Part shown: piece after piece, positions 1 to 64,000 of the stretch
How positions within the stretch are numbered: the first letter of the stretch is position 1
Layout of the letters: every line of letters begins with the position of its first letter
NCBI GenBank assembly: GCA_046293175.1
Contig: JBKBPM010000001.1
Span: 171,446 to 235,445 of the forward strand
Length of the DNA: 64,000 nt
Direction of reading: 5' to 3'
Source of the DNA: Minisyncoccia bacterium
Lineage (GTDB): Bacteria; Patescibacteriota; Minisyncoccia; Phycocordibacterales; UBA918
Made by a program: the position numbers and the translations under genes
Notes under the pieces: model-generated
What the model was told of the DNA's origin: nothing
The model's input: the letters and a program-made list of their open reading frames with translations, nothing else
Database searches by the model: none

Positions 1-496
1 ATTAATGAGGAACTCGACCAGACCTTCATTTCGCAGCATCTTCGCGATTTGATCAATCGCCCAACCTTTGCCAATGCCACCCAGGTCAAGGAGTCCGACT
101 GATAGTCGCCAGGTATCATGCAGGTAATCGATGTCGATAAGGGGATTACCGATCTCGACCGCTCGCTCCATCGCAATGAGCGAATAAGTACTATCATAGC
201 CGCGCGCAATGAGCGCGTCACCAACAAGGATATTAAAGGCGCCTTTAGTCTTGCGGTACATATCGCGGCCATGGCCGATGAGTGCCTTAAAATCGGCATC
301 AGTAGTGACGACGGTGCGTTCGCGATTGAGGGTGCCAACAAGGGTATCTTCCCTAAAGCGGGAAAAACGGTTCTCGATAGACAACAAGAGCGTCGTGATG
401 GAATTGCAGATCCCATCACGACGCTCTGTGCTTATGTTGTCGAAGACCTCAATCCACCATGTTGTCCCGAGGGCAGTGATGGTGATAGTAGGCATG
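1..496 (-). CDS. apbE: FAD:protein FMN transferase ApbE (partial; 3' end runs off the window)
   Basis: Translating the minus strand from the ATG at 496 gives ...LDLGGIGKGWAIDQIAKML..., which matches the ApbE GGIAKG signature region. The gene has no stop inside the window. No signal peptide is evident. Confidence 0.7.
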
Positions 497-501
497 ACTG
501 G

Positions 502-1101
502 TTAGTTGGCAGCGGAAGCTTTAATCTTGGCTACTGCCTCGTTGAAACCGCCAGTAGTAAGTGAGGCGCCACCAACGCGTGAGAGTCTAATCGCATCAAG
601 CTTCTTGCCAATCACCTGTGACTGGTACGCACTCATGAAGCGACTCTGATACTTACTTGATTCACTCACTTTGTCACCACCGTATGTGATTGAAGTGGCT
701 GTTACAATGTCGCCCTTAAGGGTGAGGGTGACCGCCATGGTGTGGTTTGAGTTTTCTGGAGCGCGGTAGGTAATGTTTGCCGTATGTGCGCCATCAGCGT
801 AGATGGTAGCCGGAGCTGCTGGGGTGGTAGGGGTAGTTGGAGTTGAAGGTGTTGCAGGGGTAGCGGCCGGTGTGTCAGCAACAGCTGTTGGGGTCGGGGC
901 ATCACCGGCTTCGGCAGGTACGTTATTACCAGTAGTTGCGTCGTCACCTTCTTCAGTTGGTACCGTGGTGCCGTCAGTAACCTCAGGATTGGCTGGTAAT
1001 GCAGTCTCTTCAATCGGAGTAACAGTTTCTTCGGGACGGAGGAAATACCCACCAAGCCCAATGGCAACCGCTAATCCGATAATAATAAGAACTATTGGCA
1101 T
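502..1101 (-). CDS. membrane-anchored FMN-binding-domain protein (candidate ApbE flavinylation substrate)
   Basis: The 199-aa ORF has an N-terminal TM helix, a Pro/Thr/Ala-rich linker and a C-terminal domain ending ...RVGGASLTTGGFNEAVAKI. That ending resembles the S/TGAT flavinylation motif of NqrC/RnfG-type FMN_bind domains. It lies immediately upstream of apbE on the same strand. Confidence 0.5.
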   Translation of the reverse strand: MPIVLIIIGLAVAIGLGGYFLRPEETVTPIEETALPANPEVTDGTTVPTEEGDDATTGNNVPAEAGDAPTPTAVADTPAATPATPSTPTTPTTPAAPATIYADGAHTANITYRAPENSNHTMAVTLTLKGDIVTATSITYGGDKVSESSKYQSRFMSAYQSQVIGKKLDAIRLSRVGGASLTTGGFNEAVAKIKASAAN

Positions 1102-1114
1102 AGAAATATCTTTT

Positions 1115-1187
1115 TAAGAGTAACAAAACAAGTATACAGGGAAGTTACTCTTGTGGCTATCGAGCGATGTATACTAAGAGTATATAC
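1115..1187. promoter_or_regulatory. palindromic candidate operators in a divergent promoter region
   Basis: An inverted repeat TAAGAGTAAC (1115-1124) pairs with GTTACTCTTG (1144-1153) across a 19-nt spacer. A second near-palindrome GTATACTAAGAGTATATAC lies at 1169-1187. Both sit between the divergent starts at 1101 (-) and 1196 (+). Confidence 0.3.
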
Positions 1188-1195
1188 AGAGTTTT

Positions 1196-2699
1196 ATGCA
1201 AAACGTTACACGCTTACCATTATTGTACTTAGATCGCACGCCGATGTATGGGGTTATTATTCAGGTTTTGGTTGCTACGTATGGTGTTGCTCTGATAGCT
1301 TCTCTTGGTGGCTATATTGGTTTTACACCATTAGAACTTATCCTCAGTGCTGTCACGATCATGATGACGGCGCTGTTCGTGAACGTACTTTGTGCCTCTG
1401 CCACCAAAGTGCCGATACAGCATTATTCTTCGGTTATCACGGCACTCATCCTCATATTTTTGCTTCTCCCATCAACTATGCCGCTAGATCTCTTTGCTTC
1501 TGCGGTTATTACTGCTCTCGCGATTGCGAGTAAATATGTGTTTGCCTACAAAAAGCAGCACCTTGTGAATCCAGTCGCGGCTGGTCTCGTGCTCGGCTCA
1601 CTGTTTGGATTTGGAGGTGGGGCTTGGTGGGTAGCATCAGCAATCTTGTTTGTACCAATTCTTATTGGTGGACTATTGGTGGCAAAAAAGGTGAAGCGAT
1701 TGGATATGGTGGCAGTTTTTTTTGGCGGTAGCTTTTGGCGTCTACATGATCCTGATGTGGAATGAACCACTCCCGATGTCTGAATTATTGGCAACCTTCT
1801 TCTTTTCATACCCCTATGTCTTTTTGGGATTCTTTATGCTCACGGAACCATTTACCATGCCGAGTCAAAAAAATACCCGGTATGTGTATGCTCTCGTTGT
1901 GGCCGTAGTAGCGTTTTTGCCTACTGTAGGCCCAATTAATTTCTCGCCGGAACTAGCACTGGTGATTGGTAACCTCGCACTAGCACCCTTTGCGCAACGA
2001 CAAAAGCTCATTTTGAAGCTTGGTGGCCTGCGGAAAATCACCTCGTCTATTTACGAGTTTTCCTTCCCAAAGCCGGCCGGATTTCAATTTAAGGCCGGTC
2101 AGTACCTCGAGTGGATGGTGCCGCACAAAAAAGCTGATAGTCGAGGTACTCGTCGTTACTTCACTATTGTCTCAGCTCCAGAAGAGGCAGAACTCCGTCT
2201 CGCCTTTAAGCTTCCTGAAAATGCCAGTAGCTACAAAAATGCCATGATAAACCTCAAGGCTGGCGATGTGGTCATTGGTTCGCAGCGCTCGGGCGATTTC
2301 TTATTACCTAAGAACAGCACAGAGAAACTTGGTTTTATTGCTGGTGGTATTGGGGTGACACCGTTTGTGAGCCATGTGTCATCGCTTGAAGCAAAACATG
2401 AACGCCGCGATATTGCCACTCTCTACTGCGTCGCAAATGCTGCCGATTTGGCTTATAGCGAGAAACTCCAGAGTGCCGGTCTCTTCGTGCCTGTGGTAGC
2501 CGGTGGCGAAGTGCCACCAGGAGGGGAATCTGGCTTTTTATCTGCGGATATCATCACGCGCCGGGTGCCAGACTACGCCTCACGCACTTGGTATATCTCC
2601 GGTCCACCAAAGATGGTTGACGCAGCCTATCATACCCTGCGCACTCTTGGTGTACCGGCGCGTCGTATCCACCGCGACTTTTTCCCAGGCCTCGCGTAG
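1196..2699 (+). CDS. polytopic membrane domain fused to an FNR-like FAD/NAD(P)-binding reductase, interrupted by a frameshift in a T8 run (1716-1723)
   Basis: ORFs 1196..1765 and 1722..2699 overlap by 44 nt. Both reading frames look like membrane protein across the junction, and deleting one T from the T8 tract joins them into a continuous ~500-aa product. The C-terminal half carries an RRYFTIVS (RxY[ST]) FAD-binding motif and a GGIGVTPF nucleotide-binding motif typical of ferredoxin-NADP reductase-like domains. Confidence 0.6.
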
Positions 2700-2732
2700 G
2701 GTCAACCGGGCTCGTCCCGTATACTTATCTAT

Positions 2733-4034
2733 ATGTACTTCTCACATAAAACGAGTAAGGCCATACCGAGTAGCGCGGTTGAGGTTCTCAGTGTCGAGCT
2801 AACACCATATCTCGCCTCACTCCGCCGGACAGTTGAACAAGGTGGCTATGCTACCCCTGAGGCACCACTCTCAGTCCCGACTGACGAATACATGCAGACA
2901 GCAGTTGAGGCGATACTCGACAAGGTCTATACGAAGTCTCTGCGTTTTGTCTTTGTCATTGGTATTGGTGGCTCTAATCTCGGCACGAAGGCAGTGTATG
3001 ATGCGATGGCGAGTGCTCGCGACCTTGCCCCGCACCACCAGCCGCGACTCATTTTTATTGATACAACTGATAGTGCACTTCTCGGAACCGCGCAGGCACT
3101 CATTAAAAAAGCGGAACACGCAAACGAAGTCCTTTTTATAATCATCAGTAAATCAGGTACTACCACTGAGACAATCGCGAACGCTGAGATACTCCTCGCT
3201 TCTTTTGCGGACCGCTTTGGTCGCAACGCCAGACGGGTGGTCGTCATGAGCGAGACGGGCTCGTCGCTTCTCGCCGCTGCGCGTGAGCAGCAGATGCACA
3301 CGCTTGATTTGCCACCGACGGTTGGTGGACGGTATTCAGTCTTTACGCCGGTGGGACTTCTACCGCTCGCCCTCATGGGCTTTGATGTTCGACAGATGCG
3401 GACGGTCGCACATACGAGAATTGAAAAATCACTCCATCCCGATGTGGTCTTAAATGATGCAGCCCTCTCAGCCCTGACCCAGTACTACTTTTATCGCGAC
3501 AATATTCGTCAGCACGACACCTTCGTCTTTACCCCGGCTCTTGAATCGGTTGGTAAGTGGTATCGACAACTCCTGGGAGAAAGTATTGGGAAGTCGGTCG
3601 TAGGGGATGATTCAAAGCGGATTGGTATCACGCCAACCGTGACCGTGGGTTCTACCGACCTCCACTCAGTGGGACAGCTCTATCTTGGCGGACCACGCGA
3701 TCGCCTCACCACTTTTGTGAGTGTGATGAGTCGTCCTGATGTTGCGATGCCAAGTGAGAGGGCTTGGCCTGATATTGTGCCGATGGTCAGTGGTAAAAGT
3801 GTAAATACCATCCTTAATGCGATAGAAGCGGGTACCAAAGCAGCGTATGATACGAATAACCTTCCGTACCTAGAGCTGAAGCTTGATACACTGACACCTG
3901 AAGCAATTTCGGACTTTATGCAATTTAAGATGTGCGAAATGATGATGCTCGGGCACTTACTCAAAGTAAATCCGTTTGATCAGCCGCATGTGGAGCAGTA
4001 TAAGACTGTCACCAAACAAATTTTGGGAGGTTAA
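2733..4034 (+). CDS. pgi: glucose-6-phosphate isomerase (short bacterial/archaeal type)
   Basis: The 433-aa product carries the GIGGSNLG and ISKSGTTTET motifs of phosphoglucose isomerase. Confidence 0.85.
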   Translation: MYFSHKTSKAIPSSAVEVLSVELTPYLASLRRTVEQGGYATPEAPLSVPTDEYMQTAVEAILDKVYTKSLRFVFVIGIGGSNLGTKAVYDAMASARDLAPHHQPRLIFIDTTDSALLGTAQALIKKAEHANEVLFIIISKSGTTTETIANAEILLASFADRFGRNARRVVVMSETGSSLLAAAREQQMHTLDLPPTVGGRYSVFTPVGLLPLALMGFDVRQMRTVAHTRIEKSLHPDVVLNDAALSALTQYYFYRDNIRQHDTFVFTPALESVGKWYRQLLGESIGKSVVGDDSKRIGITPTVTVGSTDLHSVGQLYLGGPRDRLTTFVSVMSRPDVAMPSERAWPDIVPMVSGKSVNTILNAIEAGTKAAYDTNNLPYLELKLDTLTPEAISDFMQFKMCEMMMLGHLLKVNPFDQPHVEQYKTVTKQILGG

Positions 4035-4083
4035 GAGTCCATGATAAGTTATCTTCTTTGTTGTCTGCGTCAGAATAATACTC

Positions 4084-4105
4084 AACGTACAACAAGTACG
4101 CCTCA
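4084..4105. repeat. copy 1 of the recurring intergenic motif GTACA-N5-GTACRCCTCA
   Basis: The sequence AACGTACAACAAGTACGCCTCA sits upstream of the ATP synthase operon. See the other copies at 5684, 5811, 44322 and 51743. Confidence 0.5.
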
Positions 4106-4189
4106 TCTTATTCCTCCTTGACACCTCGAATATGGGGCTTCTGATGAACTCTAAAATGATAATAGATAGTTAGTGGTAAACTTATACAT

Positions 4190-4414
4190 ATGCACGAAAC
4201 AAAACGTCGGAGTTTACTGAAAGGGCTTACCTGGCGCATCACGGCCTCGATCACGACGATGCTCATTGTGCTCATAATGACCGGAAACCTTACTCTAGTC
4301 GCTGGCGTCGGACTGGCTGATGTGACCCTTAAGGTCTTGTTTTACTACGTCCATGAGCGGCTATGGGGAAGGGTCCATTGGGGAATTCTTGGCCTGGAAC
4401 CTCATATTAAATAG
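4190..4414 (+). CDS. small membrane protein (DUF2061-like)
   Basis: The 74-aa ORF contains ...LTWRITASITTMLIV... and two TM helices. It sits immediately upstream of atpB, in the position often occupied by AtpI-like or DUF2061 proteins. Confidence 0.4.
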   Translation: MHETKRRSLLKGLTWRITASITTMLIVLIMTGNLTLVAGVGLADVTLKVLFYYVHERLWGRVHWGILGLEPHIK

Positions 4415-4435
4415 CATTATTACCACACCTCAGCG

Positions 4436-4463
4436 TTGCAAAACCTCGATTTTCTGGTATCAT
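4436..4463 (+). promoter_or_regulatory. sigma70-like promoter for the atp operon
   Basis: TTGCAA (4436-4441) is followed by a 16-nt spacer and then TGgTATCAT, an extended -10 at 4455-4463. Confidence 0.4.
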
Positions 4464-4502
4464 GCGGGCGCATAAGGTATCTCCTCGTGCGCTTTACTGT
4501 TC

Positions 4503-5291
4503 ATGTCACTAATCGCAACCGCTTACGCTGCTGAATCTGCCCATGGGGGTATTCACGTTGCTCTCGCACCTTACGTGGTGGGACATGTCTTTGGCGTACC
4601 AATTACCTCAACTTTGATTACCGCTTGGGTTGGGATGCTGATTTTGACCGTTATTGCCGTCCTCGTCCGGCACCGCCTCGCCCTGGTACCTGGCAAGCTC
4701 CAGAGTGTCATAGAAATGATGATTGGTGGCGTTTACGACTACATGGCTGACGTACTTGAGAGTCGCGCTCTGGCTCAGAAGTATTTCGGGGTTGTGATGA
4801 CGATTTTCATTTTTATCCTTACTCTCAACTGGTTTGGGCTTTTTCCGGGTGTTACTTCAATTGGACAGTATGTTGAATACAACGGTAGTGAAAAATTTAT
4901 TCCGTACCTCTATCCAGCCGCGACAGATCTCAATATCACCCTCGCATTTGCGCTGATTGCGTTCTTTACTATCCAATTTTCCGGTATCGCTGCTATTGGT
5001 GCGTTTAAGTACGCGGGGAAGTTTATTAACTTCTCTTCGCCTTTGGCGTTTGCTGTGGGTATCATTGAGCTTATCTCCGAAATCGCCCGCCTCATTTCGT
5101 TCTCATTCCGACTCTTTGGAAATATCTTTGCGGGGAAGACGCTCCTCGTCGTGATCATGTTCTTTGTGCCCTACGTGGTTCCTGTGCCAATTATGGCGTT
5201 TGAAGTCTTCGTCGGATTCATCCAAGCTTTTGTGTTTGCGATTTTGACGTTGTTCTTTATCAAGATTGCGACCGAAGAACCAGCACACTAG
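4503..5291 (+). CDS. atpB: F0F1 ATP synthase subunit a
   Basis: The polytopic membrane protein carries the RLFGNIFAG motif containing the essential Arg. Confidence 0.85.
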   Translation: MSLIATAYAAESAHGGIHVALAPYVVGHVFGVPITSTLITAWVGMLILTVIAVLVRHRLALVPGKLQSVIEMMIGGVYDYMADVLESRALAQKYFGVVMTIFIFILTLNWFGLFPGVTSIGQYVEYNGSEKFIPYLYPAATDLNITLAFALIAFFTIQFSGIAAIGAFKYAGKFINFSSPLAFAVGIIELISEIARLISFSFRLFGNIFAGKTLLVVIMFFVPYVVPVPIMAFEVFVGFIQAFVFAILTLFFIKIATEEPAH

Positions 5292-5301
5292 TGGCTGATA
5301 A

Positions 5302-5634
<333 letters not shown>

Positions 5635-5683
5635 TGATTCTAAAATTGGCACTCTGCGGCGTTGTTGCTCAAAAATTTTGTTC

Positions 5684-5710
5684 CATGTACCAATTTAGTA
5701 CACCTCACAA
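5684..5710. repeat. copy 2 of the recurring GTACA-N5-GTACACCTCA motif
   Basis: The sequence CATGTACCAATTTAGTACACCTCACAA lies within the 290-nt atpE-atpF spacer. Confidence 0.5.
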
Positions 5711-5810
5711 AATTTTCTCGCACGCCTTGCATAGTAACCAATTTAAGAACCCCTAGAACAATCGATGATATCGCAGCATTGACTTTGTCGCTGTGTAAAA
5801 AAATATTTTT

Positions 5811-5837
5811 CAATGTACATCAAAGTACACCTCAAAA
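5811..5837. repeat. copy 3 of the recurring motif (tandem partner of copy 2)
   Basis: The sequence is CAATGTACATCAAAGTACACCTCAAAA. Its flanks (AAAAATATTTTT ... AAAATATTTTTT) also resemble the flanks of copy 2, giving a ~50-nt unit repeated 128 nt apart. Confidence 0.5.
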
Positions 5838-5932
5838 TATTTTTTACTGGCTCCTTGTCACTGCCGCAATCTCATCAATTGTTGATTGATATAGATTAGC
5901 AGTAGAAAAAATTATCAGCTCACACTCCTCAC

Positions 5933-6382
5933 ATGGAAGAAATCATCAAAGCCTTTGGTATCGACGGACGACTCATTGTCATCCAGATTGTCAACTTCGC
6001 TATCCTCATGAGTATCTTGGGGTATTTCCTCTACACGCCAATCCTCAATCTTTTGAAGGAACGTGAAGAGAAAATTGCCAAAGGTATCAAAGATGCCGAA
6101 GCCGCGGCTAAAGCCAAAGCTGAAGCAGATCTTGAGAAGCAGGCGGTCCTCACCGCGGCTCACGACGAAGCGCGGGACATCAACGCGCGTGCCAAAGTAG
6201 CAGCTGACGAAAAGGCTCTCGGTATTGTTGGTGACGCCGAAGAAAAGGCGAATGCCATTGTGAAGAGTGCTGAACTGCGCGCCGCTGAAGCTGCTGATCA
6301 AATCAAAAAAGATGCCGAAGGCGAAATTGCGAAGATTGCTGTCCTTGCAGTTGAAAAGTTACTTCGTGAACAAGCTTCATAA
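5933..6382 (+). CDS. atpF: F0F1 ATP synthase subunit b
   Basis: The product has an N-terminal TM helix followed by a long Ala/Glu/Lys-rich coiled coil. Its position in the operon fits subunit b. Confidence 0.75.
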   Translation: MEEIIKAFGIDGRLIVIQIVNFAILMSILGYFLYTPILNLLKEREEKIAKGIKDAEAAAKAKAEADLEKQAVLTAAHDEARDINARAKVAADEKALGIVGDAEEKANAIVKSAELRAAEAADQIKKDAEGEIAKIAVLAVEKLLREQAS

Positions 6383-6388
6383 AACACC

Positions 6389-6766
6389 ATGATTAAAGAC
6401 TACGTCCTTGCCCTCAAAGCCGCGCTTGCTTCCGGTCAAAAGCCAGAGACGGTTTTTGCTAACCTAAGTCGGGTACTCGCACGTCGTGGACATAGTCAGC
6501 TCTTGGGTCGTATCTTGCGTATCCTCGAGCGTGAGCTTGGTCGTGGCGCTACTCATCTTGAACCAACTCTCGTGGTCGCACGTGAGAAAGATACTAAGTC
6601 GCCACTGGTGGCTAAGCTCATGAAAGCGCTTGGTGTCGAAGGAACTCCTCGTGTCATTGTCGACGACAGTGTCATTGGTGGAGCGAAGCTAAGTCACAAC
6701 CACACCGAAATCGATGCGACGTACAAAACTGCCCTTATTAACCTTTATCAAGCTATCACCAAATAA
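6389..6766 (+). CDS. atpH: F0F1 ATP synthase subunit delta (short form)
   Basis: The 125-aa product ends ...[31 protein letters not shown], which matches the delta/OSCP C-terminal region. It sits between atpF and atpA. Confidence 0.65.
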
Positions 6767-6777
6767 TCCTTATTCGT

Positions 6778-8343
6778 ATGAGTACACCTATCATTGAACG
6801 TATCAAAAAAGAAATCGCTGGTCTCGAAATCAAAGCTCTGCCAACTTCGGTTGGTACGGTGGTTGGTGTCGGTGACGGTATTGCCGAAATCGACGGGCTC
6901 GTCTCGGCGCAGATGATGGAAATGGTAGTGTTTGCGACCGCTGAAGGTGCGACCCTCGAAGCGGCGCTTGCGAGTGAGACGGCGCTCTATGGTCTCGTCC
7001 TCAACCTCGAAGAGGATAGTGTTAAGGTGGTGATCTTGGGTGATAGTGGGCTTGTCCGTGAAGGTATGACGGTGTACCGAACCGAGAAGCTTCTCTCGGT
7101 TCCAGTGGGTGAGGGGATTGTGGGTCGAGTGGTAGATGCACTGGGGGCACCAATTGATGGAAAGGGAGCCTTCAAAACAGATCGTGATATGCCGATCGAA
7201 CGCGTCGCGTACGGGGTAATGGATCGTTCGAGTGTGAACGAACCGATCCATACTGGTATCAAGGCGATTGACTCAATGATCCCCATTGGACGTGGACAAC
7301 GCGAACTCATCATTGGTGACCGTGGGACAGGGAAGACCACCATCGCTATCGACACTATCATCAACCAGAAGTACGAACCAAAAGAAAAGCGTCCAATCTG
7401 TATCTACGTAGCCATTGGTCAGAAACGCTCAAAGACAGCGACCATCATGGCCGAGCTCGAAAAGGCTGGTGCGATGGAGTATACCACCATTGTAGCGACT
7501 TCAGCCTCTGAAGCTTCACCAATGCTCTTCCTTGCACCATTTACTGGTGCCGCAATTGGTGAGTACTTTATGGAACAGGGACGGGATGTGCTCGTGGTAT
7601 TTGATGATCTCTCAAAGCATGCGGTAGCGTACCGTCAGATGTCACTGCTTCTTCGTCGTCCACCAGGACGTGAAGCGTATCCAGGAGATATTTTCTACCT
7701 TCACTCACGACTTCTCGAGCGTTCAGCAAAGCTCTCAAAGGAACTTGGTGGCGGATCTATCACTGCGCTCCCAATTATCGAAACCCAGGAAGGAGACGTG
7801 TCAGCCTATATTCCAACCAATGTGATTTCCATCACCGACGGACAGATCTTCCTCGAAGGTGATCTCTTCAACAAGGGTATCCGTCCCGCGTTGAACGTCG
7901 GTATCTCGGTATCACGAGTAGGTTCGTCAGCTCAGACTAAGGCCATGAAGGCAGTGGCTGGCAAGATTCGTCTTGAACTTGCGCAATTCCGTGAACTTGA
8001 AGCCTTTATGCAGTTTGCGAGTGACCTTGATGAGGACACTAAGCAGCGTATCGACAGTGGACGCAAGTACGTCGAGCTCTTGAAGCAGACCCAAAGTAAC
8101 CCAATGCCGTTCTACAAGCAGGTGGTCTCTATTTACGGAGCGAACACTGGCCTCCTTGATGGTGCAGCCGCGACCTCGGTACAGGCCATCGAGCGTGAGT
8201 TCCATGACTTCATCGAACGTGACCGTAAGGATATCCTGATTGAAATCGAATCAACTCGAGCACTTTCAGATGATCTAAAAGCAAAAATCGATACGGCCAT
8301 TGTGGATTTCAAGGAAGCCAATGCATCACTCTACACAGCCTAA
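6778..8343 (+). CDS. atpA: F0F1 ATP synthase subunit alpha
   Basis: The product carries a GDRGTGKT P-loop and is alpha-like throughout its length. Confidence 0.95.
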
Positions 8344-8363
8344 AGAAGTAACTATTTTCTACC

Positions 8364-10726
<2,363 letters not shown>

Positions 10727-10766
10727 GCCACAGAGGTGTAAGCCGACAATGGCGAATTTTCGCGAG

Positions 10767-10790
10767 TGAGGCCTATTACTAATAGCCTCA
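10767..10790. promoter_or_regulatory. 24-nt near-perfect palindrome in the atpD-atpC spacer
   Basis: TGAGGCCTATTACTAATAGCCTCA is a DNA palindrome with almost no loop. That makes it more likely a protein-binding site than an RNA hairpin. Confidence 0.3.
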
Positions 10791-10840
10791 TCCGCGCACT
10801 ACCACTTTGTTTATTTAATCACCTTCCACAATATAATTTT

Positions 10841-11089
10841 ATGGCAACCAAATTTCTAAAACTCACAATCGCACGAGTCGACGGCCCAGTCTTTGACGGG
10901 GAGGTGGTTTCAGTGACGCTGCCAGGGACCGAAGGGGAGATGACCATCATGGCGGATCACGAACCACTTGTGTCGGCCCTCAAGGCTGGCACCCTCACAG
11001 TTCGTCCTGCTCATGGCGATGCAGCCTCGTACAATCTCACGAACGGTACGGTAGAAGTCCGCGACAATCACGCCACCGTCCTCATCTAA
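10841..11089 (+). CDS. atpC: F0F1 ATP synthase subunit epsilon (N-terminal beta-sandwich only; C-terminal helices absent)
   Basis: The 82-aa product MATKFLKLTIARVDGPVFDGEVVSVTLPGTEGEMTIMADHEPL... follows the epsilon pattern and then ends. The internal ATG within ORF 10766..11089 was chosen as start. Confidence 0.75.
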   Translation: MATKFLKLTIARVDGPVFDGEVVSVTLPGTEGEMTIMADHEPLVSALKAGTLTVRPAHGDAASYNLTNGTVEVRDNHATVLI

Positions 11090-11103
11090 AACAAATCTAA
11101 AAC

Positions 11104-11141
11104 AAAAACCTTTCTGCCAGTAGAAGGGTTTTTGTTTTTTT
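11104..11141 (+). terminator. Rho-independent terminator of the atp operon
   Basis: The sequence AAAACCTTTCT-GCCAGT-AGAAGGGTTTTTGTTTTTTT forms a hairpin followed by a T-run. Confidence 0.5.
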
Positions 11142-11202
11142 AATACTCCATTTAAATGGAGTATGTAACTTATATTACTTTATATTGGTTATTACTAAGA
11201 AT

Positions 11203-11364
11203 ATGAAATCATGGATTATTGCGGGTGGTGCACTGTGTGCGCTTTTTATTACTGGCGTGCTGGTGGCAGTATTTGTAACACCGGTTGAGTATCATTATGC
11301 TGGAGCGAAAGCACACATAGACGGGGCAACACCGTCACAAATTGAACATTGGGAAATGTACTAA
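11203..11364 (+). CDS. small predicted membrane protein (53 aa)
   Basis: The ORF MKSWIIAGGALCALFITGVLVAVFVTPVEYHYAGAKAHIDGATPSQIEHWEMY contains one TM helix. It is absent from the ORF track because it is under 60 aa. Confidence 0.25.
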   Translation: MKSWIIAGGALCALFITGVLVAVFVTPVEYHYAGAKAHIDGATPSQIEHWEMY

Positions 11365-11465
11365 TATGCACGAGGTCTTGCCTCGAACTTCCAAACGAGC
11401 AAGATTTATCCATAGAAAGTGTGCCATAAAAGTACGAGGCAAGACCCCGTACTTTTGTTAGTGGG

Positions 11466-12329
11466 CTATTTCTGACACCCCGGGCAGTAGTGGGTACCAC
11501 GCCCGGCACAGCGAATCTTTTTGATGGTAGTACCGCAGCGAGGGCAGGGAGTACCTTGTTTGCCAAAGACTTGGAGATAGTCGGTGTAGTTGCCGTTGTC
11601 TCCGCCGGTATCGACGAAGTGTTGGAAGGTCGTACCGCCGACCTTAATTGAATTGTTCATGATATCACCAGCGGCTTTGGCGAGGAGTATGGCCTCGGCT
11701 TTGGTGACTTTGTCCGCTCGCCTCGTCGGACGGATTTTAGCAGTGAAGAGTGCCTCGTCGACGTAGATGTTACCAAGTCCGGCAACAAACGATTGATCAA
11801 GCAGCGCCGCTTTGATGGGAGTCTTCCGGCGCTTGAGTCCTTTATAGAAGTACTCAGTATCAAAATCGCCACGAATAGGCTCGGGCCCAAATTTACTGCG
11901 CGCCATATTAACTTCGGTAGCATCGGCTACCTTCACATAGCCAAACAATCGCATGTCATTAAAAAATAATTGCATGCCGTTGTCGAGCGTGAAGCTGATA
12001 CGAGTGTGACGATTGGGGAGATGGGTATCAGTGGGCGAGAGCGAGTGTCCACCACCACCCACAGTGCCAGATGGATCAAGGAAGAGAAACTGCCCGGTCA
12101 TTTTGAGGTGGGCAAGGAGGAAAAAATCGGGAGTGTCAGCAAAGCTAAAGATCATCAGTTTTCCAACCCGGTCGATATGATCGATGACTTTGCCAGTTAC
12201 GAGTGCTCTGAACTCGGTATTATGATTAACCGATTTTGGGTGATAGACAGTCACCGCAGCCACTGTCCGTCCCTTAAGGCGGTGGAGGAGTTGAAGACGG
12301 ACTGTTTCGACCTCTGGTAGTTCGGGCAT
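11466..12329 (-). CDS. mutM: formamidopyrimidine-DNA glycosylase
   Basis: The N-terminus MPELPEVE is the classic Fpg signature, and the C-terminal zinc finger reads CPRCGT...CPGC. Confidence 0.9.
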   Translation of the reverse strand: MPELPEVETVRLQLLHRLKGRTVAAVTVYHPKSVNHNTEFRALVTGKVIDHIDRVGKLMIFSFADTPDFFLLAHLKMTGQFLFLDPSGTVGGGGHSLSPTDTHLPNRHTRISFTLDNGMQLFFNDMRLFGYVKVADATEVNMARSKFGPEPIRGDFDTEYFYKGLKRRKTPIKAALLDQSFVAGLGNIYVDEALFTAKIRPTRRADKVTKAEAILLAKAAGDIMNNSIKVGGTTFQHFVDTGGDNGNYTDYLQVFGKQGTPCPRCGTTIKKIRCAGRGTHYCPGCQK

Positions 12330-12360
12330 AAAGGTAGGGTAGCAGAATTACGCCAAAAGA

Positions 12361-12396
12361 AAAGGACGGCGCATATTGGCGCCGTCCTTTTCTTTT
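12361..12396. terminator. hairpin terminator between mutM and the upstream minus-strand gene
   Basis: GGACGGCGC-ATATTG-GCGCCGTCC forms a 9-bp stem. The minus-strand reading is followed by TTTTCTTTT. Confidence 0.5.
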
Positions 12397-12409
12397 TAAC
12401 CTCTAAAGA

Positions 12410-12976
12410 TTAGAGGTTGATACTGTCACTGCCTGACTTCTCGAGACCTTCTTCCTTTGGAGTGGTCATTTTACAAGAATCCTTGGCAGTCTTCTTGAAA
12501 GCGTCCCAGGCTCCTTTACGGTCGGTTCGTAGTTTGGTGTGGGCAGCTTGTTTGTCCTTCTTCCAATCAGTCCACGCCTTCTTCACGGCTTCGCGGTTAC
12601 CATCAGCACTAGCACCCCAGGCTGAAGCCAAGGCTGCAGCACGCTTATCAAGAGCGGTGGTGATACTACTAGTGAAGGTGGTCCAGGCGGTCTTAATAGC
12701 CGATTCACGGGTTGCTACTGCGGCTGCCATACAAGTACGATCAATGGTAGTGGAAGCACGTCGATCATCACGACGGGGTGAAGTCTTTGATGTTGTACTA
12801 GAAGCATTAGATCCTCGTCGTTCACTCTTGAGTTGTTCAAATTGGCTCATGAGCGTTTGGTACTGGGTCTCTAGGTCAGCAACAGTTGGTGTCGCTGCAA
12901 AAGACATTGCTGGCACCAAGAGGGCGAGCATGAGTGTGCCAATAACAACAGTTTTTAATGAAATAGTAGTTGTCAT
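12410..12976 (-). CDS. secreted hypothetical protein (signal peptide; Ala/Trp/Lys-rich repeats)
   Basis: The N-terminus ...LMLALLVPAMSFAA looks like a signal peptide. AW..DKxxAL-type segments recur internally. No family was recognised. Confidence 0.45.
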   Translation of the reverse strand: MTTTISLKTVVIGTLMLALLVPAMSFAATPTVADLETQYQTLMSQFEQLKSERRGSNASSTTSKTSPRRDDRRASTTIDRTCMAAAVATRESAIKTAWTTFTSSITTALDKRAAALASAWGASADGNREAVKKAWTDWKKDKQAAHTKLRTDRKGAWDAFKKTAKDSCKMTTPKEEGLEKSGSDSINL

Positions 12977-13058
12977 ATATATAATTATTTATTCAATAAC
13001 GATAACCTCTATAGTATAGCAAAACACCCTCGCTCATGGAAGGTGTTTTGGGTATTGG

Positions 13059-13478
13059 TTAACTTCCAGCGGGGAGGCTCTGACAAGCTACTCCGTCACC
13101 ATCTCGGTCCAGACCATGACGGTCTGGCATTTCGGCAGTTTTACAGGTGTCATAGACTTCCTGGGCTTCTGGCTGGGTTTTGAAGTTACTGCAGTTGTAG
13201 ACGTTTTCCTCACACGTAGCACCGTAGAGGGCTTTGCCGTTTTCGTCGCGCTGTATCATGGATTCTGAGAGTGATCCGGTTTCGACGAGCTTCCCGAGGT
13301 CAACATCGGTGTTGGCGGCTTCAAGACCCAGGGCAATGAGAAGGATAGCTCCGATACCAAGCATCCACATTCGCGTCTTTTCAAAGAAGAAGGCGATAAC
13401 CCCAACGAGGATGAGGAGACCAATAATGATAATGAGGCGAGACTTTTTGTTTTGTCGCCAGTCTGCAACGTCTTTCAT
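13059..13478 (-). CDS. membrane-anchored protein with a C-terminal Excalibur calcium-binding domain
   Basis: Two N-terminal TM helices are followed by a C-terminal [10 protein letters not shown], matching the DxDxDGxxCE Excalibur motif. Confidence 0.55.
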
Positions 13479-13545
13479 AAATATTGTTTAACTTTCAATA
13501 GCAGTAGTATACGCCTGACAGAGTCGATTGGTCTAGTCATAAAAA

Positions 13546-13571
13546 CCGGCATGACTTACATGTCATGCCGG
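13546..13571 (-). terminator. Rho-independent terminator for the minus-strand gene 13579..14113
   Basis: CCGGCATGAC-TTACA-TGTCATGCCGG forms a 10-11 bp stem. On the minus strand it is followed by TTTTTAT. Confidence 0.55.
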
Positions 13572-13578
13572 TAGGGGC

Positions 13579-14113
13579 TTAGAGCGATTGTGTAATCGCA
13601 CCAAGCTGGAGCGACAGCTCCCGAGCCCGACGTTGGTTGCCAGCCGCTTTGATGAAGGCCGCAAGGACCAAGGACAGACTGTCCTCGAGTTCACTAAGGG
13701 CGCTAAGCTTTCGCGCCTCACTCGGGCACCGCCCGAGGCGTGTTTCGAGCCCAGGAGGCATCTTCCAGGTGAAAGTGCCAATGTCCGACGCCGATACGGC
13801 TAGTACCGGCTTCTGAAACGGCACCTCCAGATCAACTTCGGTCGACGTCGGTACCCGGTGGGGAAGACGACCGACCGAACGCAGTCTCGGTGCCAGTCCA
13901 TCTGGCTGCCACCAAGGGGCTTTGCAGTTGAGATGGGTATGGACATTCGAACGATAACCGTCACCTTTGATCGGACTGTGACGAACGACGTCACGTACAT
14001 AGATGGTGCCAGAGGGGATAGTGCCACCGCAGAGGGCGCAAACGTAGTGCTGGCGCGCCCGCATGGTACGACCACTCCAGCTTTCGATGAGGTAGGTGGT
14101 GGTTTTCGTGGAC
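13579..14113 (-). CDS. hypothetical protein with a CxxC...HxxxC zinc-ribbon-like motif; GC-rich gene of atypical composition
   Basis: The ORF track gives 13579..14283. The likelier start is the internal ATG (MSTKTTTYLIESW...). It contains HYVCALCGG...HTHLNC. The segment is visibly more GC-rich than its flanks. Confidence 0.4.
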
Positions 14114-14223
14114 ATTAGGATGCTCCTCGTTGATGAAAAGAACGGTACTGACGCTATTGTGGATGATATAGGCAAAGTTGTAAAAATGTCGACGAATTTC
14201 GACAAATATGCTAAAATAAGACC

Positions 14224-14952
14224 ATGAAAACAGATACCATTAGTGCTGCACTCCGTCGGCTTGATATGAGTGATGGCGAGCAAGCGATTTATCTATCATT
14301 ACTCCGCGAGGGTCGTGCGACCGCCAGACTGCTCGCCGACCGCACTGGTCTGACGAGACCTTCGGTGTATGACCAGCTGAAGAAGCTCATCGCTACCAAT
14401 CTCGTGGTGGAACTTGATGTCGATGGTAAGGCCTACTTTGTCGCCGGCGATATCAAACATCTCGATGCGCTCCTTGGCGACCGGATTGACCGCCTCGAAC
14501 AGAGTCGCCAGTTTCTCCTTGAGGCCTTGCCCGATATCGAAGCCGGACTGGATACGGTGACACCAAAGATACGCTTTTTTGAAGGTGAAGATGGCATGAA
14601 GCAACTCATGAAAGATATTATGTGGCACGATGGCGCCACCGTCGAAGCCGTCTGGAACGATACGGAGATCAAAAAGATTTATGACCGTGCTTTCTTGCGC
14701 TGGTGGAACGAACGTCGTGCTGCTCGCAAGATTAAAATTACGTGGCTTTGCCCAAAGGGTACAAAAAAGTCAGACGTCTTTGATTTCTACAATGCAGCAC
14801 TAGATAGTATTGAAGTAGCAACATGGGCTAAACAGCCGGCCATGACAAGACTCGCCTACGCAAATAAAGTGGCGTGTATCAGTTCCCAAAAAGAAGCCTT
14901 TGGATTTATAGTCGAAAGTGCAGAGTTCAAAAAACTCCAGTCGGTGTTCTAG
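14224..14952 (+). CDS. TrmB-family winged-helix transcriptional regulator
   Basis: The N-terminal region ...EQAIYLSLLREGRATARLLADRTGLTRPSVYDQLKKLIATNLV matches the TrmB HTH pattern. Confidence 0.55.
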   Translation: MKTDTISAALRRLDMSDGEQAIYLSLLREGRATARLLADRTGLTRPSVYDQLKKLIATNLVVELDVDGKAYFVAGDIKHLDALLGDRIDRLEQSRQFLLEALPDIEAGLDTVTPKIRFFEGEDGMKQLMKDIMWHDGATVEAVWNDTEIKKIYDRAFLRWWNERRAARKIKITWLCPKGTKKSDVFDFYNAALDSIEVATWAKQPAMTRLAYANKVACISSQKEAFGFIVESAEFKKLQSVF

Positions 14953-15500
14953 TGGTGCTTTCGTAAGAGTGCGAGATAGAGGGTGATAAGAAAGGCGAAC
15001 GATACCGCTGAGATAAATGGAAAGGTGACAAAGCCGAACATATCGATGACCTTATCCGCGCAGCTAGCACTACCATCAACGAGGCAAGGCATAATGCCGT
15101 CACGAGTTTCAGCTGGCAACATCTGGTAGATGTACTGATAGGTGGCCACTGTCATGCCGGCAATTGATAGCGCCATACCGTAGAGCGGGAAGTGGACTGT
15201 GTCTCCTCGGCGATAGGCCATGATAGCCAAAAGTGCCTGCGGGTAAAGCGCAATCCGCTGGAGCCAGCAGAGTGAGCATGGCACAAAGAGGAATATCTCA
15301 GAGTAAAGGAGTGACAACACTACGCCACCCACCGACATTCCAATAATCAGGAGCCAGAGCCAATTAGCCTTCACCGCAGCGAGCCACGTCAGACGAAACC
15401 GGAGGGTATAGAGGAGTAGGAGGGTCGCGGCGAGTAGTCCGAGACTTCCAAGCGCTACAACAAGATTGATAACCGGTAATAAAGGTAATAGATTAAGCAT
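14949..15500 (-). CDS. dsbB: disulfide bond formation protein B (DsbB/BdbC-like)
   Basis: The polytopic membrane protein carries CSLCWLQR (CxxC) in loop 1 and a second Cys pair CLVDGSASC. The start was moved to the internal ATG (MLNLLPLL...) within ORF 14949..15659. Confidence 0.65.
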   Translation of the reverse strand: MLNLLPLLPVINLVVALGSLGLLAATLLLLYTLRFRLTWLAAVKANWLWLLIIGMSVGGVVLSLLYSEIFLFVPCSLCWLQRIALYPQALLAIMAYRRGDTVHFPLYGMALSIAGMTVATYQYIYQMLPAETRDGIMPCLVDGSASCADKVIDMFGFVTFPFISAVSFAFLITLYLALLRKHH

Positions 15501-15561
15501 ATGTGGGTAGTATATCATTTCTAGTAATAGTTCGAGTCCCTGCCCGGTAATAAAATAAGTT

Positions 15562-15570
15562 TGGTATACT
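15562..15570 (+). promoter_or_regulatory. extended -10 element TGgTATACT, 6 nt upstream of the msrA ATG (leaderless candidate)
   Basis: TGGTATACT at 15562-15570 is followed by GTCCCT and then the ATG at 15577. No SD is present. Confidence 0.4.
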
Positions 15571-15576
15571 GTCCCT

Positions 15577-16068
15577 ATGCAAAAAACAGCACTACTAGCC
15601 GGCGGATGTTTCTGGGGACTCGAAGACCTTATCCGTACCCTCCCCGGCGTACTCGACACCGAAGTTGGGTATACCGGAGGGAAGAACGAAAATCCAACGT
15701 ACGAGTTTCATCCCGGACATGCGGAGGCGGTATTGATTACCTACGATGACGATATACTTTCGTACCGACAAGTACTCGATTTCTTTTTTCAGATTCATAA
15801 CCCCACGACCCTCAATCAGCAGGGGAATGACAAAGGGACATCATACCGGTCGGCGATATTTTATGCTGATGAGACCGAACTGGCGGACGCTAAGTTCATG
15901 ATTGATGTCGTAAACGAATCAGGACGCTGGCCTGATCCGGTGGTAACTACCCTTGAACCACGTGGTGTCTTTTGGCCGGCGGAGGACTACCACCAGGACT
16001 ATCTCGAAAAGAACCCCGGTGGCTATACCTGCCACGCTATCTATTTTGAGAGTTATCTTTCGACATAA
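15577..16068 (+). CDS. msrA: peptide methionine sulfoxide reductase MsrA
   Basis: The GGCFWG active-site motif is present and the protein is MsrA-like throughout. Confidence 0.9.
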
Positions 16069-16133
16069 ATACTGAACTAAAATACACAAAGCACTCCAAT
16101 TGGATTGGGGCGCCTTGTGTATTGCTGGTAGGT

Positions 16134-16676
16134 TTACTTGGTTGTCCAGTACGTGTGCTCCCTAAGAAGGACACTAATCTGCTTGAACAGATCCATGATG
16201 GTAGTCATAATCTGGTTCTTACGGTCGGTGGCACTAAATTCGACCACCTCACCTTCAACTTTTTTGTCAGCGATTTTCTTCACCACGTCTTTCGCAAGAT
16301 CACTCTTCAGGTCTAGTGTCTGACTCACCCAGTACTGACCTACGTTATTACGAGTGACAACATACATAGCAGATTTACCATTACCAACCGGTCCACTGTT
16401 ACAGAGATAGCCCCAGGTCTCATCTTTTTGGTGGTAGAGGAAAGCCTCCTTCTCGACGTAGCCCTGGAGTGCATCAGTGACGGTTACTACCTCAGCTGTG
16501 TAGTCTTTTTCGGTGATAGTCTTTTGTACGGTCGCAGTAATGATCATCAAATCATCTGAACCGATAGTCGTATCGAGGTACTGTCCGGTTTCAACACATG
16601 AGAGAGCATGTGATGGTGTCGGGAGTGCGCCGATCAATACTACGAAGAGCGGGATTAAAAATAAAGATGATTTCAT
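16134..16676 (-). CDS. secreted hypothetical protein
   Basis: A signal peptide MKSSLFLIPLFVVLIGALPTPSHA is present. No family was recognised. Confidence 0.4.
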   Translation of the reverse strand: MKSSLFLIPLFVVLIGALPTPSHALSCVETGQYLDTTIGSDDLMIITATVQKTITEKDYTAEVVTVTDALQGYVEKEAFLYHQKDETWGYLCNSGPVGNGKSAMYVVTRNNVGQYWVSQTLDLKSDLAKDVVKKIADKKVEGEVVEFSATDRKNQIMTTIMDLFKQISVLLREHTYWTTK

Positions 16677-16753
16677 ATAAATAGATTTGATTCGCGATTT
16701 GGTAAAGCAGACGCGAGTTACCGTCTACGTAGTATCATACGATGTGTTTTGAT

Positions 16754-16797
16754 ATAGGTAACAAAATCCAGTAAGGATTTTGTTGCGTAGACCTATA
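16754..16797. promoter_or_regulatory. long imperfect inverted repeat in a divergent promoter region
   Basis: TATAGGTAACAAAATCC-AGTAA-GGATTTTGTTGCGTAGACCTATA lies just upstream of the strong SD AGGAAAGGAGG of the gene starting at 16834. Confidence 0.3.
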
Positions 16798-16833
16798 TAC
16801 TGATACATAATAACGACAGGAAAGGAGGCCTAC

Positions 16834-17130
16834 ATGCGGTTACTTGCTACGGTCTTGTTCGCCAGTTCGATAGTGTCAGTGTCCGCTGAGACACTTATCG
16901 CTCCGCTTGGTGGTAAGTTTGTATCTTCTGGCGGTTACTATGTCTCATCTATGAAAGGTGAACGGTTCTTTGAAGAACACTACGTTGAGGAATCAGACCA
17001 GACGTACTTTTGGTATCTGATTTACCGTTATGAAGACGGCGTGATGCGTCTTTTGAAGGTGACTCGTCGGGTGAAGGGTTCTGAAGTGGGCGAGGTTCTC
17101 TTTGTGGTGCCGGGATATGAAGCACTTTAA
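16834..17130 (+). CDS. small secreted hypothetical protein
   Basis: A signal-peptide-like N-terminus is preceded by a strong SD (AGGAAAGGAGG). No family was recognised. Confidence 0.35.
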   Translation: MRLLATVLFASSIVSVSAETLIAPLGGKFVSSGGYYVSSMKGERFFEEHYVEESDQTYFWYLIYRYEDGVMRLLKVTRRVKGSEVGEVLFVVPGYEAL

Positions 17131-17172
17131 GAGAGGGGCTGACGTTTGCAAACGTTGGCCCTTTCTTAATAA

Positions 17173-18063
17173 TTAATCTTGTACCGTGATTGTCATGCCA
17201 ACCTCCGCCCACTCATAGAGTTCGCGGGCTTCACTCGGCTTTACATTCACACAGCCATTACTGTAAGGGCTACCAAAACCATTGTGCCAGTACGCACCGT
17301 GCACTACCGCCCCTTGTTCGGTGAAGTAGAGATTCCACGGGACGCCAGGGAGGTCGTAGTAATTGGTTGAGATACCGGGAATTGGTCCTTGCATGTAGCG
17401 AGACGGAGTTTTGCGAAAAATAGTGAAGGTACCACGCGGGGTGGGGGTGACGGTGCGACCGGTTGATACCCTATAAGTACGGACAAGCTCGTTACCGAGA
17501 TAGGCGTAGAGCACCTGGTCGCTACGGTCGACAAGGAGGCGTTTTGTCGTGGTCGGTGTTTCTGCTGTAAGATCATGGGGACCGTCGGTCTTCACCAGTG
17601 TTCCAGCTCCTTCGGGTATGTACCACGGGAGGGTGAGACGCTCTGGGTAGCGGAGGGTTTCCGGAAAGTCTATTTGGTACCAGCGGGTGCCATCGGCGGC
17701 GGTGACGGTATCTTTGACATACAGGACGGCACCAATACGGAGTTTAGTTCGTTCGGTACTACTCGCGGAAGGGGACGCGTAGGCTCGCACACAGCTTTCC
17801 CCTAGACTGATACTACAACCCGTGGTTATTTCAACGTAGGTGAGTGGTTTTGCTGGTTGATCTTGAAGTGGACCAGTTGGCACTGTTACTCGTGGGAGAC
17901 TTAGTCTCGTGCTCGTAGCTTTAGCTGTAGTAGCAACCACTGTCTCTGGTAGTGGGGTGAGGTGATAGTCGGTCTTAATTTGGCCGTGGAGGATTTGCCA
18001 GAGAAAAAACACACTTATAAGGAGTAGTGGGAATCCCAACAGTGCCAAAGCTGGCCGATTCAT
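17173..18063 (-). CDS. L,D-transpeptidase (YkuD domain) with an N-terminal TM anchor
   Basis: The C-terminal catalytic region reads ...HGAYWHNGFGSPYSNGCVNV, matching the YkuD His/Cys catalytic motif. Confidence 0.8.
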   Translation of the reverse strand: MNRPALALLGFPLLLISVFFLWQILHGQIKTDYHLTPLPETVVATTAKATSTRLSLPRVTVPTGPLQDQPAKPLTYVEITTGCSISLGESCVRAYASPSASSTERTKLRIGAVLYVKDTVTAADGTRWYQIDFPETLRYPERLTLPWYIPEGAGTLVKTDGPHDLTAETPTTTKRLLVDRSDQVLYAYLGNELVRTYRVSTGRTVTPTPRGTFTIFRKTPSRYMQGPIPGISTNYYDLPGVPWNLYFTEQGAVVHGAYWHNGFGSPYSNGCVNVKPSEARELYEWAEVGMTITVQD

Positions 18064-18138
18064 GGTTTAAGCATACGGCTTTTTCAAGCGAGTAGCAAAT
18101 CATTGCAGGTGCGTTAGCTTTGTGATAGAAAAGCACCT

Positions 18139-18627
18139 ATGGAAGCGATATTACAACTGATTGATCCAGTGACCCTTAATTTTGTAGTCGATTTGATGAT
18201 TGCTGTAGCGCTTGGTTTTTTAATTGGGGCTGAACGGGAACTCCGTAACAAAGATGCGGGGATTAGTACTCACACCTTTGTGATATCGGGAGCGATGCTG
18301 TTTACCTTTATGTCGGCAACGGTTGATCCAGCGTCACAGTCGCGAATTGCCGCCCAGATTGTGACAGGAATTGGCTTTTTAGGAGCCGGACTTATCTTAA
18401 AAGATGGAGCGAGTGTCAAAAATCTTACAACAGCCGCCAGTATTTGGTTTGCTGGTGCCATCGGTATGGCCATTGGTTTTGGCTACCATCAGATAGCGAT
18501 TATCGCTGCGATTGCCTCAGTGCTCATACCCCGTATTCCGCACGTACGACCAAAGCAGGTGTATGTTCGGAGTGTTACTACTCGCGAGGATGATGTTCCT
18601 GTTGGTGGAATACCTACCGACGATTAA
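18139..18627 (+). CDS. MgtC/SapB family membrane protein
   Basis: The GAERE motif (LIGAERELRNK) is present, and the size and TM pattern are typical of MgtC. Confidence 0.7.
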   Translation: MEAILQLIDPVTLNFVVDLMIAVALGFLIGAERELRNKDAGISTHTFVISGAMLFTFMSATVDPASQSRIAAQIVTGIGFLGAGLILKDGASVKNLTTAASIWFAGAIGMAIGFGYHQIAIIAAIASVLIPRIPHVRPKQVYVRSVTTREDDVPVGGIPTDD

Positions 18628-18638
18628 GCACATAGCCG

Positions 18639-18667
18639 ATATTGTGGCAACCGATTTCTGGTATAAT
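18639..18667 (+). promoter_or_regulatory. extended -10 promoter (TGgTATAAT) upstream of the aquaporin gene
   Basis: A weak -35 ATATTG is followed by a 17-nt spacer and TGGTATAAT at 18659-18667. Confidence 0.35.
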
Positions 18668-18709
18668 TAAAGTGTAGGACGTTATTCGTTTAAGTATGAA
18701 GAACGTAGT

Positions 18710-19294
18710 ATGAACAAATATGTTGGTGAAGCGGTTGGTACTGGTGTACTGACCATGGTTGTAGCATTAGCACTAGCTGGTACCTTCGCAGTGCCAGTAG
18801 CAGTTTTAGCGGCCCTCACATTAGGGCTTTTTGTTTACTCGCTGGGGCATCTTTCGGGGACACACATTAATCCAGCCGTCACCATTGGTGCTTGGTCAAT
18901 TGGTAAAGTTTCAACTGATGACGCTATTAAGTATGTGATTGCGCAGTTTATTGGAGCGGGTGCGGCCTTATTACTAGTGAGTTCACTCATTACTGCAGCA
19001 ACGCTATCAGTAAAAGCGGATCTCGCAACTGGTATCGCCGAAATGATTGGTACCGCCATATTCACCTTTGGTATTGCTTCGGTTGTTTATGGTAAAACAC
19101 CAGCCGTGATGTCTGGGATGGTGGTTGGTGGTTCACTATTGCTCGGGATTGCGGTGGCGTCTCTGGCCGGAAGTAACGGTGTTCTGAATCCAGCTGTGGC
19201 ACTTGGTATTGGATCATTTAACGTCATGTATGTAGTAGGACCAGTACTTGGCAGTGTATTAGGGATGCAGATCTACAAGCGATTGGCCGTATAA
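18710..19294 (+). CDS. MIP-family channel (aquaporin/glycerol facilitator-like, compact)
   Basis: Two NPA boxes are present: SGTHINPAVT and NPAVALG. Confidence 0.75.
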   Translation: MNKYVGEAVGTGVLTMVVALALAGTFAVPVAVLAALTLGLFVYSLGHLSGTHINPAVTIGAWSIGKVSTDDAIKYVIAQFIGAGAALLLVSSLITAATLSVKADLATGIAEMIGTAIFTFGIASVVYGKTPAVMSGMVVGGSLLLGIAVASLAGSNGVLNPAVALGIGSFNVMYVVGPVLGSVLGMQIYKRLAV

Positions 19295-19452
19295 CGTATA
19301 ACGTGCCAAAAATCCCTCAGACTTTGTTGCGTTTCGGTCGGAAACGTTCATCGTATTTATAAGAACAGTCCAATGGACACGTTGTCTATTGGGCTGTTCT
19401 TATACTGCTACTAGGAGTTTTCTTGATTCTTCGGTATACTCGAAAGACATTT

Positions 19453-20076
19453 ATGGCTGAAGCAATATTGTCGTTTATTACCGCTAACGGGTATCTGGGC
19501 GTGTTTGTCCTCATGGTGGCCGAAAACTTATTTCCACCGATTCCGTCGGAGGTGATTTTGCCGTTTATCGGGCATTTGGCTGCTACTGGTGAATTATCAC
19601 TTGTCCCAGCGCTAGCGGTCGCGACTTTAGGTGCGTTATTTGGTACTACCTTGTGGTTCTTGGTTGGGTGGATGGTCTCAGTACCAGTTTTAGAGCAATT
19701 CTTCAAACGCTTTGGCGGGTACGTCGCCATTGATGTGAAAGATTTTCGCAAAGCGACTAAGTGGTTTACGAAATACGAACTCCCAGCAGTTTTTTTTGGT
19801 CGTATGGTCCCCGCCGTACGTTCGATCATTTCTATCCCAGCCGGTTGTGTCCAGATGCGACCGAGTGTCTTCCTACTCCTTTCATTCTTGGGGGCACTGA
19901 TTTGGAACACCGTATTAATTGGTCTTGGTTTCGTCTTCCTTGATGATTACGGAGTAGTGGCTGCCTACATGAATCCAATTGCTGACACTATCATCTACCT
20001 CTTCATTGGTATTTATATTCTTCAGGTATGTCGCTTTGTGTGGCGACGGGTACGACATGGTGACCTTATCGACTAA
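19453..20076 (+). CDS. DedA/SNARE-associated (VTT domain) membrane protein
   Basis: The DedA-like pattern ...ENLFPPIPSEVILPFIGHLA...FFGRMVPAVRSIISIPAG is present. The start was taken at the internal ATG within ORF 19423..20076. Confidence 0.65.
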   Translation: MAEAILSFITANGYLGVFVLMVAENLFPPIPSEVILPFIGHLAATGELSLVPALAVATLGALFGTTLWFLVGWMVSVPVLEQFFKRFGGYVAIDVKDFRKATKWFTKYELPAVFFGRMVPAVRSIISIPAGCVQMRPSVFLLLSFLGALIWNTVLIGLGFVFLDDYGVVAAYMNPIADTIIYLFIGIYILQVCRFVWRRVRHGDLID

Positions 20077-21358
20077 AGACCAATACAACACTATCATCAT
20101 CGGCGGCGGCCCGGCTGGCCTTATTGCAGCTATTACTGCAGCACGAGAGGGGGCAAAGGTGCTCTTGCTCGAAAAGAATAATCAGCTCGGTAAAAAACTC
20201 CGTAGCACTGGCGGCGGCCGTTGTAACATCACGAACAATACCGAAAACGTTCGCACTCTTTTGTCTCGCTATGGTGAAGCTGGAAAATTTCTTTTTTCTC
20301 CGTTTGCCCAGTTTGGGGTGAAAGAAACCCGACAGTGGTTCTTGGACATCGGTGTTGAGACCGTAGTTGAGACCGAAGCTCGGGTCTTCCCGGTGAGTCA
20401 AAGTGCCGAAGCGGTAACCGAAGCGCTGATAGTGGAGGCTAAAGCTGTAGGTGTCATCATTAAAACCAAAAGCATTGTTACGGCAATAAAACCACAGAAG
20501 GAGGGTTTTGTGGTGCAATTAGGTGCCAAATATAGGTATGCAGCAGGAATGGTAATCGTGGCAACTGGCGGACTCTCACGCCCGGAGACTGGCTCAACCG
20601 GGGATGCTCTCCTGTGGCTACAGAATCTCGGGCACACTATTGAAACACCCAAAGTCGCTTTGGTGCCAGTGGCAGTTAAGGAAACAAATATCACCAAGCG
20701 ACTTAGTGGCGTCGCTTTAGCGAATGCTGGAATTAGTCTGCGACAAGCCGGTATCGTATTTGAAAAAGCAAAAGGCAAAGTCCTTTTCACGCATGTAGGG
20801 CTCAGTGGCCCCGGTATTTTGAATCTAAGTCAGCGAATTGGTCAGGGGTTAGAAACCGGGTCGGTTGAGATACTTCTTGATCTCACACCCAGTATGGCCA
20901 TCGACGTGCTAGAGGAGACGCTCCTTAGGCGTTTTATTACCTCGCCAAACAAACATGTCCAAAACCAGTGGTTCGATATAATTCCTGGTGCACTCGTTGT
21001 TCCATTATTGGAACAGGCGGCGGTAGACCCTCATACACCAAGCCATAGTGTGACTGTAGCTATGCGGCGAAAGTTAATCGCTGCTGCAAAAAACTTCCTC
21101 CTCACCGCGGCACACCTCTTGGGGAGTGATAAAGCAATAGTGACCTCGGGGGGTGTTGCGCTCACTGAAATTGATTTCAAGACGATGGAATCTCGGCTGG
21201 TGCCGGGGCTCTATATAGTTGGGGATGTACTTAACATCAATCGACCGTCAGGTGGCTACAGCCTCCAGCTCGCTTGGACTACTGGGTATGTCGCGGGTAT
21301 GCAGGCTGCTCATCACGCGAGGGTACAAGAGGGTCGCAATCACTATCGTCAAAAATAA
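20057..21358 (+). CDS. HI0933/YhiN-family FAD-dependent flavoprotein
   Basis: The product carries IIGGGPAGL (GxGxxG) and GKKLRSTGGGRCNITN, and ends in a GDVLNINRPSGGYSLQLAWTTG C-terminal pattern. The start was taken at the internal ATG (MVTLSTKDQ). Confidence 0.75.
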   Translation: MVTLSTKDQYNTIIIGGGPAGLIAAITAAREGAKVLLLEKNNQLGKKLRSTGGGRCNITNNTENVRTLLSRYGEAGKFLFSPFAQFGVKETRQWFLDIGVETVVETEARVFPVSQSAEAVTEALIVEAKAVGVIIKTKSIVTAIKPQKEGFVVQLGAKYRYAAGMVIVATGGLSRPETGSTGDALLWLQNLGHTIETPKVALVPVAVKETNITKRLSGVALANAGISLRQAGIVFEKAKGKVLFTHVGLSGPGILNLSQRIGQGLETGSVEILLDLTPSMAIDVLEETLLRRFITSPNKHVQNQWFDIIPGALVVPLLEQAAVDPHTPSHSVTVAMRRKLIAAAKNFLLTAAHLLGSDKAIVTSGGVALTEIDFKTMESRLVPGLYIVGDVLNINRPSGGYSLQLAWTTGYVAGMQAAHHARVQEGRNHYRQK

Positions 21359-21670
21359 TCCCGCCAGGAATACCGCACCGGCGGCCATGTCTTTGCTTCG
21401 GCCGATATTGTCGTGAGTTTCGGGATGGAGGTGGTCAAGTGCGTATTCAAGCGCGGAGTTTTGGAGTTCAGTTATCAAAATGAGGAAGTAGGCGAGTACT
21501 AAAAATAATAGTTCTGTAGCAGAAATTGGAGTAAGCATGATAATCGCAAAAGCGATGACGCTACCAACTCCATACCACTGCAAGCGAAAGTTTTTGTCGG
21601 TACGCAGGGCATAATGGATACCGCGGAGGGCAAAACCGAGTCGGCGACGCTGTTTTTCCACAAATTGCAT
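21248..21670 (-). CDS. dgkA: diacylglycerol/undecaprenol kinase (DgkA family)
   Basis: The ELQNSALE motif is present in a small three-TM protein. Its 3' end overlaps the convergent gene by about 110 nt. Confidence 0.65.
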   Translation of the reverse strand: MQFVEKQRRRLGFALRGIHYALRTDKNFRLQWYGVGSVIAFAIIMLTPISATELLFLVLAYFLILITELQNSALEYALDHLHPETHDNIGRSKDMAAGAVFLAGLFLTIVIATLLYPRVMSSLHTRDIPSSPSELEAVAT

Positions 21671-21982
21671 ATGGTACTATAGTAGCATATGAAAATCATT
21701 TTAGTGATTCAAAGCCTTATTATTCTCGCTTGTGCGTATTATATTTATACGCTCGCGTATCCCACAAAAGAGGTGGAAGAAGTAGTTGAGGTGGCACCAC
21801 TGCCAACAAGTACACCAGCTCTTGTCGAGGTAGAGGCAACTACTACGTTTGAAACAGAGGCAAATACACCAGTACCAAGTGCTGGGCCTAATGATGCCGG
21901 CATGGAATGGCCAGTTTTTGATGGTGAGCTTGAGGTGAGGTAGTGTTTAATCTATTTTTCTTTCTCATTCTATACGGGACTT

Positions 21983-22726
21983 TTATTGATTTCTTGCTCC
22001 CCAATCTTTTTCGGCATAGATGGATACAGTTCGTCGTTTTCGTGCTCGTCCTTTGAGTACATGTTTGTGCGAACGGTAGATTTTGTGAATGATGAATTTT
22101 TCGCCGATGAACTCCCTGAGTACGTCTTCGGTATAGACGTATTCTGGCACACCAATGACCGGATGGATGTACGTGTTTGCTTCTTCGGCTGGAGCGTTTT
22201 TAAGGAGGCGTCGAGTGTGGAGGTCACCATCTGCGAGGAAGGTTTTCATAAAGAGGAATCCTCCCGGTTTAAGGACACGAAAAATTTCGTCACGTAGAAC
22301 GGTGCGTTCAGTGGCTGAAAGAAAGTGTGATGACATCATGTCAAGCACGAGTGACTGTGAGTTATCGGGTAGGGTAATTGGACCGGCAATTGAACGGGCT
22401 TCGTACTCTAGTGGTAGTCCGGTAGACGCGACTTTTGCTTGGGCAATGGCCGTAGTCGAGATGTCGTAACCAACTCCACTCATCCCAAATTGTCGCGCGA
22501 GAAAGATGAGATTACGTCCGTTGCCGCAACCAACATCAAGAGCAGACTCGCCGGGAGCCAGGACATCCTCACGCTCCATCCTGGGGATGAAGCGAGTGAA
22601 CTTCTCGAGGTCTTCACTGTGATCAGTTGAAAGCTTGAGGTGATTCGCATTCTTATACTCATTATCCCAAAAAGACGCGCCGTGTTGTTTGCGCTTTTGT
22701 TTGCGAATGAAGGGTCGTTTTGCCAT
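21983..22726 (-). CDS. class I SAM-dependent methyltransferase
   Basis: Motif I reads LDVGCGNGRN and the post-I acidic residue sits in a GYDIS context. Confidence 0.7.
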   Translation of the reverse strand: MAKRPFIRKQKRKQHGASFWDNEYKNANHLKLSTDHSEDLEKFTRFIPRMEREDVLAPGESALDVGCGNGRNLIFLARQFGMSGVGYDISTTAIAQAKVASTGLPLEYEARSIAGPITLPDNSQSLVLDMMSSHFLSATERTVLRDEIFRVLKPGGFLFMKTFLADGDLHTRRLLKNAPAEEANTYIHPVIGVPEYVYTEDVLREFIGEKFIIHKIYRSHKHVLKGRARKRRTVSIYAEKDWGARNQ

Positions 22727-22941
22727 GAAAAATTATATTGTGTGGTAAATAGTGATATTTAATCACTATTTACCTATTACGAACTTCGTTCCCGATTTGC
22801 CGCTTCCTAGGGCGAATCGTTGGAACCCGAATATTCAGTTGCTACAGAATCAAGAAAAGTCTTGAATCGACGTTAGTAAGATTATGGCATAAAAATAAGC
22901 ACTTTACAAGTGTTGCCAACATCGCTCATGCGCACTCCCTC

Positions 22942-22950
22942 TGGTACAAT
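22942..22950 (+). promoter_or_regulatory. extended -10 TGgTACAAT, 8 nt upstream of the dsbA ATG (leaderless candidate)
   Basis: TGGTACAAT at 22942-22950 is followed by AGCCCTAT and then the ATG at 22959. Confidence 0.4.
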
Positions 22951-22958
22951 AGCCCTAT

Positions 22959-23669
22959 ATGAAAAATCCATGGGTTGTTTTGGGCGTTCTATTTGTCCTT
23001 CTTATTGGTGGCGCAATGTGGTATTCGGCTGGGGCCAATGATACCTATAATGCTGGTGTTGAAGTAAAGGCTCATATCAAGGGTAATCCTGATGCGGCAG
23101 TGAAGCTGGTTGAGTACAGTGATTTTCAGTGTCCGGCTTGTGCGCAGTTTCATGGCGTCGTAAAGGAAATTGTTGATGAATATGGTGATCAACTCTCATT
23201 TGAATACCGTCATTTTCCACTGACGCAGATTCATCGTCTCGCTGAGCCGGCTGCTCGGGCGGCCGAAGCCGCTGGTCAGCAAGGCAAGTTCTTTGAATTT
23301 CACGATCTTCTCTTTGAGAACCAAGGGACTTGGTCAAACAGTACCAACCCTGCGCAGTTCTTCCTTCAATACGCGAACGAAGTAGGTCTCGATATTGATG
23401 AATTTACCCGTATGCAGCGTTCATCAATTCTCCGTAATCATGTCCGGTCACAGTTCACCGAAGCACGTACCGCAGGCTTTACGGGTACACCATCCTTCCT
23501 CCTTAATGGTGAACCGATGGAGTTTCAGACCTTTGATGAATTCCGTGCTCAGATTATCAATGCTATTGATCCATCAGTAGATATCACGGGCGGTATGGGT
23601 GCTCCTGCCGCAGCGGGTACAGTTGAGACGCAATCTGAGGCCGCTCCAGCCGTTCAGTTTGGGATTTAA
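22959..23669 (+). CDS. dsbA: DsbA-family thiol:disulfide oxidoreductase (membrane-anchored)
   Basis: A CPAC active site is present together with a GTPSFLLNG cis-Pro region. Confidence 0.75.
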   Translation: MKNPWVVLGVLFVLLIGGAMWYSAGANDTYNAGVEVKAHIKGNPDAAVKLVEYSDFQCPACAQFHGVVKEIVDEYGDQLSFEYRHFPLTQIHRLAEPAARAAEAAGQQGKFFEFHDLLFENQGTWSNSTNPAQFFLQYANEVGLDIDEFTRMQRSSILRNHVRSQFTEARTAGFTGTPSFLLNGEPMEFQTFDEFRAQIINAIDPSVDITGGMGAPAAAGTVETQSEAAPAVQFGI

Positions 23670-24406
23670 TCAATTATATGCCACGTCACACTGACTCGGT
23701 CAGTGTAACTTTTGAATCGCGCCCACTGCTGTCTGGTAGCTTCTCTCGTAAACAGATGTCCGTGTAGTGGCATTGAAATACTTTCGTTAGTCACAAAATA
23801 CAAACTGTCGCCATCTATTTCTGATTCAGTAAATTCGAGAGCTTCAAAATCTTTTGGAAGATAGGGTTTGTAACCGAGCGCAATTTTAAACAGAGCGAGT
23901 CCAATGCTTGAGTGTTTACCGTAGCCGTTTCGATCCTTACCGTGGCTGATGTATTTTTTTCTAAGGTCGGCTGCATGTTTCGTGATAAGGTAGTCCGCAT
24001 ATAACGATGGACCTGCTGGCAATTTACTGTATATCCATTGGTTAGTAAATATTTTGTATGCAATGTTTATTGACTCTTCGGTAATTGAGAAAATCAATCC
24101 ACCAAGCTGTTTGCCTTGTTCTGAAATAGTTAGTATATGATAGGTTTTTTGGTCAGTGTTCTTAGTAGTTTGCTCGATATCAAATATAACCGGACTATTT
24201 TTTTGTGAAATTGTATTTGTATATAGCGGAGTGAACCATTCAAGAAGTGCTGGAGTAAGAGCAGTTATGTTAGAGGTGATTCCGTCACGACTGCTGTGTG
24301 TTTCTGTTTTTAGAATTCTTTTTGCTGACGTCTGACCATACTGATCTGTGATACCGGTTGTTGGATCTTTCCTCCAGGTAACTTTGTTTGGACCGATATA
24401 TTTCAT
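23666..24406 (-). CDS. hypothetical protein, paralog A of a tandem pair (possible acyl/aminoacyl-transferase-like fold; unassigned)
   Basis: The protein shares clear similarity with the adjacent ORF. One aligned block is GKQLGGLIFSITEES.NIAYKIF...PSLYADYLITKHAADL against GQLVGGTIFTMRPDRLSIAYRTY...PALYAEYIITAYALDN. A second is HGKDRNGYGKHSSIGLALFKIALGY against HGVDHNPYGVNSHIGVAIFKLAVGC. Confidence 0.45.
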   Translation of the reverse strand: MKYIGPNKVTWRKDPTTGITDQYGQTSAKRILKTETHSSRDGITSNITALTPALLEWFTPLYTNTISQKNSPVIFDIEQTTKNTDQKTYHILTISEQGKQLGGLIFSITEESINIAYKIFTNQWIYSKLPAGPSLYADYLITKHAADLRKKYISHGKDRNGYGKHSSIGLALFKIALGYKPYLPKDFEALEFTESEIDGDSLYFVTNESISMPLHGHLFTREATRQQWARFKSYTDRVSVTWHIID

Positions 24407-25221
24407 AGAGTTGGTGTATACAACGTTACTTGTAGTTGTTGAGGATACTTGAATACCTGTTCATATTTCTCTGCAGTACTAGTATCTCCAATCAAATACG
24501 CTTTTGTTATTCGTTCCCCACTTTCTGGATAGAGAAGTACCAATGAACCGAACGGTAGCATCTGTAAATCTGACTCACACAAACTGTGTGTGGTAACAAT
24601 ATCTGGGTAGCAACCGACTGCCAATTTAAAAATAGCTACTCCGATATGCGAATTGACCCCGTAAGGATTATGATCAACACCGTGAACCAGTATAGATAAG
24701 TCATTATCAAGTGCGTAGGCGGTAATAATGTATTCAGCATAAAGGGCGGGGGAGCATTTAGTTTGGTGCTGCAGCCATGATAATGGATAGGTGCGGTATG
24801 CAATTGATAAACGATCAGGACGCATGGTAAAAATCGTGCCACCAACCAGCTGTCCTTTTTCTCGTAGGGTAAGTATGAAGTAGGGATACTTTATTACTTC
24901 TTTCCCAAGTGTTGTTTTAAAAATATTGTGCGGCTTTGGATTATGTTTATCTTGTAGATTTTTTAGATACATTGCCTCAAACCATTGTATATCTTCATTT
25001 GTTGCGGGCGTGATAGTATGACTAATTTCCGCTGAGTCAATTTGATTTAAAAGGACGGTTATTTTTTTTGTATTATTTTTTCCAAAATCAGGAAGTATAT
25101 CTGGATGGATATATTTAATCCAGCGATGTTTATCGGCATGAGTGATTTTCATACGGTAGATAACTTGCATATGTATAACATATGTGGTACTATTAAACAA
25201 ATATTGACGGCTCAAAATCAA
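24403..25221 (-). CDS. hypothetical protein, paralog B of the tandem pair
   Basis: It is paralogous to 23666..24406 (see above) and overlaps it by 4 nt. The surrounding DNA is AT-rich. Confidence 0.45.
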   Translation of the reverse strand: MILSRQYLFNSTTYVIHMQVIYRMKITHADKHRWIKYIHPDILPDFGKNNTKKITVLLNQIDSAEISHTITPATNEDIQWFEAMYLKNLQDKHNPKPHNIFKTTLGKEVIKYPYFILTLREKGQLVGGTIFTMRPDRLSIAYRTYPLSWLQHQTKCSPALYAEYIITAYALDNDLSILVHGVDHNPYGVNSHIGVAIFKLAVGCYPDIVTTHSLCESDLQMLPFGSLVLLYPESGERITKAYLIGDTSTAEKYEQVFKYPQQLQVTLYTPTL

Positions 25222-25262
25222 TCCGTCAAAACACTATTACTCCTATTTGTTGCAGATCTTAT

Positions 25263-26534
25263 ATGAAGAAAGCAAGACAAAAAAATATTATTGCTTTTGT
25301 GATGAGTCCGCATGAATCGTCGGTTACTAGTTTACGTGAGTATGAAAAGAAAAATAAAACTCAGTTTCGTTTGATGCTTATTTGGGATATTAATTATCCG
25401 TTGCCGCAAAATCTTGAACGATATGACGTAGTTGTGCAAATGGATTTTTCTAAGTCAATTCGGATAAGTGAAGCCCTTTTACCTTACCAAGATGAACTTC
25501 TTGCAATCACTTGTCGGAGTGAGGCTAATATTGCTCGATTTGCTAAAGTGATTCCTTTTGTTCCGTACTTACGTACTCCTACCACTGAATCACTCATCTG
25601 GGCAACGGATAAGTATGAAATGAGAAAGCGCTTTCGATTATTTGATCAAAAGATAACGCCAAAATTTACTCGAGTAAAAGATGTTTCAAAAAGTGAGCGA
25701 ACACGGGTAATTGCAAAAGTTGGTTTTCCGATGATTATTAAACCTACCAATTTGGCAGCGAGTTTATTTGTGTCTATTTGTTACCACGAGGATGAATTGG
25801 AAAAAGCACTCAAAACATGTTTCAAGAAGCTCGAAAAAGCCTATGCTCACGATAAGCGAATTGAACAACCAAAAGTAATTGCTGAGCAATACATGGAGGG
25901 AGATATGTATTCTATTGACTCGTATGTAAATAGTAGAGGTGCTGTATATCATTTACCCTTGGTGCGCGTAAAAACTGGCAAAGATATTGGTCACCAGGAC
26001 TTTTATGGCTATCTGCAGATGACCCCAACCATCCTTAAGGGTGAGACCGTGAAGCGGGCAGAAGCGGTAACTGAGACGGCCATTCATGCACTTGGTTTGC
26101 GAAGTACTACTGTGCATACTGAGTTGATGAAAATTGATAATGTGTGGAAAGTAATTGAAGTTGGTCCTCGGATGGGTGGGGCACGAGACAAGCTGTATCA
26201 TCTCAGTTGTGGTATTGATCATCCACTGAATGACGTATTTATTCGTATTCCGAAGAAACCAAAAATTCCGAAAAGATGTGTTGGCAATGCTGCATTTATG
26301 AAATGGTTTCTTCCTAAAGAGGGGATTATTACGGAAATGAAGGGTATTAAAAAAATTGAGCAATTAGAGTCATTCTACAAAATCGAAGTTAACAAAAAAA
26401 TTGGCGATAAGGCTACTTTTGCTCGACATGGAGGGCGGTCTATTTTTAATCTCTACATGCATAATGCCGATCGTGGAAAGTTGCTTGCTGACATTAGACG
26501 AGTTGAACAGATGGTTAAAATTAAAGTGAAATAA
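25263..26534 (+). CDS. ATP-grasp domain ligase (L-amino-acid-ligase/carboxylate-amine-ligase-like)
   Basis: ATP-grasp elements are present: ...VIAKVGFPMIIKPTNLAAS..., EQYMEGDMYSIDSYV and VIEVGPRMGG. It is transcribed divergently from the paralog pair and is AT-rich. Confidence 0.6.
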   Translation: MKKARQKNIIAFVMSPHESSVTSLREYEKKNKTQFRLMLIWDINYPLPQNLERYDVVVQMDFSKSIRISEALLPYQDELLAITCRSEANIARFAKVIPFVPYLRTPTTESLIWATDKYEMRKRFRLFDQKITPKFTRVKDVSKSERTRVIAKVGFPMIIKPTNLAASLFVSICYHEDELEKALKTCFKKLEKAYAHDKRIEQPKVIAEQYMEGDMYSIDSYVNSRGAVYHLPLVRVKTGKDIGHQDFYGYLQMTPTILKGETVKRAEAVTETAIHALGLRSTTVHTELMKIDNVWKVIEVGPRMGGARDKLYHLSCGIDHPLNDVFIRIPKKPKIPKRCVGNAAFMKWFLPKEGIITEMKGIKKIEQLESFYKIEVNKKIGDKATFARHGGRSIFNLYMHNADRGKLLADIRRVEQMVKIKVK

Positions 26535-26538
26535 ATGG

Positions 26539-26570
26539 GGACGGGGCAGGCATGCCCCGTCTTTGTTTGT
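26539..26570 (+). terminator. Rho-independent terminator
   Basis: GACGGGGCA-GGCA-TGCCCCGTC is followed by TTTGTTTGTT. Confidence 0.6.
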
Positions 26571-26584
26571 TATGATAGTGCTGT

Positions 26585-27346
26585 ATGGTACGAACCCGGG
26601 ATTTTGTTCTGTTCCTCCTTACGGTGGCGATTTTGTTGTTGGCGATTATGGGTACGTCGGTCTGGCACAGCTGGCGGACGCTACCATTTATGGCGGGGTT
26701 TTTAGCTGACAGTGGTACCGAGGTAGACTACACCGCCAATGTTCCAGCTCCCGAAGATAATCGGGAGGGTCGTCTTCTGACATTGCGGGCCAAAGTAATT
26801 GAGCGTCTGGGGTCAAACACGGTGGCGAAAAGTGAACCAGAGCCAGAACCGGCAGCCCCAGTTACTGTACCGACCACCACAACCCCAGTTGCAGTAGCTA
26901 CTGTAAAAACTTGTGCTGGGTATCGTACCTTGAACATCCCATGGACACCACAACAGATAATTGCTGAGAACCGCGAAGGCGCCCGGGTCTACTTTGAGCG
27001 TGGATTGCCAGATCCACTGGCGTCTACTACGCCAGAAAATATCCGAGCAGTGATATCACTTCGTAGTTGGCCTGCGGGTAGTTCGACTTGTATCCCAACC
27101 GATGTCATTGGTATTGCTACTGATGGTTCACTTATCCGCAATAATGAACTGGCGCTCTACACTGTCTTTGGCGGAGAAAGTCTGGTCGGATACTCACTTG
27201 ATGGTTTTCCGATTTATGGACCGAGTACTGTCGCCACTGACGCTTGTGGTGGTGCAATCGTTGGCGGACAATATCGATATATCCTTGATGCTGAAAGACC
27301 AGGACTGATTACTTGTTTTGCCGCTGCACCAGCAACCATAAACTAA
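26585..27346 (+). CDS. membrane-anchored hypothetical protein with a Pro/Thr-rich linker
   Basis: An N-terminal TM helix is followed by an EPEPEPAAPVTVPTTTTPVAVA linker and a Cys-containing domain. No family was recognised. Confidence 0.4.
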   Translation: MVRTRDFVLFLLTVAILLLAIMGTSVWHSWRTLPFMAGFLADSGTEVDYTANVPAPEDNREGRLLTLRAKVIERLGSNTVAKSEPEPEPAAPVTVPTTTTPVAVATVKTCAGYRTLNIPWTPQQIIAENREGARVYFERGLPDPLASTTPENIRAVISLRSWPAGSSTCIPTDVIGIATDGSLIRNNELALYTVFGGESLVGYSLDGFPIYGPSTVATDACGGAIVGGQYRYILDAERPGLITCFAAAPATIN

Positions 27347-27348
27347 TT

Positions 27349-28092
27349 ATGAGTACCCTCATTATCGATATCGAAACAGTGGGGGAAGAGTGGGGGAGTA
27401 TTGATGAGGTGACCCAAGCGACCCTCACCAGATGGATTTTAAAAACAAGCACTGATACTGCCGAATACGAAGCGAAGCTCGATGATATCAAACGTGGCCT
27501 TGGGTTTTCACCGTTCACCGGCTCTATCGTTGCGCTTGGTGTCTATGATCTCGATCGTAAAGAGGGTACCGTCTACTATCAAAGTGGTGGTGATAGCCAG
27601 GATGAACGAATTGGTTCGTTTTATTATCGTCCACGCACCGAAAAAATGATGCTCGAAGAGTTTTGGGAAGGAGTGCAACTTTACGAGACAATAGTAACGT
27701 TTAATGGTCGTTCCTTTGATCTACCATTTCTCCTCCATCGGAGTGTCGCACAAGCGCTGTTACCAACGGTTGATCTGATGCGATACCGGTACCTCACGCA
27801 ACAGGTGCCACCGTATCATGTTGACTTAGCTGATCAGCTGACATTTTATGGGGCAATAGCCAAACGACCGAGTCTCCACCTGTGCTGTCGGGCGTATGGT
27901 ATAGAGAGTCCAAAGTCTCATGGAGTGGTGGGGGATGATGTGACAGAGTTGTATCGCCAGAAACGTTTCAAGGAGATTGCTGCCTATAATAGCCACGACC
28001 TGCTCGCGACTGCGCTCCTGTACGAAAAATGGCGCACGTACCTCGCACCGCCACTGTTTCGAAAGTCGCCTCCGGATATAGATTTGCTATAA
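27349..28092 (+). CDS. RNase H-like 3'-5' exonuclease (PolB-exonuclease-like / YprB-like)
   Basis: The three exonuclease motifs are present: Exo I IIDIETVG, Exo II FNGRSFDLPFL and Exo III YNSHDL. Confidence 0.6.
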   Translation: MSTLIIDIETVGEEWGSIDEVTQATLTRWILKTSTDTAEYEAKLDDIKRGLGFSPFTGSIVALGVYDLDRKEGTVYYQSGGDSQDERIGSFYYRPRTEKMMLEEFWEGVQLYETIVTFNGRSFDLPFLLHRSVAQALLPTVDLMRYRYLTQQVPPYHVDLADQLTFYGAIAKRPSLHLCCRAYGIESPKSHGVVGDDVTELYRQKRFKEIAAYNSHDLLATALLYEKWRTYLAPPLFRKSPPDIDLL

Positions 28093-28102
28093 TTTTGAGG
28101 TT

Positions 28103-28231
28103 ATGAAAACTTTTCCAAATGGGTTTTATTGGGGTGAGAAAAGCGTTGGACGCTTTTCGCAAGATCTTGCCAGATATTTCTGGAGTAGAGCGAACATAAA
28201 TATCGACAAGGTGTACAGTCACTGTAAGTGA
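28103..28231 (+). pseudogene. duplicated 5' fragment of a GH1 gene (42 codons)
   Basis: MKTFPNGFYWGEKSVGRF... mirrors MKKTFPEGFYWGAASASY, the N-terminus of the adjacent full-length GH1. The reading frame ends after 42 codons. Confidence 0.4.
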
Positions 28232-28251
28232 CAGCCATATTCATTTTCATT

Positions 28252-29478
28252 ATGAAAAAAACATTTCCGGAGGGATTTTATTGGGGAGCAGCATCAGCCT
28301 CCTACCAAGTCGAAGGTGGTATCGAAAATACCGACTGGGCCAAAGCTGCTCGCGAGGGCAGGGTGCCGGTTTGTGGTATTGCCTGCGATCATTACAATCG
28401 ATATGAGAGTGATTTTGATTTAGCCAAAGAACTCGGACATAATGCACATCGCTTTTCTATTGAATGGGCACGGATTGAACCGGAAGCAGGGAAGTTCAAT
28501 CACGAAGCAATTGCGCACTACCGCGATGTATTAAAGGCACTCCATGCCCGTAAAATCACACCGTTTGTTACACTTTGGCATTTCACCTTACCGCTGTGGT
28601 TTTCCGAGAGTGGTGGTTTTGAGCGCAAGGATGCGCCCGAAATCTTCGCTCGGTACTGTAGCTTTGTCGTTAAAGAGCTTGGAGATCTCTGTAATCACTT
28701 TTCAACAATTAACGAACCAAGTGTGTATGGGAGTAATGGCTGGTTGCGTGGCTCATGGCCGCCATTTAAGCGGTTTGCCCTCACTGATCTTGTTGCTATT
28801 ACGAACTCTGGTCGGCAGCACGAAGCGCGGGCAGATAAAGGTATCAAATACTTTTTCCTCTGGCGGTGGGTGATGAAGAATCTCGCGCTCTGTCACAACG
28901 CGGCGTACCGAGCTATTAAACGAGTAAAACCTGATGCTGAGGTTAACTTCGTTCATCATGTCATCGTATTTGAAGCTAATTGGAATCCGTTTAATAAGTT
29001 GAAAGCCTGGGTTGCCAATTATTCATGGACGCATGTTTTTATGAAGCGGACAGCAGGGCACTACGATACCATTGGTCTCAATTATTACTTCTATACCAAG
29101 TTTGGTGACAAACGAGAGTGGAAGAAGACTGATATGAACTGGAACTTTGCGCCCGAAAAAATCTATGAGGCGTATATGATGCTCAAGCGGTACAAAAAAC
29201 CAGTGATTCTTTGTGAAGCAGGGCTCGCTGATCATGATGATAGTGATCGTGTTGAATACATTACCAAACAAATTGATGCTACCTGGCGCGCACTGCAGTC
29301 GGGGGTTCTGGTTCGTGGTCATATCTACTGGTCACTCTTTGATAACTACGAATGGGCGCTGGGGTTCGAAAAACGATTTGGGCTCATTGCAATCGATTAC
29401 GAGACTCTCGAGCGGACTCCACGACCATCTGCTTACGTGTATAAGAAAATTATCGAAGACAATGGTCTGGTAGAATAA
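28252..29478 (+). CDS. glycoside hydrolase family 1 (beta-glucosidase/beta-galactosidase-like)
   Basis: The N-terminal signature reads FPEGFYWGAASASYQVEG. The acid/base motif is TINEP and the nucleophile region is ILCEAG. Confidence 0.85.
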   Translation: MKKTFPEGFYWGAASASYQVEGGIENTDWAKAAREGRVPVCGIACDHYNRYESDFDLAKELGHNAHRFSIEWARIEPEAGKFNHEAIAHYRDVLKALHARKITPFVTLWHFTLPLWFSESGGFERKDAPEIFARYCSFVVKELGDLCNHFSTINEPSVYGSNGWLRGSWPPFKRFALTDLVAITNSGRQHEARADKGIKYFFLWRWVMKNLALCHNAAYRAIKRVKPDAEVNFVHHVIVFEANWNPFNKLKAWVANYSWTHVFMKRTAGHYDTIGLNYYFYTKFGDKREWKKTDMNWNFAPEKIYEAYMMLKRYKKPVILCEAGLADHDDSDRVEYITKQIDATWRALQSGVLVRGHIYWSLFDNYEWALGFEKRFGLIAIDYETLERTPRPSAYVYKKIIEDNGLVE

Positions 29479-29485
29479 TGGCATA

Positions 29486-30418
29486 ATGGCGTGGATATTA
29501 CTCGCAACCCTCGGACAGTTCATTAGTGCGATTGTTGCGATTCTTGATAAGTACATAGTATCTGACGCAACCGCAATGCCGAAGCCGTTTTTGTATGCTT
29601 TTTATTCCTGTATTCTCACAGGTGGATGGGCGGTTATCTTTGCATTGGGGTATGTACCAGGCCTCCAGGAGCTAGGCTTTCCACATCTATCGAACTTGCA
29701 AATGCCATCATTGACTGTAGTTGCACTCGCTTTTTTGGCTGCGTATACCTTCTTTATGGCGCTCGTATCGATGTATTCGGCACTTCGTGAATCTGAGGCG
29801 GTTAATGTGTTGCCGGTTATTGGAGCGATATCTGCTCTTGCCTCATTTGGTTTCAGTTGGCTGTTCCTAGACTCAAGTTTTTCACTTAATCTGTTGTGGG
29901 GAGTGCTCGTACTTGCACTTGGAACCATGATGGTTGCTCAAGGTCTCCCGCACTGGGATGCGACGCTCCATGTGTTTCATAGTGGACTCTTTTTTGCTTT
30001 GCACTATGTCACTATGAAAGGGCTCTTTCAGGAAACGAGTTTTGATGATGGATTCTTTTGGTCACGGCTCGCTTTTGTACTCTTTGCATTATCCTGGCTC
30101 TTGGTCCCAATGAACCTCCGCAAGCTCAAAGAGCAAGCCAAGGTCACGACGAGGCGTACAAGTGTACTGGTTGTGTTTACCAAGATACTCGCGGGTATTT
30201 CTGCCTTTTTAATTCTCAAAGCGACTGATATGGGTGATGTGGCCGTGGTGCAGGCTCTTGATGGAGTAAAGTTTGTGTTTATTCTCCTCATCACAATCTT
30301 CTTTGCGTCTTGGCTCCCTGATAGCGCTGCTGTCCACGAACCTCGTCCCCGTGAGGTAATACGCCGAGTACTGTACGTGACCCTTATTATGGTCGGTTAC
30401 TTCATTTTGTTCTTATGA
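29486..30418 (+). CDS. polytopic membrane protein (DMT/EamA-like permease candidate)
   Basis: About 10 predicted TM helices in two halves. The identification is weak and rests on topology only. Confidence 0.4.
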   Translation: MAWILLATLGQFISAIVAILDKYIVSDATAMPKPFLYAFYSCILTGGWAVIFALGYVPGLQELGFPHLSNLQMPSLTVVALAFLAAYTFFMALVSMYSALRESEAVNVLPVIGAISALASFGFSWLFLDSSFSLNLLWGVLVLALGTMMVAQGLPHWDATLHVFHSGLFFALHYVTMKGLFQETSFDDGFFWSRLAFVLFALSWLLVPMNLRKLKEQAKVTTRRTSVLVVFTKILAGISAFLILKATDMGDVAVVQALDGVKFVFILLITIFFASWLPDSAAVHEPRPREVIRRVLYVTLIMVGYFILFL

Positions 30419-31458
30419 TGAAACAACCTCTACTCAAAAAAGTCTCCCTCTGGTTTCTTAGCATCTTTGGCGTTGCTTGTTTCATTATTTTGGCGTTGGC
30501 CTACAAACCAGTTCCGGAACAAATTGCGTATGGTATGTCCTTTAATACACCATACGCACGTGAGCTTGGGCTCGATTGGCAAGAGACCTATGACGCCATC
30601 ATCGATGATCTTGGAGTACGGCGACTACGGCTCGCTGCGCACTGGCCAATGGTTGAGCCACAAAATGATGTCTGGAACTTCAAAGAGCTTGATTATCAAG
30701 TCAAAAAAGCCGAAGCGGTCGGAGCGACAATTGTTTTTGCTGTAGGTCGACGTTTACCTCGTTGGCCAGAGTGCCATGTGCCGGATTGGGTAGATGTGCT
30801 TGATGTCGAGACTCAACAGGCCGAACAGTTGACCTACATGACTGCGGTGATTGATCGTTACAAAGATAGTCCAGCGATTATCTATTGGCAGATTGAGAAT
30901 GAACCGTTTTTGTCACTTTTTGCTTTTGAACATTGTGGTCCACTTGATGAAGAGTTTTTGGCAAAGGAGATCGCCTTGGCTCGCGAACTTGATCCGACAC
31001 GGCCGATTCTCGTCACCGATAGTGGAAACCTTGGTACCTGGGCTGGCGCCTTCCGACATGGTGACGCTTTTGGTACGAGTGTCTACGTACACTTTTGGAA
31101 TCCTGAGCTGGGACAATTCCGCACCCTCTTGCCACCGTGGTTTTATCGTTTCAAAGAAAGTCTCATGGAGCTACGCTATGGTAAAAAGCCAACCCTCCTC
31201 ATTGAACTTTCAGCTGAGCCGTGGCTTGTGGCACCCGTAACCGAAGTGCCGTTAGCGGTGCAGTACACCCGGATGAACCTCGACAAATTTAATGATATTC
31301 TTGAGTATGCAAAGCGTACACGGTATGACACCCAGTACCTCTGGGGTGCAGAGTGGTGGTACTGGCTATATAAACAGGGAGAGCATGCGATGTGGAATCG
31401 TGGGAAAGAACTTTTTCACGAACCAGATGTTGAATCAAAAGACACCGATTCGTTATAA
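30415..31458 (+). CDS. membrane-anchored glycoside hydrolase, clan GH-A TIM barrel (GH5/GH113-like)
   Basis: An N-terminal TM helix is present. The acid/base motif is WQIENEP and the nucleophile is in LLIELSAEPW. Confidence 0.55.
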   Translation: MMKQPLLKKVSLWFLSIFGVACFIILALAYKPVPEQIAYGMSFNTPYARELGLDWQETYDAIIDDLGVRRLRLAAHWPMVEPQNDVWNFKELDYQVKKAEAVGATIVFAVGRRLPRWPECHVPDWVDVLDVETQQAEQLTYMTAVIDRYKDSPAIIYWQIENEPFLSLFAFEHCGPLDEEFLAKEIALARELDPTRPILVTDSGNLGTWAGAFRHGDAFGTSVYVHFWNPELGQFRTLLPPWFYRFKESLMELRYGKKPTLLIELSAEPWLVAPVTEVPLAVQYTRMNLDKFNDILEYAKRTRYDTQYLWGAEWWYWLYKQGEHAMWNRGKELFHEPDVESKDTDSL

Positions 31459-31461
31459 TAT

Positions 31462-32664
31462 TTGGGTATGTATAATGCCAAACAAATTGTGATTTCAAGC
31501 ACAATAAGTGTCATTATTGTGCTTAGTATTTTGTATGTTTTTCGGTACCAACTTGCTGCTACTCTCGTAGTCTTGCCAGCGGTAAGTAATGACGTGGTTA
31601 CGAGCGATACATCTCCTGTTGCAGTTTCAATTCCTGAAATAATTGACCAAGTTGATGGTGCGGTTGTGTCAGTAGTTGCTACTAAAGACGTTCCCGTCTA
31701 TGAGCGTTATCTTGAGGAATATAATCCGTTTGGTGATTGGTTTGGAGGTTTTTCGATTCCGCGTATTCGAGAAAATGGAACTGAGTCACGTGAAGTTGGT
31801 GGTGGTACGGGTTTTATAGTTTCAGATGAAGGTCTGATTGTTACTAATCGACATGTCGTAGTAGATGAAGAAGCCTCCTATTCTGTCGTATTGGCAGATG
31901 GAAGTATTCATGGAGTACGGGTAAAAGCAAAAGACCCTGTCTTTGACATAGCACTACTCCAGTTTGAACAGTTGCCAAAGAACCCATTTCCACATCTTTC
32001 ATTTGGTGATTCTGATGCTGTTCGACGTGGTGATACCGTTATTGCGATTGGTAATGCCTTAGCAGAATTTGATAACTCCGTATCTGTCGGCATAATTTCT
32101 GGTATTGGGCGATCTATTACCGCCCGTGACGGTATGGGTATGACCGAACAACTTTCGAATGTTTTTCAAACTGATGCGGCGATTAACCCAGGAAACTCTG
32201 GTGGACCACTACTAAATAATCGAGGTGAGGTTATCGGAGTTAATGTTGCAGCGTCACTAGGTGCTGAAAATATTGGTTTTGCAATTCCATCGGACACCGT
32301 TAAACAAATTGTTGATTCAGTTACTACCTATGGCGAAATAAGACGACCATTCCTCGGTGTGCGTTATACAATGATAACTGAGCGTATGGCAAAGAAGAAC
32401 AACTTAGACATCACATACGGAGCCCTCGTGGCTCGGGGGGAGACAATGGAAGATTTAGCGGTGATGCCTGGATCTCCTGCAGATAAAGCTGGATTAAAAG
32501 AAAATGATATAATTACAGCGATTGATGATGTAACACTTAAGGATACTGATTTGGCCACCGTGTTGCGATCAAAAGCAGCTGACGCCACTATTGTTCTTAC
32601 TATCTTACGCCAAGGTAAAGAAGAAAAAATATCCGTCACATTAGAATCTGCACCACAAGAATAA
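31462..32664 (+). CDS. htrA: HtrA/DegP-family serine protease with a PDZ domain
   Basis: The catalytic triad elements VTNRHVV (His), DIALL (Asp) and GNSGGPL (Ser) are present, with a C-terminal PDZ domain. Confidence 0.85.
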   Translation: MGMYNAKQIVISSTISVIIVLSILYVFRYQLAATLVVLPAVSNDVVTSDTSPVAVSIPEIIDQVDGAVVSVVATKDVPVYERYLEEYNPFGDWFGGFSIPRIRENGTESREVGGGTGFIVSDEGLIVTNRHVVVDEEASYSVVLADGSIHGVRVKAKDPVFDIALLQFEQLPKNPFPHLSFGDSDAVRRGDTVIAIGNALAEFDNSVSVGIISGIGRSITARDGMGMTEQLSNVFQTDAAINPGNSGGPLLNNRGEVIGVNVAASLGAENIGFAIPSDTVKQIVDSVTTYGEIRRPFLGVRYTMITERMAKKNNLDITYGALVARGETMEDLAVMPGSPADKAGLKENDIITAIDDVTLKDTDLATVLRSKAADATIVLTILRQGKEEKISVTLESAPQE

Positions 32665-32668
32665 GTAC

Positions 32669-32962
32669 ATGAAAGAAACTATCAAAAAAACCATATGCTC
32701 AACTCTTGATACCATAGACTCAACGGTTATATCGGGAACCAAAATGATTGATACACTCGTTAGTCCAACCCGCTCAACTTTCACAAGGAGGTACTCGACA
32801 CCCTTTTCACTACTAGCGATATCAAGCGTGATTATGACATTTGTTGGTTTTGAGCAACTCCCTCTTACGGCCGATATCCTGGAGCGTCATCCGATGCTTA
32901 TCCTCGTGCTCGGTATCGCGATTTTGGTACTCACTGGTACACTGTATAAGAAGTTATCGTAG
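32669..32962 (+). CDS. small membrane hypothetical protein
   Basis: A 97-aa protein with two TM helices. No family was recognised. Confidence 0.25.
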   Translation: MKETIKKTICSTLDTIDSTVISGTKMIDTLVSPTRSTFTRRYSTPFSLLAISSVIMTFVGFEQLPLTADILERHPMLILVLGIAILVLTGTLYKKLS

Positions 32963-33188
32963 TTATGAGTTTTTGGCAGTTTGTTTTTTTCTTTCTGTAC
33001 ATTCGCAACTGGCACACTGGTCAGTTCGAATTATCGCGACCACGTCTTGCGCTCTTTTTTGGTGGATTATTTCTGTTTGTCTTGGCACTCTTACTCGTAT
33101 CAATCATGCAAGCGCCGGTAACCTATGTATCAGGGACGGCCGGATAGTACTGGTCAGATAGTCATTTTTGTGGTATATTTGTAAAATT

Positions 33189-34298
33189 ATGAAATTTGTC
33201 CCAGCCTTTATTATTCTTGCTTTATTTGGTTTATCTGTGCCAGTCGCGGAGGCAGAAACCGTCGTGCGAACCGGTGAAGTGATTTCTATAGCTGATGATC
33301 AGCGCGTCGATGGAAATTTTTATGCCCTTGGCAGTACGGTGTCCCTCTCAGGTACGGTGGCCGGGGATGTAGTGGCCGCTGCTGGCACTGTCTCGATTAA
33401 TGCGCCGGTTGAGCATGATGTGTTAGTACTTGGCGGAACGGTAGGCGTTAATGCGACCGTAACTGAAGATGTACGGATTATCGGAGGTGATGTCACTATT
33501 GCAGATCATGTGGCCGGGTCAGTATTTGTGGTGGGTGGGCGAGTATCAATTCTCTCTACCGCCACTATCGAGGGGGATGTCCTCTTGGTCGCTGGTGAAG
33601 CAGTAATTGAAGGAACAGTTAAAGGTGATGTGCTTGGTGTCGCCGAACGGGTGCGTGTCGATGGTGCCATTGGCGCTCTTGATATGAAGGTGGTCGGTTT
33701 GACCTTGGGTGATCGAGCCGTTGTCTCTGGTGATGTTGCCTATACCAGTCAGACTGACATTGTACGTGCTCCAGGTGCACAGGTTACCGGTGCTATTACT
33801 AAAAATGACACCGTTGCTACCGACTCGATGAGTAGTCCGTATCGCGGTGCCGCGATGGCCTTTTTGGTCTCACTCTTTGCTTCGCTCTCGCTGTATTTGG
33901 TCGCGAAGCGTCCACTTTCACTCTATGCAAGGCAGGCTACCGATAACATCGCTCGTGAAGGTTTTATTGGCTTCGGTCTCTTGGTAGCAGTACCAGTCGC
34001 TATTGTGATTCTCATGGTCAGTGTGCTTGGACTTTTCCTTGGACTCTCGCTTCTCGCCATATTCCTCATGACAATAGTACTCGCACTCCCGCTCATGAAT
34101 GTGATTGTTGGTACACTCATTGGTCGCACGTTCCAAAACACCCATGAGGTCAATACGCTCCTCATCACACTTGGGGCACTGACCGTACAGATGATGTTGT
34201 TTGTACCAGTGATTGGTCCGGTCTTACTCTTCATCCTCTTCCTTGTGACTATTGGGGGAGTAGCGACTGGTATTTACCAACTCCTCAAGAGCCATTAA
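33189..34298 (+). CDS. bactofilin-like beta-helix repeat protein with a signal peptide and a C-terminal multi-TM region
   Basis: GDVxxxGxVxIxG-type repeats recur (DVVAAAGTVSINAPVEHDVLVLGGTVGVNATV...). Several hydrophobic helices follow at the C-terminus. Confidence 0.45.
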   Translation: MKFVPAFIILALFGLSVPVAEAETVVRTGEVISIADDQRVDGNFYALGSTVSLSGTVAGDVVAAAGTVSINAPVEHDVLVLGGTVGVNATVTEDVRIIGGDVTIADHVAGSVFVVGGRVSILSTATIEGDVLLVAGEAVIEGTVKGDVLGVAERVRVDGAIGALDMKVVGLTLGDRAVVSGDVAYTSQTDIVRAPGAQVTGAITKNDTVATDSMSSPYRGAAMAFLVSLFASLSLYLVAKRPLSLYARQATDNIAREGFIGFGLLVAVPVAIVILMVSVLGLFLGLSLLAIFLMTIVLALPLMNVIVGTLIGRTFQNTHEVNTLLITLGALTVQMMLFVPVIGPVLLFILFLVTIGGVATGIYQLLKSH

Positions 34299-34310
34299 GA
34301 ATGAATCGAT

Positions 34311-34336
34311 AAAAAGCCGTTTTGGCTTTTTTGTTT
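34311..34336 (+). terminator. Rho-independent terminator
   Basis: AAAAGCC-GTTTT-GGCTTTT forms a hairpin followed by a T-run. Confidence 0.45.
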
Positions 34337-34393
34337 AGTTGGGGAGTGAAGTGTCGTTTATCTATCAAGTGATGGTGTATCATAGGGGGTGAT

Positions 34394-37159
34394 ATGCGCG
34401 AGGGAGTTCCTCAAGAAAAATTTACTAGTCCTGAAGAAGAGATTGCTTTTTTGCGTGAGCGCATTGCGCTCCGCGAACGGGAATTGCTCTCGCGTCAACC
34501 CGAAGCCGACCATAATGACTTTGAAGCGGTAGCAAAAACCGAACTGCGTGAGTATGGCATGTTTACCCCAAAGGTGATTCTTGATGGTGGTCGAGTGATG
34601 GATGGCCACGAGCTCGCGAGCCTGCAGGAACATATCGCAACTACTCGTACTCCGATCGAGGACATCCTCGTGCTCGCCGCCGAAAAGGGGATTCGCAACG
34701 CACTCTCCGTCCTTGAGAAGGTAAATAATCCGTACGTGATTGATGAAGTGCACCGCTCTCTGATCGAACAAATCAAAGGTGGTATGACGACACAGGACCT
34801 GAAAGAAGGTGTGCCACCATGGCAGATACTCCATATGACACTCTTTGAGGTGACCTTACCAGAGCTCAAAAATAGCCAAGATCGCGAGTATCAATTAGCC
34901 GACCTCATCGGCATGATGGAGCAGCTCTTTCGAGGACTGCGTATCATATCAAGCAAGGATAGCTCACAACATGTAGCGCTTGAGATTGCGGTGGCGGACA
35001 ATAGCGACGACATCGTGTTTTATGCAGCTGTACCAACGGAGTTTGTCACGCTTTTTGAAAAGCAGACGCTCTCGCTGTTTCCGCACGCAGTCCTCAGTGA
35101 ACAAGTCCACGATTACAACATTTTTGTCGATGGGGGAGTGAGTATCATCTCCGAGCTTGGACTTAAGAAGCATCCGATCTATCCGCTCCGGACTCATGAG
35201 GCGTTTTCCTCTGACCCGCTGGCAGTACTTCTTAATGCCTTTTCAAAAATTGAACGAGACGGTGGCGGAGCGGCCGTGCAGTTTCTCTTTCGTCATCCGA
35301 AACAATCGTATCGCAGTTCCTATGAAGAAATTGTAAAACGAGTCAAAAAAGGTATGAAGCCAGCGGAAGCGATTCGTCGTAGTACATTAACTGGTGAAAT
35401 GTTAGCCGGGGTCGGTGAACTCTTTTTCTCAAGTGCCAAACCAAAAGACAGTGTCCCACCTGAGCCAGATCAAGAAGCCCTTGAACTCTTCGCCGAAAAA
35501 CAGAAGGGCGATATTTTCGAAACCAATATCCGTATTGCCGTCTCAGCGCGTGATCAACAAAGAGCCAGAGATATTTTGCGTGAAATCGAAGCGACCTTTG
35601 GACAGTATACACATCTGACCGGTAATCAATTTACCTTCCAACATCGTACTGGCTCGAGTCTTCGTCTCGCCGAAAAAGCCTTTTCATTCCGTGAATTTAA
35701 CGGGAAAATCGCTTTGCCGCTCTCGGAGACTGAGCTCTCGACCATTATTCACTTCCCAGGTAACGGGATTGTTTCTTCACCACAGTTTAAGCAGGCACAC
35801 GCTGCTACGGCCGCCGCTCCAACTGATATGCCCACTACAGGCACACTTTTGGGTATCAACCGCCACCGCAATATCGAAAGGGCAATTTACATGACTGAGA
35901 AAGACCGCATGCGCCACTTCTACGTCATTGGTCAGACTGGTACCGGTAAGTCGGTCTTCCTGCAAAACCTCATTCATCAAGATATCGAGGCCGGCCACGG
36001 TGTCTGTATGATTGACCCGCATGGGACTGATATTCAAACAGTACTCGGCTCCATCCCGGCCCATCGTGAACAGGATGTTATCTACTTTGACCCCTCAAAT
36101 CTCGAGAACCCAATTGGACTTAATATGCTCGAGTACGACGAACGCAAGCCCGAGCAAAAGACCTTTGTCGTGAACGAACTCTTTTCAATCTTCCAAAAGC
36201 TTTACGGGGCAAACCCTGAAAGTATGGGGCCGATGTTCGAGCAATACTTCCGAAACGCTACCTTGCTCGTCATGGAGGATCCGGAGAGTGGTAACACGCT
36301 CATGGATATTAGTCGGGTGATGGCAGATGCCAAGTACCGCCGCATGAAACTCGAAAAGGCTAAGAATCCCGTCGTAGTCCAGTTCTGGCGCGAGATAGCA
36401 ACGAAGGCCGGGGGTGAGGCGTCACTTGAGAATATCGTACCATACATTGTATCTAAGTTCGATGTCTTTACGGCGAACGACTACATGCGACCAATTATTG
36501 GTCAGCAGAAGAGTGCGTTTAACTTCCGGCAGATTATGGACGAGCGGAAGATTCTTCTCGTTAATCTCTCAAAAGGTCGTCTTGGTGAAATCAATGCCAA
36601 CCTCATCGGTATGATTGTGGTGGGGAAGATTCTCATGGCCGCGTTGTCGCGCGTGGATAATCCAGCTATGGATTTTGCACCCTTTTTCCTCCACATCGAT
36701 GAGTTTCAAAATGTTTCGACTCCATCCATTGCGTCAATTCTCTCTGAAGCCCGTAAGTACAAGCTCTCGCTCACCATAGCCCACCAGTTCATCGCGCAGC
36801 TTGATGAAGATATTCGTGATGCGGTGTTTGGAAACGTGGGATCAATTGCCTCATTCCGGGTGGGCTCGGAAGATGCGACCTTCCTTGAAAAACAGTTTGC
36901 CCCGTCATTTGAAGCGAACGACCTTATGAACGTCCCGAACTGGAATGCCTTTGTCCGTATGCTTGCTAATGGCGTGCCCACTAAGCCTTTTAGTCTTGCC
37001 GCCATGCCGCCACCAGCGTCTAATCCTGATCGAGTTGAACTTCTCAAAGAGTTCAGTGCCAAACACTACGGCCGTCCGCGCCACGAGGTTGAGGCGGAGA
37101 TATCCGCACGTTACATCAAGGAAGTACCAGCACTTCCATCTCTTAGTGATATACTGTAG
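34394..37159 (+). CDS. VirB4/TraC/HerA-like P-loop ATPase (DUF87-type; type IV secretion-like)
   Basis: The Walker A region reads HFYVIGQTGTGKSVFL, followed by MIDPHGTD. The Walker B/RK region reads FFLHIDEFQNV...EARKYKLSLTIAHQ, as seen in VirB4/TraC/HerA ATPases. No TM helices are present. Confidence 0.5.
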   Translation: MREGVPQEKFTSPEEEIAFLRERIALRERELLSRQPEADHNDFEAVAKTELREYGMFTPKVILDGGRVMDGHELASLQEHIATTRTPIEDILVLAAEKGIRNALSVLEKVNNPYVIDEVHRSLIEQIKGGMTTQDLKEGVPPWQILHMTLFEVTLPELKNSQDREYQLADLIGMMEQLFRGLRIISSKDSSQHVALEIAVADNSDDIVFYAAVPTEFVTLFEKQTLSLFPHAVLSEQVHDYNIFVDGGVSIISELGLKKHPIYPLRTHEAFSSDPLAVLLNAFSKIERDGGGAAVQFLFRHPKQSYRSSYEEIVKRVKKGMKPAEAIRRSTLTGEMLAGVGELFFSSAKPKDSVPPEPDQEALELFAEKQKGDIFETNIRIAVSARDQQRARDILREIEATFGQYTHLTGNQFTFQHRTGSSLRLAEKAFSFREFNGKIALPLSETELSTIIHFPGNGIVSSPQFKQAHAATAAAPTDMPTTGTLLGINRHRNIERAIYMTEKDRMRHFYVIGQTGTGKSVFLQNLIHQDIEAGHGVCMIDPHGTDIQTVLGSIPAHREQDVIYFDPSNLENPIGLNMLEYDERKPEQKTFVVNELFSIFQKLYGANPESMGPMFEQYFRNATLLVMEDPESGNTLMDISRVMADAKYRRMKLEKAKNPVVVQFWREIATKAGGEASLENIVPYIVSKFDVFTANDYMRPIIGQQKSAFNFRQIMDERKILLVNLSKGRLGEINANLIGMIVVGKILMAALSRVDNPAMDFAPFFLHIDEFQNVSTPSIASILSEARKYKLSLTIAHQFIAQLDEDIRDAVFGNVGSIASFRVGSEDATFLEKQFAPSFEANDLMNVPNWNAFVRMLANGVPTKPFSLAAMPPPASNPDRVELLKEFSAKHYGRPRHEVEAEISARYIKEVPALPSLSDIL

Positions 37160-37164
37160 ACGCT

Positions 37165-40092
37165 ATGTCGCTTGAAGCAAAACAAAAGAATCAATTTGAA
37201 GATAAACCATCAGAGTATAGCGTTGCAACATTACGACAACAGGTGGTTGATTTGTCGTCAAAATTTCCTAATATCAAATATCGTGCAGTCGATAAGCAAG
37301 AAGCAATTCGCAATAATTTTGATCAACTTAAACGATTACTTGATCAACCAGACGAAACACTTCTGTCAGAAAGTGAATGTAACCTTGCTGAAGGATTACT
37401 CACTAATATAAAAACACTCCTCGATTTACCTGTAACAGAAGAGCATCGTAACCGAGTAAATAATCGACCTATTCCTGTTGTCTTGCAAGCAATGCCTGGC
37501 ACAATCAGAGAGTCTGATTCCGCAGCTACTGAAATAGTTCAAGAAGTTAAAGAATCATTCAGTGATACAGATGAATTAATCGATCTTTCTGACAGTGCGC
37601 AGTTTGAACAATATGATCAGGAACTCTTAGAGGCAACAAAAAAAGCCTTTTCAAATCAACAATTTTTTAAGGAACATAGACTTGTACAAGGTCTGCAGGC
37701 CCTCGGAACCATGCGAGTTATTTTTGCGCAATGGGATAGAACATTACAACAAATTAAATCAAATCAACAAAACAATAAAGAAGTCGATACCGGATTGTAT
37801 GAGAAACTGAATAAATATTACAATAAAATCCTCGATTTAATTGAGGTAGTTAATGGTGAAGTCACCACCTTCCGTGCAAACCAAGTAGCTGAAGATGAAA
37901 AAAGTTCGGATAGCAATCCAGTTCTCTCAGGTGATGCTCCTGCTGAAGAAGAATCAATAATTGCTAATGAGTCTATTGTCGCATCTGTATCACCCGCTGC
38001 AGTACCTTTGCCGACTCTTGTATTAACCAATGAAGAGAGGGTAACCGAAGAGTCAGGTGCTCCAGTTACTCTCAAACAGCCGCAAGAATCCACTCAGTCT
38101 CCTGAGGTGTCTGCAACCGAACAAATAAACAACAGCATTATTACCATCGCTGATAAATATAAGGCCGAACGTGAATCACTTGGTCGAGCAGCCGATGAGT
38201 TGTTGGCAAAGCCAAACCTGCCTGCCCACGTGCTACAGTCACTCACTTTTGCGAAGTCTGAAATGCTCGTGCATCTTGAACAACTTTCATATACTGATCC
38301 ACAGTACATGCAGCTTCGCGAACGAGTAAAGGAAGTCATTAACGCAGCACAGCAATTAACTGGCGAAGATATCACTATAGCACCAGCACCAAAAATTGAA
38401 GGAGCTAATCACCATCTCGCACCAGAGACAAGAAAGAAACTCTCAGAGAATTCAAAATTACGAGCTGCTTTGTTAGTTGCTATGGTAGCAATCGTGTCAC
38501 CAAATAATGTATCCGACTATAGTGATAATTTCGTAGTTGCTTCAGCTGACATGAGTTCACCACTCAGTCGAATGGGCGAACATGCGCAGTGGATCGGCGA
38601 TACTGCCAGTGGTATTTTGGCAGCTGCTGAGAAAGATGAGCCTAAAAAATTAGTTGTTGTTCGACCATACACAGGCGAAGAGGAAGTCTCTACGGTAACT
38701 GCTGAAGCTCCAACTGAGACGAGGATTACAAACATGAATTTTGCCTCCAGTGGAGAGACTCCACCCTCGGTTGTGGCTGAAGCTGGATCATTACCAGCGG
38801 TAGACCTCAGCGAAGACAATCTACCAAAAGTATCTGAAATAGTCGTAAATCGTTTTGGTTATGAACCAACCGCTCTTGAAGTTGACACTCGTGAGTCAAT
38901 GGTAACGGCTGCTGATACTTCAGTATCCGAGCCAACAATAACAAAAATAGCTGAACCTGATCCCAAGAGCCCAGCCTACCAAGAAAGTATCGCTCCGACT
39001 GAATCAGTAGCTAGTGGTAATACTGTCGTAGAAGTTTTACAAGGTAATGAAGCAACGTACCCAGACCGAGCTATCGATCCACTCCTCGCGGCTGTTGATG
39101 CAACTGGTATTCCTCTGGTACTCGCGAACAAACTCCGCGCCGAAGAGAAAGAAGCGTTCCTGTCTGACGCCAACCGCCTTCGGGCCGCTGGGGTAGGTAG
39201 TGGTCAAAAGAATGTTACTTTCCCAGGCGAAAAAATCAACTACAGTGACCCGGTAGCAAGACTCGATCAGCGTTTTAATGAGTATCGTCAATACTTAAGT
39301 GTACCCCATACAGAAGTAGCGGTTGAAGGAGACAATCTCACTAAACTCGTGGAGAAGTCATACGCACGTGATCTCGCCGTACTCTCTCCAGCTGATCGCT
39401 TGCCGGTAGTAGAGGAAGCTCTGGCCGCGTATCTTGCAACACCTGGAGCCCTCGAAAATCTCAAGCTTAAGGATAAAGATACTGTTCCAATTGCTGCGGT
39501 CGTGCCACTTCAGGTGTTGGCCCGCTATCTCGCTGATGCGGTGGCTAAAAAAGTTCTCACCGCAAATGAGTCTGGTAGCGCTTCGGAAGTATTGGTAGAT
39601 GATAGTTCAACTGCAGAAACGATTGCAGTAGATGTAGATGCCACTTTTAATGCATCTGAAGAATCAGGTAGTGCTTCAAAAGTTATTGAAGACAGGGGTG
39701 AGCCCGGTGAAGTAACGTCTCCGGAAGAATATCCGGGCGGTGTTATAGCGTTTAGCCAGGCCTATAATCAATTGCTCGAATCGTTTGGTATTGCGATTAA
39801 AGCTCCGGCAATGTTTGATAGCTGGTTTACCGTTAATCGGGCAGAATATAATAATCGAGAATTGCTCGGTATGACCGTAGGGGAGATAACCACTATTATG
39901 ATGCAAGATCCGGTAGAGGTGATGCGTGAGCTCAATGCACGCAAGATAAGTCCTGAAGCCGCTAATGCAGTCTATCAGCTTGTCATTGAAGCACGCAAAA
40001 ATGGTTTGGCTCCGTATGCAACTGACTCGACAATCACACTTGAAGAAGTGATCAAACGAAAGGTGCTCGCCGATGCATCAACTAATAAGTAA
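37165..40092 (+). CDS. large acidic hypothetical protein (975 aa)
   Basis: A long uninterrupted ORF with protein-like composition and low complexity in parts. No family was recognised. Confidence 0.4.
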   Translation: MSLEAKQKNQFEDKPSEYSVATLRQQVVDLSSKFPNIKYRAVDKQEAIRNNFDQLKRLLDQPDETLLSESECNLAEGLLTNIKTLLDLPVTEEHRNRVNNRPIPVVLQAMPGTIRESDSAATEIVQEVKESFSDTDELIDLSDSAQFEQYDQELLEATKKAFSNQQFFKEHRLVQGLQALGTMRVIFAQWDRTLQQIKSNQQNNKEVDTGLYEKLNKYYNKILDLIEVVNGEVTTFRANQVAEDEKSSDSNPVLSGDAPAEEESIIANESIVASVSPAAVPLPTLVLTNEERVTEESGAPVTLKQPQESTQSPEVSATEQINNSIITIADKYKAERESLGRAADELLAKPNLPAHVLQSLTFAKSEMLVHLEQLSYTDPQYMQLRERVKEVINAAQQLTGEDITIAPAPKIEGANHHLAPETRKKLSENSKLRAALLVAMVAIVSPNNVSDYSDNFVVASADMSSPLSRMGEHAQWIGDTASGILAAAEKDEPKKLVVVRPYTGEEEVSTVTAEAPTETRITNMNFASSGETPPSVVAEAGSLPAVDLSEDNLPKVSEIVVNRFGYEPTALEVDTRESMVTAADTSVSEPTITKIAEPDPKSPAYQESIAPTESVASGNTVVEVLQGNEATYPDRAIDPLLAAVDATGIPLVLANKLRAEEKEAFLSDANRLRAAGVGSGQKNVTFPGEKINYSDPVARLDQRFNEYRQYLSVPHTEVAVEGDNLTKLVEKSYARDLAVLSPADRLPVVEEALAAYLATPGALENLKLKDKDTVPIAAVVPLQVLARYLADAVAKKVLTANESGSASEVLVDDSSTAETIAVDVDATFNASEESGSASKVIEDRGEPGEVTSPEEYPGGVIAFSQAYNQLLESFGIAIKAPAMFDSWFTVNRAEYNNRELLGMTVGEITTIMMQDPVEVMRELNARKISPEAANAVYQLVIEARKNGLAPYATDSTITLEEVIKRKVLADASTNK

Positions 40093-40098
40093 CATCCT

Positions 40099-40365
40099 AT
40101 GTCTACCGATAAAATGAATCCTGAAGAAGAACAAGCCTTTGCGGTTTTTATTGCCGCTGTTGAGCGCTATGTGGCGAGTGTCGATGAAGCCTCGGGCGAA
40201 CAATTTGAAGCCTGGCTTGATGAACATGCTGAGACAGAAGACTTGCTGCCGCTACTTTTGCAGACCTATCCAAAATTTGGAGAAATTTTTGCAGACGAAG
40301 TAGAGAAGTTGGGTGCACAAACAAATCAAGATGCGCCTTCACTAGCGGTTACTGAGGAAAACTAG
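40099..40365 (+). CDS. small acidic hypothetical protein
   Basis: An 88-aa ORF rich in Glu/Asp. Confidence 0.3.
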   Translation: MSTDKMNPEEEQAFAVFIAAVERYVASVDEASGEQFEAWLDEHAETEDLLPLLLQTYPKFGEIFADEVEKLGAQTNQDAPSLAVTEEN

Positions 40366-40404
40366 TCGATACTTTTTTGATAGAGTGGTAGTATAAGAAG
40401 TGAT

Positions 40405-41940
40405 ATGGTTCAGGAAGTGCGTTCTTCTGCGACTGAGGTCGTTTTTGATTTACACAGCGAAGCTGGTGTGGTGGCTGCTTTGGCAGCGGTCCGTGGGAGC
40501 AACCTGTCTCGTGAAGAAAAAAACGAACTCCGTGATCTCATTTTTGCTTTCAAAAATGAGCCAGACGCCTCACTTGAAGCGACAATACAAAATTCGCTGG
40601 CAAAGCTTACTCCAGCACAAATAACAACACCAACACCTACTCCAGTTTCGGCTCCTGCGACCATAGGTACAACTGCGGTTTCGGCGGCAGCTGCTACGCC
40701 ACGGTATGGTCTCGGTAACACTCGGCCACAGCCAGTGTTTGCTTCACTTCCCGTCACCACAAAAGTGACAGAAAAACCCGGACCTAATCCAGCCTCAGTA
40801 GTGCCTTCTACAGAAGTAATTGCAGAAGTACCAGTTGTACCACCAAATCTTCCGGTTGCACCAAATAAACCTGAGCCAGACCTAAACGTCACCATTACAC
40901 CACCACCAGTTGATCCGGTTCGTATGGTGCCGGTTTCTGTGGCCGCTTCCGACATGATCCCGAAGGCTGTAGTAGATGAAAAACTCGCGACAGTAGCGCC
41001 TACTCCAGAGCCAAGTATTGAACTCAAGCCACCATACCAAGAAGATCATTCACTTGATGTTTATCGCAATCGTATCACCGAAATCAAGCAATTTATTAAT
41101 CAGAAAGTAGGAAACCCGGTAAACCTGGTTGATCTTGATAATACCGTCGGTCGAGCCTACATGGGAGCACTCCTTGAGGCAATGAAAGCGGTCTCAGGCG
41201 GAGGTGGAGATCCAGTTAGTCTTATGGCGAAGCTTGAAGCTGTCGTCAAAGATGTTGAGAAAATATTGGATACAAAATTAGCTTCAGCGCCACAAGCAAC
41301 CCCAGTGACATCAGCTCCAGTGAGTGTGCCGGTAAAGCCAACGGCTGAGACACCAACAGCTGCAGCAGCAACTGCTCCTGCTATCCCGGTACCACACAAG
41401 GCGTCAGACACTACCGCAATGAGTACACCACCAGTGATTGTGCCATCTATTCCAGTTCGTCGGGTCGAAGAACCAATGACCCCAATCACGCCAGGTGATG
41501 TAGCTCAGTCTCGCTTCAAGAATGTTATACCAGTCACCGCACAGGAGCCTCTCAAGACACCAAAAGATCTCCCAACTGCCGCTGAAGTAAAAGCCCGCTC
41601 AGGCATTACTGACCCACTGGCTGATCCAGATGTGGATCTTGGTCTCGAACAACTATTGAGTGAATGGTCTCTATTTCGCAAGAGTGGGGTTTTTGGCACC
41701 GGTCCTAAAGGGACACAACACCCACTTTATCAAAAGCTTGCGGTACTCCAGATGCCACTGATTTTATCTGGTCGGTTTGAGGGTTCAACGCCTGAAATCC
41801 GACAGAGTATCACCGACTATATGAATGGTTGGCGCTATGAACAGGGTATTATCTACGAGCAAGAAGAAACCTTTGAACACTACCTCCGCCGCGTGATTCG
41901 TCATATCATCGATTCACAAACCAGACGCCGTGCTGCATAA
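40405..41940 (+). CDS. Pro/Thr/Ala-rich hypothetical protein with a structured C-terminal domain
   Basis: It contains long PTPTP/PAPA tracts. The C-terminal ~120 aa are not low-complexity. Confidence 0.4.
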   Translation: MVQEVRSSATEVVFDLHSEAGVVAALAAVRGSNLSREEKNELRDLIFAFKNEPDASLEATIQNSLAKLTPAQITTPTPTPVSAPATIGTTAVSAAAATPRYGLGNTRPQPVFASLPVTTKVTEKPGPNPASVVPSTEVIAEVPVVPPNLPVAPNKPEPDLNVTITPPPVDPVRMVPVSVAASDMIPKAVVDEKLATVAPTPEPSIELKPPYQEDHSLDVYRNRITEIKQFINQKVGNPVNLVDLDNTVGRAYMGALLEAMKAVSGGGGDPVSLMAKLEAVVKDVEKILDTKLASAPQATPVTSAPVSVPVKPTAETPTAAAATAPAIPVPHKASDTTAMSTPPVIVPSIPVRRVEEPMTPITPGDVAQSRFKNVIPVTAQEPLKTPKDLPTAAEVKARSGITDPLADPDVDLGLEQLLSEWSLFRKSGVFGTGPKGTQHPLYQKLAVLQMPLILSGRFEGSTPEIRQSITDYMNGWRYEQGIIYEQEETFEHYLRRVIRHIIDSQTRRRAA

Positions 41941-41948
41941 TAGAGCAC

Positions 41949-42569
41949 ATGCTCGCTCACCACGCTCTCCTAGAAATCACCCCGCAGCGTACGGAAGCAA
42001 TTTCTCGTTACAAAGCGGAAGTCGACCAAGCAGTCGAGGTGATTGTGTACGAGGTTGAATCTCTCACCATAGAAGACGTCAGGTACCTCAATACGCTCGC
42101 GTACCAAACACCCGGTTCATATGAGAGTCGCACGATTGTGATAGCGGCACGGGTCATTAACCGTGAGGCACAGCACGCGCTTTTGAAGATGCTCGAGGAG
42201 CCACCAAAGACCACCGCGTTTTATATAATTCTCCCGTCTATTGCGAGTTTGTTACCAACTGTGCTGTCGCGCGTAATAATAGTTGCTAGTGATACCGTTG
42301 TAGATAATGGACACCCCCTCTTTGTTGCTTTTATAGAGGGAGCTCTCAACGCTCGTCTTGATATGATAGCTGATATCGGCAAGCGAAAAGCTGATGAGGA
42401 CTATGATTCACTCTACGATGGACTGGTTGCGTATGTATCGCAGGTGAGTGATCCACACGCACTGACAGCAATTGAGTCCGCGTTACGCTTTTTGCGCCAA
42501 AAAGGGGCCGCGAAGAAGATGATTTGGGAACATCTGGCACTTACGCTGCCGGTCAAAGCAAAGAGATAA
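41949..42569 (+). CDS. holB: DNA polymerase III delta-prime-like clamp-loader subunit (short)
   Basis: The LLKMLEEPP and LPTVLSRV motifs match the clamp-loader SRC/sensor regions. No intact P-loop is present. Confidence 0.55.
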   Translation: MLAHHALLEITPQRTEAISRYKAEVDQAVEVIVYEVESLTIEDVRYLNTLAYQTPGSYESRTIVIAARVINREAQHALLKMLEEPPKTTAFYIILPSIASLLPTVLSRVIIVASDTVVDNGHPLFVAFIEGALNARLDMIADIGKRKADEDYDSLYDGLVAYVSQVSDPHALTAIESALRFLRQKGAAKKMIWEHLALTLPVKAKR

Positions 42570-42573
42570 ATTG

Positions 42574-42582
42574 TGGTATACT
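42574..42582 (+). promoter_or_regulatory. extended -10 TGgTATACT upstream of frr
   Basis: TGGTATACT lies 33 nt upstream of the frr ATG. Confidence 0.35.
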
Positions 42583-42615
42583 CAGGTTCAATCTAGTAGT
42601 AGTTAGACTTTATAT

Positions 42616-43158
42616 ATGGATGAGACTGAAAAAAAACGATTTACTGATATTGTCGAATGGCTCGATAAAGAATTTTCGACGATTCGCACCGGGCAAGCGA
42701 CTCCAACCCTCCTTGATGGTGTACGTGTTGAAAGTTATGGCACTCTGTTACCGCTCAATCAGGTAGGTTCTGTGGGTATTGAAGATGCACGTACCTTGCG
42801 TATTTCACCTTGGGATGCGTCGCAGGTAAAGGCGGTAGAAAAGGCGATTATAGATGCCAACCTTGGTTTGTCAGTTATGGCGGACAGTGCCGGTGTACGC
42901 GTTATTTTCCCAGAACTAACCGGCGAACGTCGTCAGCAGCTAGTGAAGCTCGCCAAGAGTAAACTTGAAGATGCCCGGGTGTCGGTTAAGGCCGTGCGAG
43001 ATGACATCATGAAAGCGATTGATGCTGCTGAAAAGTCTGGTGAGATGAGTCAAGACGACAAATTTATAGCAAAAGAAGAAGCACAAAAAGTTGTGGATGC
43101 GACCAACCGTGCACTTGAAGCCCGATTTGCGGAAAAGGAAGTTGAAATTAGTCGCTAG
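42616..43158 (+). CDS. frr: ribosome recycling factor
   Basis: The protein is RRF-like over its full length (...LPLNQVGSVGIEDARTLRISPWD...). Confidence 0.9.
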   Translation: MDETEKKRFTDIVEWLDKEFSTIRTGQATPTLLDGVRVESYGTLLPLNQVGSVGIEDARTLRISPWDASQVKAVEKAIIDANLGLSVMADSAGVRVIFPELTGERRQQLVKLAKSKLEDARVSVKAVRDDIMKAIDAAEKSGEMSQDDKFIAKEEAQKVVDATNRALEARFAEKEVEISR

Positions 43159-43176
43159 TAATTAACCATCCCTATC

Positions 43177-44271
43177 ATGACCATTTTGATCTTTCTCGCT
43201 GTTCTTGTCGTACTTATCTTAGTGCATGAGTGGGGGCATTTTATAACGGCCAAGTGGACGGGGATGCGCGTGGATGAGTTTGGAATTGGCTTTCCACCAA
43301 AGCTCTTTTCGTGGCGCAAGGGTGAGACGGTGTATTCACTTAATGCGCTTCCAATCGGCGGTTTTGTAAAAATTCTAGGTGAAAACGGCGATGGCGATGG
43401 GGAAGTCTTGTCTGTTGCTGATCAGGTCCGTACCTTTAGTGCCAGACCAAAGTGGGCACAGGCTGTTGTGCTTGTGGCCGGTGTGACGATGAACATCTTG
43501 TTGGCGTGGGTGGTTCTGGTGGCTATCCTGATGGTCGGGACAGATGTCCGAGTGGGGTCTGATTCGGTCGCGCCTGATGCGCCACTTTTAATCCTTGGCG
43601 CTGTACCTGGCAGTCCAGCAGAAGATGTGCCACTGAAGGCGACTATTATCTCGGCGGCGCGTGGGGAAGAGACACTTACGACTCCAACCCCTGAATCGTT
43701 TCGCGAATTTGTGACAGCTGGTAATGGTGCACCAATTACGCTCACGTATCAGGCTGGTGAGACAAAATCAACAGTCACGCTGACACCAGAGCGTGGCGTC
43801 GACCCAAGCAATCCTGATGTCGCCATCCTTGGTATTGATACCGGTTATCTCGAAAACCAGCGCTACAGTTTTGGCCCGGCCCTGGTAGAAGGAACCAAGC
43901 AGACCGTGTATATGCTTAAGGCCATTACGGTTGGTCTCATAACCCTCCTTGGTAATGCAATTGTGGGCGAAGCCGACTTCTCGCAAGTGACCGGTCCGGT
44001 TGGTATTGTTGAGCATGTCGGTACCGCAGCCGCTTTTGGTTTTACCTCATTATTGTACTTCACCGCGGTGATATCACTGAACCTCGCGGTCATTAACCTC
44101 CTCCCAGTACCCGCGCTTGATGGGGGAAGACTGGTTTTTGTGGCGATTGAAGCCATCACGAAGCGTCCAATTAACCCTGTCTGGGTTGGACGCCTCAACC
44201 TCCTTGGCTTTGCAGCGTTGATGCTTTTAATGGTGGTAGTCACTTATAACGACATCCTTAAGTTGTTCTAA
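43177..44271 (+). CDS. rseP: RIP metalloprotease RseP (site-2 protease, M50 family)
   Basis: The HEWGHF zinc motif sits in TM1. The LDGG motif is present near the C-terminus, and the central region is PDZ-like. Confidence 0.85.
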   Translation: MTILIFLAVLVVLILVHEWGHFITAKWTGMRVDEFGIGFPPKLFSWRKGETVYSLNALPIGGFVKILGENGDGDGEVLSVADQVRTFSARPKWAQAVVLVAGVTMNILLAWVVLVAILMVGTDVRVGSDSVAPDAPLLILGAVPGSPAEDVPLKATIISAARGEETLTTPTPESFREFVTAGNGAPITLTYQAGETKSTVTLTPERGVDPSNPDVAILGIDTGYLENQRYSFGPALVEGTKQTVYMLKAITVGLITLLGNAIVGEADFSQVTGPVGIVEHVGTAAAFGFTSLLYFTAVISLNLAVINLLPVPALDGGRLVFVAIEAITKRPINPVWVGRLNLLGFAALMLLMVVVTYNDILKLF

Positions 44272-44321
44272 CGGGGTCACAAAACCCACCGTGACTTTGT
44301 TGCGTTGCGCTCGTCAACGTT

Positions 44322-44347
44322 CAATGTACAACCACGTACACCTCACA
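44322..44347. repeat. copy 4 of the recurring GTACA-N5-GTACACCTCA motif
   Basis: CAATGTACAACCACGTACACCTCACA lies between rseP and the yerC-like gene. Confidence 0.5.
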
Positions 44348-44444
44348 TTGACTCGCTAACGCGTCTCGTCACAACGCTTTTTGAGACCACTTCAGCGCAC
44401 AGTTGTCGTATTTTTATAAATGAAAGCTTACGAGTAAGCAAAAA

Positions 44445-44468
44445 CTTTCTATCATACATGATAGAAAG
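44445..44468. promoter_or_regulatory. operator-like palindrome 1 (CTTTCTATCATACATGATAGAAAG)
   Basis: A 24-nt palindrome with a one-base central mismatch. It sits 64 nt upstream of the yerC-like start. Confidence 0.5.
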
Positions 44469-44500
44469 TTTTTGCTTCAAATACTAAATTTTTATCGGTT

Positions 44501-44529
44501 TTTCATTTATCATATATGATAGAATGAAA
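44501..44529. promoter_or_regulatory. operator-like palindrome 2 (TTTCATTTATCATATATGATAGAATGAAA)
   Basis: It has the same ATCATATATGAT core as the other three. It ends 3 nt before the yerC-like ATG. Confidence 0.5.
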
Positions 44530-44531
44530 TC

Positions 44532-44951
44532 ATGAAAAGAAAGCCCAGTGATCTATCAGCAGCCGATCAACTTTTTACACGTAAGATACTATTTGAAGCA
44601 GCAAAAACTGCCAAAACAAATAAACAGCTAGAGAAATTTTTAGAAGGCCTCTTAACGCCAAGCGAACAGATTATGCTTGGGCGAAGAATCTGGATTTCGC
44701 GTATGCTCCTTGAGCAAAAGCGGTATGATGAAATTGGCGCACGTCTTCATGTTGGTCCGAATACCGTTACAAAAATCGAGCTATGGTTACGTGGTTTACT
44801 TCCTGATTATGGTAAGTATCTCGAGAAGGAAGTTAAAGTTGAAACAATCAAAAGACGTAAACGCATGGCAAAAGAAAACCCTTATGGTCTCACTGCTCTA
44901 AAAATGAAATATCCAATGCATTTCCTCCTCTTTCCCTGGCCAAAAGGCTGA
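44532..44951 (+). CDS. yerC: TrpR-like DNA-binding protein, YerC/YecD family
   Basis: The 139-aa product matches the YerC/YecD pattern: ...LEGLLTPSEQIMLGRRIWISRMLLEQKRYDEIGARLHVGPNTVTKIELWL... Confidence 0.6.
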   Translation: MKRKPSDLSAADQLFTRKILFEAAKTAKTNKQLEKFLEGLLTPSEQIMLGRRIWISRMLLEQKRYDEIGARLHVGPNTVTKIELWLRGLLPDYGKYLEKEVKVETIKRRKRMAKENPYGLTALKMKYPMHFLLFPWPKG

Positions 44952-44955
44952 TTCT

Positions 44956-44979
44956 CTTTCTATCATATATGATAGAAAG
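44956..44979. promoter_or_regulatory. operator-like palindrome 3 (perfect CTTTCTATCATATATGATAGAAAG)
   Basis: A perfect 24-nt palindrome that starts 5 nt after the yerC-like stop codon. Confidence 0.5.
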
Positions 44980-45004
44980 ACCCCGTGTTAGTTTTTTAGT
45001 TGAA

Positions 45005-45034
45005 TTTTCATTCTATCATATATGATAAAATGAA
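45005..45034. promoter_or_regulatory. operator-like palindrome 4 (TTTTCATTCTATCATATATGATAAAATGAA)
   Basis: It has the same core as the others, with one mismatch. Confidence 0.45.
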
Positions 45035-45098
45035 TGAGAGCATAGAAGCCCTTGAATAATGGGCGAGCGGGGGATATATAAATAATATAACGAAAAAA

Positions 45099-45147
45099 CC
45101 AACCGAAGGTTTTTCGGTTGGTGGTGGGGCGGGCTTTCGGCCCGCCC
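45099..45147. terminator. tandem hairpins between convergent genes (bidirectional terminator region)
   Basis: CCAACCGAA-GGTTT-TTCGGTTGG and GGGCGGGC-TTTC-GCCCGCCC form two hairpins. An A6 run precedes the first, giving a T-run on the minus strand. Confidence 0.5.
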
Positions 45148-45155
45148 AAACCATT

Positions 45156-45611
45156 TCACGGTTTCGTCTGCAGAACTCTGTCGGAGTGCTTCAAAAGCCC
45201 GTCGACCATTATTTGCTCCTCGAGGAGGGCTTTCATTCCATAGACCGAAAAGCGTATGAGAGAGTACTCATCGACGGTCATCATGGCATCAAAACATTCG
45301 ATCGCCTCTTGGCAACGATGTGCCCAGGCAATCACAGCAGCATCGGCCGCCGCCAGTTCGGTATCGAGAGCCTTGACCAGAGAAGCCATTTTCACCGGGA
45401 TTTCTTCCTGTTCGAGGAGTAGTGCCTCGCGGATTGAGACATCACCCTCATAGGTAGCGATTTGTTCGGAAAGATTTTCTTGCCTCTCGACGAGGTGTTG
45501 CACCTCATCGACTACAGCGCTGAGGCTGTCAAGCGACGGTGGGTCCTCTGCCTGTGCCGGCAGTACTGCAGTCGCAAGCAGAGTCAAGGCCAATATAATC
45601 TTGCAGATCAT
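45156..45611 (-). CDS. secreted hypothetical protein
   Basis: A signal peptide MICKIILALTLLATAVLPAQA is present. The rest is Glu/Leu-rich and predicted helical. Confidence 0.4.
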   Translation of the reverse strand: MICKIILALTLLATAVLPAQAEDPPSLDSLSAVVDEVQHLVERQENLSEQIATYEGDVSIREALLLEQEEIPVKMASLVKALDTELAAADAAVIAWAHRCQEAIECFDAMMTVDEYSLIRFSVYGMKALLEEQIMVDGLLKHSDRVLQTKP

Positions 45612-45936
45612 GGTCAGCTACTCCCTTTAGTTGTTCAAACATGTCCTCCGCTGAGGCTCCGTTCATATATCAGCACGATTAAAACTATATGTCAATTAAG
45701 TATGCGAAATATTTTGGCCATTGATTGGGGGATGTGGTACACTTCAAATACTTATTCGGAGGTAATTTTACCTTCCCGAATTAACCATTTCACACACCAA
45801 AGTAATCTTTTGGCAGCAAAACTACGCTTCGTCCTCACCATATCTCGATATGACTCGGACTCCAGCTTGTTTTTCGCTCAAAATATTACTTGGTGTTATA
45901 GTGAAAGCGTTAATTAGGGAAGGTAGTAGGATTTTT

Positions 45937-47199
45937 ATGCGCCAATCAAAACTCTTCACGAAGACAAAAAAGGAAGTACCAGCCGACGAGACGTCAAAGA
46001 ACGCTCAGCTCTTGCTGCAAGCGGGCTTTATCTACAAAAACATGGCCGGAGTGTATACTTTCTTGCCACTTGGTCTTCGGGTGATCGAAAAAATCAACAC
46101 GATTATTCGTCGTGAAATGGCAGCTATTGGTACCCAAGAAATGTACATGCCGAGTCTCCAAAACCCCGAACTCTGGAAGAAGAGTAATCGCTGGAGTGAT
46201 GAGTTGGTTGACGTGTGGTTCAAATCTGAGCTGCGCGCTGGTGGCGACGTCGGTTTTGCTTGGACGCATGAAGAGGTGATCACTGATGTAATGCGTCAAT
46301 ACGTGTCATCCTACAAAGATCTCCCATTTGCGGCGTACCACATTCAGACCAAGTTCCGTAATGAGATGCGCGCGAAGAGTGGCATCATGCGTACCCGTGA
46401 GTTTTGGATGAAAGACGCTTACTCCTTCTCAGCGGATGAAGCGCAACACAATGCCTACTACGAAGCCTGTGCGGAAGCCTATATGCGTATCTTTAATGAG
46501 ATTGGTATCGGTAACAAAACGTACAAGACTTTTGCCTCCGGTGGCGCTTTCACTAAGTTCTCGCATGAATTCCAGACCCTCGCTGAAGCCGGTGAGGATA
46601 TTGTGTATGTCTGTGAAGAGAAGGGTATCGCGGTGAATGCCGAAGTTTTGGCGGATGCGGATCTGAGCGAACTGGGTGTCACTCGCGAGGAGCTTATCGA
46701 ACGTAAGAGTATTGAAGTGGGAAATATCTTCTCTCTTGGTACCAAGTTCTCTGAAGCAATTGGATTGATGTTCAAAGATGAGGCTGGGACTGAGCGACCC
46801 GTTATTATGGGCTCATACGGTATTGGTCCCGCCCGGGCGATGGGAACCGTCGTTGATTTGCTTAGTGACGAGAAGGGTATTGTCTGGCCAAAGAGTATTG
46901 CGCCGTACCTCGTTCACCTCGTTGCACTTAATAACGAAGAAGGCGAAATCCGTGACTGGGCTGATGGTCTTTATGCGAACCTGCAGGCGGCAGGAGTTGA
47001 AGTCCTTTACGATGACCGTGATGCCCGTGCCGGTGAGAAGTTTGCTGACAGTGACCTTATTGGTCTCCCATACCGCGTGGTTGTGAGTAAGAAGGGTAAA
47101 GCTGAAGGTCTCTACGAAGTCGTCGAACGTGTAACCGGTGAGGTGAAGAAAGTAAGTGAAACCGAACTTTTTGCACTCCTTGGAGTCGCCACTGTCTAG
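45937..47199 (+). CDS. proS: prolyl-tRNA synthetase (compact form lacking the editing insertion)
   Basis: The N-terminus MRQSKLFTKTKKE and class II aaRS motifs (e.g. FRNEMRAKSGIMRTREFWMKDAYSF) are present, with a C-terminal anticodon-binding domain. The start is the internal ATG of ORF 45850..47199. Confidence 0.9.
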   Translation: MRQSKLFTKTKKEVPADETSKNAQLLLQAGFIYKNMAGVYTFLPLGLRVIEKINTIIRREMAAIGTQEMYMPSLQNPELWKKSNRWSDELVDVWFKSELRAGGDVGFAWTHEEVITDVMRQYVSSYKDLPFAAYHIQTKFRNEMRAKSGIMRTREFWMKDAYSFSADEAQHNAYYEACAEAYMRIFNEIGIGNKTYKTFASGGAFTKFSHEFQTLAEAGEDIVYVCEEKGIAVNAEVLADADLSELGVTREELIERKSIEVGNIFSLGTKFSEAIGLMFKDEAGTERPVIMGSYGIGPARAMGTVVDLLSDEKGIVWPKSIAPYLVHLVALNNEEGEIRDWADGLYANLQAAGVEVLYDDRDARAGEKFADSDLIGLPYRVVVSKKGKAEGLYEVVERVTGEVKKVSETELFALLGVATV

Positions 47200-47200
47200 T

Positions 47201-48277
47201 ATGGCTAAAATGTCGCGCCTCATCCAGAAGATTCTCGGATCTTTCTCAACCGACATTGGTATCGATCTTGGTACCGCCAATACCCTCTTGTATGTCAAAG
47301 GCAAGGGGATTGTTCTTAATGAACCAACGATTGTGGCCGTTAACAAAAAAACGGGACAACTCGTCGCGGTTGGGAATGAGGCCCGGGTGATGCAAGGCCG
47401 CACTCCGAGTCATATCGAAGTGGTGCGTCCACTGGTTGATGGCGTGATTTCAGACTTTGAGGTGACCGAAGAAATGCTCGCGTACCTTATCAACAAAGTG
47501 CGGAGTGAAATGCGTACCTTTATTGCTCCGCGTGTGTTGGTTGGTGTGCCATCAGGAATTACAAACGTGGAAATGCGGGCCGCCCGAGATGCTGCTCGCA
47601 ACGCCGGAGCGCGCGAAGTCTTTCTCATCGAAGAACCAATGGCCGCCGCCATTGGTGCAAAGCTCCCAATTGGCAAAGCGGCTGGTAACATGATTATTGA
47701 TATTGGTGGTGGAACAACTGATATTGCGGTCATCTCTATCAACGGTATCGTTGTGGCCAAAAATCTCCGGGTCGCCGGTGACCATCTCACTGCCGCTATC
47801 ATGTCGTACATCCGCGACCAGTTTAAGGTGTATGTCGGGGAAAAAACGGCCGAAGACGTGAAAATTCTTCTCGCTGCTATCGAAGCACCCGAAGGTGGGA
47901 AGGAGCATGTGGTGCGTGGTCGTGATGTGATTACCGGCCTTCCACGCGAAGTGGTTATCACCGATAGTGATGTCCGTGACGCCATAGCTTCACAAGTAGA
48001 CACTATCGTGGAGTCGGTTCGCGGTGTCCTTGAACAAACACCACCCGAGGTGATGGCTGACATTATGCAGCGTGGTATACATATATCAGGTGGTGGGGCA
48101 CTAATCCCAGGCCTCAAGCAACTCCTTGAAGAAGTGCTTGAAGTCCCCGTCATCATTGTTCCAGACCCCCTGCGGGCTGTCATCCGAGGCGCTGGTATCG
48201 TCATCGAAAACTTAGAACTCTATGAAGAATTACTTATCGACAAAGAAGGGGAGCTCTCGCCAAACCTCCTTACCTAA
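47201..48277 (+). CDS. mreB: rod shape-determining protein MreB
   Basis: The actin-like ATPase carries DIGIDLGTANTLLYVKGKGIVLNEPT and IIDIGGGTTDIAVIS. Confidence 0.9.
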   Translation: MAKMSRLIQKILGSFSTDIGIDLGTANTLLYVKGKGIVLNEPTIVAVNKKTGQLVAVGNEARVMQGRTPSHIEVVRPLVDGVISDFEVTEEMLAYLINKVRSEMRTFIAPRVLVGVPSGITNVEMRAARDAARNAGAREVFLIEEPMAAAIGAKLPIGKAAGNMIIDIGGGTTDIAVISINGIVVAKNLRVAGDHLTAAIMSYIRDQFKVYVGEKTAEDVKILLAAIEAPEGGKEHVVRGRDVITGLPREVVITDSDVRDAIASQVDTIVESVRGVLEQTPPEVMADIMQRGIHISGGGALIPGLKQLLEEVLEVPVIIVPDPLRAVIRGAGIVIENLELYEELLIDKEGELSPNLLT

Positions 48278-49181
48278 AGGGGTACGGATTACGGTACTTC
48301 TCCTGATTGCTGGACTGGTGCTTTTGTATATTCTGCCAAAGCTTGTTTTTGGCGTGGTCTCGGTTGTGCTTTATCCCTTTGAGTCGATGCGGTCATGGAT
48401 TCTTGAGTCACAGGATTCACTTCCATATTATTTGCGCGATCGCTACGAACTCATCAAACATATTGAAGAGCTAGAACAAAAAGTCGCCGTTAGTGGTGGT
48501 ACCGAAAACACTCTCACGAAACTGAAAACTGAAAACGAACAGTTCCGCCTTCTTTGTGAAGCGGTGCCAGATGAGCGCGTTATTGCTCGGGTAGTTGGTC
48601 GTCCGCCCAAACTTCCATACGATGTGGTGATGCTTGATCGTGGAAAAGACCATGGCGTAGTCGAAGAAGCGCCAGTGTTTGTAGGGAGTGACCAAATTAT
48701 TGGGTACGTCTCACGGGTGTACGAACGCACCTCACTCGTCACACTCGTATCAACCGCACAGTTTGAATCGATGGCGTACATCATTGGGCCGAATATTTAT
48801 ACTTATGCCCGTGGTGTCGGTGGGGGAATGATGCGGGTCGTCGTGCCTCAGGGTATTCCGTTGAATGTGGGTGATACGGTGATTTTGCCAGCGATTGATT
48901 CTGGTGTGTATGGCACTATTGCCTATATCGAGACTTCGCCAACCCAGCCAGAGCAATACGGTTATGTGCCGATGGCTAATAATCTTCAGAGTGTGCAGTA
49001 TGTGTCTGTAGGACGTGAGCCGATTGTGCCACATACCTATGAAGAAGCCGAAGAATTGGTCGATAATCTCCGGCACTCGCTCTTTGCAGTGAATCTGCCA
49101 CCAGGAGTTCTGGTGTCACCTGAACTCGCCAGTAGTACCATTAGTACACCATCAACGTCCAAAGCAACAACCACACCATAA
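48222..49181 (+). CDS. mreC: rod shape-determining protein MreC-like
   Basis: An N-terminal TM helix and coiled coil (IKHIEELEQKVA...NEQFRLL) precede a C-terminal beta domain. It lies immediately downstream of mreB. The start position is uncertain. Confidence 0.55.
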   Translation: MKNYLSTKKGSSRQTSLPKGVRITVLLLIAGLVLLYILPKLVFGVVSVVLYPFESMRSWILESQDSLPYYLRDRYELIKHIEELEQKVAVSGGTENTLTKLKTENEQFRLLCEAVPDERVIARVVGRPPKLPYDVVMLDRGKDHGVVEEAPVFVGSDQIIGYVSRVYERTSLVTLVSTAQFESMAYIIGPNIYTYARGVGGGMMRVVVPQGIPLNVGDTVILPAIDSGVYGTIAYIETSPTQPEQYGYVPMANNLQSVQYVSVGREPIVPHTYEEAEELVDNLRHSLFAVNLPPGVLVSPELASSTISTPSTSKATTTP

Positions 49182-49182
49182 T

Positions 49183-49446
49183 ATGTTCTCTTGGCCTCTT
49201 CGAATCATTATGTTTTTTGTTACAACACTCTGTTTTCTATACGGAGCGTATGTGGTTGGTCTTATTTTTGTTATTCTCCTCTCATTACAATATCGCGCCT
49301 ACGAATTTATAGCGCTCGCGTTCTGTATCGACTGTTACTTTTCGCCCGAGCCAATTATGTTTTGGTACACCACAGTAATTACCATTATGGTGTTTTTTGG
49401 GATTTTCCTGCAGCCGTTCATTCGTCGTAATGGACGGTATGAATAA
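49183..49446 (+). CDS. small polytopic membrane protein at the MreD position
   Basis: An 87-aa hydrophobic protein between mreC and mrdA. The assignment rests on synteny only. Confidence 0.3.
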   Translation: MFSWPLRIIMFFVTTLCFLYGAYVVGLIFVILLSLQYRAYEFIALAFCIDCYFSPEPIMFWYTTVITIMVFFGIFLQPFIRRNGRYE

Positions 49447-49451
49447 TAATT

Positions 49452-51152
49452 ATGTGGCGACGCAAAACACAACAAACTGTTGAGTTCGATGAAATCCTCA
49501 TGGATGTATCGAACCTCCCAGCCTTTAATACTGGTCGCCTTGAGGGACGACGCGAACTACCAATTACCAAGCGGAGTATCTTTCTCGTTGGTCTCATTTT
49601 TAGTTTTATTGCTCTTGCCTTTCTCTCAAAGATTTATAGTTTACAAATAGTGGAGGGTGCCAAGTACCGCGAGATTAGTGAAAACAACAGTCTCAATCGT
49701 ACCGTTATTATTGCTGAGCGAGGCGTCGTGTATGACCGTCGTGGTGAACTAGTGATTTGGAACGAGCCTGATTTTACAGGGCAATACTCGTTTCCTGTTC
49801 GGGCTTACACCGATCGTCTTGGTATGGGGCAACTCATTGGGTACGTGAGTTATCCGCAAAAAGATAAAAAGGGCGTCTACTACCGTACCGAGTACGTTGG
49901 CCGGACCGGGGTGGAAAGTGCATTTGAGTCATACTTGCGCGGCCAAAATGGCGAGCAGATAATCGAAGAGGATGTGCATGGCACCGTGGTGGGAGAATAC
50001 GCGCTTAAAGCGCCTGTGCCCGGCGGTGAACTGCATCTCTCGGTTGATGCGGGGCTCTCTGAGGCCATGTACCAGATTATTTCGACCTCCAGTGCCCAGG
50101 CTGGTTTCCGGAGTGGAGCGGGTGCCATTATGGATGTATATACCGGTGAGATTATCGCGATGACCAGTTTTCCATCTTATGACCCAGAGGTAATGGCCGA
50201 TGGCGACAATACCGATTTGATTTCGTCTTACAACACTGACGACCGCCTACCGTTCCTCAATAAGGTGGTGAGTGGTGTCTATACCCCAGGATCAATCGTA
50301 AAGCCGTTTGTGGCGTATGGAGCACTTGCCGAAGATATCATTAGTCCAAACAAAGAAATTGTTTCAACCGGTGAAATTGTTATTCCAAATCCATACAATC
50401 CCGATCAACCTTCGATTTTTCGTGACTGGCGCGCTCATGGAGTGATGACGATGCGTGAAGCAATTGCGTTTTCATCTAACGTTTATTTCTATATTGTCGG
50501 TGGTGGCTTTGGAGATCAAAAGGGACTGGGTATCACAAAGCTTGCTGAGTACTATCGCAAATTTGGGATGGGGAGTATCACCGGTATCAATCTAGCTACC
50601 GAACAAGAAGGGGTGGTGCCTGACCCAGAGTGGAAACAAAAAACCTTTAATGATGATTGGCGGCTTGGGGACACGTACTTCACCTCTATTGGGCAGTATG
50701 GCTTTCAGGTGACACCACTGCAGATGCTTCGAGCGTATGCTGCGCTCGCTAATGGTGGGAAACTCCTTACTCCACATGTCGTGAAGGGACAAGTGAGTTC
50801 TTCGACAGATCTCGGCTTAAATCCCAATTATCTAAAAATCATACACGAAGGTATGCGTAAGAGCGTGATCTTTCCTGGTGGTACGGCACGTGGTCTCGAA
50901 CGCAGTGATGTAGCGGTAGCGGCAAAATCTGGTACTGCCGAAATTGGTGCTGGTAACGCGTACGTGAATTCTTGGGCGGCTGGTTTTTGGCCATACGAAG
51001 AACCACGCTACGCTTTTATTCTCATGATGGATAAAGCGCCACGGAGTAATGCGCTTGGTGCGACTCGTATCATGGGTGGGGTAATGGAATGGATAGCGCA
51101 GAATCGACCGGAGTATCTAAACCCAACCAGTACGCCGATGGTAGGTGGATAA
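49452..51152 (+). CDS. mrdA: penicillin-binding protein 2 (elongasome transpeptidase)
   Basis: An N-terminal TM helix is followed by the three PBP boxes: SxxK (PGSIVKPF), SxN (FSSNVYF) and KTG (KSGTAE). Confidence 0.85.
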   Translation: MWRRKTQQTVEFDEILMDVSNLPAFNTGRLEGRRELPITKRSIFLVGLIFSFIALAFLSKIYSLQIVEGAKYREISENNSLNRTVIIAERGVVYDRRGELVIWNEPDFTGQYSFPVRAYTDRLGMGQLIGYVSYPQKDKKGVYYRTEYVGRTGVESAFESYLRGQNGEQIIEEDVHGTVVGEYALKAPVPGGELHLSVDAGLSEAMYQIISTSSAQAGFRSGAGAIMDVYTGEIIAMTSFPSYDPEVMADGDNTDLISSYNTDDRLPFLNKVVSGVYTPGSIVKPFVAYGALAEDIISPNKEIVSTGEIVIPNPYNPDQPSIFRDWRAHGVMTMREAIAFSSNVYFYIVGGGFGDQKGLGITKLAEYYRKFGMGSITGINLATEQEGVVPDPEWKQKTFNDDWRLGDTYFTSIGQYGFQVTPLQMLRAYAALANGGKLLTPHVVKGQVSSSTDLGLNPNYLKIIHEGMRKSVIFPGGTARGLERSDVAVAAKSGTAEIGAGNAYVNSWAAGFWPYEEPRYAFILMMDKAPRSNALGATRIMGGVMEWIAQNRPEYLNPTSTPMVGG

Positions 51153-51161
51153 GTCGCTGTG

Positions 51162-51189
51162 TTGACCATCACCCGGAAGTCCGTATAAT
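51162..51189 (+). promoter_or_regulatory. sigma70 promoter for greA (TTGACC-16-TATAAT)
   Basis: TTGACC at 51162-51167 is separated by a 16-nt spacer from TATAAT at 51184-51189. A second -10-like TATAAC (51206-51211) lies 7 nt before the ATG. Confidence 0.5.
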
Positions 51190-51218
51190 AGTGTTACATT
51201 ACTTGTATAACGTTCTAT

Positions 51219-51689
51219 ATGACTGACCAGCAATCGTTCCTTACTGCCGAAAAGTTCGCAGAATTGAAACAAGAACTCGACCACCTGAAGACTGTCCGCC
51301 GCAAAGAAGTGGCAGAGTCACTCGAATACGCTCGCAGTCTCGGTGACCTCTCAGAAAATGCTGAATACCAAGAAGCCCGTGATATGCAGGCTGCTATTGA
51401 GGAACGTATCACTCACCTCGAAAAAGTTATTAAAGAAGCGAAGATTGTCTCGCACGACAAGAAAGGTGACATCGTAGTTATGGGTTCTACCGTAACGATT
51501 GTGAAGGACAAAGAAAAAGATAGTCGCACCTACACAATGGTTGGTTCAGAAGAAGCGAACATCCACGAGCATAAGCTTTCATATCTCTCACCACTTGGTG
51601 AAGCTCTCATGGGGAAGGCGAAGGGTGATGAGTTTGTGTTTGAGACTCCAGCGGGCAAACAAAAGTACAAAGTACTTAAGGTCGAATAA
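51219..51689 (+). CDS. greA: transcription elongation factor GreA
   Basis: An N-terminal coiled coil containing SENAEYQEARDMQ is followed by a C-terminal FKBP-like domain. Confidence 0.9.
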   Translation: MTDQQSFLTAEKFAELKQELDHLKTVRRKEVAESLEYARSLGDLSENAEYQEARDMQAAIEERITHLEKVIKEAKIVSHDKKGDIVVMGSTVTIVKDKEKDSRTYTMVGSEEANIHEHKLSYLSPLGEALMGKAKGDEFVFETPAGKQKYKVLKVE

Positions 51690-51742
51690 CAGTTGTCCAT
51701 AAAATGTCCAGCTACGGTGTTGCACTACGCTCGACGTCAGTC

Positions 51743-51765
51743 ATCGTACAATAAGTACGCCTCCT
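51743..51765. repeat. copy 5 of the recurring motif (GTACA-N5-GTACGCCTCC variant)
   Basis: CATCGTACAATAAGTACGCCTCC lies in the greA-lysS spacer. Compare copy 1 at 4084. Confidence 0.45.
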
Positions 51766-51870
51766 TCCGCCTCGCTTATGCGCCTTGTATCTGGAGCATT
51801 TTCTGAACAACTTGAGTGATATAATGAGTCTTACAGTAATACTTGAGAGTTTGAATATGTAGACTACAAC

Positions 51871-51904
51871 ACAAAGAGTGGCACCTGCGGGTGCCGCTCT
51901 TTGT
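51871..51904 (+). promoter_or_regulatory. 15-bp stem hairpin in the lysS 5' leader
   Basis: ACAAAGAGTGGCACC-TGCG-GGTGCCGCTCTTTGT lies 45 nt upstream of the lysS ATG. It sits downstream of an extended -10-like TGATATAAT at 51821-51829. Confidence 0.35.
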
Positions 51905-51949
51905 GTATCTCTTTATAAAAAGCAAAAATTAAGCTACTATAGCAGTATT

Positions 51950-53443
51950 ATGTCGAGTGAAATTATCGAAGAGCGCCGTAAGAAGCGCGAACTATTACGA
52001 GCGGCGGGCATGGATCCGTATACGGCGAAGACCTCAAAGACCCATACAGGAACGGAGGTTTTGGCACAGTTTGATGCGCTTGTAGCTGGGAATACGGCGG
52101 TCACTATCGCTGGGCGCGTCATGGCAATTCGTCTTCATGGCGGTTCGGCGTTTGTCGATGTCTTTGATGGTACAGAGAAGCTCCAGCTCTTTTTAGCCAA
52201 AGACCAACTCGGTGATGATCTTTTCAATCTCTTTGCTGACGCCATTGATGCCGGCGACTTTATCGAAGCCACTGGCGTGCCGTTTGTCACCAAGCGAGAG
52301 ACGAAGGCTGTGGGTGTTACCACTTGGCGTGTGCTCACCAAGGCGCTTGAATCTATTCCGTCTGAGCACTTCGGAATCAAAGACGAAGAAGCACGCTACC
52401 GCAAGCGTTATCTCGACATTCTCCTCAATCCTGAGCTCCACGACCTCTTTGTGAAGAAGGCGAAATTTTGGGCAGTGATTCGTCGGTTTATGGTGGATCA
52501 CGGCTTCCTCGAGGTCGAGACCCCAACGCTTGAGGTCACGACTGGTGGTGCTGAAGCAAGGCCTTTTAAGACCTGGCACAACGACTACGATATGCCAGTC
52601 TATATGCGTATCTGTATTGGTGAACTCTGGCAGAAGCGTCTCATGGCCGCCGGCTACCCTAAGACGTTTGAAATAGGTCGCGCGTACCGCAACGAGGGGA
52701 GTAGCCCAGAACACCTTCAGGAGTTCACGAACCTTGAGTTCTACTGGGCCTACGCCGACTACCGCGATGGGATGACCTTCGTCCGTGATCTTTATCGTAC
52801 GATTGCGAAGGAAGTATTTGGTCAAACTAAGTTCGAGATGCGTGGTCACACGTTTGATCTCGCTGATGAGTGGGTGGAGATAGATTACACAGAGACTATT
52901 AAGGACAAAACCGGTATCGATATTCTCACCGCGACTGAAAGCGAGATGGAGCAGAAGCTCGTGGAGCTCGGCGTAAAGTATGAAGGCCAAAATCGCGAAC
53001 GCCTGACCGATACATTGTGGAAATACTGCCGCAAGCAAATCGCGGGTCCAGCGTTCTTGGTGAATCATCCAAAGCTTGTTGCGCCACTTGCGAAGACTCG
53101 TCCAGGCACTGAGACGGTGGAGATGTTCCAGCCGATTATTGCTGGTAGTGAAGTTGGTCGTGGCTACAGTGAACTTAATGACCCAGATGATCAACGGGCA
53201 CGCTTTGAAGTCCAGAAGGCACTTCTTGAAGCCGGGGATGAAGAGGCGATGATGGCCGACTTTGAATTCGTTGAGATGCTCGAGTACGGTATGCCGCCAA
53301 CTTGTGGCTACGGCTTTGGTGACCGCCTCTTTGCCTTCTTGGCCGGTTTGCCACTGCGTGAGACCCAGATGTTCCCACTCATGAAGCCAAAGCAGGAAGC
53401 AGGGAATGTACCGCCAGAGAATTGTGAAGCGTGCGATTCATAA
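51950..53443 (+). CDS. lysS: lysyl-tRNA synthetase (class II)
   Basis: An N-terminal OB domain and a class II core are present (...FLEVETPTLEVTTGGAEARPF..., GRAYRNEG, FTNLEFYWAY). The start is the internal ATG (MSSEIIEERRKKRE). Confidence 0.9.
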   Translation: MSSEIIEERRKKRELLRAAGMDPYTAKTSKTHTGTEVLAQFDALVAGNTAVTIAGRVMAIRLHGGSAFVDVFDGTEKLQLFLAKDQLGDDLFNLFADAIDAGDFIEATGVPFVTKRETKAVGVTTWRVLTKALESIPSEHFGIKDEEARYRKRYLDILLNPELHDLFVKKAKFWAVIRRFMVDHGFLEVETPTLEVTTGGAEARPFKTWHNDYDMPVYMRICIGELWQKRLMAAGYPKTFEIGRAYRNEGSSPEHLQEFTNLEFYWAYADYRDGMTFVRDLYRTIAKEVFGQTKFEMRGHTFDLADEWVEIDYTETIKDKTGIDILTATESEMEQKLVELGVKYEGQNRERLTDTLWKYCRKQIAGPAFLVNHPKLVAPLAKTRPGTETVEMFQPIIAGSEVGRGYSELNDPDDQRARFEVQKALLEAGDEEAMMADFEFVEMLEYGMPPTCGYGFGDRLFAFLAGLPLRETQMFPLMKPKQEAGNVPPENCEACDS

Positions 53444-53465
53444 ATAGATTTCACAAAATAGGGAA

Positions 53466-53495
53466 AGCCCGGGCGTTTCCGCGCGGGCTTTTCGT
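53466..53495 (+). terminator. GC-rich hairpin after lysS
   Basis: AAAGCCCGGGCG-TTTC-CGCGCGGGCTTTTCG forms an imperfect stem followed by TTTTCGTTT. Confidence 0.45.
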
Positions 53496-53846
53496 TTGCT
53501 TGATGGGTCGCTTCAGCGACGCCAGAACATGAGGCGCTTCCATCTCGACTGCCGAGGCAGCATCGCTTCAGCCGTGAACTCGCCGTCCTTGAAGGTCAAG
53601 ACCGACCGGACGCCCGGCCAGCTCAAGTTCTGCGAGGATCATGTGGGCAACGCAGAAGCCTTCGGTCGCTGCTTGCTCAGGTGCAATGCCGTTTCTGGCG
53701 AAGACTGCCAAGGCAGCTTCGAACTTTGTCGCCGGCAAGCCGATGTTGCCAGAAATCATCACGTAGCGATCTTGCTGCGTGAGCACGAGCTGATTGGCTT
53801 GAGCCACCGGCTGTGCAGGATCGCTGGGGCGAGTTGATTCTGTCTC

Positions 53847-54713
53847 GTGCTACCATATCTTGTAATGTCTCTCCATCGACTGATGAGTCTCTGGTTCTAT
53901 ACGTCGCGCCCGCTCTTGTTTCCGCTGGTGCCACTGATTTTTGCGCTTGGTTATCAAGCGGGTGGGGGAAGTCTAGCTCACTGGTCAGTGGCAGAGTGGC
54001 TATTTGTGCTCGCGCTCACGTGGCCCTTTAGTATGATCATCTACGGGATCAATGATATCTATGATGCGGATATTGATGCTACGGATACAAGACGCAGTCG
54101 ACTCGAGGGCGGCAAGCACAAAGACAGTGAACAAAAGTATATCTGGTGTGGGGTGGGTGTCGCTGTTGCAGTGCTCACGATGGTGAGTGTCATTGCTCAT
54201 GGTGCCTACGGATTTATCTTTGCACTCCTCGCGGTAATCGCCAGTGTGACGTACTCCGTGCCACCGCTACGGTTCAAGAGTCGCGCCGGACTTGATGTGT
54301 TGTTCTCGGGTGTGGCGTATGTAGTGTTCATCTATGGGGTAGGGTACTGGCTTATGAAGCCGTACGCGCCACTACCAGACGCAGTGTATGTGCTCGCCAT
54401 CTTCGCTGCGTGTCTCCATGCCCTTGGTGCCATGCGTGACTACACAGTTGATAAAGCCGCGGGCGCTATCACCATTGCGGTGCAGTTTGGTCCACGTATA
54501 ACGGCCCTTCTCGTTTCTATGGCAGCACTCATTGGTATGGCTATCTGGTACAAAGAGCGCGGACTGGATATCGCAGGCATGCTTGTGTTTGTCAGTATCT
54601 TGGTGCCCGCCCTCCTTACTATCAAGCGACCGAACGAACAATTAATTCGGTATGCCATGCGTGTCATAGCGCTCGTCGTTGGACTCGTCGGCCTTTACAA
54701 AATATTTTTTTAG
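53847..54713 (+). CDS. UbiA-family prenyltransferase
   Basis: A polytopic membrane protein with the NDIYDADID motif (NDxxDxxxD) and a second Asp-rich region. The start codon is uncertain, with candidate ATGs at 53847, 53865 and 53883. Confidence 0.7.
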   Translation: MLPYLVMSLHRLMSLWFYTSRPLLFPLVPLIFALGYQAGGGSLAHWSVAEWLFVLALTWPFSMIIYGINDIYDADIDATDTRRSRLEGGKHKDSEQKYIWCGVGVAVAVLTMVSVIAHGAYGFIFALLAVIASVTYSVPPLRFKSRAGLDVLFSGVAYVVFIYGVGYWLMKPYAPLPDAVYVLAIFAACLHALGAMRDYTVDKAAGAITIAVQFGPRITALLVSMAALIGMAIWYKERGLDIAGMLVFVSILVPALLTIKRPNEQLIRYAMRVIALVVGLVGLYKIFF

Positions 54714-54726
54714 TGTGATGCGTGCA

Positions 54727-54751
54727 AAAAACTACTGTGTCTGTAGTTTTT
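54727..54751 (+). terminator. Rho-independent terminator
   Basis: AAAAACTAC-TGTGTCT-GTAGTTTTT forms a hairpin followed by a T-run. Confidence 0.5.
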
Positions 54752-54776
54752 CAGCAAGAGAGGGTATACAATAAAA

Positions 54777-57700
54777 ATGAATTTTATTTTCATGAGGAGG
54801 TTTCATTCATTTTCTAATATGCAAAGTCGTTATTCTTTGGTTGCGGTAGCAAGGACAGTGTTAGTATCGTTTCTAACACTGTCTTTTTTGTTAGTGTCGA
54901 GTATTCCTGCCGAAGTTTTTGCTGAGGAAAGTGCTGGTACAACCGAGATATCAAATGCTACCACTCCACCCGCGGACACCCCTGTTAGTGAAATCGAGAA
55001 TACGAATCCTGAAACTGTAACACCAAATGATGATACAGAGCCTCCAGTTGAAGAATCTGCAGAACAGCTTACAGAAGTTTCTGATCCCGAAGCAGTAGAT
55101 ACAGAAGAGGATCCTGAAAAAGCACCCGTAGAAGAATTAGAGCCAGAATCAATGGCAGCCATGGGTGCAGGTGGTGCTTCTGGGTCTGGTGACGCTTCAC
55201 CACTCAAGACTTCTTTAGTTGATTCAACCAGCGGCTCATTTCAAACAAATTATGGCATTGTGGTTCCGCCTGGTCGAAACGGCATGCAACCGAACCTGAG
55301 TCTGGGGTACGACGGGGGAGCAAACAGTCAAACAAGTGTATTTGGGTACGGTTGGGATATTAGTATCCCATACATTTCACGTATGAATAAAACTGGTAGT
55401 GAAAATCTCTACGCCACTTCCAGTTATTTCTACTCGTCACTTTCTGGCGAATTGGTTCCTACTGGAGTAACTAATGAATATCGTGCTCGAGTCGAATCAG
55501 GAAGTTTCCTAAAATATGTATATTCCAATAGTGTTTGGACAGTAACAGACAAGTCTGGCCGGACGTATACATTTGGCTCAGCGAGTACTACCAGGCAAGA
55601 TAACCCTAGTGATAGTAACCAGATATACCGCTGGTATATTGCCGAAGAGCGTGACACTAATAATAATGCAATCAGTTACAGTTACTATAAAAATGCAGGG
55701 CAGATTTATCCTGATACCATTTATTACACCAAAAATGGTGCAGATAATGGTATTTTTTCAGTACAGTTTGAACGTGAATCACGGACAGATGTCGTAACAT
55801 CGTACCAAGCTCGTTTTGCTGTGAAAAGTAACTATCGAATTAAAAAGATAGTTGCTTATGTTGATGGTGTGGCTGCACGAAGCTATGCGCTTGCTTATAC
55901 AAATGGTGATAACCAAAAACGTTCACTTCTTTCAACAATTACTGAATCTGGCACTGAAGGAAGTGTTACAACTACGCGGCTAGCTCAATCATTCGAATAC
56001 AAAAATACTAGCACTGAGGGTTGGACTTCAACATCAACATGGTCTACTCCCGAACCATTTTCAAGCAATAGTCTTGATACAGGGTTGCGACTAGTTGACG
56101 TAAACGGTGACAGTTACCAAGATTTAGTTCGCTTCTACGGCACTCAAGGTGGTCAAGAATTTAAATCAATTTATATTAATAACGGATTAAATGGTTGGAC
56201 TAGTACAACGACTTGGAACTGGTCAGATATGAACTTATGGTTTTCAGTGGAAGGTTCTACACAAAATTCACGTAATGATTATGGAACAAGATTCCTTGAT
56301 GTTAATGGTGATGGTTTAACCGATGCTATTACTGGATTTGATAACCTTGATGGTTGGAGTGACTACAAGGTTGTCTATATTAATAATGGAAGCGGCTGGG
56401 CAAGTTCAACCTGGGTTTTGCCAGTGTTTATTACAAAAAAATTAGGCGGTAGCTCAACTTATGACTTGGGTGTACGAACAGGAGATATTAATGGTGATAG
56501 ATTGCCAGATATAGTCGTATCTTACGTAAATGGTTCTGGTGCTACAAGTCAAGAAGTTTACTTAAATAATGGTCAAAATGGGTGGAGCCAAACAACATCA
56601 TGGGTAGTGCCTGAGCCATTTACAAATTGTGCAACTTGTACAAATCCTGGTCTAGATTTAGGAACACACCTAATTGATGTTAATGGTGATGGTCTCGATG
56701 ATGTTGTTAGAAGCTACTCAACATCCGGAACAAGCACCAATAAAGTTTATCTCAATACTGGTACAAATTGGGTACTGGACAGCAGTGTCCAGTTACCTAC
56801 TTACTTTGTTATGACAGGCGACTCTGGCCTACGTTGGGTAGAAGTAAATGGTGATGGTTTGATTGATCTTGTTAGAAACGCAACTACATCTAGAGTAACT
56901 TATTTGAATAGTGGTACAGGTTGGACAAGCCTTGGTCAGCTTCCACCAACTCAAATGCCATTTATTACAACATCAGGTGATAGTGGTGTTCGTGCCGTTG
57001 ATATTGACGGAGATGGTCAATCAGATCTAATTGGAAATACTGGCAGCACTACTTATCTTAATAGTCGAGGTTTTGGTGATTCTCTAACACAAATCACTTT
57101 TCCTCAAGGTGGTAAAATTATAGCTTCATATCAGGGTTCTGCTGAATATCGAAGCGGAAGTCAAATCTTAAACCCAAAAATTCCCTACACCTTCACAACA
57201 GTCTCACAGATACAATATGACTCCAATAATGATGCTATATGGACTGAATCATATCTATACGAAGATGGATTCTATCACTATGCGAGTACGAGTTTTCGTG
57301 ACCGTACTTTTTCAGGTTTTGGCAAAATAACCAAAACCAGTCCTCGTGCTAAGACAGTATCGTATTACCACCAGAATAATGACACTAATAGTAGCAATGG
57401 TGAGACGACAGATTCATACGCCAAGATTGGGCTTGAGTATAAAACGTTCGTCAACGACCTTGCTGGCAATAATTATATTACAAATGTGACAAAATGGTCT
57501 GAATCAGCATTGCCCGGTGGCGCGTCATATATAAGCCAACAGTCACAGGCAACACTATCGCATGATGGCGATAGTGATCATCGGGACATGGCTGTTGAAT
57601 ATAGCTACGATACCAATAATGGTAATCTGCTACAAAAAATTGAATATGGCGAAGTTACTGGAGCTACAGATGGCACCTTTACTGATACCGGCACGGACAA

Positions 57701-60700
57701 ATATACTACCGCATTTACATACGGCGCCAGCTCAACAAATCCGTTATTTACACTAACGATTCAAGCTTCAACTACAGACCAGCAAAACGTCCTAACAAGA
57801 TTAACTAAATACTATTACGATAATAGCACTTTTGGCAGCGTGACTAAAGGTAACCTTACCAAACAAGAAGACTGGGCCACTTCAACCACATATAGTACCC
57901 GTCAATGGGAATATAATACTTTCGGCCTAGTAGGTACGACAACTGATCCACGCGGTAATGTATCAAGTGTGCGATATGACTCTCATAATTTATATCCCTC
58001 ACTCGCTAAAAATGCCCTTGGACACATAACGACCTCAACTTATGATTATTCAAACGGACAGGTCAAAACAAATATTGATGCTAATAGCGCACTGTATACT
58101 TTCAATTATGATGGCCTTGATAGACTGCTTGAAGAGTATGTGCCTGATCCAAACAATGGTAGCTCCACTGTGCTTAAAAATGCATACACCTATTTCGACA
58201 CCAGTTTGCCATATCGTGTTCACCAGTCACGATACTTAAACCAGTATTTAACAGTAGATTCTAATACATATCTCGATGGATTTGGACAAGTCATTCAAAC
58301 TCGTCAAGATATGGAACAGTTCAATAAGTATGCGGTAACTGACTTTGTGTACGATGATGGTGTGTTGATTCGTGAATCCGTCCCGTACCAAGCAAATGGA
58401 TCTGGCTATAGTCCGTCAACGAGCAATACAAACCGACTACGTACTTATAGTTATGATGCGCTGGATCGAAAAATTACCATAGCTGATATGCGTGGTACGA
58501 GCACCCTCGCATACGATCAATGGCAGACGCTTGCGACTGATCCATTGTCTCGTACAAAAAAGACAAATAATGATGCGTACGGAAACCTCGTGAGTGTAAT
58601 TGAACGCAATAGTGGTGTTGATTACACGACAACGTATACCTATGACTACGGAGGTAAACTGACCAGCCTCACAGACGCCCTTAGTAATGTACGTAAATTC
58701 ACTTACGATGGATTAGGTCGACGTCTCTATGCAGAAGATCTTCATGTGGCGACCAGTAGTTCGTTTGGTGTTTGGCGCTATCAATACGACCTGGCAGGTA
58801 ATCTCGGTACTTCTACCAACCCGCGAGGACAAATTGTAGCGTATACGTACGATGCACTTAATCGAACATTGACCGAAAATGCAGCTAGTTCAACCGGAGT
58901 TGAAACTTCTTATACCTACGACTCCTGTACTAAGGGTGTTGGTAAACTTTGTACAGTTGTAGTTGCATTTGCCACTACAACCTATGGTTACAACAACCTT
59001 GGTTCGATGGCAACTGAAACCAAACAAATTCGCGGAACAACCTACACAACCAGTTACCAGTATGACCGACAAGGTAATCAGACAATGGTGCAGTACCCTG
59101 ACAATTCCGTAGTTCGCAATACCTATAATAATGCTGGCTTACTCGATAAAGTTGAACAAAAAGAAAATGGCGGACTATTCAAGAACGTTGTTACAGCTCT
59201 AGATTACAGTCCTGCCCAGAAAGTGACCCTAGAAGCTATAGCGAACGGAGCAACTACTACCAAAACCTACGATTCAATACATCGTCTTACTAATATTTTG
59301 ACCACAACCACTGGAACCACTACACCAAGTCAATGTCCTAGTTATATTCTTGGATCCGGTCTTGATACTAACCTGATATCGTATTGGAACCATAATGAGT
59401 ATTCTTCTGGTTCAGGCGCAGTTACTAGGTTTGATAGTAAAGGAACTAATCACCTAACAGATTTCAACACAACTCTGTCGACTGTAGGTATGATTGATAC
59501 TGCGTCAGATTTGGAAGTTGCAAATACAGAACGACTTACTATTACAGATGCGGCACAGACAGGTCTTGACACTCAAAATGACATGACCTTCGCAACTTGG
59601 CTTAAGTTTGAGAGTCTGCCTGGTACAAACGGACGTATGTACGTAGTCCAAAAAGAAGATATCTTCAAATTTGCACCAGATTTCGATGTAAATGGTACTG
59701 ACTACTTGCGATTGTATCTCCGTGATGCATCAGGTTACTATCACAATTCGGTTTCGTGGGTGCCATTCGTTGATACATGGTATCATGTTGCATTTACCAG
59801 AAATCAAACAACCGGAGCCCTTAAATTCTATGTGAATGGTCAACAGCAGGGTTCAACAATAATGACGGGTAGAACAGCATCTCTGTTAAATTCTGTTGAA
59901 GATTTCAATATCGGTGCTAATCCTGGAGAATTTGATGGTGCGGTTGATGAGACAGCAATTTGGTCACGCGTACTGACTGATACTGAAATCGCCTGTCTCT
60001 ATAATAATGGTGGTGGCATTTCATACAGCTTGGGTGGAATAGGTGGTGGCGGTGAAGCAATGAGACTTCTTGCCATGTCTGAGTCTGAACAAATACTGAA
60101 ATCCGCCGACTATTCGGGATCTGATACACAAGAAATAACTGTCAAAACCGATATAACTGCTTCTTCGACAATTGCAGCCTATGATGTATATAAACAGCAA
60201 CTTAACTCAGCTGATGCAAGTGAAAAGGCAACTCTAAAAGGCCAGATGATTGCTGAAAAAGTAATATCAGGCAGACGAGTTGACCGAAAAGAGTTTAAGA
60301 TAGATTTGTTTGGTGTTGAGCCAATAGATGGAGGACTACAGGTGTACCTTCGCGCCTTTGATGCCCAAGGCAATCAACTTGGCTTTGGTAAAGATGGCAC
60401 GATTGATATTGAACGCTTCAAGATATACAATCCGCCAATTAGCGTGCCTGATGGTACTTACCGAGATGAAGAAATTGAAAAACTTAGTGGAGGTACCCAA
60501 ATTATTAAGTCCCCTAACTTTAAAGATGATCCTGAGGAAGCTTTATATCAGGTATTAGAACAAACAATCAAACTTACTGGTAAGAGTGGTACAAAAATCG
60601 TCCCTAAAAAAATCGGTCGAACCACTAGTGTGTTCTATCCAGATGCGAACCCAGAGAGTTCTTCAGTTGACGGATGGACTCAGTATGAAAGTACACAAAT

Positions 60701-62804
60701 TTCGTGGTCAGCTATTCGCACGGCAAATGGAACTGGATCTGGAGATACTGATGCAACACGATACGTATTGGCAGCTGCCGCTGGTACAGCGACTAGTACA
60801 TTTAATAACCTTCGTCGTGGAATCTTCGTCTTTAACACTGCACCGATTGCAGACACCGATTACATTAGTGGAGCGACACTCTCATTTGTTGCTACAGCAA
60901 AAGGTGATCATGATGCAATAAATGAACGCTTTGCGAACCTGACGAGTGCGTCAACTGCATCAAATGTCGCGATTGCTGCTTCTGATTATCAGTCTCAGTC
61001 GGTACATACCACAAAACTTTCTACGGATAAAAGCATCAAATACGATATAGTTGCTGATAGTAGCACCTATACTGACTGGACACTAAATAGCGATGGTTTG
61101 GCTAACATCAGTACCAGTTCGGTTTCTAAGTTTGGTCTAAGATTTGTTGAAGATATTAGCAGTACTACCATGCCATGGAACTCTGGTTACAATTACGGCA
61201 TATCGATCAGACTGGCAGATACAGCCAATACTTCACTTGATCCAAAACTAGTAGTTGAACACAGTGCTACTTCATCACCAGTAGCAACAACCACCACCAT
61301 TCAAAACATCGCCTACACCTACGATGCGGTGGATAATATTACGCAGATTACTGACACATCAACAACTTTAGCAGCGAAGACTGTACAATTTACTTATGAT
61401 GACCTTAACCGCCTCACGAGAGCCTCAACTACAGTTGCTTCTTCTACACCATTCCTAGAGCAGTACACATACAATGCGATTGGTAATCTACTGACCAAAA
61501 CTGGACAGGGGACATACAGCTACGCTGGTACTGGCTTCGCGAACCCACACGCCCCAACCACCATTGGTACTTCCACCCTCACCTACGACCAAAATGGCAA
61601 CCTCGCCTCATACAACGGTGTGACGTATACCAGTAACTACAAAAACCAACTCACCACCCTCACCAAAAACAGCACCACCACCAAGTACACCTACGACCAC
61701 CAGGGCCAGCGCCTCGAAAAAGCCCGGGGCACCGGTACTACCACCTACGCCTCTGGCGGGTACGAAGTAGCACCAACCGGCGTCACCAAATACATCTACG
61801 CTGGTGGGGAACTAGTAGCCACCATCGCTGGTATAGGAACTACTACTACTACTACTACCTCCTATATCCATCGGGACCACCTATCCTCTACGAATGTAAC
61901 TACGAACCAAAGTGGAGGAGTATCTACCGTCTTAGACTACTACCCGTACGGCTCCACTCGTATCGAGACTGGCACACCACCTCAGAAACAATATATTGGC
62001 CAATACGATGACTCTGAATCAGATCTGGCGTACCTTAATGCGAGGTACTACGACCCAACACGTGGCCAATTTACCTCACAAGACCCCATGCACTGGGCGA
62101 TACCTGCCAATCTCATCGTCGACCCACAATTACAGAACTCGTATGGGTATGCCAAAAATAATCCGATTATCTATAAGGATCCAAATGGTGATATTCCTGT
62201 ACTAGTTGCTCTGTTTGGGGGCGCTGCACTGGCTGGTGCGATTGGTCAAGGTATCGAAGATATTGCGTCAGGTCAACTTTCTGGTTGGCAAGATTATGCA
62301 GGTGCAGCTGCTGGTGGTATGACAGGAATGGCTGCAGCACTAACAACGAAAAATCCTTTTGCCATTGGTGGAGTAACCTCGGGTAGTGAACAATTGTATA
62401 CAAATCTTCTTACAGGTGAAGAGGCAATGAGTGATGTGTTTTCTGAATCAGGTAAAGGCATAATTTTTGGTGGATTTATTGATTTGCGTATCCCTCTACT
62501 GTCTAAAGGTGCTAATAATATTTCAGCACGTACTCAAAGCATTATCACGAAGGTATCAAATGGTACAGTGTCAAATGCTTCTTTAAAAACTGTAAGAAAT
62601 GTCAGTATTTCTCAGTCTGTAAACAGTACCGCTCAATCTACATACAACGGTGTTGAGCATCGTTTATCAAACTCACAAGTAAAAAATGCGTCAAACAATA
62701 TAGAAAAGGCAACCAAAGCTTTTCAGAGCGGTAATTATACTGTAAGTCTCCGTTATTTGGAGAAAGCCAATCAGAATTTAAACAGTAACAAAAAGAAAAA
62801 ATAA
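54777..62804 (+). CDS. Rhs/YD-repeat polymorphic toxin (2675 aa) with a signal peptide, SpvB-like N-terminal region, FG-GAP-like repeats, YD repeats interrupted by a LamG-like domain, an Rhs core terminus and a Gly-zipper C-terminal domain
   Basis: The SpvB-like region reads ...GRNGMQPNLSLGYDGGANSQTSVFGYGWDISIPYISR. Six or more VDVNGDGLxD repeats span 56.09-57.04 kb. Many YTYDxxGNL YD repeats follow. A LamG-like block (...WYHVAFTRNQTTGALKFYVNGQQQG...DETAIWSRVLTDTEI) sits at about 59.33-60.02 kb. The core terminus reads ...LAYLNARYYDPTRGQFTSQDPM. The C-terminal ~235 aa are Gly/Ala-rich (GGAALAGAIGQGI...GAAAGGMTGMAAAL). Confidence 0.85.
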   Translation: MNFIFMRRFHSFSNMQSRYSLVAVARTVLVSFLTLSFLLVSSIPAEVFAEESAGTTEISNATTPPADTPVSEIENTNPETVTPNDDTEPPVEESAEQLTEVSDPEAVDTEEDPEKAPVEELEPESMAAMGAGGASGSGDASPLKTSLVDSTSGSFQTNYGIVVPPGRNGMQPNLSLGYDGGANSQTSVFGYGWDISIPYISRMNKTGSENLYATSSYFYSSLSGELVPTGVTNEYRARVESGSFLKYVYSNSVWTVTDKSGRTYTFGSASTTRQDNPSDSNQIYRWYIAEERDTNNNAISYSYYKNAGQIYPDTIYYTKNGADNGIFSVQFERESRTDVVTSYQARFAVKSNYRIKKIVAYVDGVAARSYALAYTNGDNQKRSLLSTITESGTEGSVTTTRLAQSFEYKNTSTEGWTSTSTWSTPEPFSSNSLDTGLRLVDVNGDSYQDLVRFYGTQGGQEFKSIYINNGLNGWTSTTTWNWSDMNLWFSVEGSTQNSRNDYGTRFLDVNGDGLTDAITGFDNLDGWSDYKVVYINNGSGWASSTWVLPVFITKKLGGSSTYDLGVRTGDINGDRLPDIVVSYVNGSGATSQEVYLNNGQNGWSQTTSWVVPEPFTNCATCTNPGLDLGTHLIDVNGDGLDDVVRSYSTSGTSTNKVYLNTGTNWVLDSSVQLPTYFVMTGDSGLRWVEVNGDGLIDLVRNATTSRVTYLNSGTGWTSLGQLPPTQMPFITTSGDSGVRAVDIDGDGQSDLIGNTGSTTYLNSRGFGDSLTQITFPQGGKIIASYQGSAEYRSGSQILNPKIPYTFTTVSQIQYDSNNDAIWTESYLYEDGFYHYASTSFRDRTFSGFGKITKTSPRAKTVSYYHQNNDTNSSNGETTDSYAKIGLEYKTFVNDLAGNNYITNVTKWSESALPGGASYISQQSQATLSHDGDSDHRDMAVEYSYDTNNGNLLQKIEYGEVTGATDGTFTDTGTDKYTTAFTYGASSTNPLFTLTIQASTTDQQNVLTRLTKYYYDNSTFGSVTKGNLTKQEDWATSTTYSTRQWEYNTFGLVGTTTDPRGNVSSVRYDSHNLYPSLAKNALGHITTSTYDYSNGQVKTNIDANSALYTFNYDGLDRLLEEYVPDPNNGSSTVLKNAYTYFDTSLPYRVHQSRYLNQYLTVDSNTYLDGFGQVIQTRQDMEQFNKYAVTDFVYDDGVLIRESVPYQANGSGYSPSTSNTNRLRTYSYDALDRKITIADMRGTSTLAYDQWQTLATDPLSRTKKTNNDAYGNLVSVIERNSGVDYTTTYTYDYGGKLTSLTDALSNVRKFTYDGLGRRLYAEDLHVATSSSFGVWRYQYDLAGNLGTSTNPRGQIVAYTYDALNRTLTENAASSTGVETSYTYDSCTKGVGKLCTVVVAFATTTYGYNNLGSMATETKQIRGTTYTTSYQYDRQGNQTMVQYPDNSVVRNTYNNAGLLDKVEQKENGGLFKNVVTALDYSPAQKVTLEAIANGATTTKTYDSIHRLTNILTTTTGTTTPSQCPSYILGSGLDTNLISYWNHNEYSSGSGAVTRFDSKGTNHLTDFNTTLSTVGMIDTASDLEVANTERLTITDAAQTGLDTQNDMTFATWLKFESLPGTNGRMYVVQKEDIFKFAPDFDVNGTDYLRLYLRDASGYYHNSVSWVPFVDTWYHVAFTRNQTTGALKFYVNGQQQGSTIMTGRTASLLNSVEDFNIGANPGEFDGAVDETAIWSRVLTDTEIACLYNNGGGISYSLGGIGGGGEAMRLLAMSESEQILKSADYSGSDTQEITVKTDITASSTIAAYDVYKQQLNSADASEKATLKGQMIAEKVISGRRVDRKEFKIDLFGVEPIDGGLQVYLRAFDAQGNQLGFGKDGTIDIERFKIYNPPISVPDGTYRDEEIEKLSGGTQIIKSPNFKDDPEEALYQVLEQTIKLTGKSGTKIVPKKIGRTTSVFYPDANPESSSVDGWTQYESTQISWSAIRTANGTGSGDTDATRYVLAAAAGTATSTFNNLRRGIFVFNTAPIADTDYISGATLSFVATAKGDHDAINERFANLTSASTASNVAIAASDYQSQSVHTTKLSTDKSIKYDIVADSSTYTDWTLNSDGLANISTSSVSKFGLRFVEDISSTTMPWNSGYNYGISIRLADTANTSLDPKLVVEHSATSSPVATTTTIQNIAYTYDAVDNITQITDTSTTLAAKTVQFTYDDLNRLTRASTTVASSTPFLEQYTYNAIGNLLTKTGQGTYSYAGTGFANPHAPTTIGTSTLTYDQNGNLASYNGVTYTSNYKNQLTTLTKNSTTTKYTYDHQGQRLEKARGTGTTTYASGGYEVAPTGVTKYIYAGGELVATIAGIGTTTTTTTSYIHRDHLSSTNVTTNQSGGVSTVLDYYPYGSTRIETGTPPQKQYIGQYDDSESDLAYLNARYYDPTRGQFTSQDPMHWAIPANLIVDPQLQNSYGYAKNNPIIYKDPNGDIPVLVALFGGAALAGAIGQGIEDIASGQLSGWQDYAGAAAGGMTGMAAALTTKNPFAIGGVTSGSEQLYTNLLTGEEAMSDVFSESGKGIIFGGFIDLRIPLLSKGANNISARTQSIITKVSNGTVSNASLKTVRNVSISQSVNSTAQSTYNGVEHRLSNSQVKNASNNIEKATKAFQSGNYTVSLRYLEKANQNLNSNKKKK

Positions 62805-62805
62805 T

Positions 62806-63360
62806 ATGTTGAACTATATTCCACGAAATTGGGTGTGGTATGTTGTTGCCTTAATATTGTTTGGTCCATATATTCTGATTAACGTTATGGAAAACGATAT
62901 GCTAGCTAGAATAATTGGTTTAGGTTTTATTCCAAATGGCGTAGTCTTAATATTACTTTATACAATTCTTAGTAAAGGATATGATTGGATTCAACCAACA
63001 GAGTGGTTTGAAAAAAAACTTCAAAAAGTAAATAAAGGAAAAATACTCATCTTCAGTAAAATATTTCTTTTTGGAGTATTAGTTCTTTTTCTACCCTTGT
63101 CATTAGGCTATTTCAAAGATGTTGTTTTGGTAAAAGATGGTTTAGCCCCAATGACATTTATTGCAACAATTTCTGATATACGAGTTGGTAAAGGTGCTCT
63201 AAATCTATATATTTATTTTGATGATCAGAATGAGAAAATGTCTGCTTATTATTTCTCCCGCAACACCTTTGAAGAAGGGTACACATATAAGTTCTGGTAC
63301 TTGCCAAATACTCGTCAGATAGTTAAAGCAGAACTCATATCCACCAACGAAACACAATGA
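62806..63360 (+). CDS. small multi-TM membrane protein, candidate immunity protein for the Rhs C-terminal domain
   Basis: A 184-aa protein with three TM helices begins 2 nt after the rhs stop. It is very AT-rich, and its stop overlaps the start of the downstream fragment (ATGA). Confidence 0.45.
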   Translation: MLNYIPRNWVWYVVALILFGPYILINVMENDMLARIIGLGFIPNGVVLILLYTILSKGYDWIQPTEWFEKKLQKVNKGKILIFSKIFLFGVLVLFLPLSLGYFKDVVLVKDGLAPMTFIATISDIRVGKGALNLYIYFDDQNEKMSAYYFSRNTFEEGYTYKFWYLPNTRQIVKAELISTNETQ

Positions 63361-63716
63361 CTACCCTCCAGAAAAATAGTACCACCACCTCATACACCTA
63401 CGACCACCTCGGCCAGCGTCTCGAAAAAGCCCGTGGTACCGGTACTACCACGTATGTGGGCGGTGGGTACGAAGTAGCACCAACTGGAGTCACCAAGTAT
63501 ATCTACGCTGGTGGGGAACTGGTAGCCACCATCGCTGGTATAGGAACTACTACTACCTCCTATATCCATCGGGACCACCTATCCTCTACGAATGTAACTA
63601 CGAACCAAAGTGGAGGAGTATCTACCGTCTTAGACTACTACCCGTACGGCTCCACTTGTATCGATATGGGTATACACCGAGTTAGCGGAACGAAATATTT
63701 AATTTATCAAATTTAA
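63357..63716 (+). pseudogene. orphan Rhs core fragment (119 aa) homologous to residues ~2290-2390 of the main Rhs protein
   Basis: TTLQKNSTTTSYTYDHLGQRLEKARGTGTTTYVGGGYEVAPTGVTKYIYAGGELVATIAGIGTTTTSYIHRDHLSSTNVTTNQSGGVSTVLDYYPYGST is near-identical to the main gene. The fragment diverges and terminates before the DPxG core end, with no toxin domain. Confidence 0.6.
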
Positions 63717-63726
63717 ACAGACTCCA

Positions 63727-63752
63727 AAAACCCACCAATTGGTGGTTTTTTA
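63727..63752 (+). terminator. Rho-independent terminator
   Basis: AAAACCCACCAATTGGTGGTTTTTT contains a palindromic stem followed by a T-run. Confidence 0.6.
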
Positions 63753-64000
63753 TTTTGTATCCAATAATCCCCAAAATGTGTGCACAAGTGGCTTGTGGGT
63801 GGGATGAAGTGGTGTATAGTGTAGTTGTGGTGGGAGATAGTGGTATAGAACGAAAGTTCTAGACAGATCCACAACTATCTCTGACAGCAGTCAGCATCGC
63901 TCCACCGATGGTGGCTGGTGTCAGGGATGGAAGTGGAATAGCTATCAAGACAACATTATGTTAATCGGGGAATATCGCCACACACTTGATCCTAAGAAAC

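Follow-up and report, generated by a model that had tools for sequence, protein, structure and literature searches.

A predicted NQR/RNF-like electron-transfer module

Three genes at the left end of the 64,000-nucleotide stretch of DNA analyzed here (the window) are judged, from their sequences, likely to constitute an NQR/RNF-like flavin-based transmembrane electron-transfer system of a Candidatus Paceibacteria (Patescibacteria/CPR) bacterium. They encode an ApbE flavin transferase, a small membrane-anchored flavin carrier, and a fusion of an NqrB/RnfD-like membrane domain to an FNR-type reductase (Table 1). The module is no new kind of system, having already been predicted by Méheust et al. 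(2021) and Huang et al. (2024), and this copy is an ordinary member save that its reductase gene is shifted in frame by one base and its ApbE lacks an export signal. What is established is the identity of all three proteins, the conserved grouping of their genes as a triplet, the variant form of the flavinylation motif in the carrier, the missing RnfD flavinylation loop, and the leaderless ApbE.

Clusters of this composition were described, 127 in number, in a section on "NQR/RNF-like systems" (Méheust et al. 2021, eLife, PMC8238504). They are found "primarily" in the Actinobacteria and the candidate phyla radiation (PMC8238504; PMC11334425), and an electron route from NAD(P)H to extracytosolic FMN has been proposed for them (PMC8238504; Huang et al. 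2024, mSystems, PMC11334425). Both the gene content of the present module and the mechanism proposed below agree with that definition, which counts in favor of the assignment; apbE and the FMN_bind-like gene lie just across the divergent intergenic region from the fusion gene, within five genes of it. The original prediction had envisaged a chain running from NAD(P)H through FAD and the membrane to a covalently bound extracytoplasmic FMN. That putative chain matches the published proposals, and the homology of each component was verified. A literature search combining ApbE and Patescibacteria returned no paper, and a broader search on RnfD and CPR none that treats the module; there is no experimental record for members of the system, which is counted against the assignment.

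Table 1. Features of the module, with positions in the window
Feature	Position	Strand	Remarks
apbE (FAD:protein FMN transferase), N-terminal 165 of 292 codons	1..495	-	PF02424; gene leaves the window at its left end
NqrC/RnfG-like flavin carrier gene, 199 aa	502..1101	-	TM anchor, linker, divergent FMN_bind domain
Ser180 codon, predicted FMN attachment site	562..564	-	variant motif S-R-V-G-G-A-S
Divergent intergenic region, 94 bp	1102..1195		from gene coordinates
NqrB/RnfD-like membrane domain-FNR fusion gene	1196..2699	+	split by +1 frameshift: ORFs 1196..1765 and 1722..2699
T8 homopolymer, frameshift site	1716..1723	+	one T extra vs close relatives; from nucleotide comparison

A leaderless ApbE

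The identification of the first gene as apbE was borne out by profile searches. The 165 residues encoded in the window match PF02424 with an E value of 8.9e-20 (Pfam). The complete 292-aa protein, the C-terminus of which lies outside the window and was recovered from a contig of 100% identity (L084), matches it with an E value of 1.6e-33 across residues 9-265 (profile positions 1-257 of 266). The closest solved relatives of the full-length protein are the ApbE structures 4xgw and 3pnd, and 6nxi can be aligned as well.

An N-terminal lipoprotein or secretion signal is typical of ApbE proteins, although not universal. No signal peptide, lipobox, or transmembrane segment was found in the protein encoded here, and there is no room for a leader because an in-frame stop codon lies two codons 5' of the ATG and the conserved Pfam core begins at residue 9. 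All of the ApbEs adjoining the fusion gene in related loci (70/70) are likewise leaderless, so the oddity that had been pointed out from the sequence of this one gene is both real and conserved. It fits badly with an extracytoplasmic substrate and is counted against the preferred explanation. A readthrough product of the FMN_bind-like gene and apbE, which share a reading frame with TAA plus two codons between them, was considered as a means of exporting the ApbE and rejected. In relatives the two genes are separated by 0, 3, or 6 nt or overlap by 4 nt, with varying frames and no fused ORFs, and the in-frame layout is therefore coincidental.

Toward the 5' end of the apbE reading frame (387..427, minus strand) lies a stable 18-bp hairpin that is terminator-like and is followed by a T-rich tail. 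Its minimum free energy is -30.5 kcal/mol, compared with -8.2 +/- 2.4 for shuffled sequences, and across six related sequences 6 of the 18 pairs stay paired despite changes on both sides. The hairpin may act within the gene as an attenuator or as a brake on translation.

The flavin carrier and its variant motif

Directly upstream of apbE on the minus strand, at a distance of 6 nt, lies the ORF that had been predicted to encode an FMN-binding membrane protein. Its 199-aa product consists of a signal-anchor helix (aa 1-21; KD 2.6-2.7), an acidic 76-residue linker rich in Pro, Thr, and Ala (aa 22-97), and a divergent FMN_bind domain of ~100 residues (aa ~98-199) that contains ..LSRVGGASLTTGG... 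Direct assignment with Pfam and NCBIfam gave no match for the protein, and FMN_bind (PF04205) is not matched even at E<=1, the very outcome that the original prediction had named as refuting it. Searches of PDB sequences with the FMN-like domain, by phmmer and by hmmsearch with a domain profile, did not find NqrC or RnfG, their sole match being a spurious one to flagellin (E 1.2). Evidence of homology to FMN_bind was therefore needed from profiles and folds instead. Comparison by hhalign of the carrier-domain alignment with that of a canonical sister clade, all members of which match PF04205 (14/14) and occupy the same genomic position as the carrier, gave a probability of 94.9% and an E value of 4.4e-8 over 94 columns. 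Weak matches to PF04205 at E<=1 were found for 19 of 40 members of the carrier family (best 1.4e-5). In the AF2 model of the carrier the domain has a pLDDT of 81-97, and the best PDB matches in Foldseek are three chains of 3o6u (FMN-bind1 archetype) with weak E values of 0.02-0.05. Counted against the assignment are the lack of a Pfam match for the protein itself, the lack of a PDB-sequence match, and the weak Foldseek support; the profile comparison with its canonical neighbors nevertheless argues that the carrier is homologous to bona fide FMN_bind domains.

A motif resembling the flavinylation site had also been noted in this protein, and the resemblance holds in part. The site is defined as D-x-x-[S/T]-G-A-[S/T], with the Asp called "strictly conserved" (PMC12052999), and this full consensus is absent from the carrier. 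In the corresponding segment, S174-R-V-G-G-A-S180, G-A-S is retained, with Ser in place of Asp and Gly in place of [S/T] at -3, both invariant in the clade. Among 40 carrier homologues V176, G178, A179, and S180 are invariant and R175, G177, L181, and T182 nearly so, and hhalign places S180 opposite the T/S of ..VSGA[T/S].. in the canonical sister clade. The non-canonical motif, without Asp or the [S/T] at -3, is counted against the preferred explanation; for a model substrate, a D->A change is described as having had little effect (review, PMC12052999). An entire clade has this non-canonical putative flavinylation motif and would probably be overlooked by Pfam-based surveys.

The membrane reductase and its frameshift

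The divergently transcribed gene had been described as encoding a protein in which a polytopic membrane domain is joined to one of the FNR type. Both domains and the end of the gene at 2699 were confirmed. In the window, however, the gene is no single ORF: a +1 frameshift at the T8 tract, overlooked earlier, splits the coding sequence. Deletion of one T from the window sequence yields a repaired protein of 500 aa that is 97% identical to an intact homologue (P0001), with about 10 TM helices in aa 1-~268 and an FNR-type FAD/NAD(P)H domain in aa ~270-500; the mean pLDDT of its AF2 model is 87. The repaired protein matches PF03116 with an E value of 6.5e-9 and 36 bits, above the cut-off of 27.7, and the unrepaired ORF reaches only E 0.0092. 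RnfD and NqrB were not among the matches listed for searches with a whole-protein profile and with Foldseek because matches to the FNR domain swamp them. A profile of the N-terminal part only solved this problem, its sole match in the PDB being RnfD (8ahx_D, E 1.2e-4). For the C-terminal part, PF00175 scores 32.9-34 bits (cut-off 22), and the FAD/NAD domains of NqrF are among the best PDB matches by both sequence and fold. The family assignments anticipated for the two halves, NQR2_RnfD_RnfE and FNR, were hence upheld. In the window protein and all aligned relatives the segment following the HxxNP motif is shortened to ..GSLFGFGGGAWW.. and contains no [S/T]GA[S/T]; the flavinylated Thr of NqrB/RnfD is likewise not conserved in the B/D-like domain described by Huang et al. 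(2024, PMC11334425).

At the frameshift site three contigs of 96% nucleotide identity (L001, L002, and L003) have T7, and over the initial 8 kb no other indel causes a net break of frame. An independent k-mer assembly (Logan) of run SRR31360863 likewise reads T8 here, the contig in question probably deriving from the same reads as the window. The module here has either been recently inactivated or is expressed only via slippage, or else the T7 tract contains a sequencing error. A programmed frameshift or slippage site was rejected; uninterrupted T7 occurs only in the closest relatives, and since orthologues of 77-90% identity have a broken tract, it is no conserved recoding signal.

The presence of T8 in both assemblies is counted against the preferred explanation and favors a decaying pseudogene cluster, in which a real T7->T8 change cuts the membrane domain short at ~175 residues, disconnects the FNR domain from it, and leaves the system dead. 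We lean against this reading while regarding it as a serious possibility. In the 64-kb window no further genes split at homopolymers are evident, which speaks against errors throughout the assembly, and in a second MAG (L008, 82% identity) the same gene is broken at another homopolymer (A6 vs A7). Errors in homopolymer length are, however, the commonest sequencing artifact, the 326 codons past the shift are still open and encode a protein with the high identity to its intact orthologue given above, and both partner genes are intact. Synonymous and non-synonymous differences from L001 are too few to show relaxed selection.

Predicted topology of the components

For the fusion protein, charge distribution and the helices of the AF2 model give 10 TM segments with both the N- and C-termini inside. 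The modeled topology would put the vestigial FMN pocket (GFGGGAWW) on the outer side of the membrane, opposite the FNR domain on the inner side. Carriers of clade A have no K/R before the anchor helix and a net charge of -2 after it, and those of clade B have +2.2 K/R before the helix; the flanks of both clades predict an FMN domain on the outside.

The whole flavin chain might instead be cytoplasmic, with a cytosolic ApbE flavinylating a cytoplasm-facing FMN_bind domain in an intracellular reductase, NAD(P)H-dependent and associated with the membrane, that exports no electrons. This is considered very unlikely. In Na+-NQR structures the FMN pocket of NqrB/RnfD is at the outer face, which counts against such an arrangement, as do the positive n-region and helix of clade B and the acidic flank of clade A, both of which predict that the C-terminal domain is out. 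The acidic, Pro/Thr-rich linker is typical of extracytoplasmic stalks, a published AlphaFold-multimer model docks the flavin site of the partner at the outer-face pocket, and a polytopic membrane domain would be purposeless if both redox partners were on one side. What a cytoplasmic chain would accommodate is the lack of a hydrophobic leader in every ApbE beside the fusion gene, and cytosolic ApbEs with cytosolic substrates are on record, as for the fumarate reductase of Klebsiella pneumoniae (PMC12052999). Transfer of electrons to an outward-facing carrier is retained as the preferred reading.

Gene order and proximity to ATP synthase

Synteny was compared across 81 Patescibacteria loci. In 71 of these an ApbE is adjacent, and 70 have an adjacent FMN_bind(-like) gene, always immediately upstream of apbE and adjoining the fusion gene; as a group, all three genes recur in about 70 of the 81 loci. 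The divergent intergenic region presumably holds the promoters of both transcription units, and a promoter scan of it gave one sigma-70-like match (minus strand, 1159..1131), not above chance. The module is flanked by DPBB_1, HD, and MGMT on one side and by pgi, DUF2061, and an F-type ATP synthase on the other. Genes for RnfA/B/C/E or NqrA/D/E were found neither within 6 kb nor among the conserved neighbors in the 81 loci, and no Ndh2, EetA/EetB, DmkA/DmkB, or lipoprotein PplA/FmnB was found among called or conserved neighbors within ±6 kb. No acceptor gene is evident in the neighborhood of the module, which is counted against the preferred explanation.

The F-type ATP synthase operon of the window begins 1.8 kb downstream, and ATP synthase genes are present within 6 kb of the module in 23 of the 45 loci with at least 4 kb of flank on both sides, in four arrangements that include F-type and V/A-type operons. 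This proximity favors a reading of the module as a minimal redox-driven ion pump composed of NqrB-, NqrC-, and NqrF(FAD)-like parts, in which NAD(P)H oxidation is coupled to Na+/H+ translocation. Such a pump, which would energize the adjoining ATP synthase in organisms without a respiratory chain, is considered unlikely. NqrB and RnfD are the proposed ion-conducting subunits of NQR and RNF, and the invariant membrane-embedded TEP motif of the fusion corresponds to TDP of RnfD, both points in favor of a pump. The case is nonetheless one of synteny among related small genomes, which may share their gene order by inheritance; in about half of the loci no ATPase lies close to the module, NqrD/E-type subunits are absent, and the free energy available to a pump would depend on the acceptor.

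Proposed mechanism and significance

Under the preferred electron-transfer reading, the fusion would oxidize NAD(P)H at its C-terminal FNR-type FAD domain in the cytoplasm, and the NqrB/RnfD-like domain would carry the electrons over the membrane, probably via a non-covalently bound flavin, its own covalent-FMN loop being lost. The electrons would be passed to FMN held covalently on Ser180 of the NqrC/RnfG-like carrier, the FMN_bind domain of which would be kept outside the membrane by the N-terminal anchor and the ~76-residue Pro/Thr-rich tether. A co-transcribed ApbE would attach this FMN using FAD as donor, and the tethered domain would reduce some extracytoplasmic acceptor.

Bacteria of the CPR are generally called fermentative symbionts without electron-transport chains. 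A widespread module that could move NAD(P)H electrons over the membrane would therefore be one of few candidate systems for redox balancing or energy conservation in these organisms. The consistently leaderless cognate ApbE raises the question of where in the cell flavinylation takes place, and the module frequently adjoins ATP synthase operons of two different types. Both features would be joined in a reading, decidedly unlikely in our estimate, by which the leaderless ApbE flavinylates the R-V-G-G-A-S carrier in the cytoplasm before or during export and the complex of two subunits, NqrB/C/F-like in makeup, is a primary ion pump. Flavinylation in the cytoplasm with cytoplasmic FAD would make an FAD exporter unnecessary. 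Were this joint reading true, NAD(P)H oxidation would build an ion gradient for the adjacent F- or V-type ATP synthase in "respiration-less" bacteria; the complex would be the pump long sought in these bacteria and would represent two linked departures from the textbook picture.

Comparison with known systems

With the published NQR/RNF-like system the module shares an apbE gene, an NqrC/RnfG-like FMN_bind subunit anchored in the membrane, and a single protein with an N-terminal PF03116 NqrB/RnfD-like domain and a C-terminal PF00175 NAD-binding domain, as well as the absence of the flavinylated Thr of NqrB/RnfD and the proposed direction of electron flow. It differs in that the FMN_bind domain of the window clade escapes Pfam and has an invariant R-V-G-G-A-S in place of D-x-x-[S/T]-G-A-[S/T], in that its ApbE is leaderless, and in that this copy is frameshifted. 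Homologues of the fusion (~500 aa) form >5,359 protein clusters at 90% identity, compared with the 127 gene clusters reported for the system.

In Na+-NQR and RNF the membrane domain has its counterpart in NqrB/RnfD, the carrier in NqrC/RnfG, and the FAD/NAD(P)H domain in the C-terminal part of NqrF, with ApbE as the maturation factor in each case. Here there are only two subunits, genes for other Nqr/Rnf subunits are missing within 6 kb, the FNR part has no 2Fe-2S domain, and the B/D-like domain has no covalent-FMN site. Electrons are presumed to move outward and in one direction only, whereas in Na+-NQR/RNF they follow a semicircular path back to quinone or NAD+.

The likeness to flavin-based electron export in Gram-positive bacteria that was drawn in the original prediction is conceptual and does not extend to the parts. 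In the Listeria EET locus, too, an ApbE-family protein, FmnB, flavinylates a surface-tethered FMN_bind protein, PplA, and NADH electrons reach extracellular acceptors. That locus (FmnB/PplA/Ndh2/EetA/EetB/DmkA/DmkB) relies on the type-II NADH dehydrogenase Ndh2, a demethylmenaquinone pool, and EetA/B, whereas here a single RnfD-FNR fusion is found, with no Ndh2, Dmk, or Eet homologue adjoining it. FmnB and PplA are moreover lipoproteins with export signals, unlike the leaderless ApbE of the module. The cytoplasmic ApbE of K. pneumoniae is similarly a flavin transferase of the ApbE family without a signal peptide; its substrate is a soluble cytosolic NADH:fumarate reductase, whereas the substrate here is predicted to be membrane-anchored and extracytoplasmic.

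Gene organization and a frameshift in the fusion gene

ORF listing and translation placed three genes in positions 1–2699 (see table). The gene set of the original prediction, encoding ApbE, an FMN-binding protein, and a membrane-FNR reductase, is real, but a frameshift in the fusion gene had been overlooked.

Coordinates of the module, neighboring features, and groups of homologous loci
Feature	Position	Strand	Remarks
apbE	starts at 495, exits left end of window	−	6 nt after carrier ORF
Hairpin within apbE	387–427	−	68–108 nt into coding sequence
Carrier gene	502–1101	−	199-codon ORF
Divergent intergenic region	between carrier gene and fusion gene		94 bp, from gene coordinates
Fusion gene, 5′ ORF	1196–1765	+	189 aa
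T8 homopolymer	1716–1723		junction of the two fusion-gene ORFs
Fusion gene, 3′ ORF	1722–2699	+	325 aa; overlaps 1196–1765, one frame off
pgi	2733–4034		
DUF2061 small membrane protein	4190–4414		
Region of ATP synthase proximity	4190–10726	+	also loci L001–L057, L079
F-type ATP synthase operon	starts at 4503		
Very large ORF	54777–62804	+	2,675 aa, near right end
Sister-clade loci	L054, L056, L059, L060, L063, L065–L074, L076, L078, L079, L082, L083		

Removal of one T from the T8 homopolymer gives a continuous 500-aa protein, with a hydrophobic helix running across the junction (..MVAVFLAVAFGVYMILMW..). Homologues of this repaired protein numbered more than 5,359 in a sequence search, and almost all are ~500 aa long. 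The homologous protein P0001 is intact and 97% identical to it, and three contigs encoding P0001, with 96% DNA identity to the window, carry T7 at the frameshift site. The T8 insertion is the only net frame-breaking indel within the first 8 kb, and no other homopolymer-associated split genes were found in the rest of the 64-kb window. An independent Logan assembly (contig L084, run SRR31360863) is 100% identical to window positions 1–3562, T8 included; the extra T is thus seen with more than one assembler and reflects either a genuine mutation or systematic error in the reads. In a second MAG (L008:255–1756, 82% identity), the fusion gene is broken by a −1 frameshift at a different homopolymer, with A6 against A7 at window positions 1867–1873, which would be due either to homopolymer errors that recur or to inactivation of a gene prone to slippage. 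In more distant orthologues the T tract is not kept, which makes programmed frameshifting unlikely. Given the frameshift, it is a serious possibility that the module is non-functional in the genome of the window. Divergence from the close relative L001 is uneven across the syntenic block of pgi and the fusion gene, with 74 of 433 codons differing in pgi and only 33 of 500 in the fusion gene.

Distribution and genomic neighborhood of the module

Scanning GTDB with one genome for each species yielded 80 loci, and with L001 a total of 81 were analyzed by ORF calls and HMMs. The scanned loci are nearly all from Patescibacteria MAGs (Paceibacteria, Kaiserbacteria, Nomurabacteria, “Saccharibacteria”-labelled bins, and others). 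apbE adjoins the fusion gene in 71 of the 81 loci, and an FMN_bind or FMN_bind-like gene is found directly upstream of apbE in 70. Clade A, to which the window belongs, has a carrier with R-V-G-G-A-S and an ApbE of ~292 aa, with carrier gene and apbE in most cases divergent from the fusion gene; clade B has a canonical-motif FMN_bind protein, a compact, leaderless ApbE of ~250 aa, and all three genes co-directional. ApbE subtype and carrier motif seem to co-vary between the clades. One contig labelled “Nitrospira sp.” (L075, JBEBJM010000009.1) carries a typical Patescibacterial module with carrier, ApbE, and fusion genes all co-directional and is probably mis-binned.

Of the 45 loci flanked by at least 4 kb on each side of the module, 23 have ATP synthase genes no more than 6 kb away, in four gene arrangements involving F-type or V/A-type operons. 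This synteny is compatible with a bioenergetic link to ATP synthase, for example through a minimal NQR-like ion pump. The DUF2061 protein is another frequent neighbor. Just beyond apbE, 12 loci (L022:2517–3176(−), L009, L010, L012, L019, L057, and others) encode a membrane-anchored, His-rich protein of ~219 aa without a Pfam match, which could serve as a partner outside the cytoplasm or as a metal-binding acceptor. The 6 kb to the left of the module in the genome of the window lack this protein and encode a DPBB_1 protein instead.

The membrane reductase

The predicted fusion of a membrane domain to an FNR domain holds for the repaired protein, in which both Pfam domains passed their thresholds (NQR2_RnfD_RnfE, 36 bits against 27.7; NAD_binding_1, 32.9 bits against 22), but in the window it is split over two ORFs, which unrepaired match NQR2_RnfD_RnfE only at E 0.0092. 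An N-terminal profile built from 270 residues and 25 loci matched a single PDB family, RnfD (8ahx_D, E 1.2e-4), with an alignment that takes in FFMLTEPFTMP versus FFIATDPVTSP. The C-terminal half matches FNR-type reductases by sequence and fold, including the FAD/NAD domain of NqrF. Charge distribution and an AlphaFold2 model (mean pLDDT 87) both point to ~10 transmembrane helices with both termini inside, which would put the FNR domain in the cytoplasm and the short loop GFGGGAWW on the outer side. This loop stands in place of the covalent-FMN loop of RnfD/NqrB, and [S/T]GA[S/T] was found at this position in none of the aligned relatives.

The flavin carrier

The carrier consists of an N-terminal helix beginning at residue 3 (MPIVLIIIGLAVAIGLGGYF), a 76-residue linker (15 Pro, 19 Thr, 13 Ala, 13 Asp/Glu, and no Lys), and a C-terminal domain of ~100 residues. 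Alone, it had no FMN_bind match in Pfam or NCBIfam, and searches of PDB sequences with its sequence or domain profile returned nothing relevant. Taken literally, this lack of a direct family match is the result that was to refute the original prediction, but four lines of evidence show that the C-terminal domain is a divergent FMN_bind domain. PF04205 weakly matches 19 of 40 carrier homologues (best E 1.4e-5). In a sister Patescibacteria clade, the gene directly upstream of apbE and next to the fusion gene encodes an FMN_bind protein of canonical type that contains ..VSGA[T/S].., and PF04205 matches 14 of 14 such proteins (best E 2.1e-10). Profile–profile comparison of the carrier and sister-clade domain alignments gave 94.9% probability (E 4.4e-8, 94 columns) and pairs carrier Ser180 with the flavinylated Thr/Ser. 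Finally, the best PDB matches to the AlphaFold2 domain model (pLDDT 81–97) are three chains of 3o6u (E 0.02–0.05, probability 0.97–1.0), the archetypal flavinylated FMN-bind1 structure in Huang et al. (PMC11334425).

Within and beyond the motif S-R-V-G-G-A-S, V176, G178, A179, and S180 are invariant in 40 sequences, and R175, G177, L181, and T182 nearly so. Of the flavinylation consensus D-x-x-[S/T]-G-A-[S/T] (PMC12052999), G-A-S is kept, but the Asp and the −3 Ser/Thr are absent. A 283-aa homologue, P0174, has two tandem FMN_bind-like domains, each with ..R[VI]GGASLT.., and is predicted to be a di-flavinylated variant. In clade A anchors, K/R residues are missing ahead of the helix and the net charge behind it is −2, and in clade B anchors the helix is preceded by +2.2 K/R; from these charges the FMN domain is predicted to face outward in both clades.

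A leaderless ApbE

The 165-aa ApbE fragment matches Pfam ApbE (E 8.9e-20), and recovery of the missing C terminus from L084 gave a complete 292-aa ApbE (PF02424, E 1.6e-33, residues 9–265). In alignments with ApbE structures already solved, it begins at approximately their residue 23, past their lipoprotein signal, and an in-frame stop two codons upstream of the ATG leaves no room for a leader. All 51 + 19 full-length ApbEs of related loci have only a few residues ahead of the conserved core; four apparent N-terminal extensions are non-hydrophobic and result from ORF calls that reach too far into the upstream gene. The lack of a signal peptide, noted in the original prediction, is therefore borne out as a conserved property of the Patescibacterial module.

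Within the apbE coding sequence, a perfect 18-bp hairpin is followed by a T-rich tail (minimum free energy −30.5 kcal/mol; shuffled sequences, −8.2 ± 2.4). The hairpin is conserved in L001, L004, L006, L046, and L007; over six sequences, 6 of its 18 pairs show compensatory changes of both bases. Acting as an attenuator inside the gene or as a brake on translation, it may limit ApbE relative to the carrier.

Proposed mechanism and comparison with known systems

The published reading of the electron path is the best supported. NAD(P)H would reduce FAD in the FNR domain, and electrons would pass through the RnfD-like domain, probably by a non-covalent flavin, to FMN on Ser180 of the tethered carrier and from there to an external acceptor. 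With its long acidic Pro/Thr linker, the carrier may be able to move its FMN domain back and forth from the membrane pocket to distant acceptors. The main puzzle is the route by which a leaderless ApbE meets an external substrate. Flavinylation could take place before or during carrier export; ApbE can modify a 7-residue tag in unstructured contexts, and with this route no FAD would have to be exported. Alternatively, ApbE itself may leave the cell by an unconventional export path. A carrier facing the cytoplasm is least likely because it conflicts with both the anchor charges and the homology-based position of the pocket. Cytosolic ApbEs are known, and their substrates are cytosolic (PMC12052999).

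Flavinylation-associated clusters encoding a PF03116 + PF00175 fusion have been described as “NQR/RNF-like systems” (Méheust et al. 2021, PMC8238504), and a two-subunit complex was modelled by Huang et al. 2024 (PMC11334425), who reported that the B/D-like subunit has not kept the flavinylation site of NqrB/RnfD and suggested that the covalent FMN of the carrier samples the non-covalent flavin pocket of that subunit. Clade A clusters were probably under-counted in the published survey. No biochemical work on the system was found in the literature, and the window raises testable questions about the variant motif, the site of flavinylation, and the linkage to ATP synthase. The electron chain of the original prediction is supported and coincides with the published one; the module agrees with the NQR/RNF-like system feature by feature and belongs to this already predicted, experimentally uncharacterized system.

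Follow-up and report, generated by a model that had tools for sequence, protein, structure and literature searches.

Tandem paralogs of the Fem family, such as S. aureus femA-femB and S. pneumoniae murM-murN, are adjacent and co-transcribed, and their partners are mur genes. Fem proteins are 335-420 aa long, and FemX of Weissella viridescens serves as the structural reference. GNAT-fold aminoacyl-tRNA peptide synthases are also found in natural-product pathways, including Sbb17/Sba18, Orf11 (streptothricin analogues), DhpH-C/DhpK, PacB and VlmA. Each of these enzymes lengthens a short peptide or an amine-bearing small molecule by one residue. Their biosynthetic clusters come from actinomycetes or proteobacteria, they are described as double-GNAT proteins, and they have a catalytic Phe-Lys in common (PMC12945691). 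L-amino-acid ligases such as BL00235, YwfE/BacD and RizA are members of antibiotic clusters and combine an ATP-grasp_4 core with a C-terminal LAL_C2-type domain. The closest known systems further include RimK-related ligase/QEGLA (MATCAP-like, PF08014) pairs and cyanophycin synthetase.

Here we report a three-gene locus in a 64-kb window (the whole stretch of DNA analysed) of a Candidatus Paceibacteria MAG, in which an ATP-grasp ligase gene (AG1) lies next to two paralogous genes (parB and parA). At slightly below even confidence, we read the three genes as the form taken in one lineage by a modular locus for non-ribosomal peptide assembly that is widespread in Paceibacteria. AG1 and the two Fem-like proteins would probably build a short, lineage-specific peptide together.

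Results

Layout and composition of the locus

The paralog pair is divergent from AG1 (Table 1), as a preliminary description of this DNA had stated from the open reading frames. The two paralogs overlap, as also described, through an ATGA at the parB stop and parA start, which suggests that they are translationally coupled. The stop codon of parA in turn overlaps that of a convergent DsbA gene (TTAA). While the reported length of 246 aa for parA stands, the 272 aa given for parB corresponds to an ORF starting from a TTG at 25221. An ATG at 25152 (MKITHADK) gives 249 aa instead and is the start in every homolog and in the NCBI gene model; all parB homologs begin with MxIxH and are 247-253 aa long.

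Table 1 Features of the three-gene locus (positions in the window).
Feature	Position	Strand	Description
parA, distal paralog	23666..24406	-	246 aa ORF; predicted member of an uncatalogued Fem-like (GNAT-fold) family
parB, proximal paralog	24403..25152	-	249 aa; predicted aminoacyl-tRNA-dependent aminoacyl transferase
Divergent intergenic region	25153..25262		110 bp; promoter-like elements both ways
AG1, ATP-grasp ligase, L-amino-acid-ligase type	25263..26534	+	423 aa; syntenic, conserved in Paceibacteria
AG1 hairpin terminator	26540..26570	+	GACGGGGCAGGCATGCCCCGTC then TTTGTTTG

The intergenic region contains a minus-strand promoter-like site (TTGACG-18-AATATT, 25229-25200) and a block of ~30 nt, TATAACATATGTGGTAYTATTAAACAAAT, which is conserved in the window and in loci L094 and L001 and includes a TGnTAYTAT extended -10-like element facing AG1. 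No Rfam family matched this region. The strong terminator proposed after AG1 is present as a hairpin at 26540-26561 with a 9-bp stem containing 7 G-C pairs; the pattern scan gave the minus strand only, and the plus-strand T tail was read straight from the sequence. The reported AT-richness is also evident, as GC is 0.38-0.39 in the three genes versus 0.46-0.51 in the flanking genes (~9 GC points lower) and GC3 is 0.31-0.34 versus 0.41-0.51. The 64-kb window contains no tRNA genes, and no dedicated tRNA or aaRS paralog was found in it adjoining the module; Pfam matches to class-II aaRS are located ~20 kb away (tRNA-synt_2b, 45850-47199; tRNA-synt_2, 51878-53443).

AG1 resembles L-amino-acid ligases

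Both sequence and predicted fold point to AG1 being an ATP-grasp enzyme of the L-amino-acid-ligase type, in agreement with the preliminary description. AG1 matches Pfam ATP-grasp_4 (8.8e-20) and, below the Pfam cut-off of 29.4 bits, LAL_C2 (4e-5, 24.2 bits). It scores far below all NCBIfam equivalog cut-offs (for example, 40 bits versus 850 for BacD), and its best PDB matches by sequence are BL00235 and BacD. The AlphaFold2 model (pLDDT 90.9) has a three-domain ATP-grasp fold with the LAL C-terminal domain, and the nearest structures found by Foldseek are L-amino-acid ligases: BL00235 (2.3e-28, TM 0.78/0.80), YwfE/BacD (TM 0.80-0.81) and RizA (TM 0.71/0.76). AG1 superposes on these enzymes over its full length (TM 0.71-0.81) and has the same core and C-terminal domain, but shares just 15-18% identity with them. 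Those ligases belong to antibiotic clusters, whereas AG1 is among the conserved, syntenic genes of an entire bacterial class.

AG1 has 1525 homologs at E<=1e-10, the best 120 of which are 64-100% identical to it. Over 40 homologs, 109 columns are invariant, including the predicted ATP/Mg2+-binding residues K160 (MIIKP), E208 (AEQYMEG), E287, E299, R303 and G305-G306 (EVGPRMGG), which were assigned by motif rather than by superposition.

ParB and ParA look like Fem-type transferases

The paralogy claimed earlier is supported by 29% identity between parA and parB over 245 aa (BLASTP E 8e-33), and the quoted shared blocks, GGxIF...IAYR/K and HGxDxNxYG..S.IGxAxFK, turned out to be the invariant columns of the paralog family. 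ParA has 27 homologs in a database of 5.8 billion proteins and retains every invariant family residue, including HGxDxNxYG and F-K. Across 45 diverse family members (identity down to 17%), F58, G158 and K176 are invariant, and F175 is invariant among 24 close members. The family has so far been found only on Patescibacteria-like contigs.

Sequence searches connect this family to little else. Neither paralog has a match above noise in Pfam or NCBIfam, the curated models FemAB, DUF2156, ATE and Leu_Phe_trans included, and neither has any in PADLOC or PHROGs. The family profile matches no PDB sequence even at E<=10, and hhalign against FemA aligns 13 columns with a probability of 2.8%, so that profile similarity to the Fem family is undetectable. 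Pfam matches were found for one of 45 members each to Acetyltransf_6 (5.6e-5) and Mig-14.

Structure prediction gave a clearer indication. Among the folds suggested for checking in the preliminary description, the paralogs are of the GNAT/FemAB type. The 15 best PDB matches of the ParB AlphaFold2 model (pLDDT 93.9) are all aminoacyl-tRNA transferases, namely FemX, Sbb17/Sba18, MprF, ATE1 and L-/A-PGS (Foldseek E 7e-7 to 8e-6, probability 1.0, TM only 0.37-0.52), and ordinary GNATs rank below them. FemX is the best structural match and has the GNAT core in common with ParB; Sbb17 and Sba18 have the top TM (0.52) and the nearest size (~286 aa). ParB appears to have a single complete GNAT core, extended briefly at both the N and the C terminus and lacking the coiled-coil insert of Fem proteins; its 249 aa would hardly accommodate both of the full GNAT domains seen in FemX.

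The motif HGxDRNPYG...G[VL]AxFK of the ParB family parallels HGIDRYNFYG...GVVKFKKGY in FemA and ...YVF304-K305 in W. viridescens FemX, both read off the PDB alignments, and HGxDR(x)NxYG is common to FemA and the ParB family. F175-K176 of ParB are on a predicted helix (170-178), equivalent by position to helix alpha-4, which carries the aromatic-Lys pair in FemX and DhpH-C. Catalytic elements have been identified at K305 in FemX and at F328-K329 in DhpH-C (PMC12945691), and K176 of ParB would be equivalent to FemX K305 by motif and helix position, as distinct from an inspected superposition. The pyrophosphate-binding loop Q/R-x-x-G-x-G/A (strand 4 - helix 3) that marks classical acetyl-CoA-dependent GNAT acetyltransferases was not found in ParB or its family; the ParB stretch between E115-121 and H135-149 is YPLSWLQHQTKCSP, and no glycine is conserved there family-wide. 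Judged by the ParB model and the shared motifs, ParB and ParA look like tRNA-dependent peptide-bond makers. Within the reading proposed above, and at the same confidence of a little under one half, they would be a compact (~250 aa), previously uncatalogued branch of Fem/MprF/ATE1-type GNAT transferases. Unlike Fem proteins, their partner is an L-amino-acid-ligase-type ATP-grasp.

A conserved gene order with one variable slot

With AG1 as query, so that genomes with AG1 form the sample, we collected 51 non-redundant species-level loci with the fixed gene order DsbA / slot / AG1 / YHYH-like / GH1 / EamA / GH42. AG1 is 64-89% identical across these loci, with variation confined to the slot between DsbA and AG1. 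This slot is empty in 12/51 loci and filled in 39/51, and 38 of the 39 filled slots contain amide-bond-making or -breaking enzymes alone: RimK-type ligases, pieces resembling G and M of cyanophycin synthetase, a further ATP-grasp, a MATCAP/QEGLA peptidase or, in 14/51 loci, members of the paralog family. Counterparts of the RimK/QEGLA and cyanophycin systems (RimK, split G/M, QEGLA/MATCAP) thus fill in sister species the same slot that, in the window, lacks them and holds two predicted tRNA-type transferases, which would extend amines, not carboxylates. The Mur-like slot protein is nearer to the M domain of cyanophycin synthetase (2e-42) than to MurE or MurT, and the slot ATP-grasps are nearest to RimK and the CphA G domain. 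The CphA-G-like ones also show weak matches (5e-7 to 3e-11) to TIGR03103, an N-acetylglutaminylglutamine synthetase (GNAT + ATP-grasp fusion).

Similar associations were found elsewhere. Co-directional operons of AG1 with the paralog family occur in L093 and, outside the conserved synteny, in L073 and L078; in the Saccharimonadales loci L086 and L088, AG1 is accompanied by RimK and MATCAP genes. Elsewhere, a fused RimK-related + MATCAP protein and a 7TM_transglut protein are encoded next to a distant paralog-family member. AG1 is alone in the 12 loci with an empty slot, so the paralogs are not required for its function.

The locus had been described as an accessory island. This holds for the paralogs, which are patchy and sit in the variable slot, but not for AG1. 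A recent island should be absent from the same position in relatives, which applies to the paralogs only; AG1 is conserved in syntenic position, although its GC stays low. The low GC is probably not a sign of recent arrival; the same dip below the flanks is seen for AG1 in 62/65 loci and for the paralog family in 23/23. Exactly at the two ends of the proposed island, nucleotide identity does change sharply against L065, the closest relative by flanks (~84% identical at nucleotide level): it falls to ~0.5 exactly between 23650 and 26500 and returns to 0.86 in 26500-26649, at the terminator. At the protein level, identity to L065 is 58% for AG1 and 34-37% for the paralogs, a clear discordance for this pair (flanks 0.86 versus AG1 0.58). 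Across loci, AG1 identity tracks flank identity (r 0.60), and AG1 does not cluster by paralog-bearing loci beyond the expectation from flank similarity (permutation p 0.92).

Discussion

Beyond the observed folds, enzyme classes, synteny and slot census, we infer a tRNA dependence, an order of steps, a product and its destination. In the cytoplasm, AG1 would convert a carboxylate into its activated acyl-phosphate and then make the first amide bond, most likely giving a dipeptide made of free amino acids. ParB and ParA would then each move an aminoacyl group from a charged tRNA to the free amine of the AG1 product, with the invariant Lys176 of ParB in the role of FemX Lys305. Each paralog would add one residue, as with FemA/FemB or MurM/MurN; that the paralogs are adjacent and co-transcribed suggests such sequential additions. 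In the slots of other species, carboxylate-extending ligases (RimK-type, cyanophycin-synthetase G-/M-like) and a MATCAP/QEGLA-type carboxypeptidase would act. Since slot gene content varies by species, the end product would be a short peptide or oligomer of lineage-dependent composition. Coupling of AG1 with the slot genes is indicated by the content of 38/39 filled slots, the co-directional operons, the associations with RimK and MATCAP genes, the ATGA overlap and the conserved intergenic block facing AG1. Several observations count against this reading: the fold match of ParB is moderate (TM 0.45-0.52) and the protein small, profile comparison with FemA and PDB sequences gave no support, AG1 occurs without slot partners in 12/51 loci, its sequences do not group by paralog presence, and no dedicated tRNA or aaRS paralog adjoins the module. 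The unit does resemble a peptide-making module, as had been suggested, but unlike natural-product clusters it belongs to a Paceibacteria genome that is reduced, and the module itself contains no further tailoring enzyme and no gene for resistance or export.

A rather unlikely alternative is that the genes make a side chain or cross-bridge of peptidoglycan. The first residue on the stem peptide would come from AG1, in the manner of the ATP-grasp D-aspartate ligase; ParB and ParA would lengthen the chain with residues from aminoacyl-tRNA, as FemX/A/B or MurM/N do, and RimK-, CphA- or Mur-like slot genes would decorate the stem peptide differently by species. Bridge synthesis is typically carried out by tandem paralogous Fem genes (femAB, murMN), and tandem Fem-like paralogs are what we find here. 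AG1, the Fem-like genes and the slot Mur-like genes correspond to the three known classes of wall-peptide builders, that is, Fem, ATP-grasp and Mur-type ligases (PMC2922099). The window also encodes MreB, MreC, a PBP2 transpeptidase and a YkuD L,D-transpeptidase, the neighbours DsbA, membrane-anchored YHYH-like protein and EamA transporter are envelope-related, and fast divergence with allele discordance would suit a surface structure under diversifying selection. However, the structures nearest to AG1 are those of ligases whose substrates are free amino acids rather than UDP-MurNAc-peptide, and the affinities of the slot Mur-like protein and ATP-grasps are to cyanophycin synthetase and RimK. 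MATCAP/QEGLA peptidases, which occur in slots, have to our knowledge no wall role. The first GNAT domain of FemX helps bind UDP-MurNAc-pentapeptide (PMC12945691), and ParB appears to lack a full first domain.

Another alternative is reversible protein tagging, where ligases add amino acids to a protein terminus or side chain (compare RimK and S6, TTL and tubulin, or the modification of N-termini by ATE1 or L/F-transferase) and the MATCAP-like peptidase removes them. Genes of the RimK and MATCAP/QEGLA families turn up repeatedly in the slot and next to family members, RimK-related and QEGLA genes are known as a conserved neighbouring pair (NCBIfam TIGR02291, TIGR02421), ATE1 ranks among ParB's best structural matches, and ParB is near in size to bacterial L/F-transferase (234 aa). 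We nevertheless consider tagging improbable: no candidate target protein is conserved beside the module, AG1 is nearer to free-amino-acid ligases than to RimK or TTL, MATCAP is absent from the window, and L/F-transferase structures are outside the top 50 Foldseek matches of ParB. The probability is lower still that ParA and ParB are ordinary acyl-CoA-dependent N-acyltransferases acting on an amino acid or the AG1 dipeptide; the resulting N-acyl dipeptide could be the osmolyte N-acetylglutaminylglutamine amide, for example, or a compound like NAAG. The GNAT fold, the TIGR03103 matches and the one Acetyltransf_6 match would fit, but the pyrophosphate-binding loop is missing, every acetyltransferase ranks below the aminoacyl-tRNA transferases, and the Fem-type F-K motif is invariant. 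Least probable is the earlier picture of a recently acquired, self-contained island with a secondary-metabolite pathway. It would account for the low GC and GC3, the collapse of identity to L065 and the presence of the paralogs in 14/51 loci only; against it, AG1 is at this position in 51/51 syntenic loci with identity tracking the flanks, the low GC is family-wide rather than local, L094 shows this gene trio at the same site and with the same GC dip, and no mobility genes, repeats or tRNA were found at the borders.

More broadly, and with more doubt than for the peptide-assembly reading of this locus, Paceibacteria, or Patescibacteria in general, may have a previously undescribed 'plug-and-play' non-ribosomal peptide system, in which a conserved L-amino-acid-ligase-type enzyme is combined with interchangeable partners at a recombination-prone slot. 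These partners would be N-extending (new minimal tRNA-dependent Fem-like synthases), C-extending (RimK-/cyanophycin-synthetase-like) or trimming (MATCAP-like). If this is true, such bacteria would make strain-specific peptides, which could for example decorate the wall or surface, serve in interaction with a host or store amino acids as a polymer, and biosynthesis of this kind would exist in organisms thought to be almost devoid of biosynthetic capacity.

Organization of the three-gene module

An ATP-grasp gene of the L-amino-acid-ligase type (AG1) is transcribed divergently from two tandem paralogous genes, parA and parB. The three ORFs, the paralogy of ParA and ParB (29% identity over the full length, E 8e-33), the hairpin behind AG1 and the low G+C content (GC 0.38-0.39 and GC3 0.31-0.34, against GC 0.46-0.51 and GC3 0.41-0.51 in the flanking genes) confirm the preliminary description of an AT-rich region with a divergent paralog pair and a closing terminator. 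The second paralog had been read as 272 aa from an upstream TTG; the gene stands, and its correct product is 249 aa long, because all homologs, and likewise the identical protein as modelled by NCBI, begin with MKITHADK. The parB stop and parA start overlap as ATGA, and the stop codons of parA and the convergent DsbA gene also overlap. The HtrA-like protease gene has a GC3 of 0.28, as low as the module, and low GC3 within the window is therefore not exclusive to the module. The 37-38 kb stretch is likewise AT-rich (GC 0.398), and the gene for a Tc-toxin-like giant protein lies in a stretch of GC about 0.40.

The parB-AG1 intergenic region carries a block of ~30 nt, TATAACATATGTGGTAYTATTAAACAAAT, which includes an extended -10-like element. 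This block is conserved in the window and in two relatives' loci (L094 and L001), and is not conserved in a third (L065). Genomes sharing it have paralogs that are only 52-60% identical (protein level, where measured). Rfam showed no riboswitch or leader RNA, only noise below threshold, and no tRNA gene that could be dedicated to the module was found within the window. We rejected a RiPP or graspetide reading: a precursor peptide would not fit into the 110-bp intergenic region, and AG1 belongs to the L-amino-acid-ligase type rather than the graspetide type.

Features of the module and other genes of interest in the window
Feature	Position	Strand	Description
YkuD L,D-transpeptidase	17173-18063	-	peptidoglycan machinery
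parA	23666-24406	-	246 aa
parB	24403-25152	-	249 aa; upstream of parA
Intergenic block	about 25176-25205		~30 nt
AG1	25263-26534	+	ATP-grasp, 423 aa
Hairpin	26540-26561		9-bp G+C-rich stem, then TTTGTTTG; closes AG1
YHYH-like gene	26585-27346	+	membrane-anchored; Pro/Thr-rich linker; weak YHYH-domain match
HtrA-like protease gene	31462-32664	+
HerA/VirD4/FtsK-like ATPase	34394-37159	+	921 aa
Protein directly after the ATPase	37165-40092	+	975 aa; no Pfam match
MreB, MreC, PBP2-type transpeptidase	within 47156-51152	+	peptidoglycan machinery
Tc-toxin-like giant protein	54777-62804	+	2675 aa; SpvB, TcdB_toxin_midN, FG-GAP, RHS_repeat, Laminin_G_3
Small ORFs after the giant gene	62806-63716		one with a YD-repeat-like start

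AG1 is a conserved L-amino-acid-ligase-type gene

AG1 matches ATP-grasp_4, with a LAL_C2 match under the Pfam cut-off, and among PDB sequences it is closest to the L-amino-acid ligases BL00235 and BacD. The AlphaFold2 model (pLDDT 90.9) aligns along its entire length with BL00235, YwfE/BacD and RizA at TM-scores of 0.71-0.81, clearly higher than those to biotin carboxylases, and the ATP/Mg motifs are invariant. Homologs number 1525 at E<=1e-10, the best 120 of which are 64-100% identical. One genome per GTDB species was scanned, which gave 80 loci, and their ORFs were called and then classified with phmmer. Among these, 51 non-redundant loci share a common order of DsbA, a slot of varying content, AG1, a YHYH-like membrane protein, in some cases an exonuclease, GH1, EamA and GH42. 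This shared synteny and the conservation of the homologs show that AG1 is a conserved gene with mostly vertical inheritance. AG1 pairwise identity correlates with flanking-protein identity (r 0.60).

The YHYH-like gene follows AG1 in 63 of 64 syntenic loci, and its orthologs diverge fast (24-49% identity in most loci). Tandem AG1-like paralogs occur in a Magasanikbacteria contig (three, L082:2-3877) and a Paceibacterota contig (two, L074:3487-6104); some lineages have thus amplified the AG1 family. The Paceibacteria synteny DsbA-AG1-YHYH-GH1-EamA-GH42 is also present on MAG contigs labelled Acidimicrobiales, Azotimanducaceae and Patiriisocius; those labelled Gammaproteobacteria (within L072-L090) lack it and have only AG1 or paralog-family genes of Patescibacteria-like type. 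The oddly labelled contigs (L009/L024, L010/L019, L029, L072-L090) are probably mis-binned or mis-labelled.

ParA and ParB belong to a compact Fem-like family

Searches of the paralogs against Pfam and NCBIfam gave nothing above noise, and neither Pfam with the ten most distant family members nor a search of all PDB sequences with a 24-homolog profile (E up to 10) gave a match. PADLOC and PHROGs were also empty, which leaves a defence-system or phage origin without support. In a full HMMER scan, the family accounted for 345 clusters (50% identity) among 1.84 billion representatives; among the matches listed, members are stand-alone proteins, mostly of ~245-285 aa.

ParB was modelled with high confidence (pLDDT 93.9). 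Aminoacyl-tRNA transferases take all of the first 15 places among its PDB matches, with generic tandem GNATs ranking below them; the top structural matches comprise FemX, the streptothricin-type peptide synthases Sbb17/Sba18, MprF/aa-PG synthases and ATE1. Only F58, G158 and K176 are invariant over 45 diverse members. K176 of ParB is preceded by F175 and lies on the predicted helix corresponding to GNAT alpha-4. In PDB alignments, FemX_Wv has F304-K305 at the equivalent place and FemA has GVVKFKKGY; the FemA sequence used matched its PDB entry at 100% identity. Catalysis in this enzyme class involves Lys305 of FemX_Wv and the F328-K329 pair of DhpH-C (PMC12945691). The family consensus HGxDRNPYG likewise resembles HGIDRYNFYG of FemA, although the match is statistically weak: hhalign of the 45-member profile against FemA aligned only the 13-column HGxDR-NxYG motif with a probability of 2.8%, a likeness that is suggestive without being significant. 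FemX is a double GNAT, whereas the paralogs, at ~250 aa, contain one full GNAT core with short extensions, and we therefore regard them as a new, compact Fem-like transferase branch rather than Fem proteins proper.

The slot beside AG1 is filled with peptide-bond enzymes

Variation among the loci is confined to the DsbA-AG1 interval. This slot is empty in 12 of the 51 non-redundant loci, and enzymes that make or cut amide bonds are its sole content in 38 of the 39 filled ones. According to NCBIfam and Pfam assignments, the classes are RimK-family ligases (280-290 aa); ATP-grasps whose nearest match is the cyanophycin synthetase G domain (316-369 aa); a Mur-type ligase nearest to that enzyme's M domain (2e-42); an additional ATP-grasp_4 protein of 411 aa; a metallopeptidase of the MATCAP/QEGLA type; and the paralog family, which occupies 14 loci alone, with RimK, with MATCAP or in pairs. 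At L067:3539-4330 one paralog-family gene is split between neighbouring ORFs of 163 aa and 111 aa, owing to either a frameshift that made it a pseudogene or an error in assembly, and raises the count of pairs by one.

Linkage of AG1 with the slot genes is also seen beyond the conserved synteny. AG1 and, behind it, a paralog-family member form a co-directional operon in L093, L073 and L078, the latter two outside that synteny, and AG1 occurs together with RimK and MATCAP genes in the Saccharimonadales loci L086 and L088. A distant family member at L092:7001-10929 adjoins an 817-aa fusion of RimK-related (TIGR02291) and MATCAP/QEGLA parts; the same group contains a 7TM_transglut protein and adjoins mreB and a ribosomal-protein operon. 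The slot content and the linkage recurring outside the synteny are our chief reason for proposing that AG1 acts on the same substrate as the slot genes.

The module is probably not a recent island

The AT-richness had been taken as the mark of an accessory island, which the comparison with relatives does not bear out. GC falls short of the syntenic neighbours' mean in 62 of 65 loci for AG1 (-3.3 points on average) and in 23 of 23 for the paralog family (-6.7), as well as in 10 of 12 for MATCAP and 31 of 37 for RimK. AT-richness is thus a lineage-wide trait of these gene families and not a sign of recent arrival.

The proposed ends of the island do coincide with a fall and recovery of nucleotide identity to L065, the closest relative by its flanks (DsbA 92%, methyltransferase 94% and EamA 95% at the protein level; about 84% in nucleotides). 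Identity drops from ~0.8 to ~0.5 exactly at the DsbA stop (23650) and is back to 0.86 at 26500-26649, at the terminator; between these points AG1 is 58% and the two paralogs 34-37% identical in protein. L094 has the same three genes and the same GC dip (0.37 vs 0.50-0.53), with ~78-85% nucleotide identity for flanks and AG1 and only 60-68% for the paralogs, a level at which their synonymous sites are saturated (protein: ParA 60%, AG1 89%). From these two comparisons, the paralogs change at a much higher rate than the sequence around them, and the window and L065 are set apart by at least one allele replacement. Gene flux does occur at this spot. We rejected a general cassette co-transfer of AG1 and the paralogs, as flank-corrected AG1 identity is no higher among paralog-bearing loci (permutation p 0.92); clear discordance is limited to the window-L065 pair.

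Proposed function and alternatives

Our leading reading, held at slightly under even confidence, is that AG1 and the paralogs build a short peptide or oligomer. AG1 would form the first amide bond, probably yielding a dipeptide from free amino acids, and ParB and ParA might each add one aminoacyl residue from a charged tRNA to a free amine, in a FemA/FemB- or MurM/MurN-like manner. In sister lineages, RimK- or cyanophycin-synthetase-like ligases may extend the carboxyl side and a MATCAP-like peptidase may trim, so that the product would differ between lineages. Folds, enzyme classes, synteny and the slot census come directly from the analysis; the use of tRNA, the sequence of steps and the product are inferred.

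The main rival, to which we give roughly one chance in four, keeps this chemistry but assigns it to the peptidoglycan stem peptide. Wall peptides are built by exactly ATP-grasp, Fem and Mur-type ligases (PMC2922099), and MreB, MreC, PBP2 and an L,D-transpeptidase are encoded within the window; the YkuD L,D-transpeptidase and the PBP2-type transpeptidase indicate a wall with both kinds of cross-link. Protein tagging by these enzymes seems improbable. Acyl-CoA-dependent acylation is slightly less probable still; the acetyl-CoA pyrophosphate loop is absent from the paralogs. Least probable is a recently acquired secondary-metabolite island, given the lineage-wide low GC.

The new elements are an uncatalogued compact Fem-like family and its location, in a slot for peptide-bond enzymes adjoining a conserved L-amino-acid-ligase-type gene. 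The amidoligase neighbourhood survey of Iyer et al. 2009 (Mol Biosyst) reportedly linked ATP-grasp, Fem-like GNAT and RimK-like ligases with peptidases in general terms, and such links are indeed known at that level (PMC2922099). Our literature search found no paper on the paralog family or on the DsbA-AG1 locus in Patescibacteria.

The paralog family may comprise the smallest tRNA-dependent peptide-bond formers so far. Patescibacteria are episymbionts of ultrasmall size; most are uncultured, and their biosynthetic pathways are very few. As far as we are aware, their surface-shaping and host-exchange genes are largely unknown. Here a strongly conserved L-amino-acid-ligase-type enzyme holds one chromosomal position across a bacterial class, and evolution fills the adjacent slot with makers and trimmers of peptide bonds. 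Should the locus make a wall branch or a surface peptide, it would offer a handle on strain specificity in host attachment or phage/lysin resistance. A free peptide or polymer would instead represent a rare anabolic capability for Patescibacteria. The locus would also be a place to find compact tRNA-dependent ligases for biocatalysis.

Follow-up and report, generated by a model that had tools for sequence, protein, structure and literature searches.

The closest described relatives of the ATPase analysed here, a 921-aa protein encoded in a 64-kb stretch of DNA from an ultrasmall Patescibacteria bacterium (the whole stretch of 64,000 nucleotides is referred to as the window), are the type IV coupling proteins (VirD4/TraD/TraG/TrwB; PF02534, PF12696, PF10412). 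The two are alike in the sequence matches of the P-loop domain, in a mostly helical stretch inserted between the two Walker motifs, and in having kept both motifs together with equivalents of the arginine of GRK and the glutamine of GLQS. Unlike coupling proteins, the ATPase has no N-terminal transmembrane anchor, carries an extra 480-aa N-terminal domain (DUF8128) and is chromosomal, with a conservation of ~66% among the best-matching species and no relaxase or type IV secretion system (T4SS) genes nearby. In Patescibacteria, 5,713 VirD4-type homologues have been reported in 2,918 genomes, of which just 148 lie near virB4, and the authors suggested an exaptation of these homologues (PMC12102498). 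The T4SS of Southlakia epibionticum is essential, but its T4CP homologue, possibly an ortholog of the 921-aa ATPase, is dispensable (PMC12102498).

The VirB4/TraC/TrwK ATPases resemble the ATPase in size (~800-920 aa), in the absence of a transmembrane segment and in a two-domain build of which the C-terminal half is the ATPase domain, but their VirB3, VirB6 and VirB8 companions are not encoded near it. HerA and FtsK/SpoIIIE belong to the same superfamily and give weak P-loop matches. Unlike HerA systems, the ATPase has no NurA, Sir2 or DUF4297 partner and no detectable HerA N-terminal barrel, and unlike FtsK/SpoIIIE it has neither the FtsK membrane domain nor the gamma domain.

Organization of the locus

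The four open reading frames lie where the first-pass annotation had placed them, all on the + strand (Table 1). They are separated by gaps of 5, 6 and 39 nt across 34394-41940 (+). The terminator-like hairpin proposed upstream of the ATPase gene was indeed found, and it marks the boundary at which a new transcription unit begins. The interval from the 511-aa gene to holB yielded no such hairpin, and the holB-like gene is therefore probably co-transcribed with the 511-aa gene. It directly follows the 511-aa homolog in all loci read. We regard it as context, its membership in the module not being demonstrated.

Table 1. Positions of the genes, domains and motifs of the locus within the window.
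Feature	Positions	Strand	Basis or description
Terminator-like hairpin	34311..34331	+	9-bp stem, T-rich tail; closes upstream gene
921-aa soluble ATPase, T4CP-type P-loop domain	34394..37159	+	ORF, profile matches, orthologs
ATPase N-terminal half, aa 1-480	34394..35833	+	helical leader (aa ~13-128) and alpha/beta domain
Walker A GQTGTGKS, aa 513-520	35930..35953	+	G513-K519 invariant in 45 homologs
Walker B DEFQN (aa 769-773) and EARKYKLSLTIAHQ box (aa 785-798)	36698..36787	+	alignment
Partner X, 975 aa, pI 4.6, net charge -60	37165..40092	+	ORF
Weak hydrophobic segment KLRAALLVAMVAIVSPNNV, aa 432-450 of partner X	38458..38514	+	hydropathy
Degenerate LysM-derived domain with helical insertion, aa 701-797 of partner X	39265..39555	+	family profile
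Conserved C-terminal domain of partner X, aa 849-975	39709..40089	+	family motif NIKYETxxxWxDL...GELFxR
88-aa acidic protein, pI 4.05, net charge -17	40099..40365	+	ORF
511-aa Pro/Thr/Ala-rich protein	40405..41940	+	ORF
holB-like gene, short, 206 aa	41949..42569	+	8 nt past 511-aa gene

The genes are real, since the ATPase and the 88-aa and 511-aa proteins all have numerous homologs and the gene order recurs in ~80 other species. HMM searches of all four proteins assigned the ATPase to T4CP-type models and left the other three, as previously concluded, below any Pfam or NCBIfam model; these downstream neighbours are not ordinary housekeeping factors. Their earlier description as low-complexity proteins is apt in part only, because each contains conserved folded domains between disordered or variable stretches. 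Tandem repeats were sought in these three proteins and none were found. The set formed by the ATPase and its three partners is previously undescribed.

Domains and family placement of the ATPase

The Walker A motif, the DEFQN motif and the EARKYKLSLTIAHQ box that had been noted in the ATPase are all present. D769-N773, R787 and Q798 are invariant among 45 homologs, R787 aligning with the arginine of the TrwB GRK motif and Q798 with the glutamine of GLQS. Walker A and Walker B are separated by a ~240-aa, mostly helical insertion, which AlphaFold models poorly as all-alpha (pLDDT < 50 at aa 583-700). The alpha/beta domain of the N-terminal half corresponds to Pfam DUF8128 (PF26449), and most of aa ~70-460 is modelled with a pLDDT >70, with dips near 130-170, 280-290 and 330-350. 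The ATPase lacks a transmembrane segment, as had been stated: its sole Kyte-Doolittle peak, at aa 733, corresponds to a conserved helix in the core of the nucleotide-binding domain.

Sequence profiles assign the ATPase domain to the type IV coupling protein branch (VirD4/TraD/TrwB) of the HerA/FtsK ATPases. Pfam T4SS-DNA_transf matched aa 505-805 with 28.5 bits (cut-off 20.1), TraG-D_C and DUF87 also exceeded their cut-offs, and the top NCBIfam matches were TraD and VirD4 models, with scores far under every equivalog cut-off. TrwB and DotL were best in a sequence search of solved structures. Foldseek gave another ranking, with full-length TrwK/VirB4 first (E = 2.7e-12 over ~900 columns, the N-terminal half contributing), followed by TrwB (2e-7) and HerA; the TM-scores against TrwK structures were low (0.24-0.29). 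TIGR00929 matched with E = 0.0096 at aa 508-534 only and PF03135 gave no match, so that the sequence likeness to VirB4 ends at the P-loop. In the predicted structure, the VirB4 likeness is limited to the overall two-domain fold. Of the earlier label 'VirB4/TraC/HerA-type', the translocation-type P-loop of the VirB4/VirD4/HerA clade thus holds, but the profiles favour a coupling protein over VirB4 or HerA. A HerA paired with NurA was rejected: there is no NurA-type partner, and the HerA model NF040819 scored 14.8 bits against a cut-off of 970.

Relatives of the ATPase on phages and plasmids

The two-domain architecture is shared by SPO1 gp27.4, JL gp150, G gp156, TP-84 ATP06113.1 (phrog_5156) and a 'DUF87 domain-containing protein' of Bacillus plasmids. 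The phrog_5156 profile matched aa 187-905 of the ATPase with E = 9e-83, BLASTP showed 22% identity over ~750 aa to the phage and plasmid homologs, and a Foldseek search of BFVD returned E = 1.6e-34 with a TM-score of ~0.5. All homologs of this architecture lack a membrane anchor at the N-terminus; an internal hydrophobic segment occurs in some of the phage copies.

On Bacillus plasmids the homolog opens a conjugation gene cluster, with a replication-relaxation gene directly after it, which is a further likeness to coupling proteins. Further genes downstream encode TcpE, proteins of conjugal transfer and, separately, a larger ATP-binding protein of ~850 aa, which we read as VirB4; this also sets the ATPase apart from VirB4. 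The SPO1 and JL phages carry, in this order, a co-directional actin-like Alp gene, four or five small genes, the ATPase homolog and Replic_Relax. In phage G, TrbL_4 (VirB6-like), the small gp154 and a TraG/VirB4-like ATPase precede gp156, and on one Bacillus plasmid ParM/StbA adjoins the homolog. The link to an actin-fold gene is shared with the Patescibacteria ATPase. Unlike the latter, the phage and plasmid homologs belong to mobile elements, where Replic_Relax or T4SS genes accompany them. They lack its first ~190 aa and have none of the three partner proteins.

Conservation of the module in Patescibacteria

The ATPase is matched in 489 species, mostly labelled Paceibacteria. In the best 80 of these, whose loci were compared, the orthologs are 61-96% identical and the gene order is fixed: an MreB-like paralog, the ATPase, partner X, a ~80-aa acidic protein and the Pro/Thr/Ala-rich protein, followed by holB, frr, rseP, proS and mreB. 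The four genes form a conserved, lineage-specific unit. The MreB-like paralog lies upstream of the ATPase in 65 of 71 loci and is absent from the window and from the window's own clade. The ATPase gene is chromosomal and apparently single-copy, one copy being present per locus read. Its median identity of 66%, against 61% for frr, 63% for proS and 54% for rseP, is at housekeeping level and greatly exceeds what is typical of defence genes.

Anatomy of the partner proteins

Partner X starts 9-60 nt past the ATPase gene in most loci and varies from 268 to 1850 aa among orthologs. Its first ~700 aa are hypervariable, and even a genome encoding an ATPase of 96% identity shows no nucleotide similarity to the ~2.1 kb at 37167-39275. 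Most long orthologs have, at the position of the KLRAALLVAMVAIVSPNNV segment, one or two hydrophobic segments, uncharged and rich in Gly and Ala, which from their sequence could form a transmembrane hairpin; membrane insertion of the window's own segment is doubtful. The LysM-like domain of the window copy (aa 701-797) is not matched by LysM models. Pfam LysM does match 11 of 18 members of this domain family, and the family profile aligns with the LysM repeats of LytE (E = 7.9e-11). At least 36 loci contain the C-terminal domain, each in a single copy, and it is present in long and short forms alike. Short forms have no envelope features of any kind.

Within the 88-aa protein, a domain of ~80 aa is conserved across 38-41 loci, and the protein is found together with the long form of partner X. 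Homologs of the 511-aa protein (11.7% Pro, 8.6% Thr, 10.8% Ala) are found in nearly all loci having downstream sequence. It consists of confidently predicted helical domains at aa 10-70, 215-293 and 400-511 with disordered linkers between them, in which the short motifs GFxxxRPxPxF and PLKTPxDLPTA are conserved, and it matched no known fold or family. The partners showed no detectable kinship with relaxases and matched none of the known folds.

Possible functions of the module

Our tentatively preferred explanation, which we hold to be somewhat short of an even chance, is that the module is a domesticated chromosomal descendant of the coupling-protein ATPase of monoderm conjugation systems, equipped with dedicated adaptors and serving as a motor for DNA or another substrate. 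This view draws on the coupling-type profile matches and invariant motifs of the ATPase, on the conjugation and phage settings of its homologs, on the conserved gene order and the partners' conserved domains, and on the reported scarcity of virB4 near VirD4-type homologues. Counting against it are the lack of relaxase and channel genes nearby, the missing N-terminal anchor, the NCBIfam scores under the equivalog cut-offs, the poorly modelled insertion, partners unlike relaxases, the dispensable T4CP homologue of S. epibionticum and the solitary distant family members. The earlier proposal that the module forms the ATPase core of a translocation apparatus was not supported, as the cluster encodes neither a channel nor a polytopic membrane protein, no second related ATPase was detected nearby, and the module in its minimal form is soluble throughout. 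Genes for a relaxase, VirB4, VirB6 or other channel components were absent from the window and the loci read. An HMM of the ATPase's own P-loop domain (E <= 0.01), for which VirB4 may be too distant and which does not cover other ATPase classes, detected no second ATPase related to it within 10 kb in 82 loci, nor in the window. A role in secretion or DNA transfer would therefore need machinery encoded elsewhere.

It is possible, though somewhat less likely, that the module is instead an intracellular DNA machine independent of any T4SS, in which a ring ATPase and an actin-like filament position, segregate or resolve chromosomal DNA during replication or division and the disordered partners act as scaffolds. 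This would agree with the linkage to an actin-fold gene in three unrelated settings (the MreB-like gene, Alp, and ParM/StbA), with the housekeeping and DNA-related neighbours (holB; mraZ-mraW-ftsI-murE, rmuC, recR and dnaB around one distant family member), and with a soluble minimal module conserved at housekeeping level away from T4SS genes. However, the MreB-like gene is missing from the clade of the window, the actin-like proteins of the phages and plasmids are not orthologous to the MreB paralog, and adjacency to partition genes on small plasmids may be coincidence. No DNA-binding domain was detected in the partners, and the membrane-type segments and LysM-derived domain in many long forms of partner X point to the envelope.

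The effectors of the Xanthomonas T4SS carry XVIPCD, a conserved C-terminal domain that interacts with VirD4. By analogy, partner X might be a hypervariable effector or surface protein that is recognised by the ATPase through its C-terminal domain and exported by a T4SS towards a host, with the 88-aa protein as its chaperone. We consider this improbable. The divergence of partner X next to a nearly identical ATPase, with its C-terminal ~140 aa conserved, and the co-occurring small acidic protein would fit such a cargo, and the Gly-rich hydrophobic segments and peptidoglycan-binding-type domain would suit action on a target envelope. However, unlike multi-copy effector tags, the C-terminal domain always lies beside the ATPase and no further copies were detected in 82 loci or the window, searches revealed neither an enzymatic nor a toxin domain, the envelope features are wholly missing from short forms, and disordered acidic sequence is expected to diverge fast even without an arms race.

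Least probable of all is mere inherited synteny of an orphan, exapted P-loop protein (e.g. of conflict or defence systems) with three independent proteins: distant family members are solitary, without these partner genes, on a Bradyrhizobium plasmid, CHAT and TPR conflict-type genes surround a homolog of the ATPase domain, and PADLOC reports a mad8 match (E = 3e-14), but that match is restricted to the P-loop domain, the gaps are of 5-39 nt without an internal terminator, the order is kept in ~80 species despite the turnover of partner X, and the gene sits among core housekeeping genes with a conservation unlike that of defence genes.

If the module is indeed a domesticated coupling-type motor, the ATPase would most likely form an ATP-driven ring of the HerA/FtsK type that moves or remodels a macromolecule; DNA or a nucleoprotein complex would be the most plausible substrate. 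It has no membrane anchor of its own, and the co-transcribed proteins would be its dedicated adaptors and scaffolds. Partner X would bind through its C-terminal domain and, in most lineages, would tether the complex to the membrane by its Gly-rich hairpin while carrying the LysM-derived domain. The 88-aa protein would be a companion of the long form, the 511-aa protein would offer three small helical binding domains on flexible linkers, and the MreB-like filament protein encoded just upstream would be part of the unit in most species. An intracellular DNA-handling role and a role in secretion or DNA transfer are equally possible for the module, and the motor may either hand its substrate to the separately encoded T4SS of Patescibacteria or work wholly inside the cell.

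Organization of the locus

The four genes of the module, which encode the ATPase, a 975-aa acidic protein directly 3' of it (partner X), an 88-aa protein and a 511-aa protein, are separated by 5, 6 and 39 nt, and a holB-like gene follows after another 8 nt. All four ORFs lie on the forward strand, at precisely the position given in the first-pass annotation, and the motifs that it quoted for the ATPase were all recovered. Likewise, the compositions that it reported for the three downstream proteins agree with the computed pI values and Pro/Thr/Ala contents, and a terminator-like hairpin was found where it had placed an upstream terminator. No terminator was found between the 511-aa gene and holB.

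Positions (in the window) of the features discussed, and median identity of homologs to the window protein
Feature	Position	Strand	Median identity	Remarks
ORF	23666-24406	-		no Pfam match
ORF	24403-25221	-		no Pfam match
ATP-grasp/L-amino-acid-ligase-like gene	25263-26534			
HtrA-like protease gene	31462-32664	+		Trypsin_2 and PDZ domains
97-aa membrane protein	32669-32962			precedes 376-aa gene
60-aa membrane protein	32965-33147			precedes 376-aa gene
376-aa protein	33168-34298	+		predicted layout: signal peptide, ~200 aa of GDV-type repeats, 4-5 C-terminal TM segments
Terminator-like hairpin	34311-34331			
ATPase, 921 aa	34394-37159	+	66%	
Partner X, 975 aa	37165-40092	+		
88-aa protein	40099-40365	+		
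511-aa protein	40405-41940	+	36%	
holB-like, 206 aa	41949-42569	+	33%	
frr			61%	
rseP			54%	
proS			63%	
mreB			78%	
2675-aa protein	54777-62804	+		SpvB, TcdB_toxin_midN, FG-GAP, RHS-repeat and Laminin_G_3 domains
ORF	62806-63360			no Pfam match
ORF	63357-63716			no Pfam match

The window is part of an ordinary Patescibacteria (CPR) chromosome with genes for the F-type ATP synthase, pgi, fpg, greA, aspS, frr, rseP, proS, mreB-mreC-PBP2 and other core genes, and the MAGs that contain close homologs all bear the label Paceibacteria, Parcubacteria, Kaiserbacteria or Nomurabacteria. Searches of the window for tRNA genes, Rfam matches and tandem repeats gave no results. A defence or phage origin of the three genes downstream of the ATPase was considered and dropped, as PADLOC and PHROGs gave no matches for their products.

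Several other features of the window were recorded. The holB-like product is unusually short, matching only positions 65-155 of the DNA_pol3_delta2 model, and the delta-prime-like protein has the same size (~210 aa) in both related loci with gene calls that were read (L001 and L003). Neither of the two closest relatives has the HtrA-like protease gene at the corresponding position, where the alignments jump from window position 31420 to 32702; this gene therefore represents a recent insertion or deletion. At 24001-26000 the GC content dips to 0.37 over two minus-strand ORFs and the start of the ATP-grasp-like gene, and this region may be acquired DNA. Lastly, its domain content makes the 2675-aa protein a candidate Rhs/Tc-type polymorphic toxin. 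It lies in a region with a GC content of 0.40-0.45, which is below the window average of ~0.47, and the two small overlapping ORFs behind it could encode candidate immunity proteins.

Sequence relationships and predicted fold of the ATPase

As judged from profiles, the C-terminal half of the ATPase belongs to the type IV coupling protein (T4CP) branch of the HerA/FtsK superfamily. Pfam PF02534 (T4SS-DNA_transf) matched aa 505-805 with 28.5 bits against a cut-off of 20.1, PF12696 (TraG-D_C) matched with 22.5 bits against a cut-off of 22, and DUF87 likewise scored above its cut-off. The top NCBIfam matches were TraD and VirD4 models, far below their equivalog cut-offs, and in a sequence search of solved structures TrwB came first (E = 1.3e-3), with TrwB and DotL being the sole meaningful matches. 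The motifs GQTGTGKS, DEFQN and EARKYKLSLTIAHQ are located at aa 513-520, 769-773 and 785-798, respectively. In an alignment of 45 homologs, G513-K519, D769-N773, R787 and Q798 are invariant; R787 aligns to the arginine of the GRK motif of TrwB, and Q798 to the glutamine of its GLQS motif.

Models of the VirB4, HerA and FtsK families matched over the P-loop only. For VirB4/TraC, TIGR00929 gave an E-value of 0.0096 and 14.2 bits against a cut-off of 643, and PF03135 gave no match. The FtsK/SpoIIIE model PF01580 reached 22.5 bits, under its cut-off of 24, and covered only aa 488-527 of a protein that lacks TM segments. The HerA model NF040819 scored 14.8 bits against a cut-off of 970, and no NurA, Sir2 or DUF4297 neighbour of the ATPase is present; a DNA-repair HerA paired with NurA, which would have spoken against a translocation ATPase, is not supported.

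The nucleotide-binding domain thus matches T4CP models, but the protein as a whole differs from known T4CPs. These carry an N-terminal TM anchor, whereas aa 1-500 of the ATPase are devoid of any hydrophobic segment. Moreover, neither the 64-kb window nor the flanking sequence that was read yielded a relaxase or type IV secretion system (T4SS) gene, although the Bacillus plasmid and phage homologs of the ATPase do show such linkage. Genes for VirB3, VirB6 and VirB8 were also absent from the window and from the loci read. The lack of a TM segment in the ATPase had been noted from the sequence and is borne out by the hydrophobicity analysis; indeed, no convincing TM segment or signal peptide was apparent in any of the four module proteins. 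A hydrophobic peak at aa 733 of the ATPase was rejected as a TM segment, being a conserved core helix that is found also in distant relatives.

Precomputed matches on homologs of up to 95% identity assign the first 480 aa to Pfam DUF8128 (PF26449), and the overall architecture fits the class in which DUF8128 is joined to a DUF87/T4CP P-loop domain. Searching 1.84 billion proteins with the N-terminal domain alone recovered 816 cluster representatives. We found no paper that mentions DUF8128. The AlphaFold model of the ATPase has a mean pLDDT of 68; its N-terminal domain is mostly confident. Between Walker A and Walker B the model places a helical insertion (aa ~588-716), with pLDDT values below 50 over most of its length, which may correspond to the all-alpha domain that T4CPs have at this point; the match to PF10412 covers the P-loop only. 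When this model was compared with the PDB by Foldseek, full-length TrwK/VirB4 ranked first (E = 2.7e-12 to 1e-9 over ~900 aligned columns, with TM-scores of only 0.24-0.29), followed by TrwB (2e-7) and HerA (1.4e-6). VirB4 entries comprising the C-terminal domain alone were absent from the top 50 matches, and the N-terminal domain therefore appears to contribute to the VirB4 match. Accordingly, the resemblance to VirB4/TraC/HerA ATPases proposed in the first-pass annotation holds for the predicted fold, with full-length VirB4 in first place, but not for the sequence, where T4CP models match best. In terms of this low-TM-score comparison, the ATPase shares with VirB4/TraC the soluble layout of an N-terminal domain and a C-terminal ATPase domain. 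We would summarize it as a probable coupling-protein-type motor inside a predicted VirB4-like, two-domain, anchor-free body.

Conservation of the module and its upstream genes

In a scan of one genome per species, 489 species were found to encode a relative of the ATPase, and gene order was mapped by tblastn of the window genes onto the best 80 of these 489 loci. The first-pass annotation had proposed conservation of the locus as a check, and the same order was indeed present throughout these 80 loci: the ATPase, a variable gap of 1-7 kb, the 511-aa homolog, holB, frr, rseP, proS and mreB. Two distant members were also inspected. One of them, with 30% identity, stands alone among housekeeping genes, and near the other a second T4CP-like ATPase is encoded. 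The complete module accordingly characterizes one large sub-lineage.

A gene for an MreB-like paralog is located upstream of the ATPase gene and co-directional with it in 65 of the 71 loci with enough upstream sequence. It ends 50 to ~2000 nt before the ATPase gene, mostly 50-400 nt (for example L001:8888-9904; loci L001-L084). This protein is ~40% identical to canonical MreB, matches Pfam MreB_Mbl with an E-value of 1.8e-127, and represents a second MreB besides the canonical mreB-mreC-PBP2 cluster downstream. Neither the window nor L005 and L006, its two closest relatives, have the gene at this position. In this clade its place, 5' of the terminator-like hairpin, is taken by the gene for the 376-aa membrane protein, which is unrelated to MreB, together with the two small membrane-protein genes before it. 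Pfam searches with the 376-, 97- and 60-aa upstream proteins gave no match, and the GDV-type repeats of the first possibly form a beta-helix. The three proteins were also considered as equivalents of VirB6, VirB3 or VirB2, and the tests gave no support for this.

The proteins encoded downstream of the ATPase

The ORF for partner X begins 9-60 nt after the ATPase gene in most loci and encodes between 268 and 1850 aa. Its N-terminal two-thirds are hypervariable: window positions 37167-39275 have no nucleotide similarity to L005, a locus with an ATPase 96% identical to that of the window and flanks 81% identical in DNA. The window protein has a pI of 4.6. Iterated HMM searches on the loci identified the conserved pieces of X, of which the most widespread is a C-terminal domain of ~140 aa (consensus NIKYETxxxWxDL...GELFxR) that was detected in 36 loci or more, the window among them (aa 849-975). 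When the alignment of this domain was used to search a database, a single fragment was returned. About 30 loci also encode a LysM-derived domain of ~100 aa with a helical insertion (~45 aa). Pfam LysM (PF01476) matches 11 of 18 orthologous domains (best E = 3e-6), and the profile of the family matches LytE with an E-value of 7.9e-11; the degenerate window copy (aa 701-797) matches no LysM model.

In most long forms of X, the LysM-like domain is preceded by one or two hydrophobic segments that are uncharged and rich in Gly/Ala, and the window protein has just a weak 19-aa hydrophobic stretch (aa 432-450). Short forms (roughly 270-800 aa) lack both the hydrophobic segments and the LysM-like domain and have a conserved N-terminal domain of their own (17 loci); seven such proteins gave nothing in Pfam. 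It follows that all parts of the core module are soluble, with the membrane and LysM features as extras. Should the two hydrophobic segments fold into a hairpin, the C-terminal domain would be cytoplasmic in both forms.

The 88-aa protein (pI 4.05) consists of an acidic ~80-aa domain that is conserved in 38-41 loci and co-occurs with the long form of X. Iterated HMM searches drew members of this family into that of the X C-terminal domain. However, profile-profile comparison gave a probability of only 3% for such kinship, and we therefore attribute the overlap to profile drift. The 511-aa protein, 31% of which is Pro, Thr or Ala, has 832 homologs, all of them unnamed and lacking a Pfam domain. 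Alignment and AlphaFold model together define three confident helical domains (aa 10-70, 215-293 and 400-511), the last including an invariant DYMNGWRYEQG. These are joined by disordered Pro/Thr/Ala-rich linkers containing two conserved short motifs. Neither Foldseek against the PDB (best E = 2.4) nor a profile search of PDB sequences returned a relative. Furthermore, no kinship was found among these three domains, the X C-terminal domain, the 88-aa domain and the LysM-like domain, or between them and phage Replic_Relax proteins.

Judging from the tight spacing, the co-conservation and the single X C-terminal domain per locus, these three downstream proteins are probably dedicated partners of the ATPase. 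That X is a cargo or effector of the motor seems to us improbable; its C-terminal domain was examined as a multi-copy effector tag and rejected as such, since there is one copy per locus, save for one tandem duplication (L030). Mere synteny is very improbable.

Relatives in phages and plasmids

Comparison of the ATPase with PHROGs gave an unexpected strong match to phrog_5156 (unknown function; E = 9e-83, aa 187-905), and tblastn retrieved 55 records, nearly all from Bacillus and Geobacillus phages, including SPO1 gp27.4 (906 aa), JL gp150, G gp156 and TP-84. In a Foldseek search of BFVD, phage G gp156 matched with an E-value of 1.6e-34 and a TM-score of ~0.5 over 848 columns and shows the same architecture. 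SPO1 and JL have a co-directional cluster in which an actin-like Alp gene (ALP_N; E = 2e-27 and 4e-18, respectively) is followed by small genes, the ATPase homolog and, directly behind it, a Replic_Relax gene (PF13814; E = 3e-12 and 3e-18). The SPO1 products are gp27.9, gp27.4 and gp27.3, respectively (locus at SPO1 86879-100555). In phage G, genes for a TrbL_4 (VirB6-like) protein, the small gp154 and a TraG/VirB4-like ATPase lie upstream of that for the T4CP-like ATPase. These conjugation-derived modules of lytic SPO1-like phages and phage G appear to have been uncharacterised so far.

The Bacillus plasmid homologs have 885-913 aa and no TM segment. SPO1 gp27.4 likewise shows no hydrophobic segment in its N-terminal part, and the copies of phages G, JL and TP-84 have an internal hydrophobic segment only (aa ~183-216) and no N-terminal anchor. 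On the Bacillus plasmids, the homolog comes first in a conjugation gene cluster, before the replication-relaxation protein and, further downstream, conjugal-transfer proteins, TcpE and a separate ~850-aa ATP-binding protein that we take to be VirB4. The family thus occupies the usual place of coupling-protein genes in conjugation systems. One of the two Bacillus plasmids examined has a ParM/StbA gene beside it. Orphan relatives of the ATPase domain with 28-33% identity occur on alphaproteobacterial and Streptomyces plasmids. Among these, a 708-aa T4CP-like protein of Bradyrhizobium sp. 131 plasmid p131_1 (locus at 144085-157257; 33% identical to the window ATPase domain, E = 1e-64) is encoded among CHAT-domain and TPR genes typical of conflict systems and not in a T4SS.

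Possible role and significance

Its family, its conserved catalytic residues and the settings of its plasmid and phage homologs favour the view that the protein is a putative coupling-type translocation ATPase, now a fixed chromosomal gene. A general model in which the ATPase would be the motor and its partners adaptors is one that we favour tentatively, at somewhat less than even chance. Where such a motor would act is a separate matter. An intracellular DNA machine independent of any T4SS, to which we give a somewhat lower probability than to the general model, is consistent with the soluble core module, the housekeeping or DNA genes as neighbours, the conservation of the ATPase at the level of housekeeping proteins, and the recurrence of this family beside actin-fold proteins in Patescibacteria, phages and one of two Bacillus plasmids. 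It also agrees with the absence of T4SS genes nearby and of a second, detectably related ATPase within 10 kb in 82 loci, as searched with an HMM of the P-loop domain of this ATPase, for which VirB4 may be too distant. The motor may, on the other hand, be linked to a separately encoded T4SS. This is suggested by the ancestry of the ATPase in conjugation systems, by the long form of X with its membrane-type segments and LysM-like domain, and by reviews that call the Patescibacteria T4SS essential in Saccharibacteria and its function unknown.

One could also envisage a core Paceibacteria machine, so far unrecognised, in which an actin-like filament of the MreB paralog would cooperate with a soluble coupling-type DNA motor and lineage-specific disordered adaptors. 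DNA would then be moved to segregate the chromosome, or be pulled in or handed over at the essential T4SS, and the machine would share ancestry with the Alp/T4CP-like/Replic_Relax modules of SPO1-like phages and Bacillus plasmids. We consider this scenario unlikely.

The domain family of the ATPase is already known, as is its N-terminal domain, the latter in Pfam as a DUF only, and databases label the homologs as 'type IV secretion system DNA-binding domain-containing protein'. In a published census of 2,918 Patescibacteria genomes, 5,713 VirD4-type homologues were counted and just 148 of these homologues were near virB4; its authors raised exaptation for those far from it (PMC12102498). If the present family is among its matches, that census fits a coupling-type ATPase as a fixed chromosomal gene. 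Our literature searches found no description of the conserved module, the partner anatomy or the MreB-like neighbour, nor of the link to SPO1 gp27.4 and the Bacillus plasmid proteins or of the VirB4-like overall fold.

With this module, one VirD4-type family encoded far from virB4 gains a defined anatomy, with probable dedicated partners, a recurrent MreB-like neighbour and housekeeping-level conservation, and the question of VirD4-type genes far from virB4 thereby becomes testable. In addition, the Patescibacteria ATPase is joined to an uncharacterised family of Bacillus phage (SPO1 gp27.4, phrog_5156) and plasmid proteins adjoining a replication-relaxation gene. This suggests that soluble coupling proteins with a VirB4-like architecture may be a distinct and widespread type, for which B. 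subtilis offers a tractable model.
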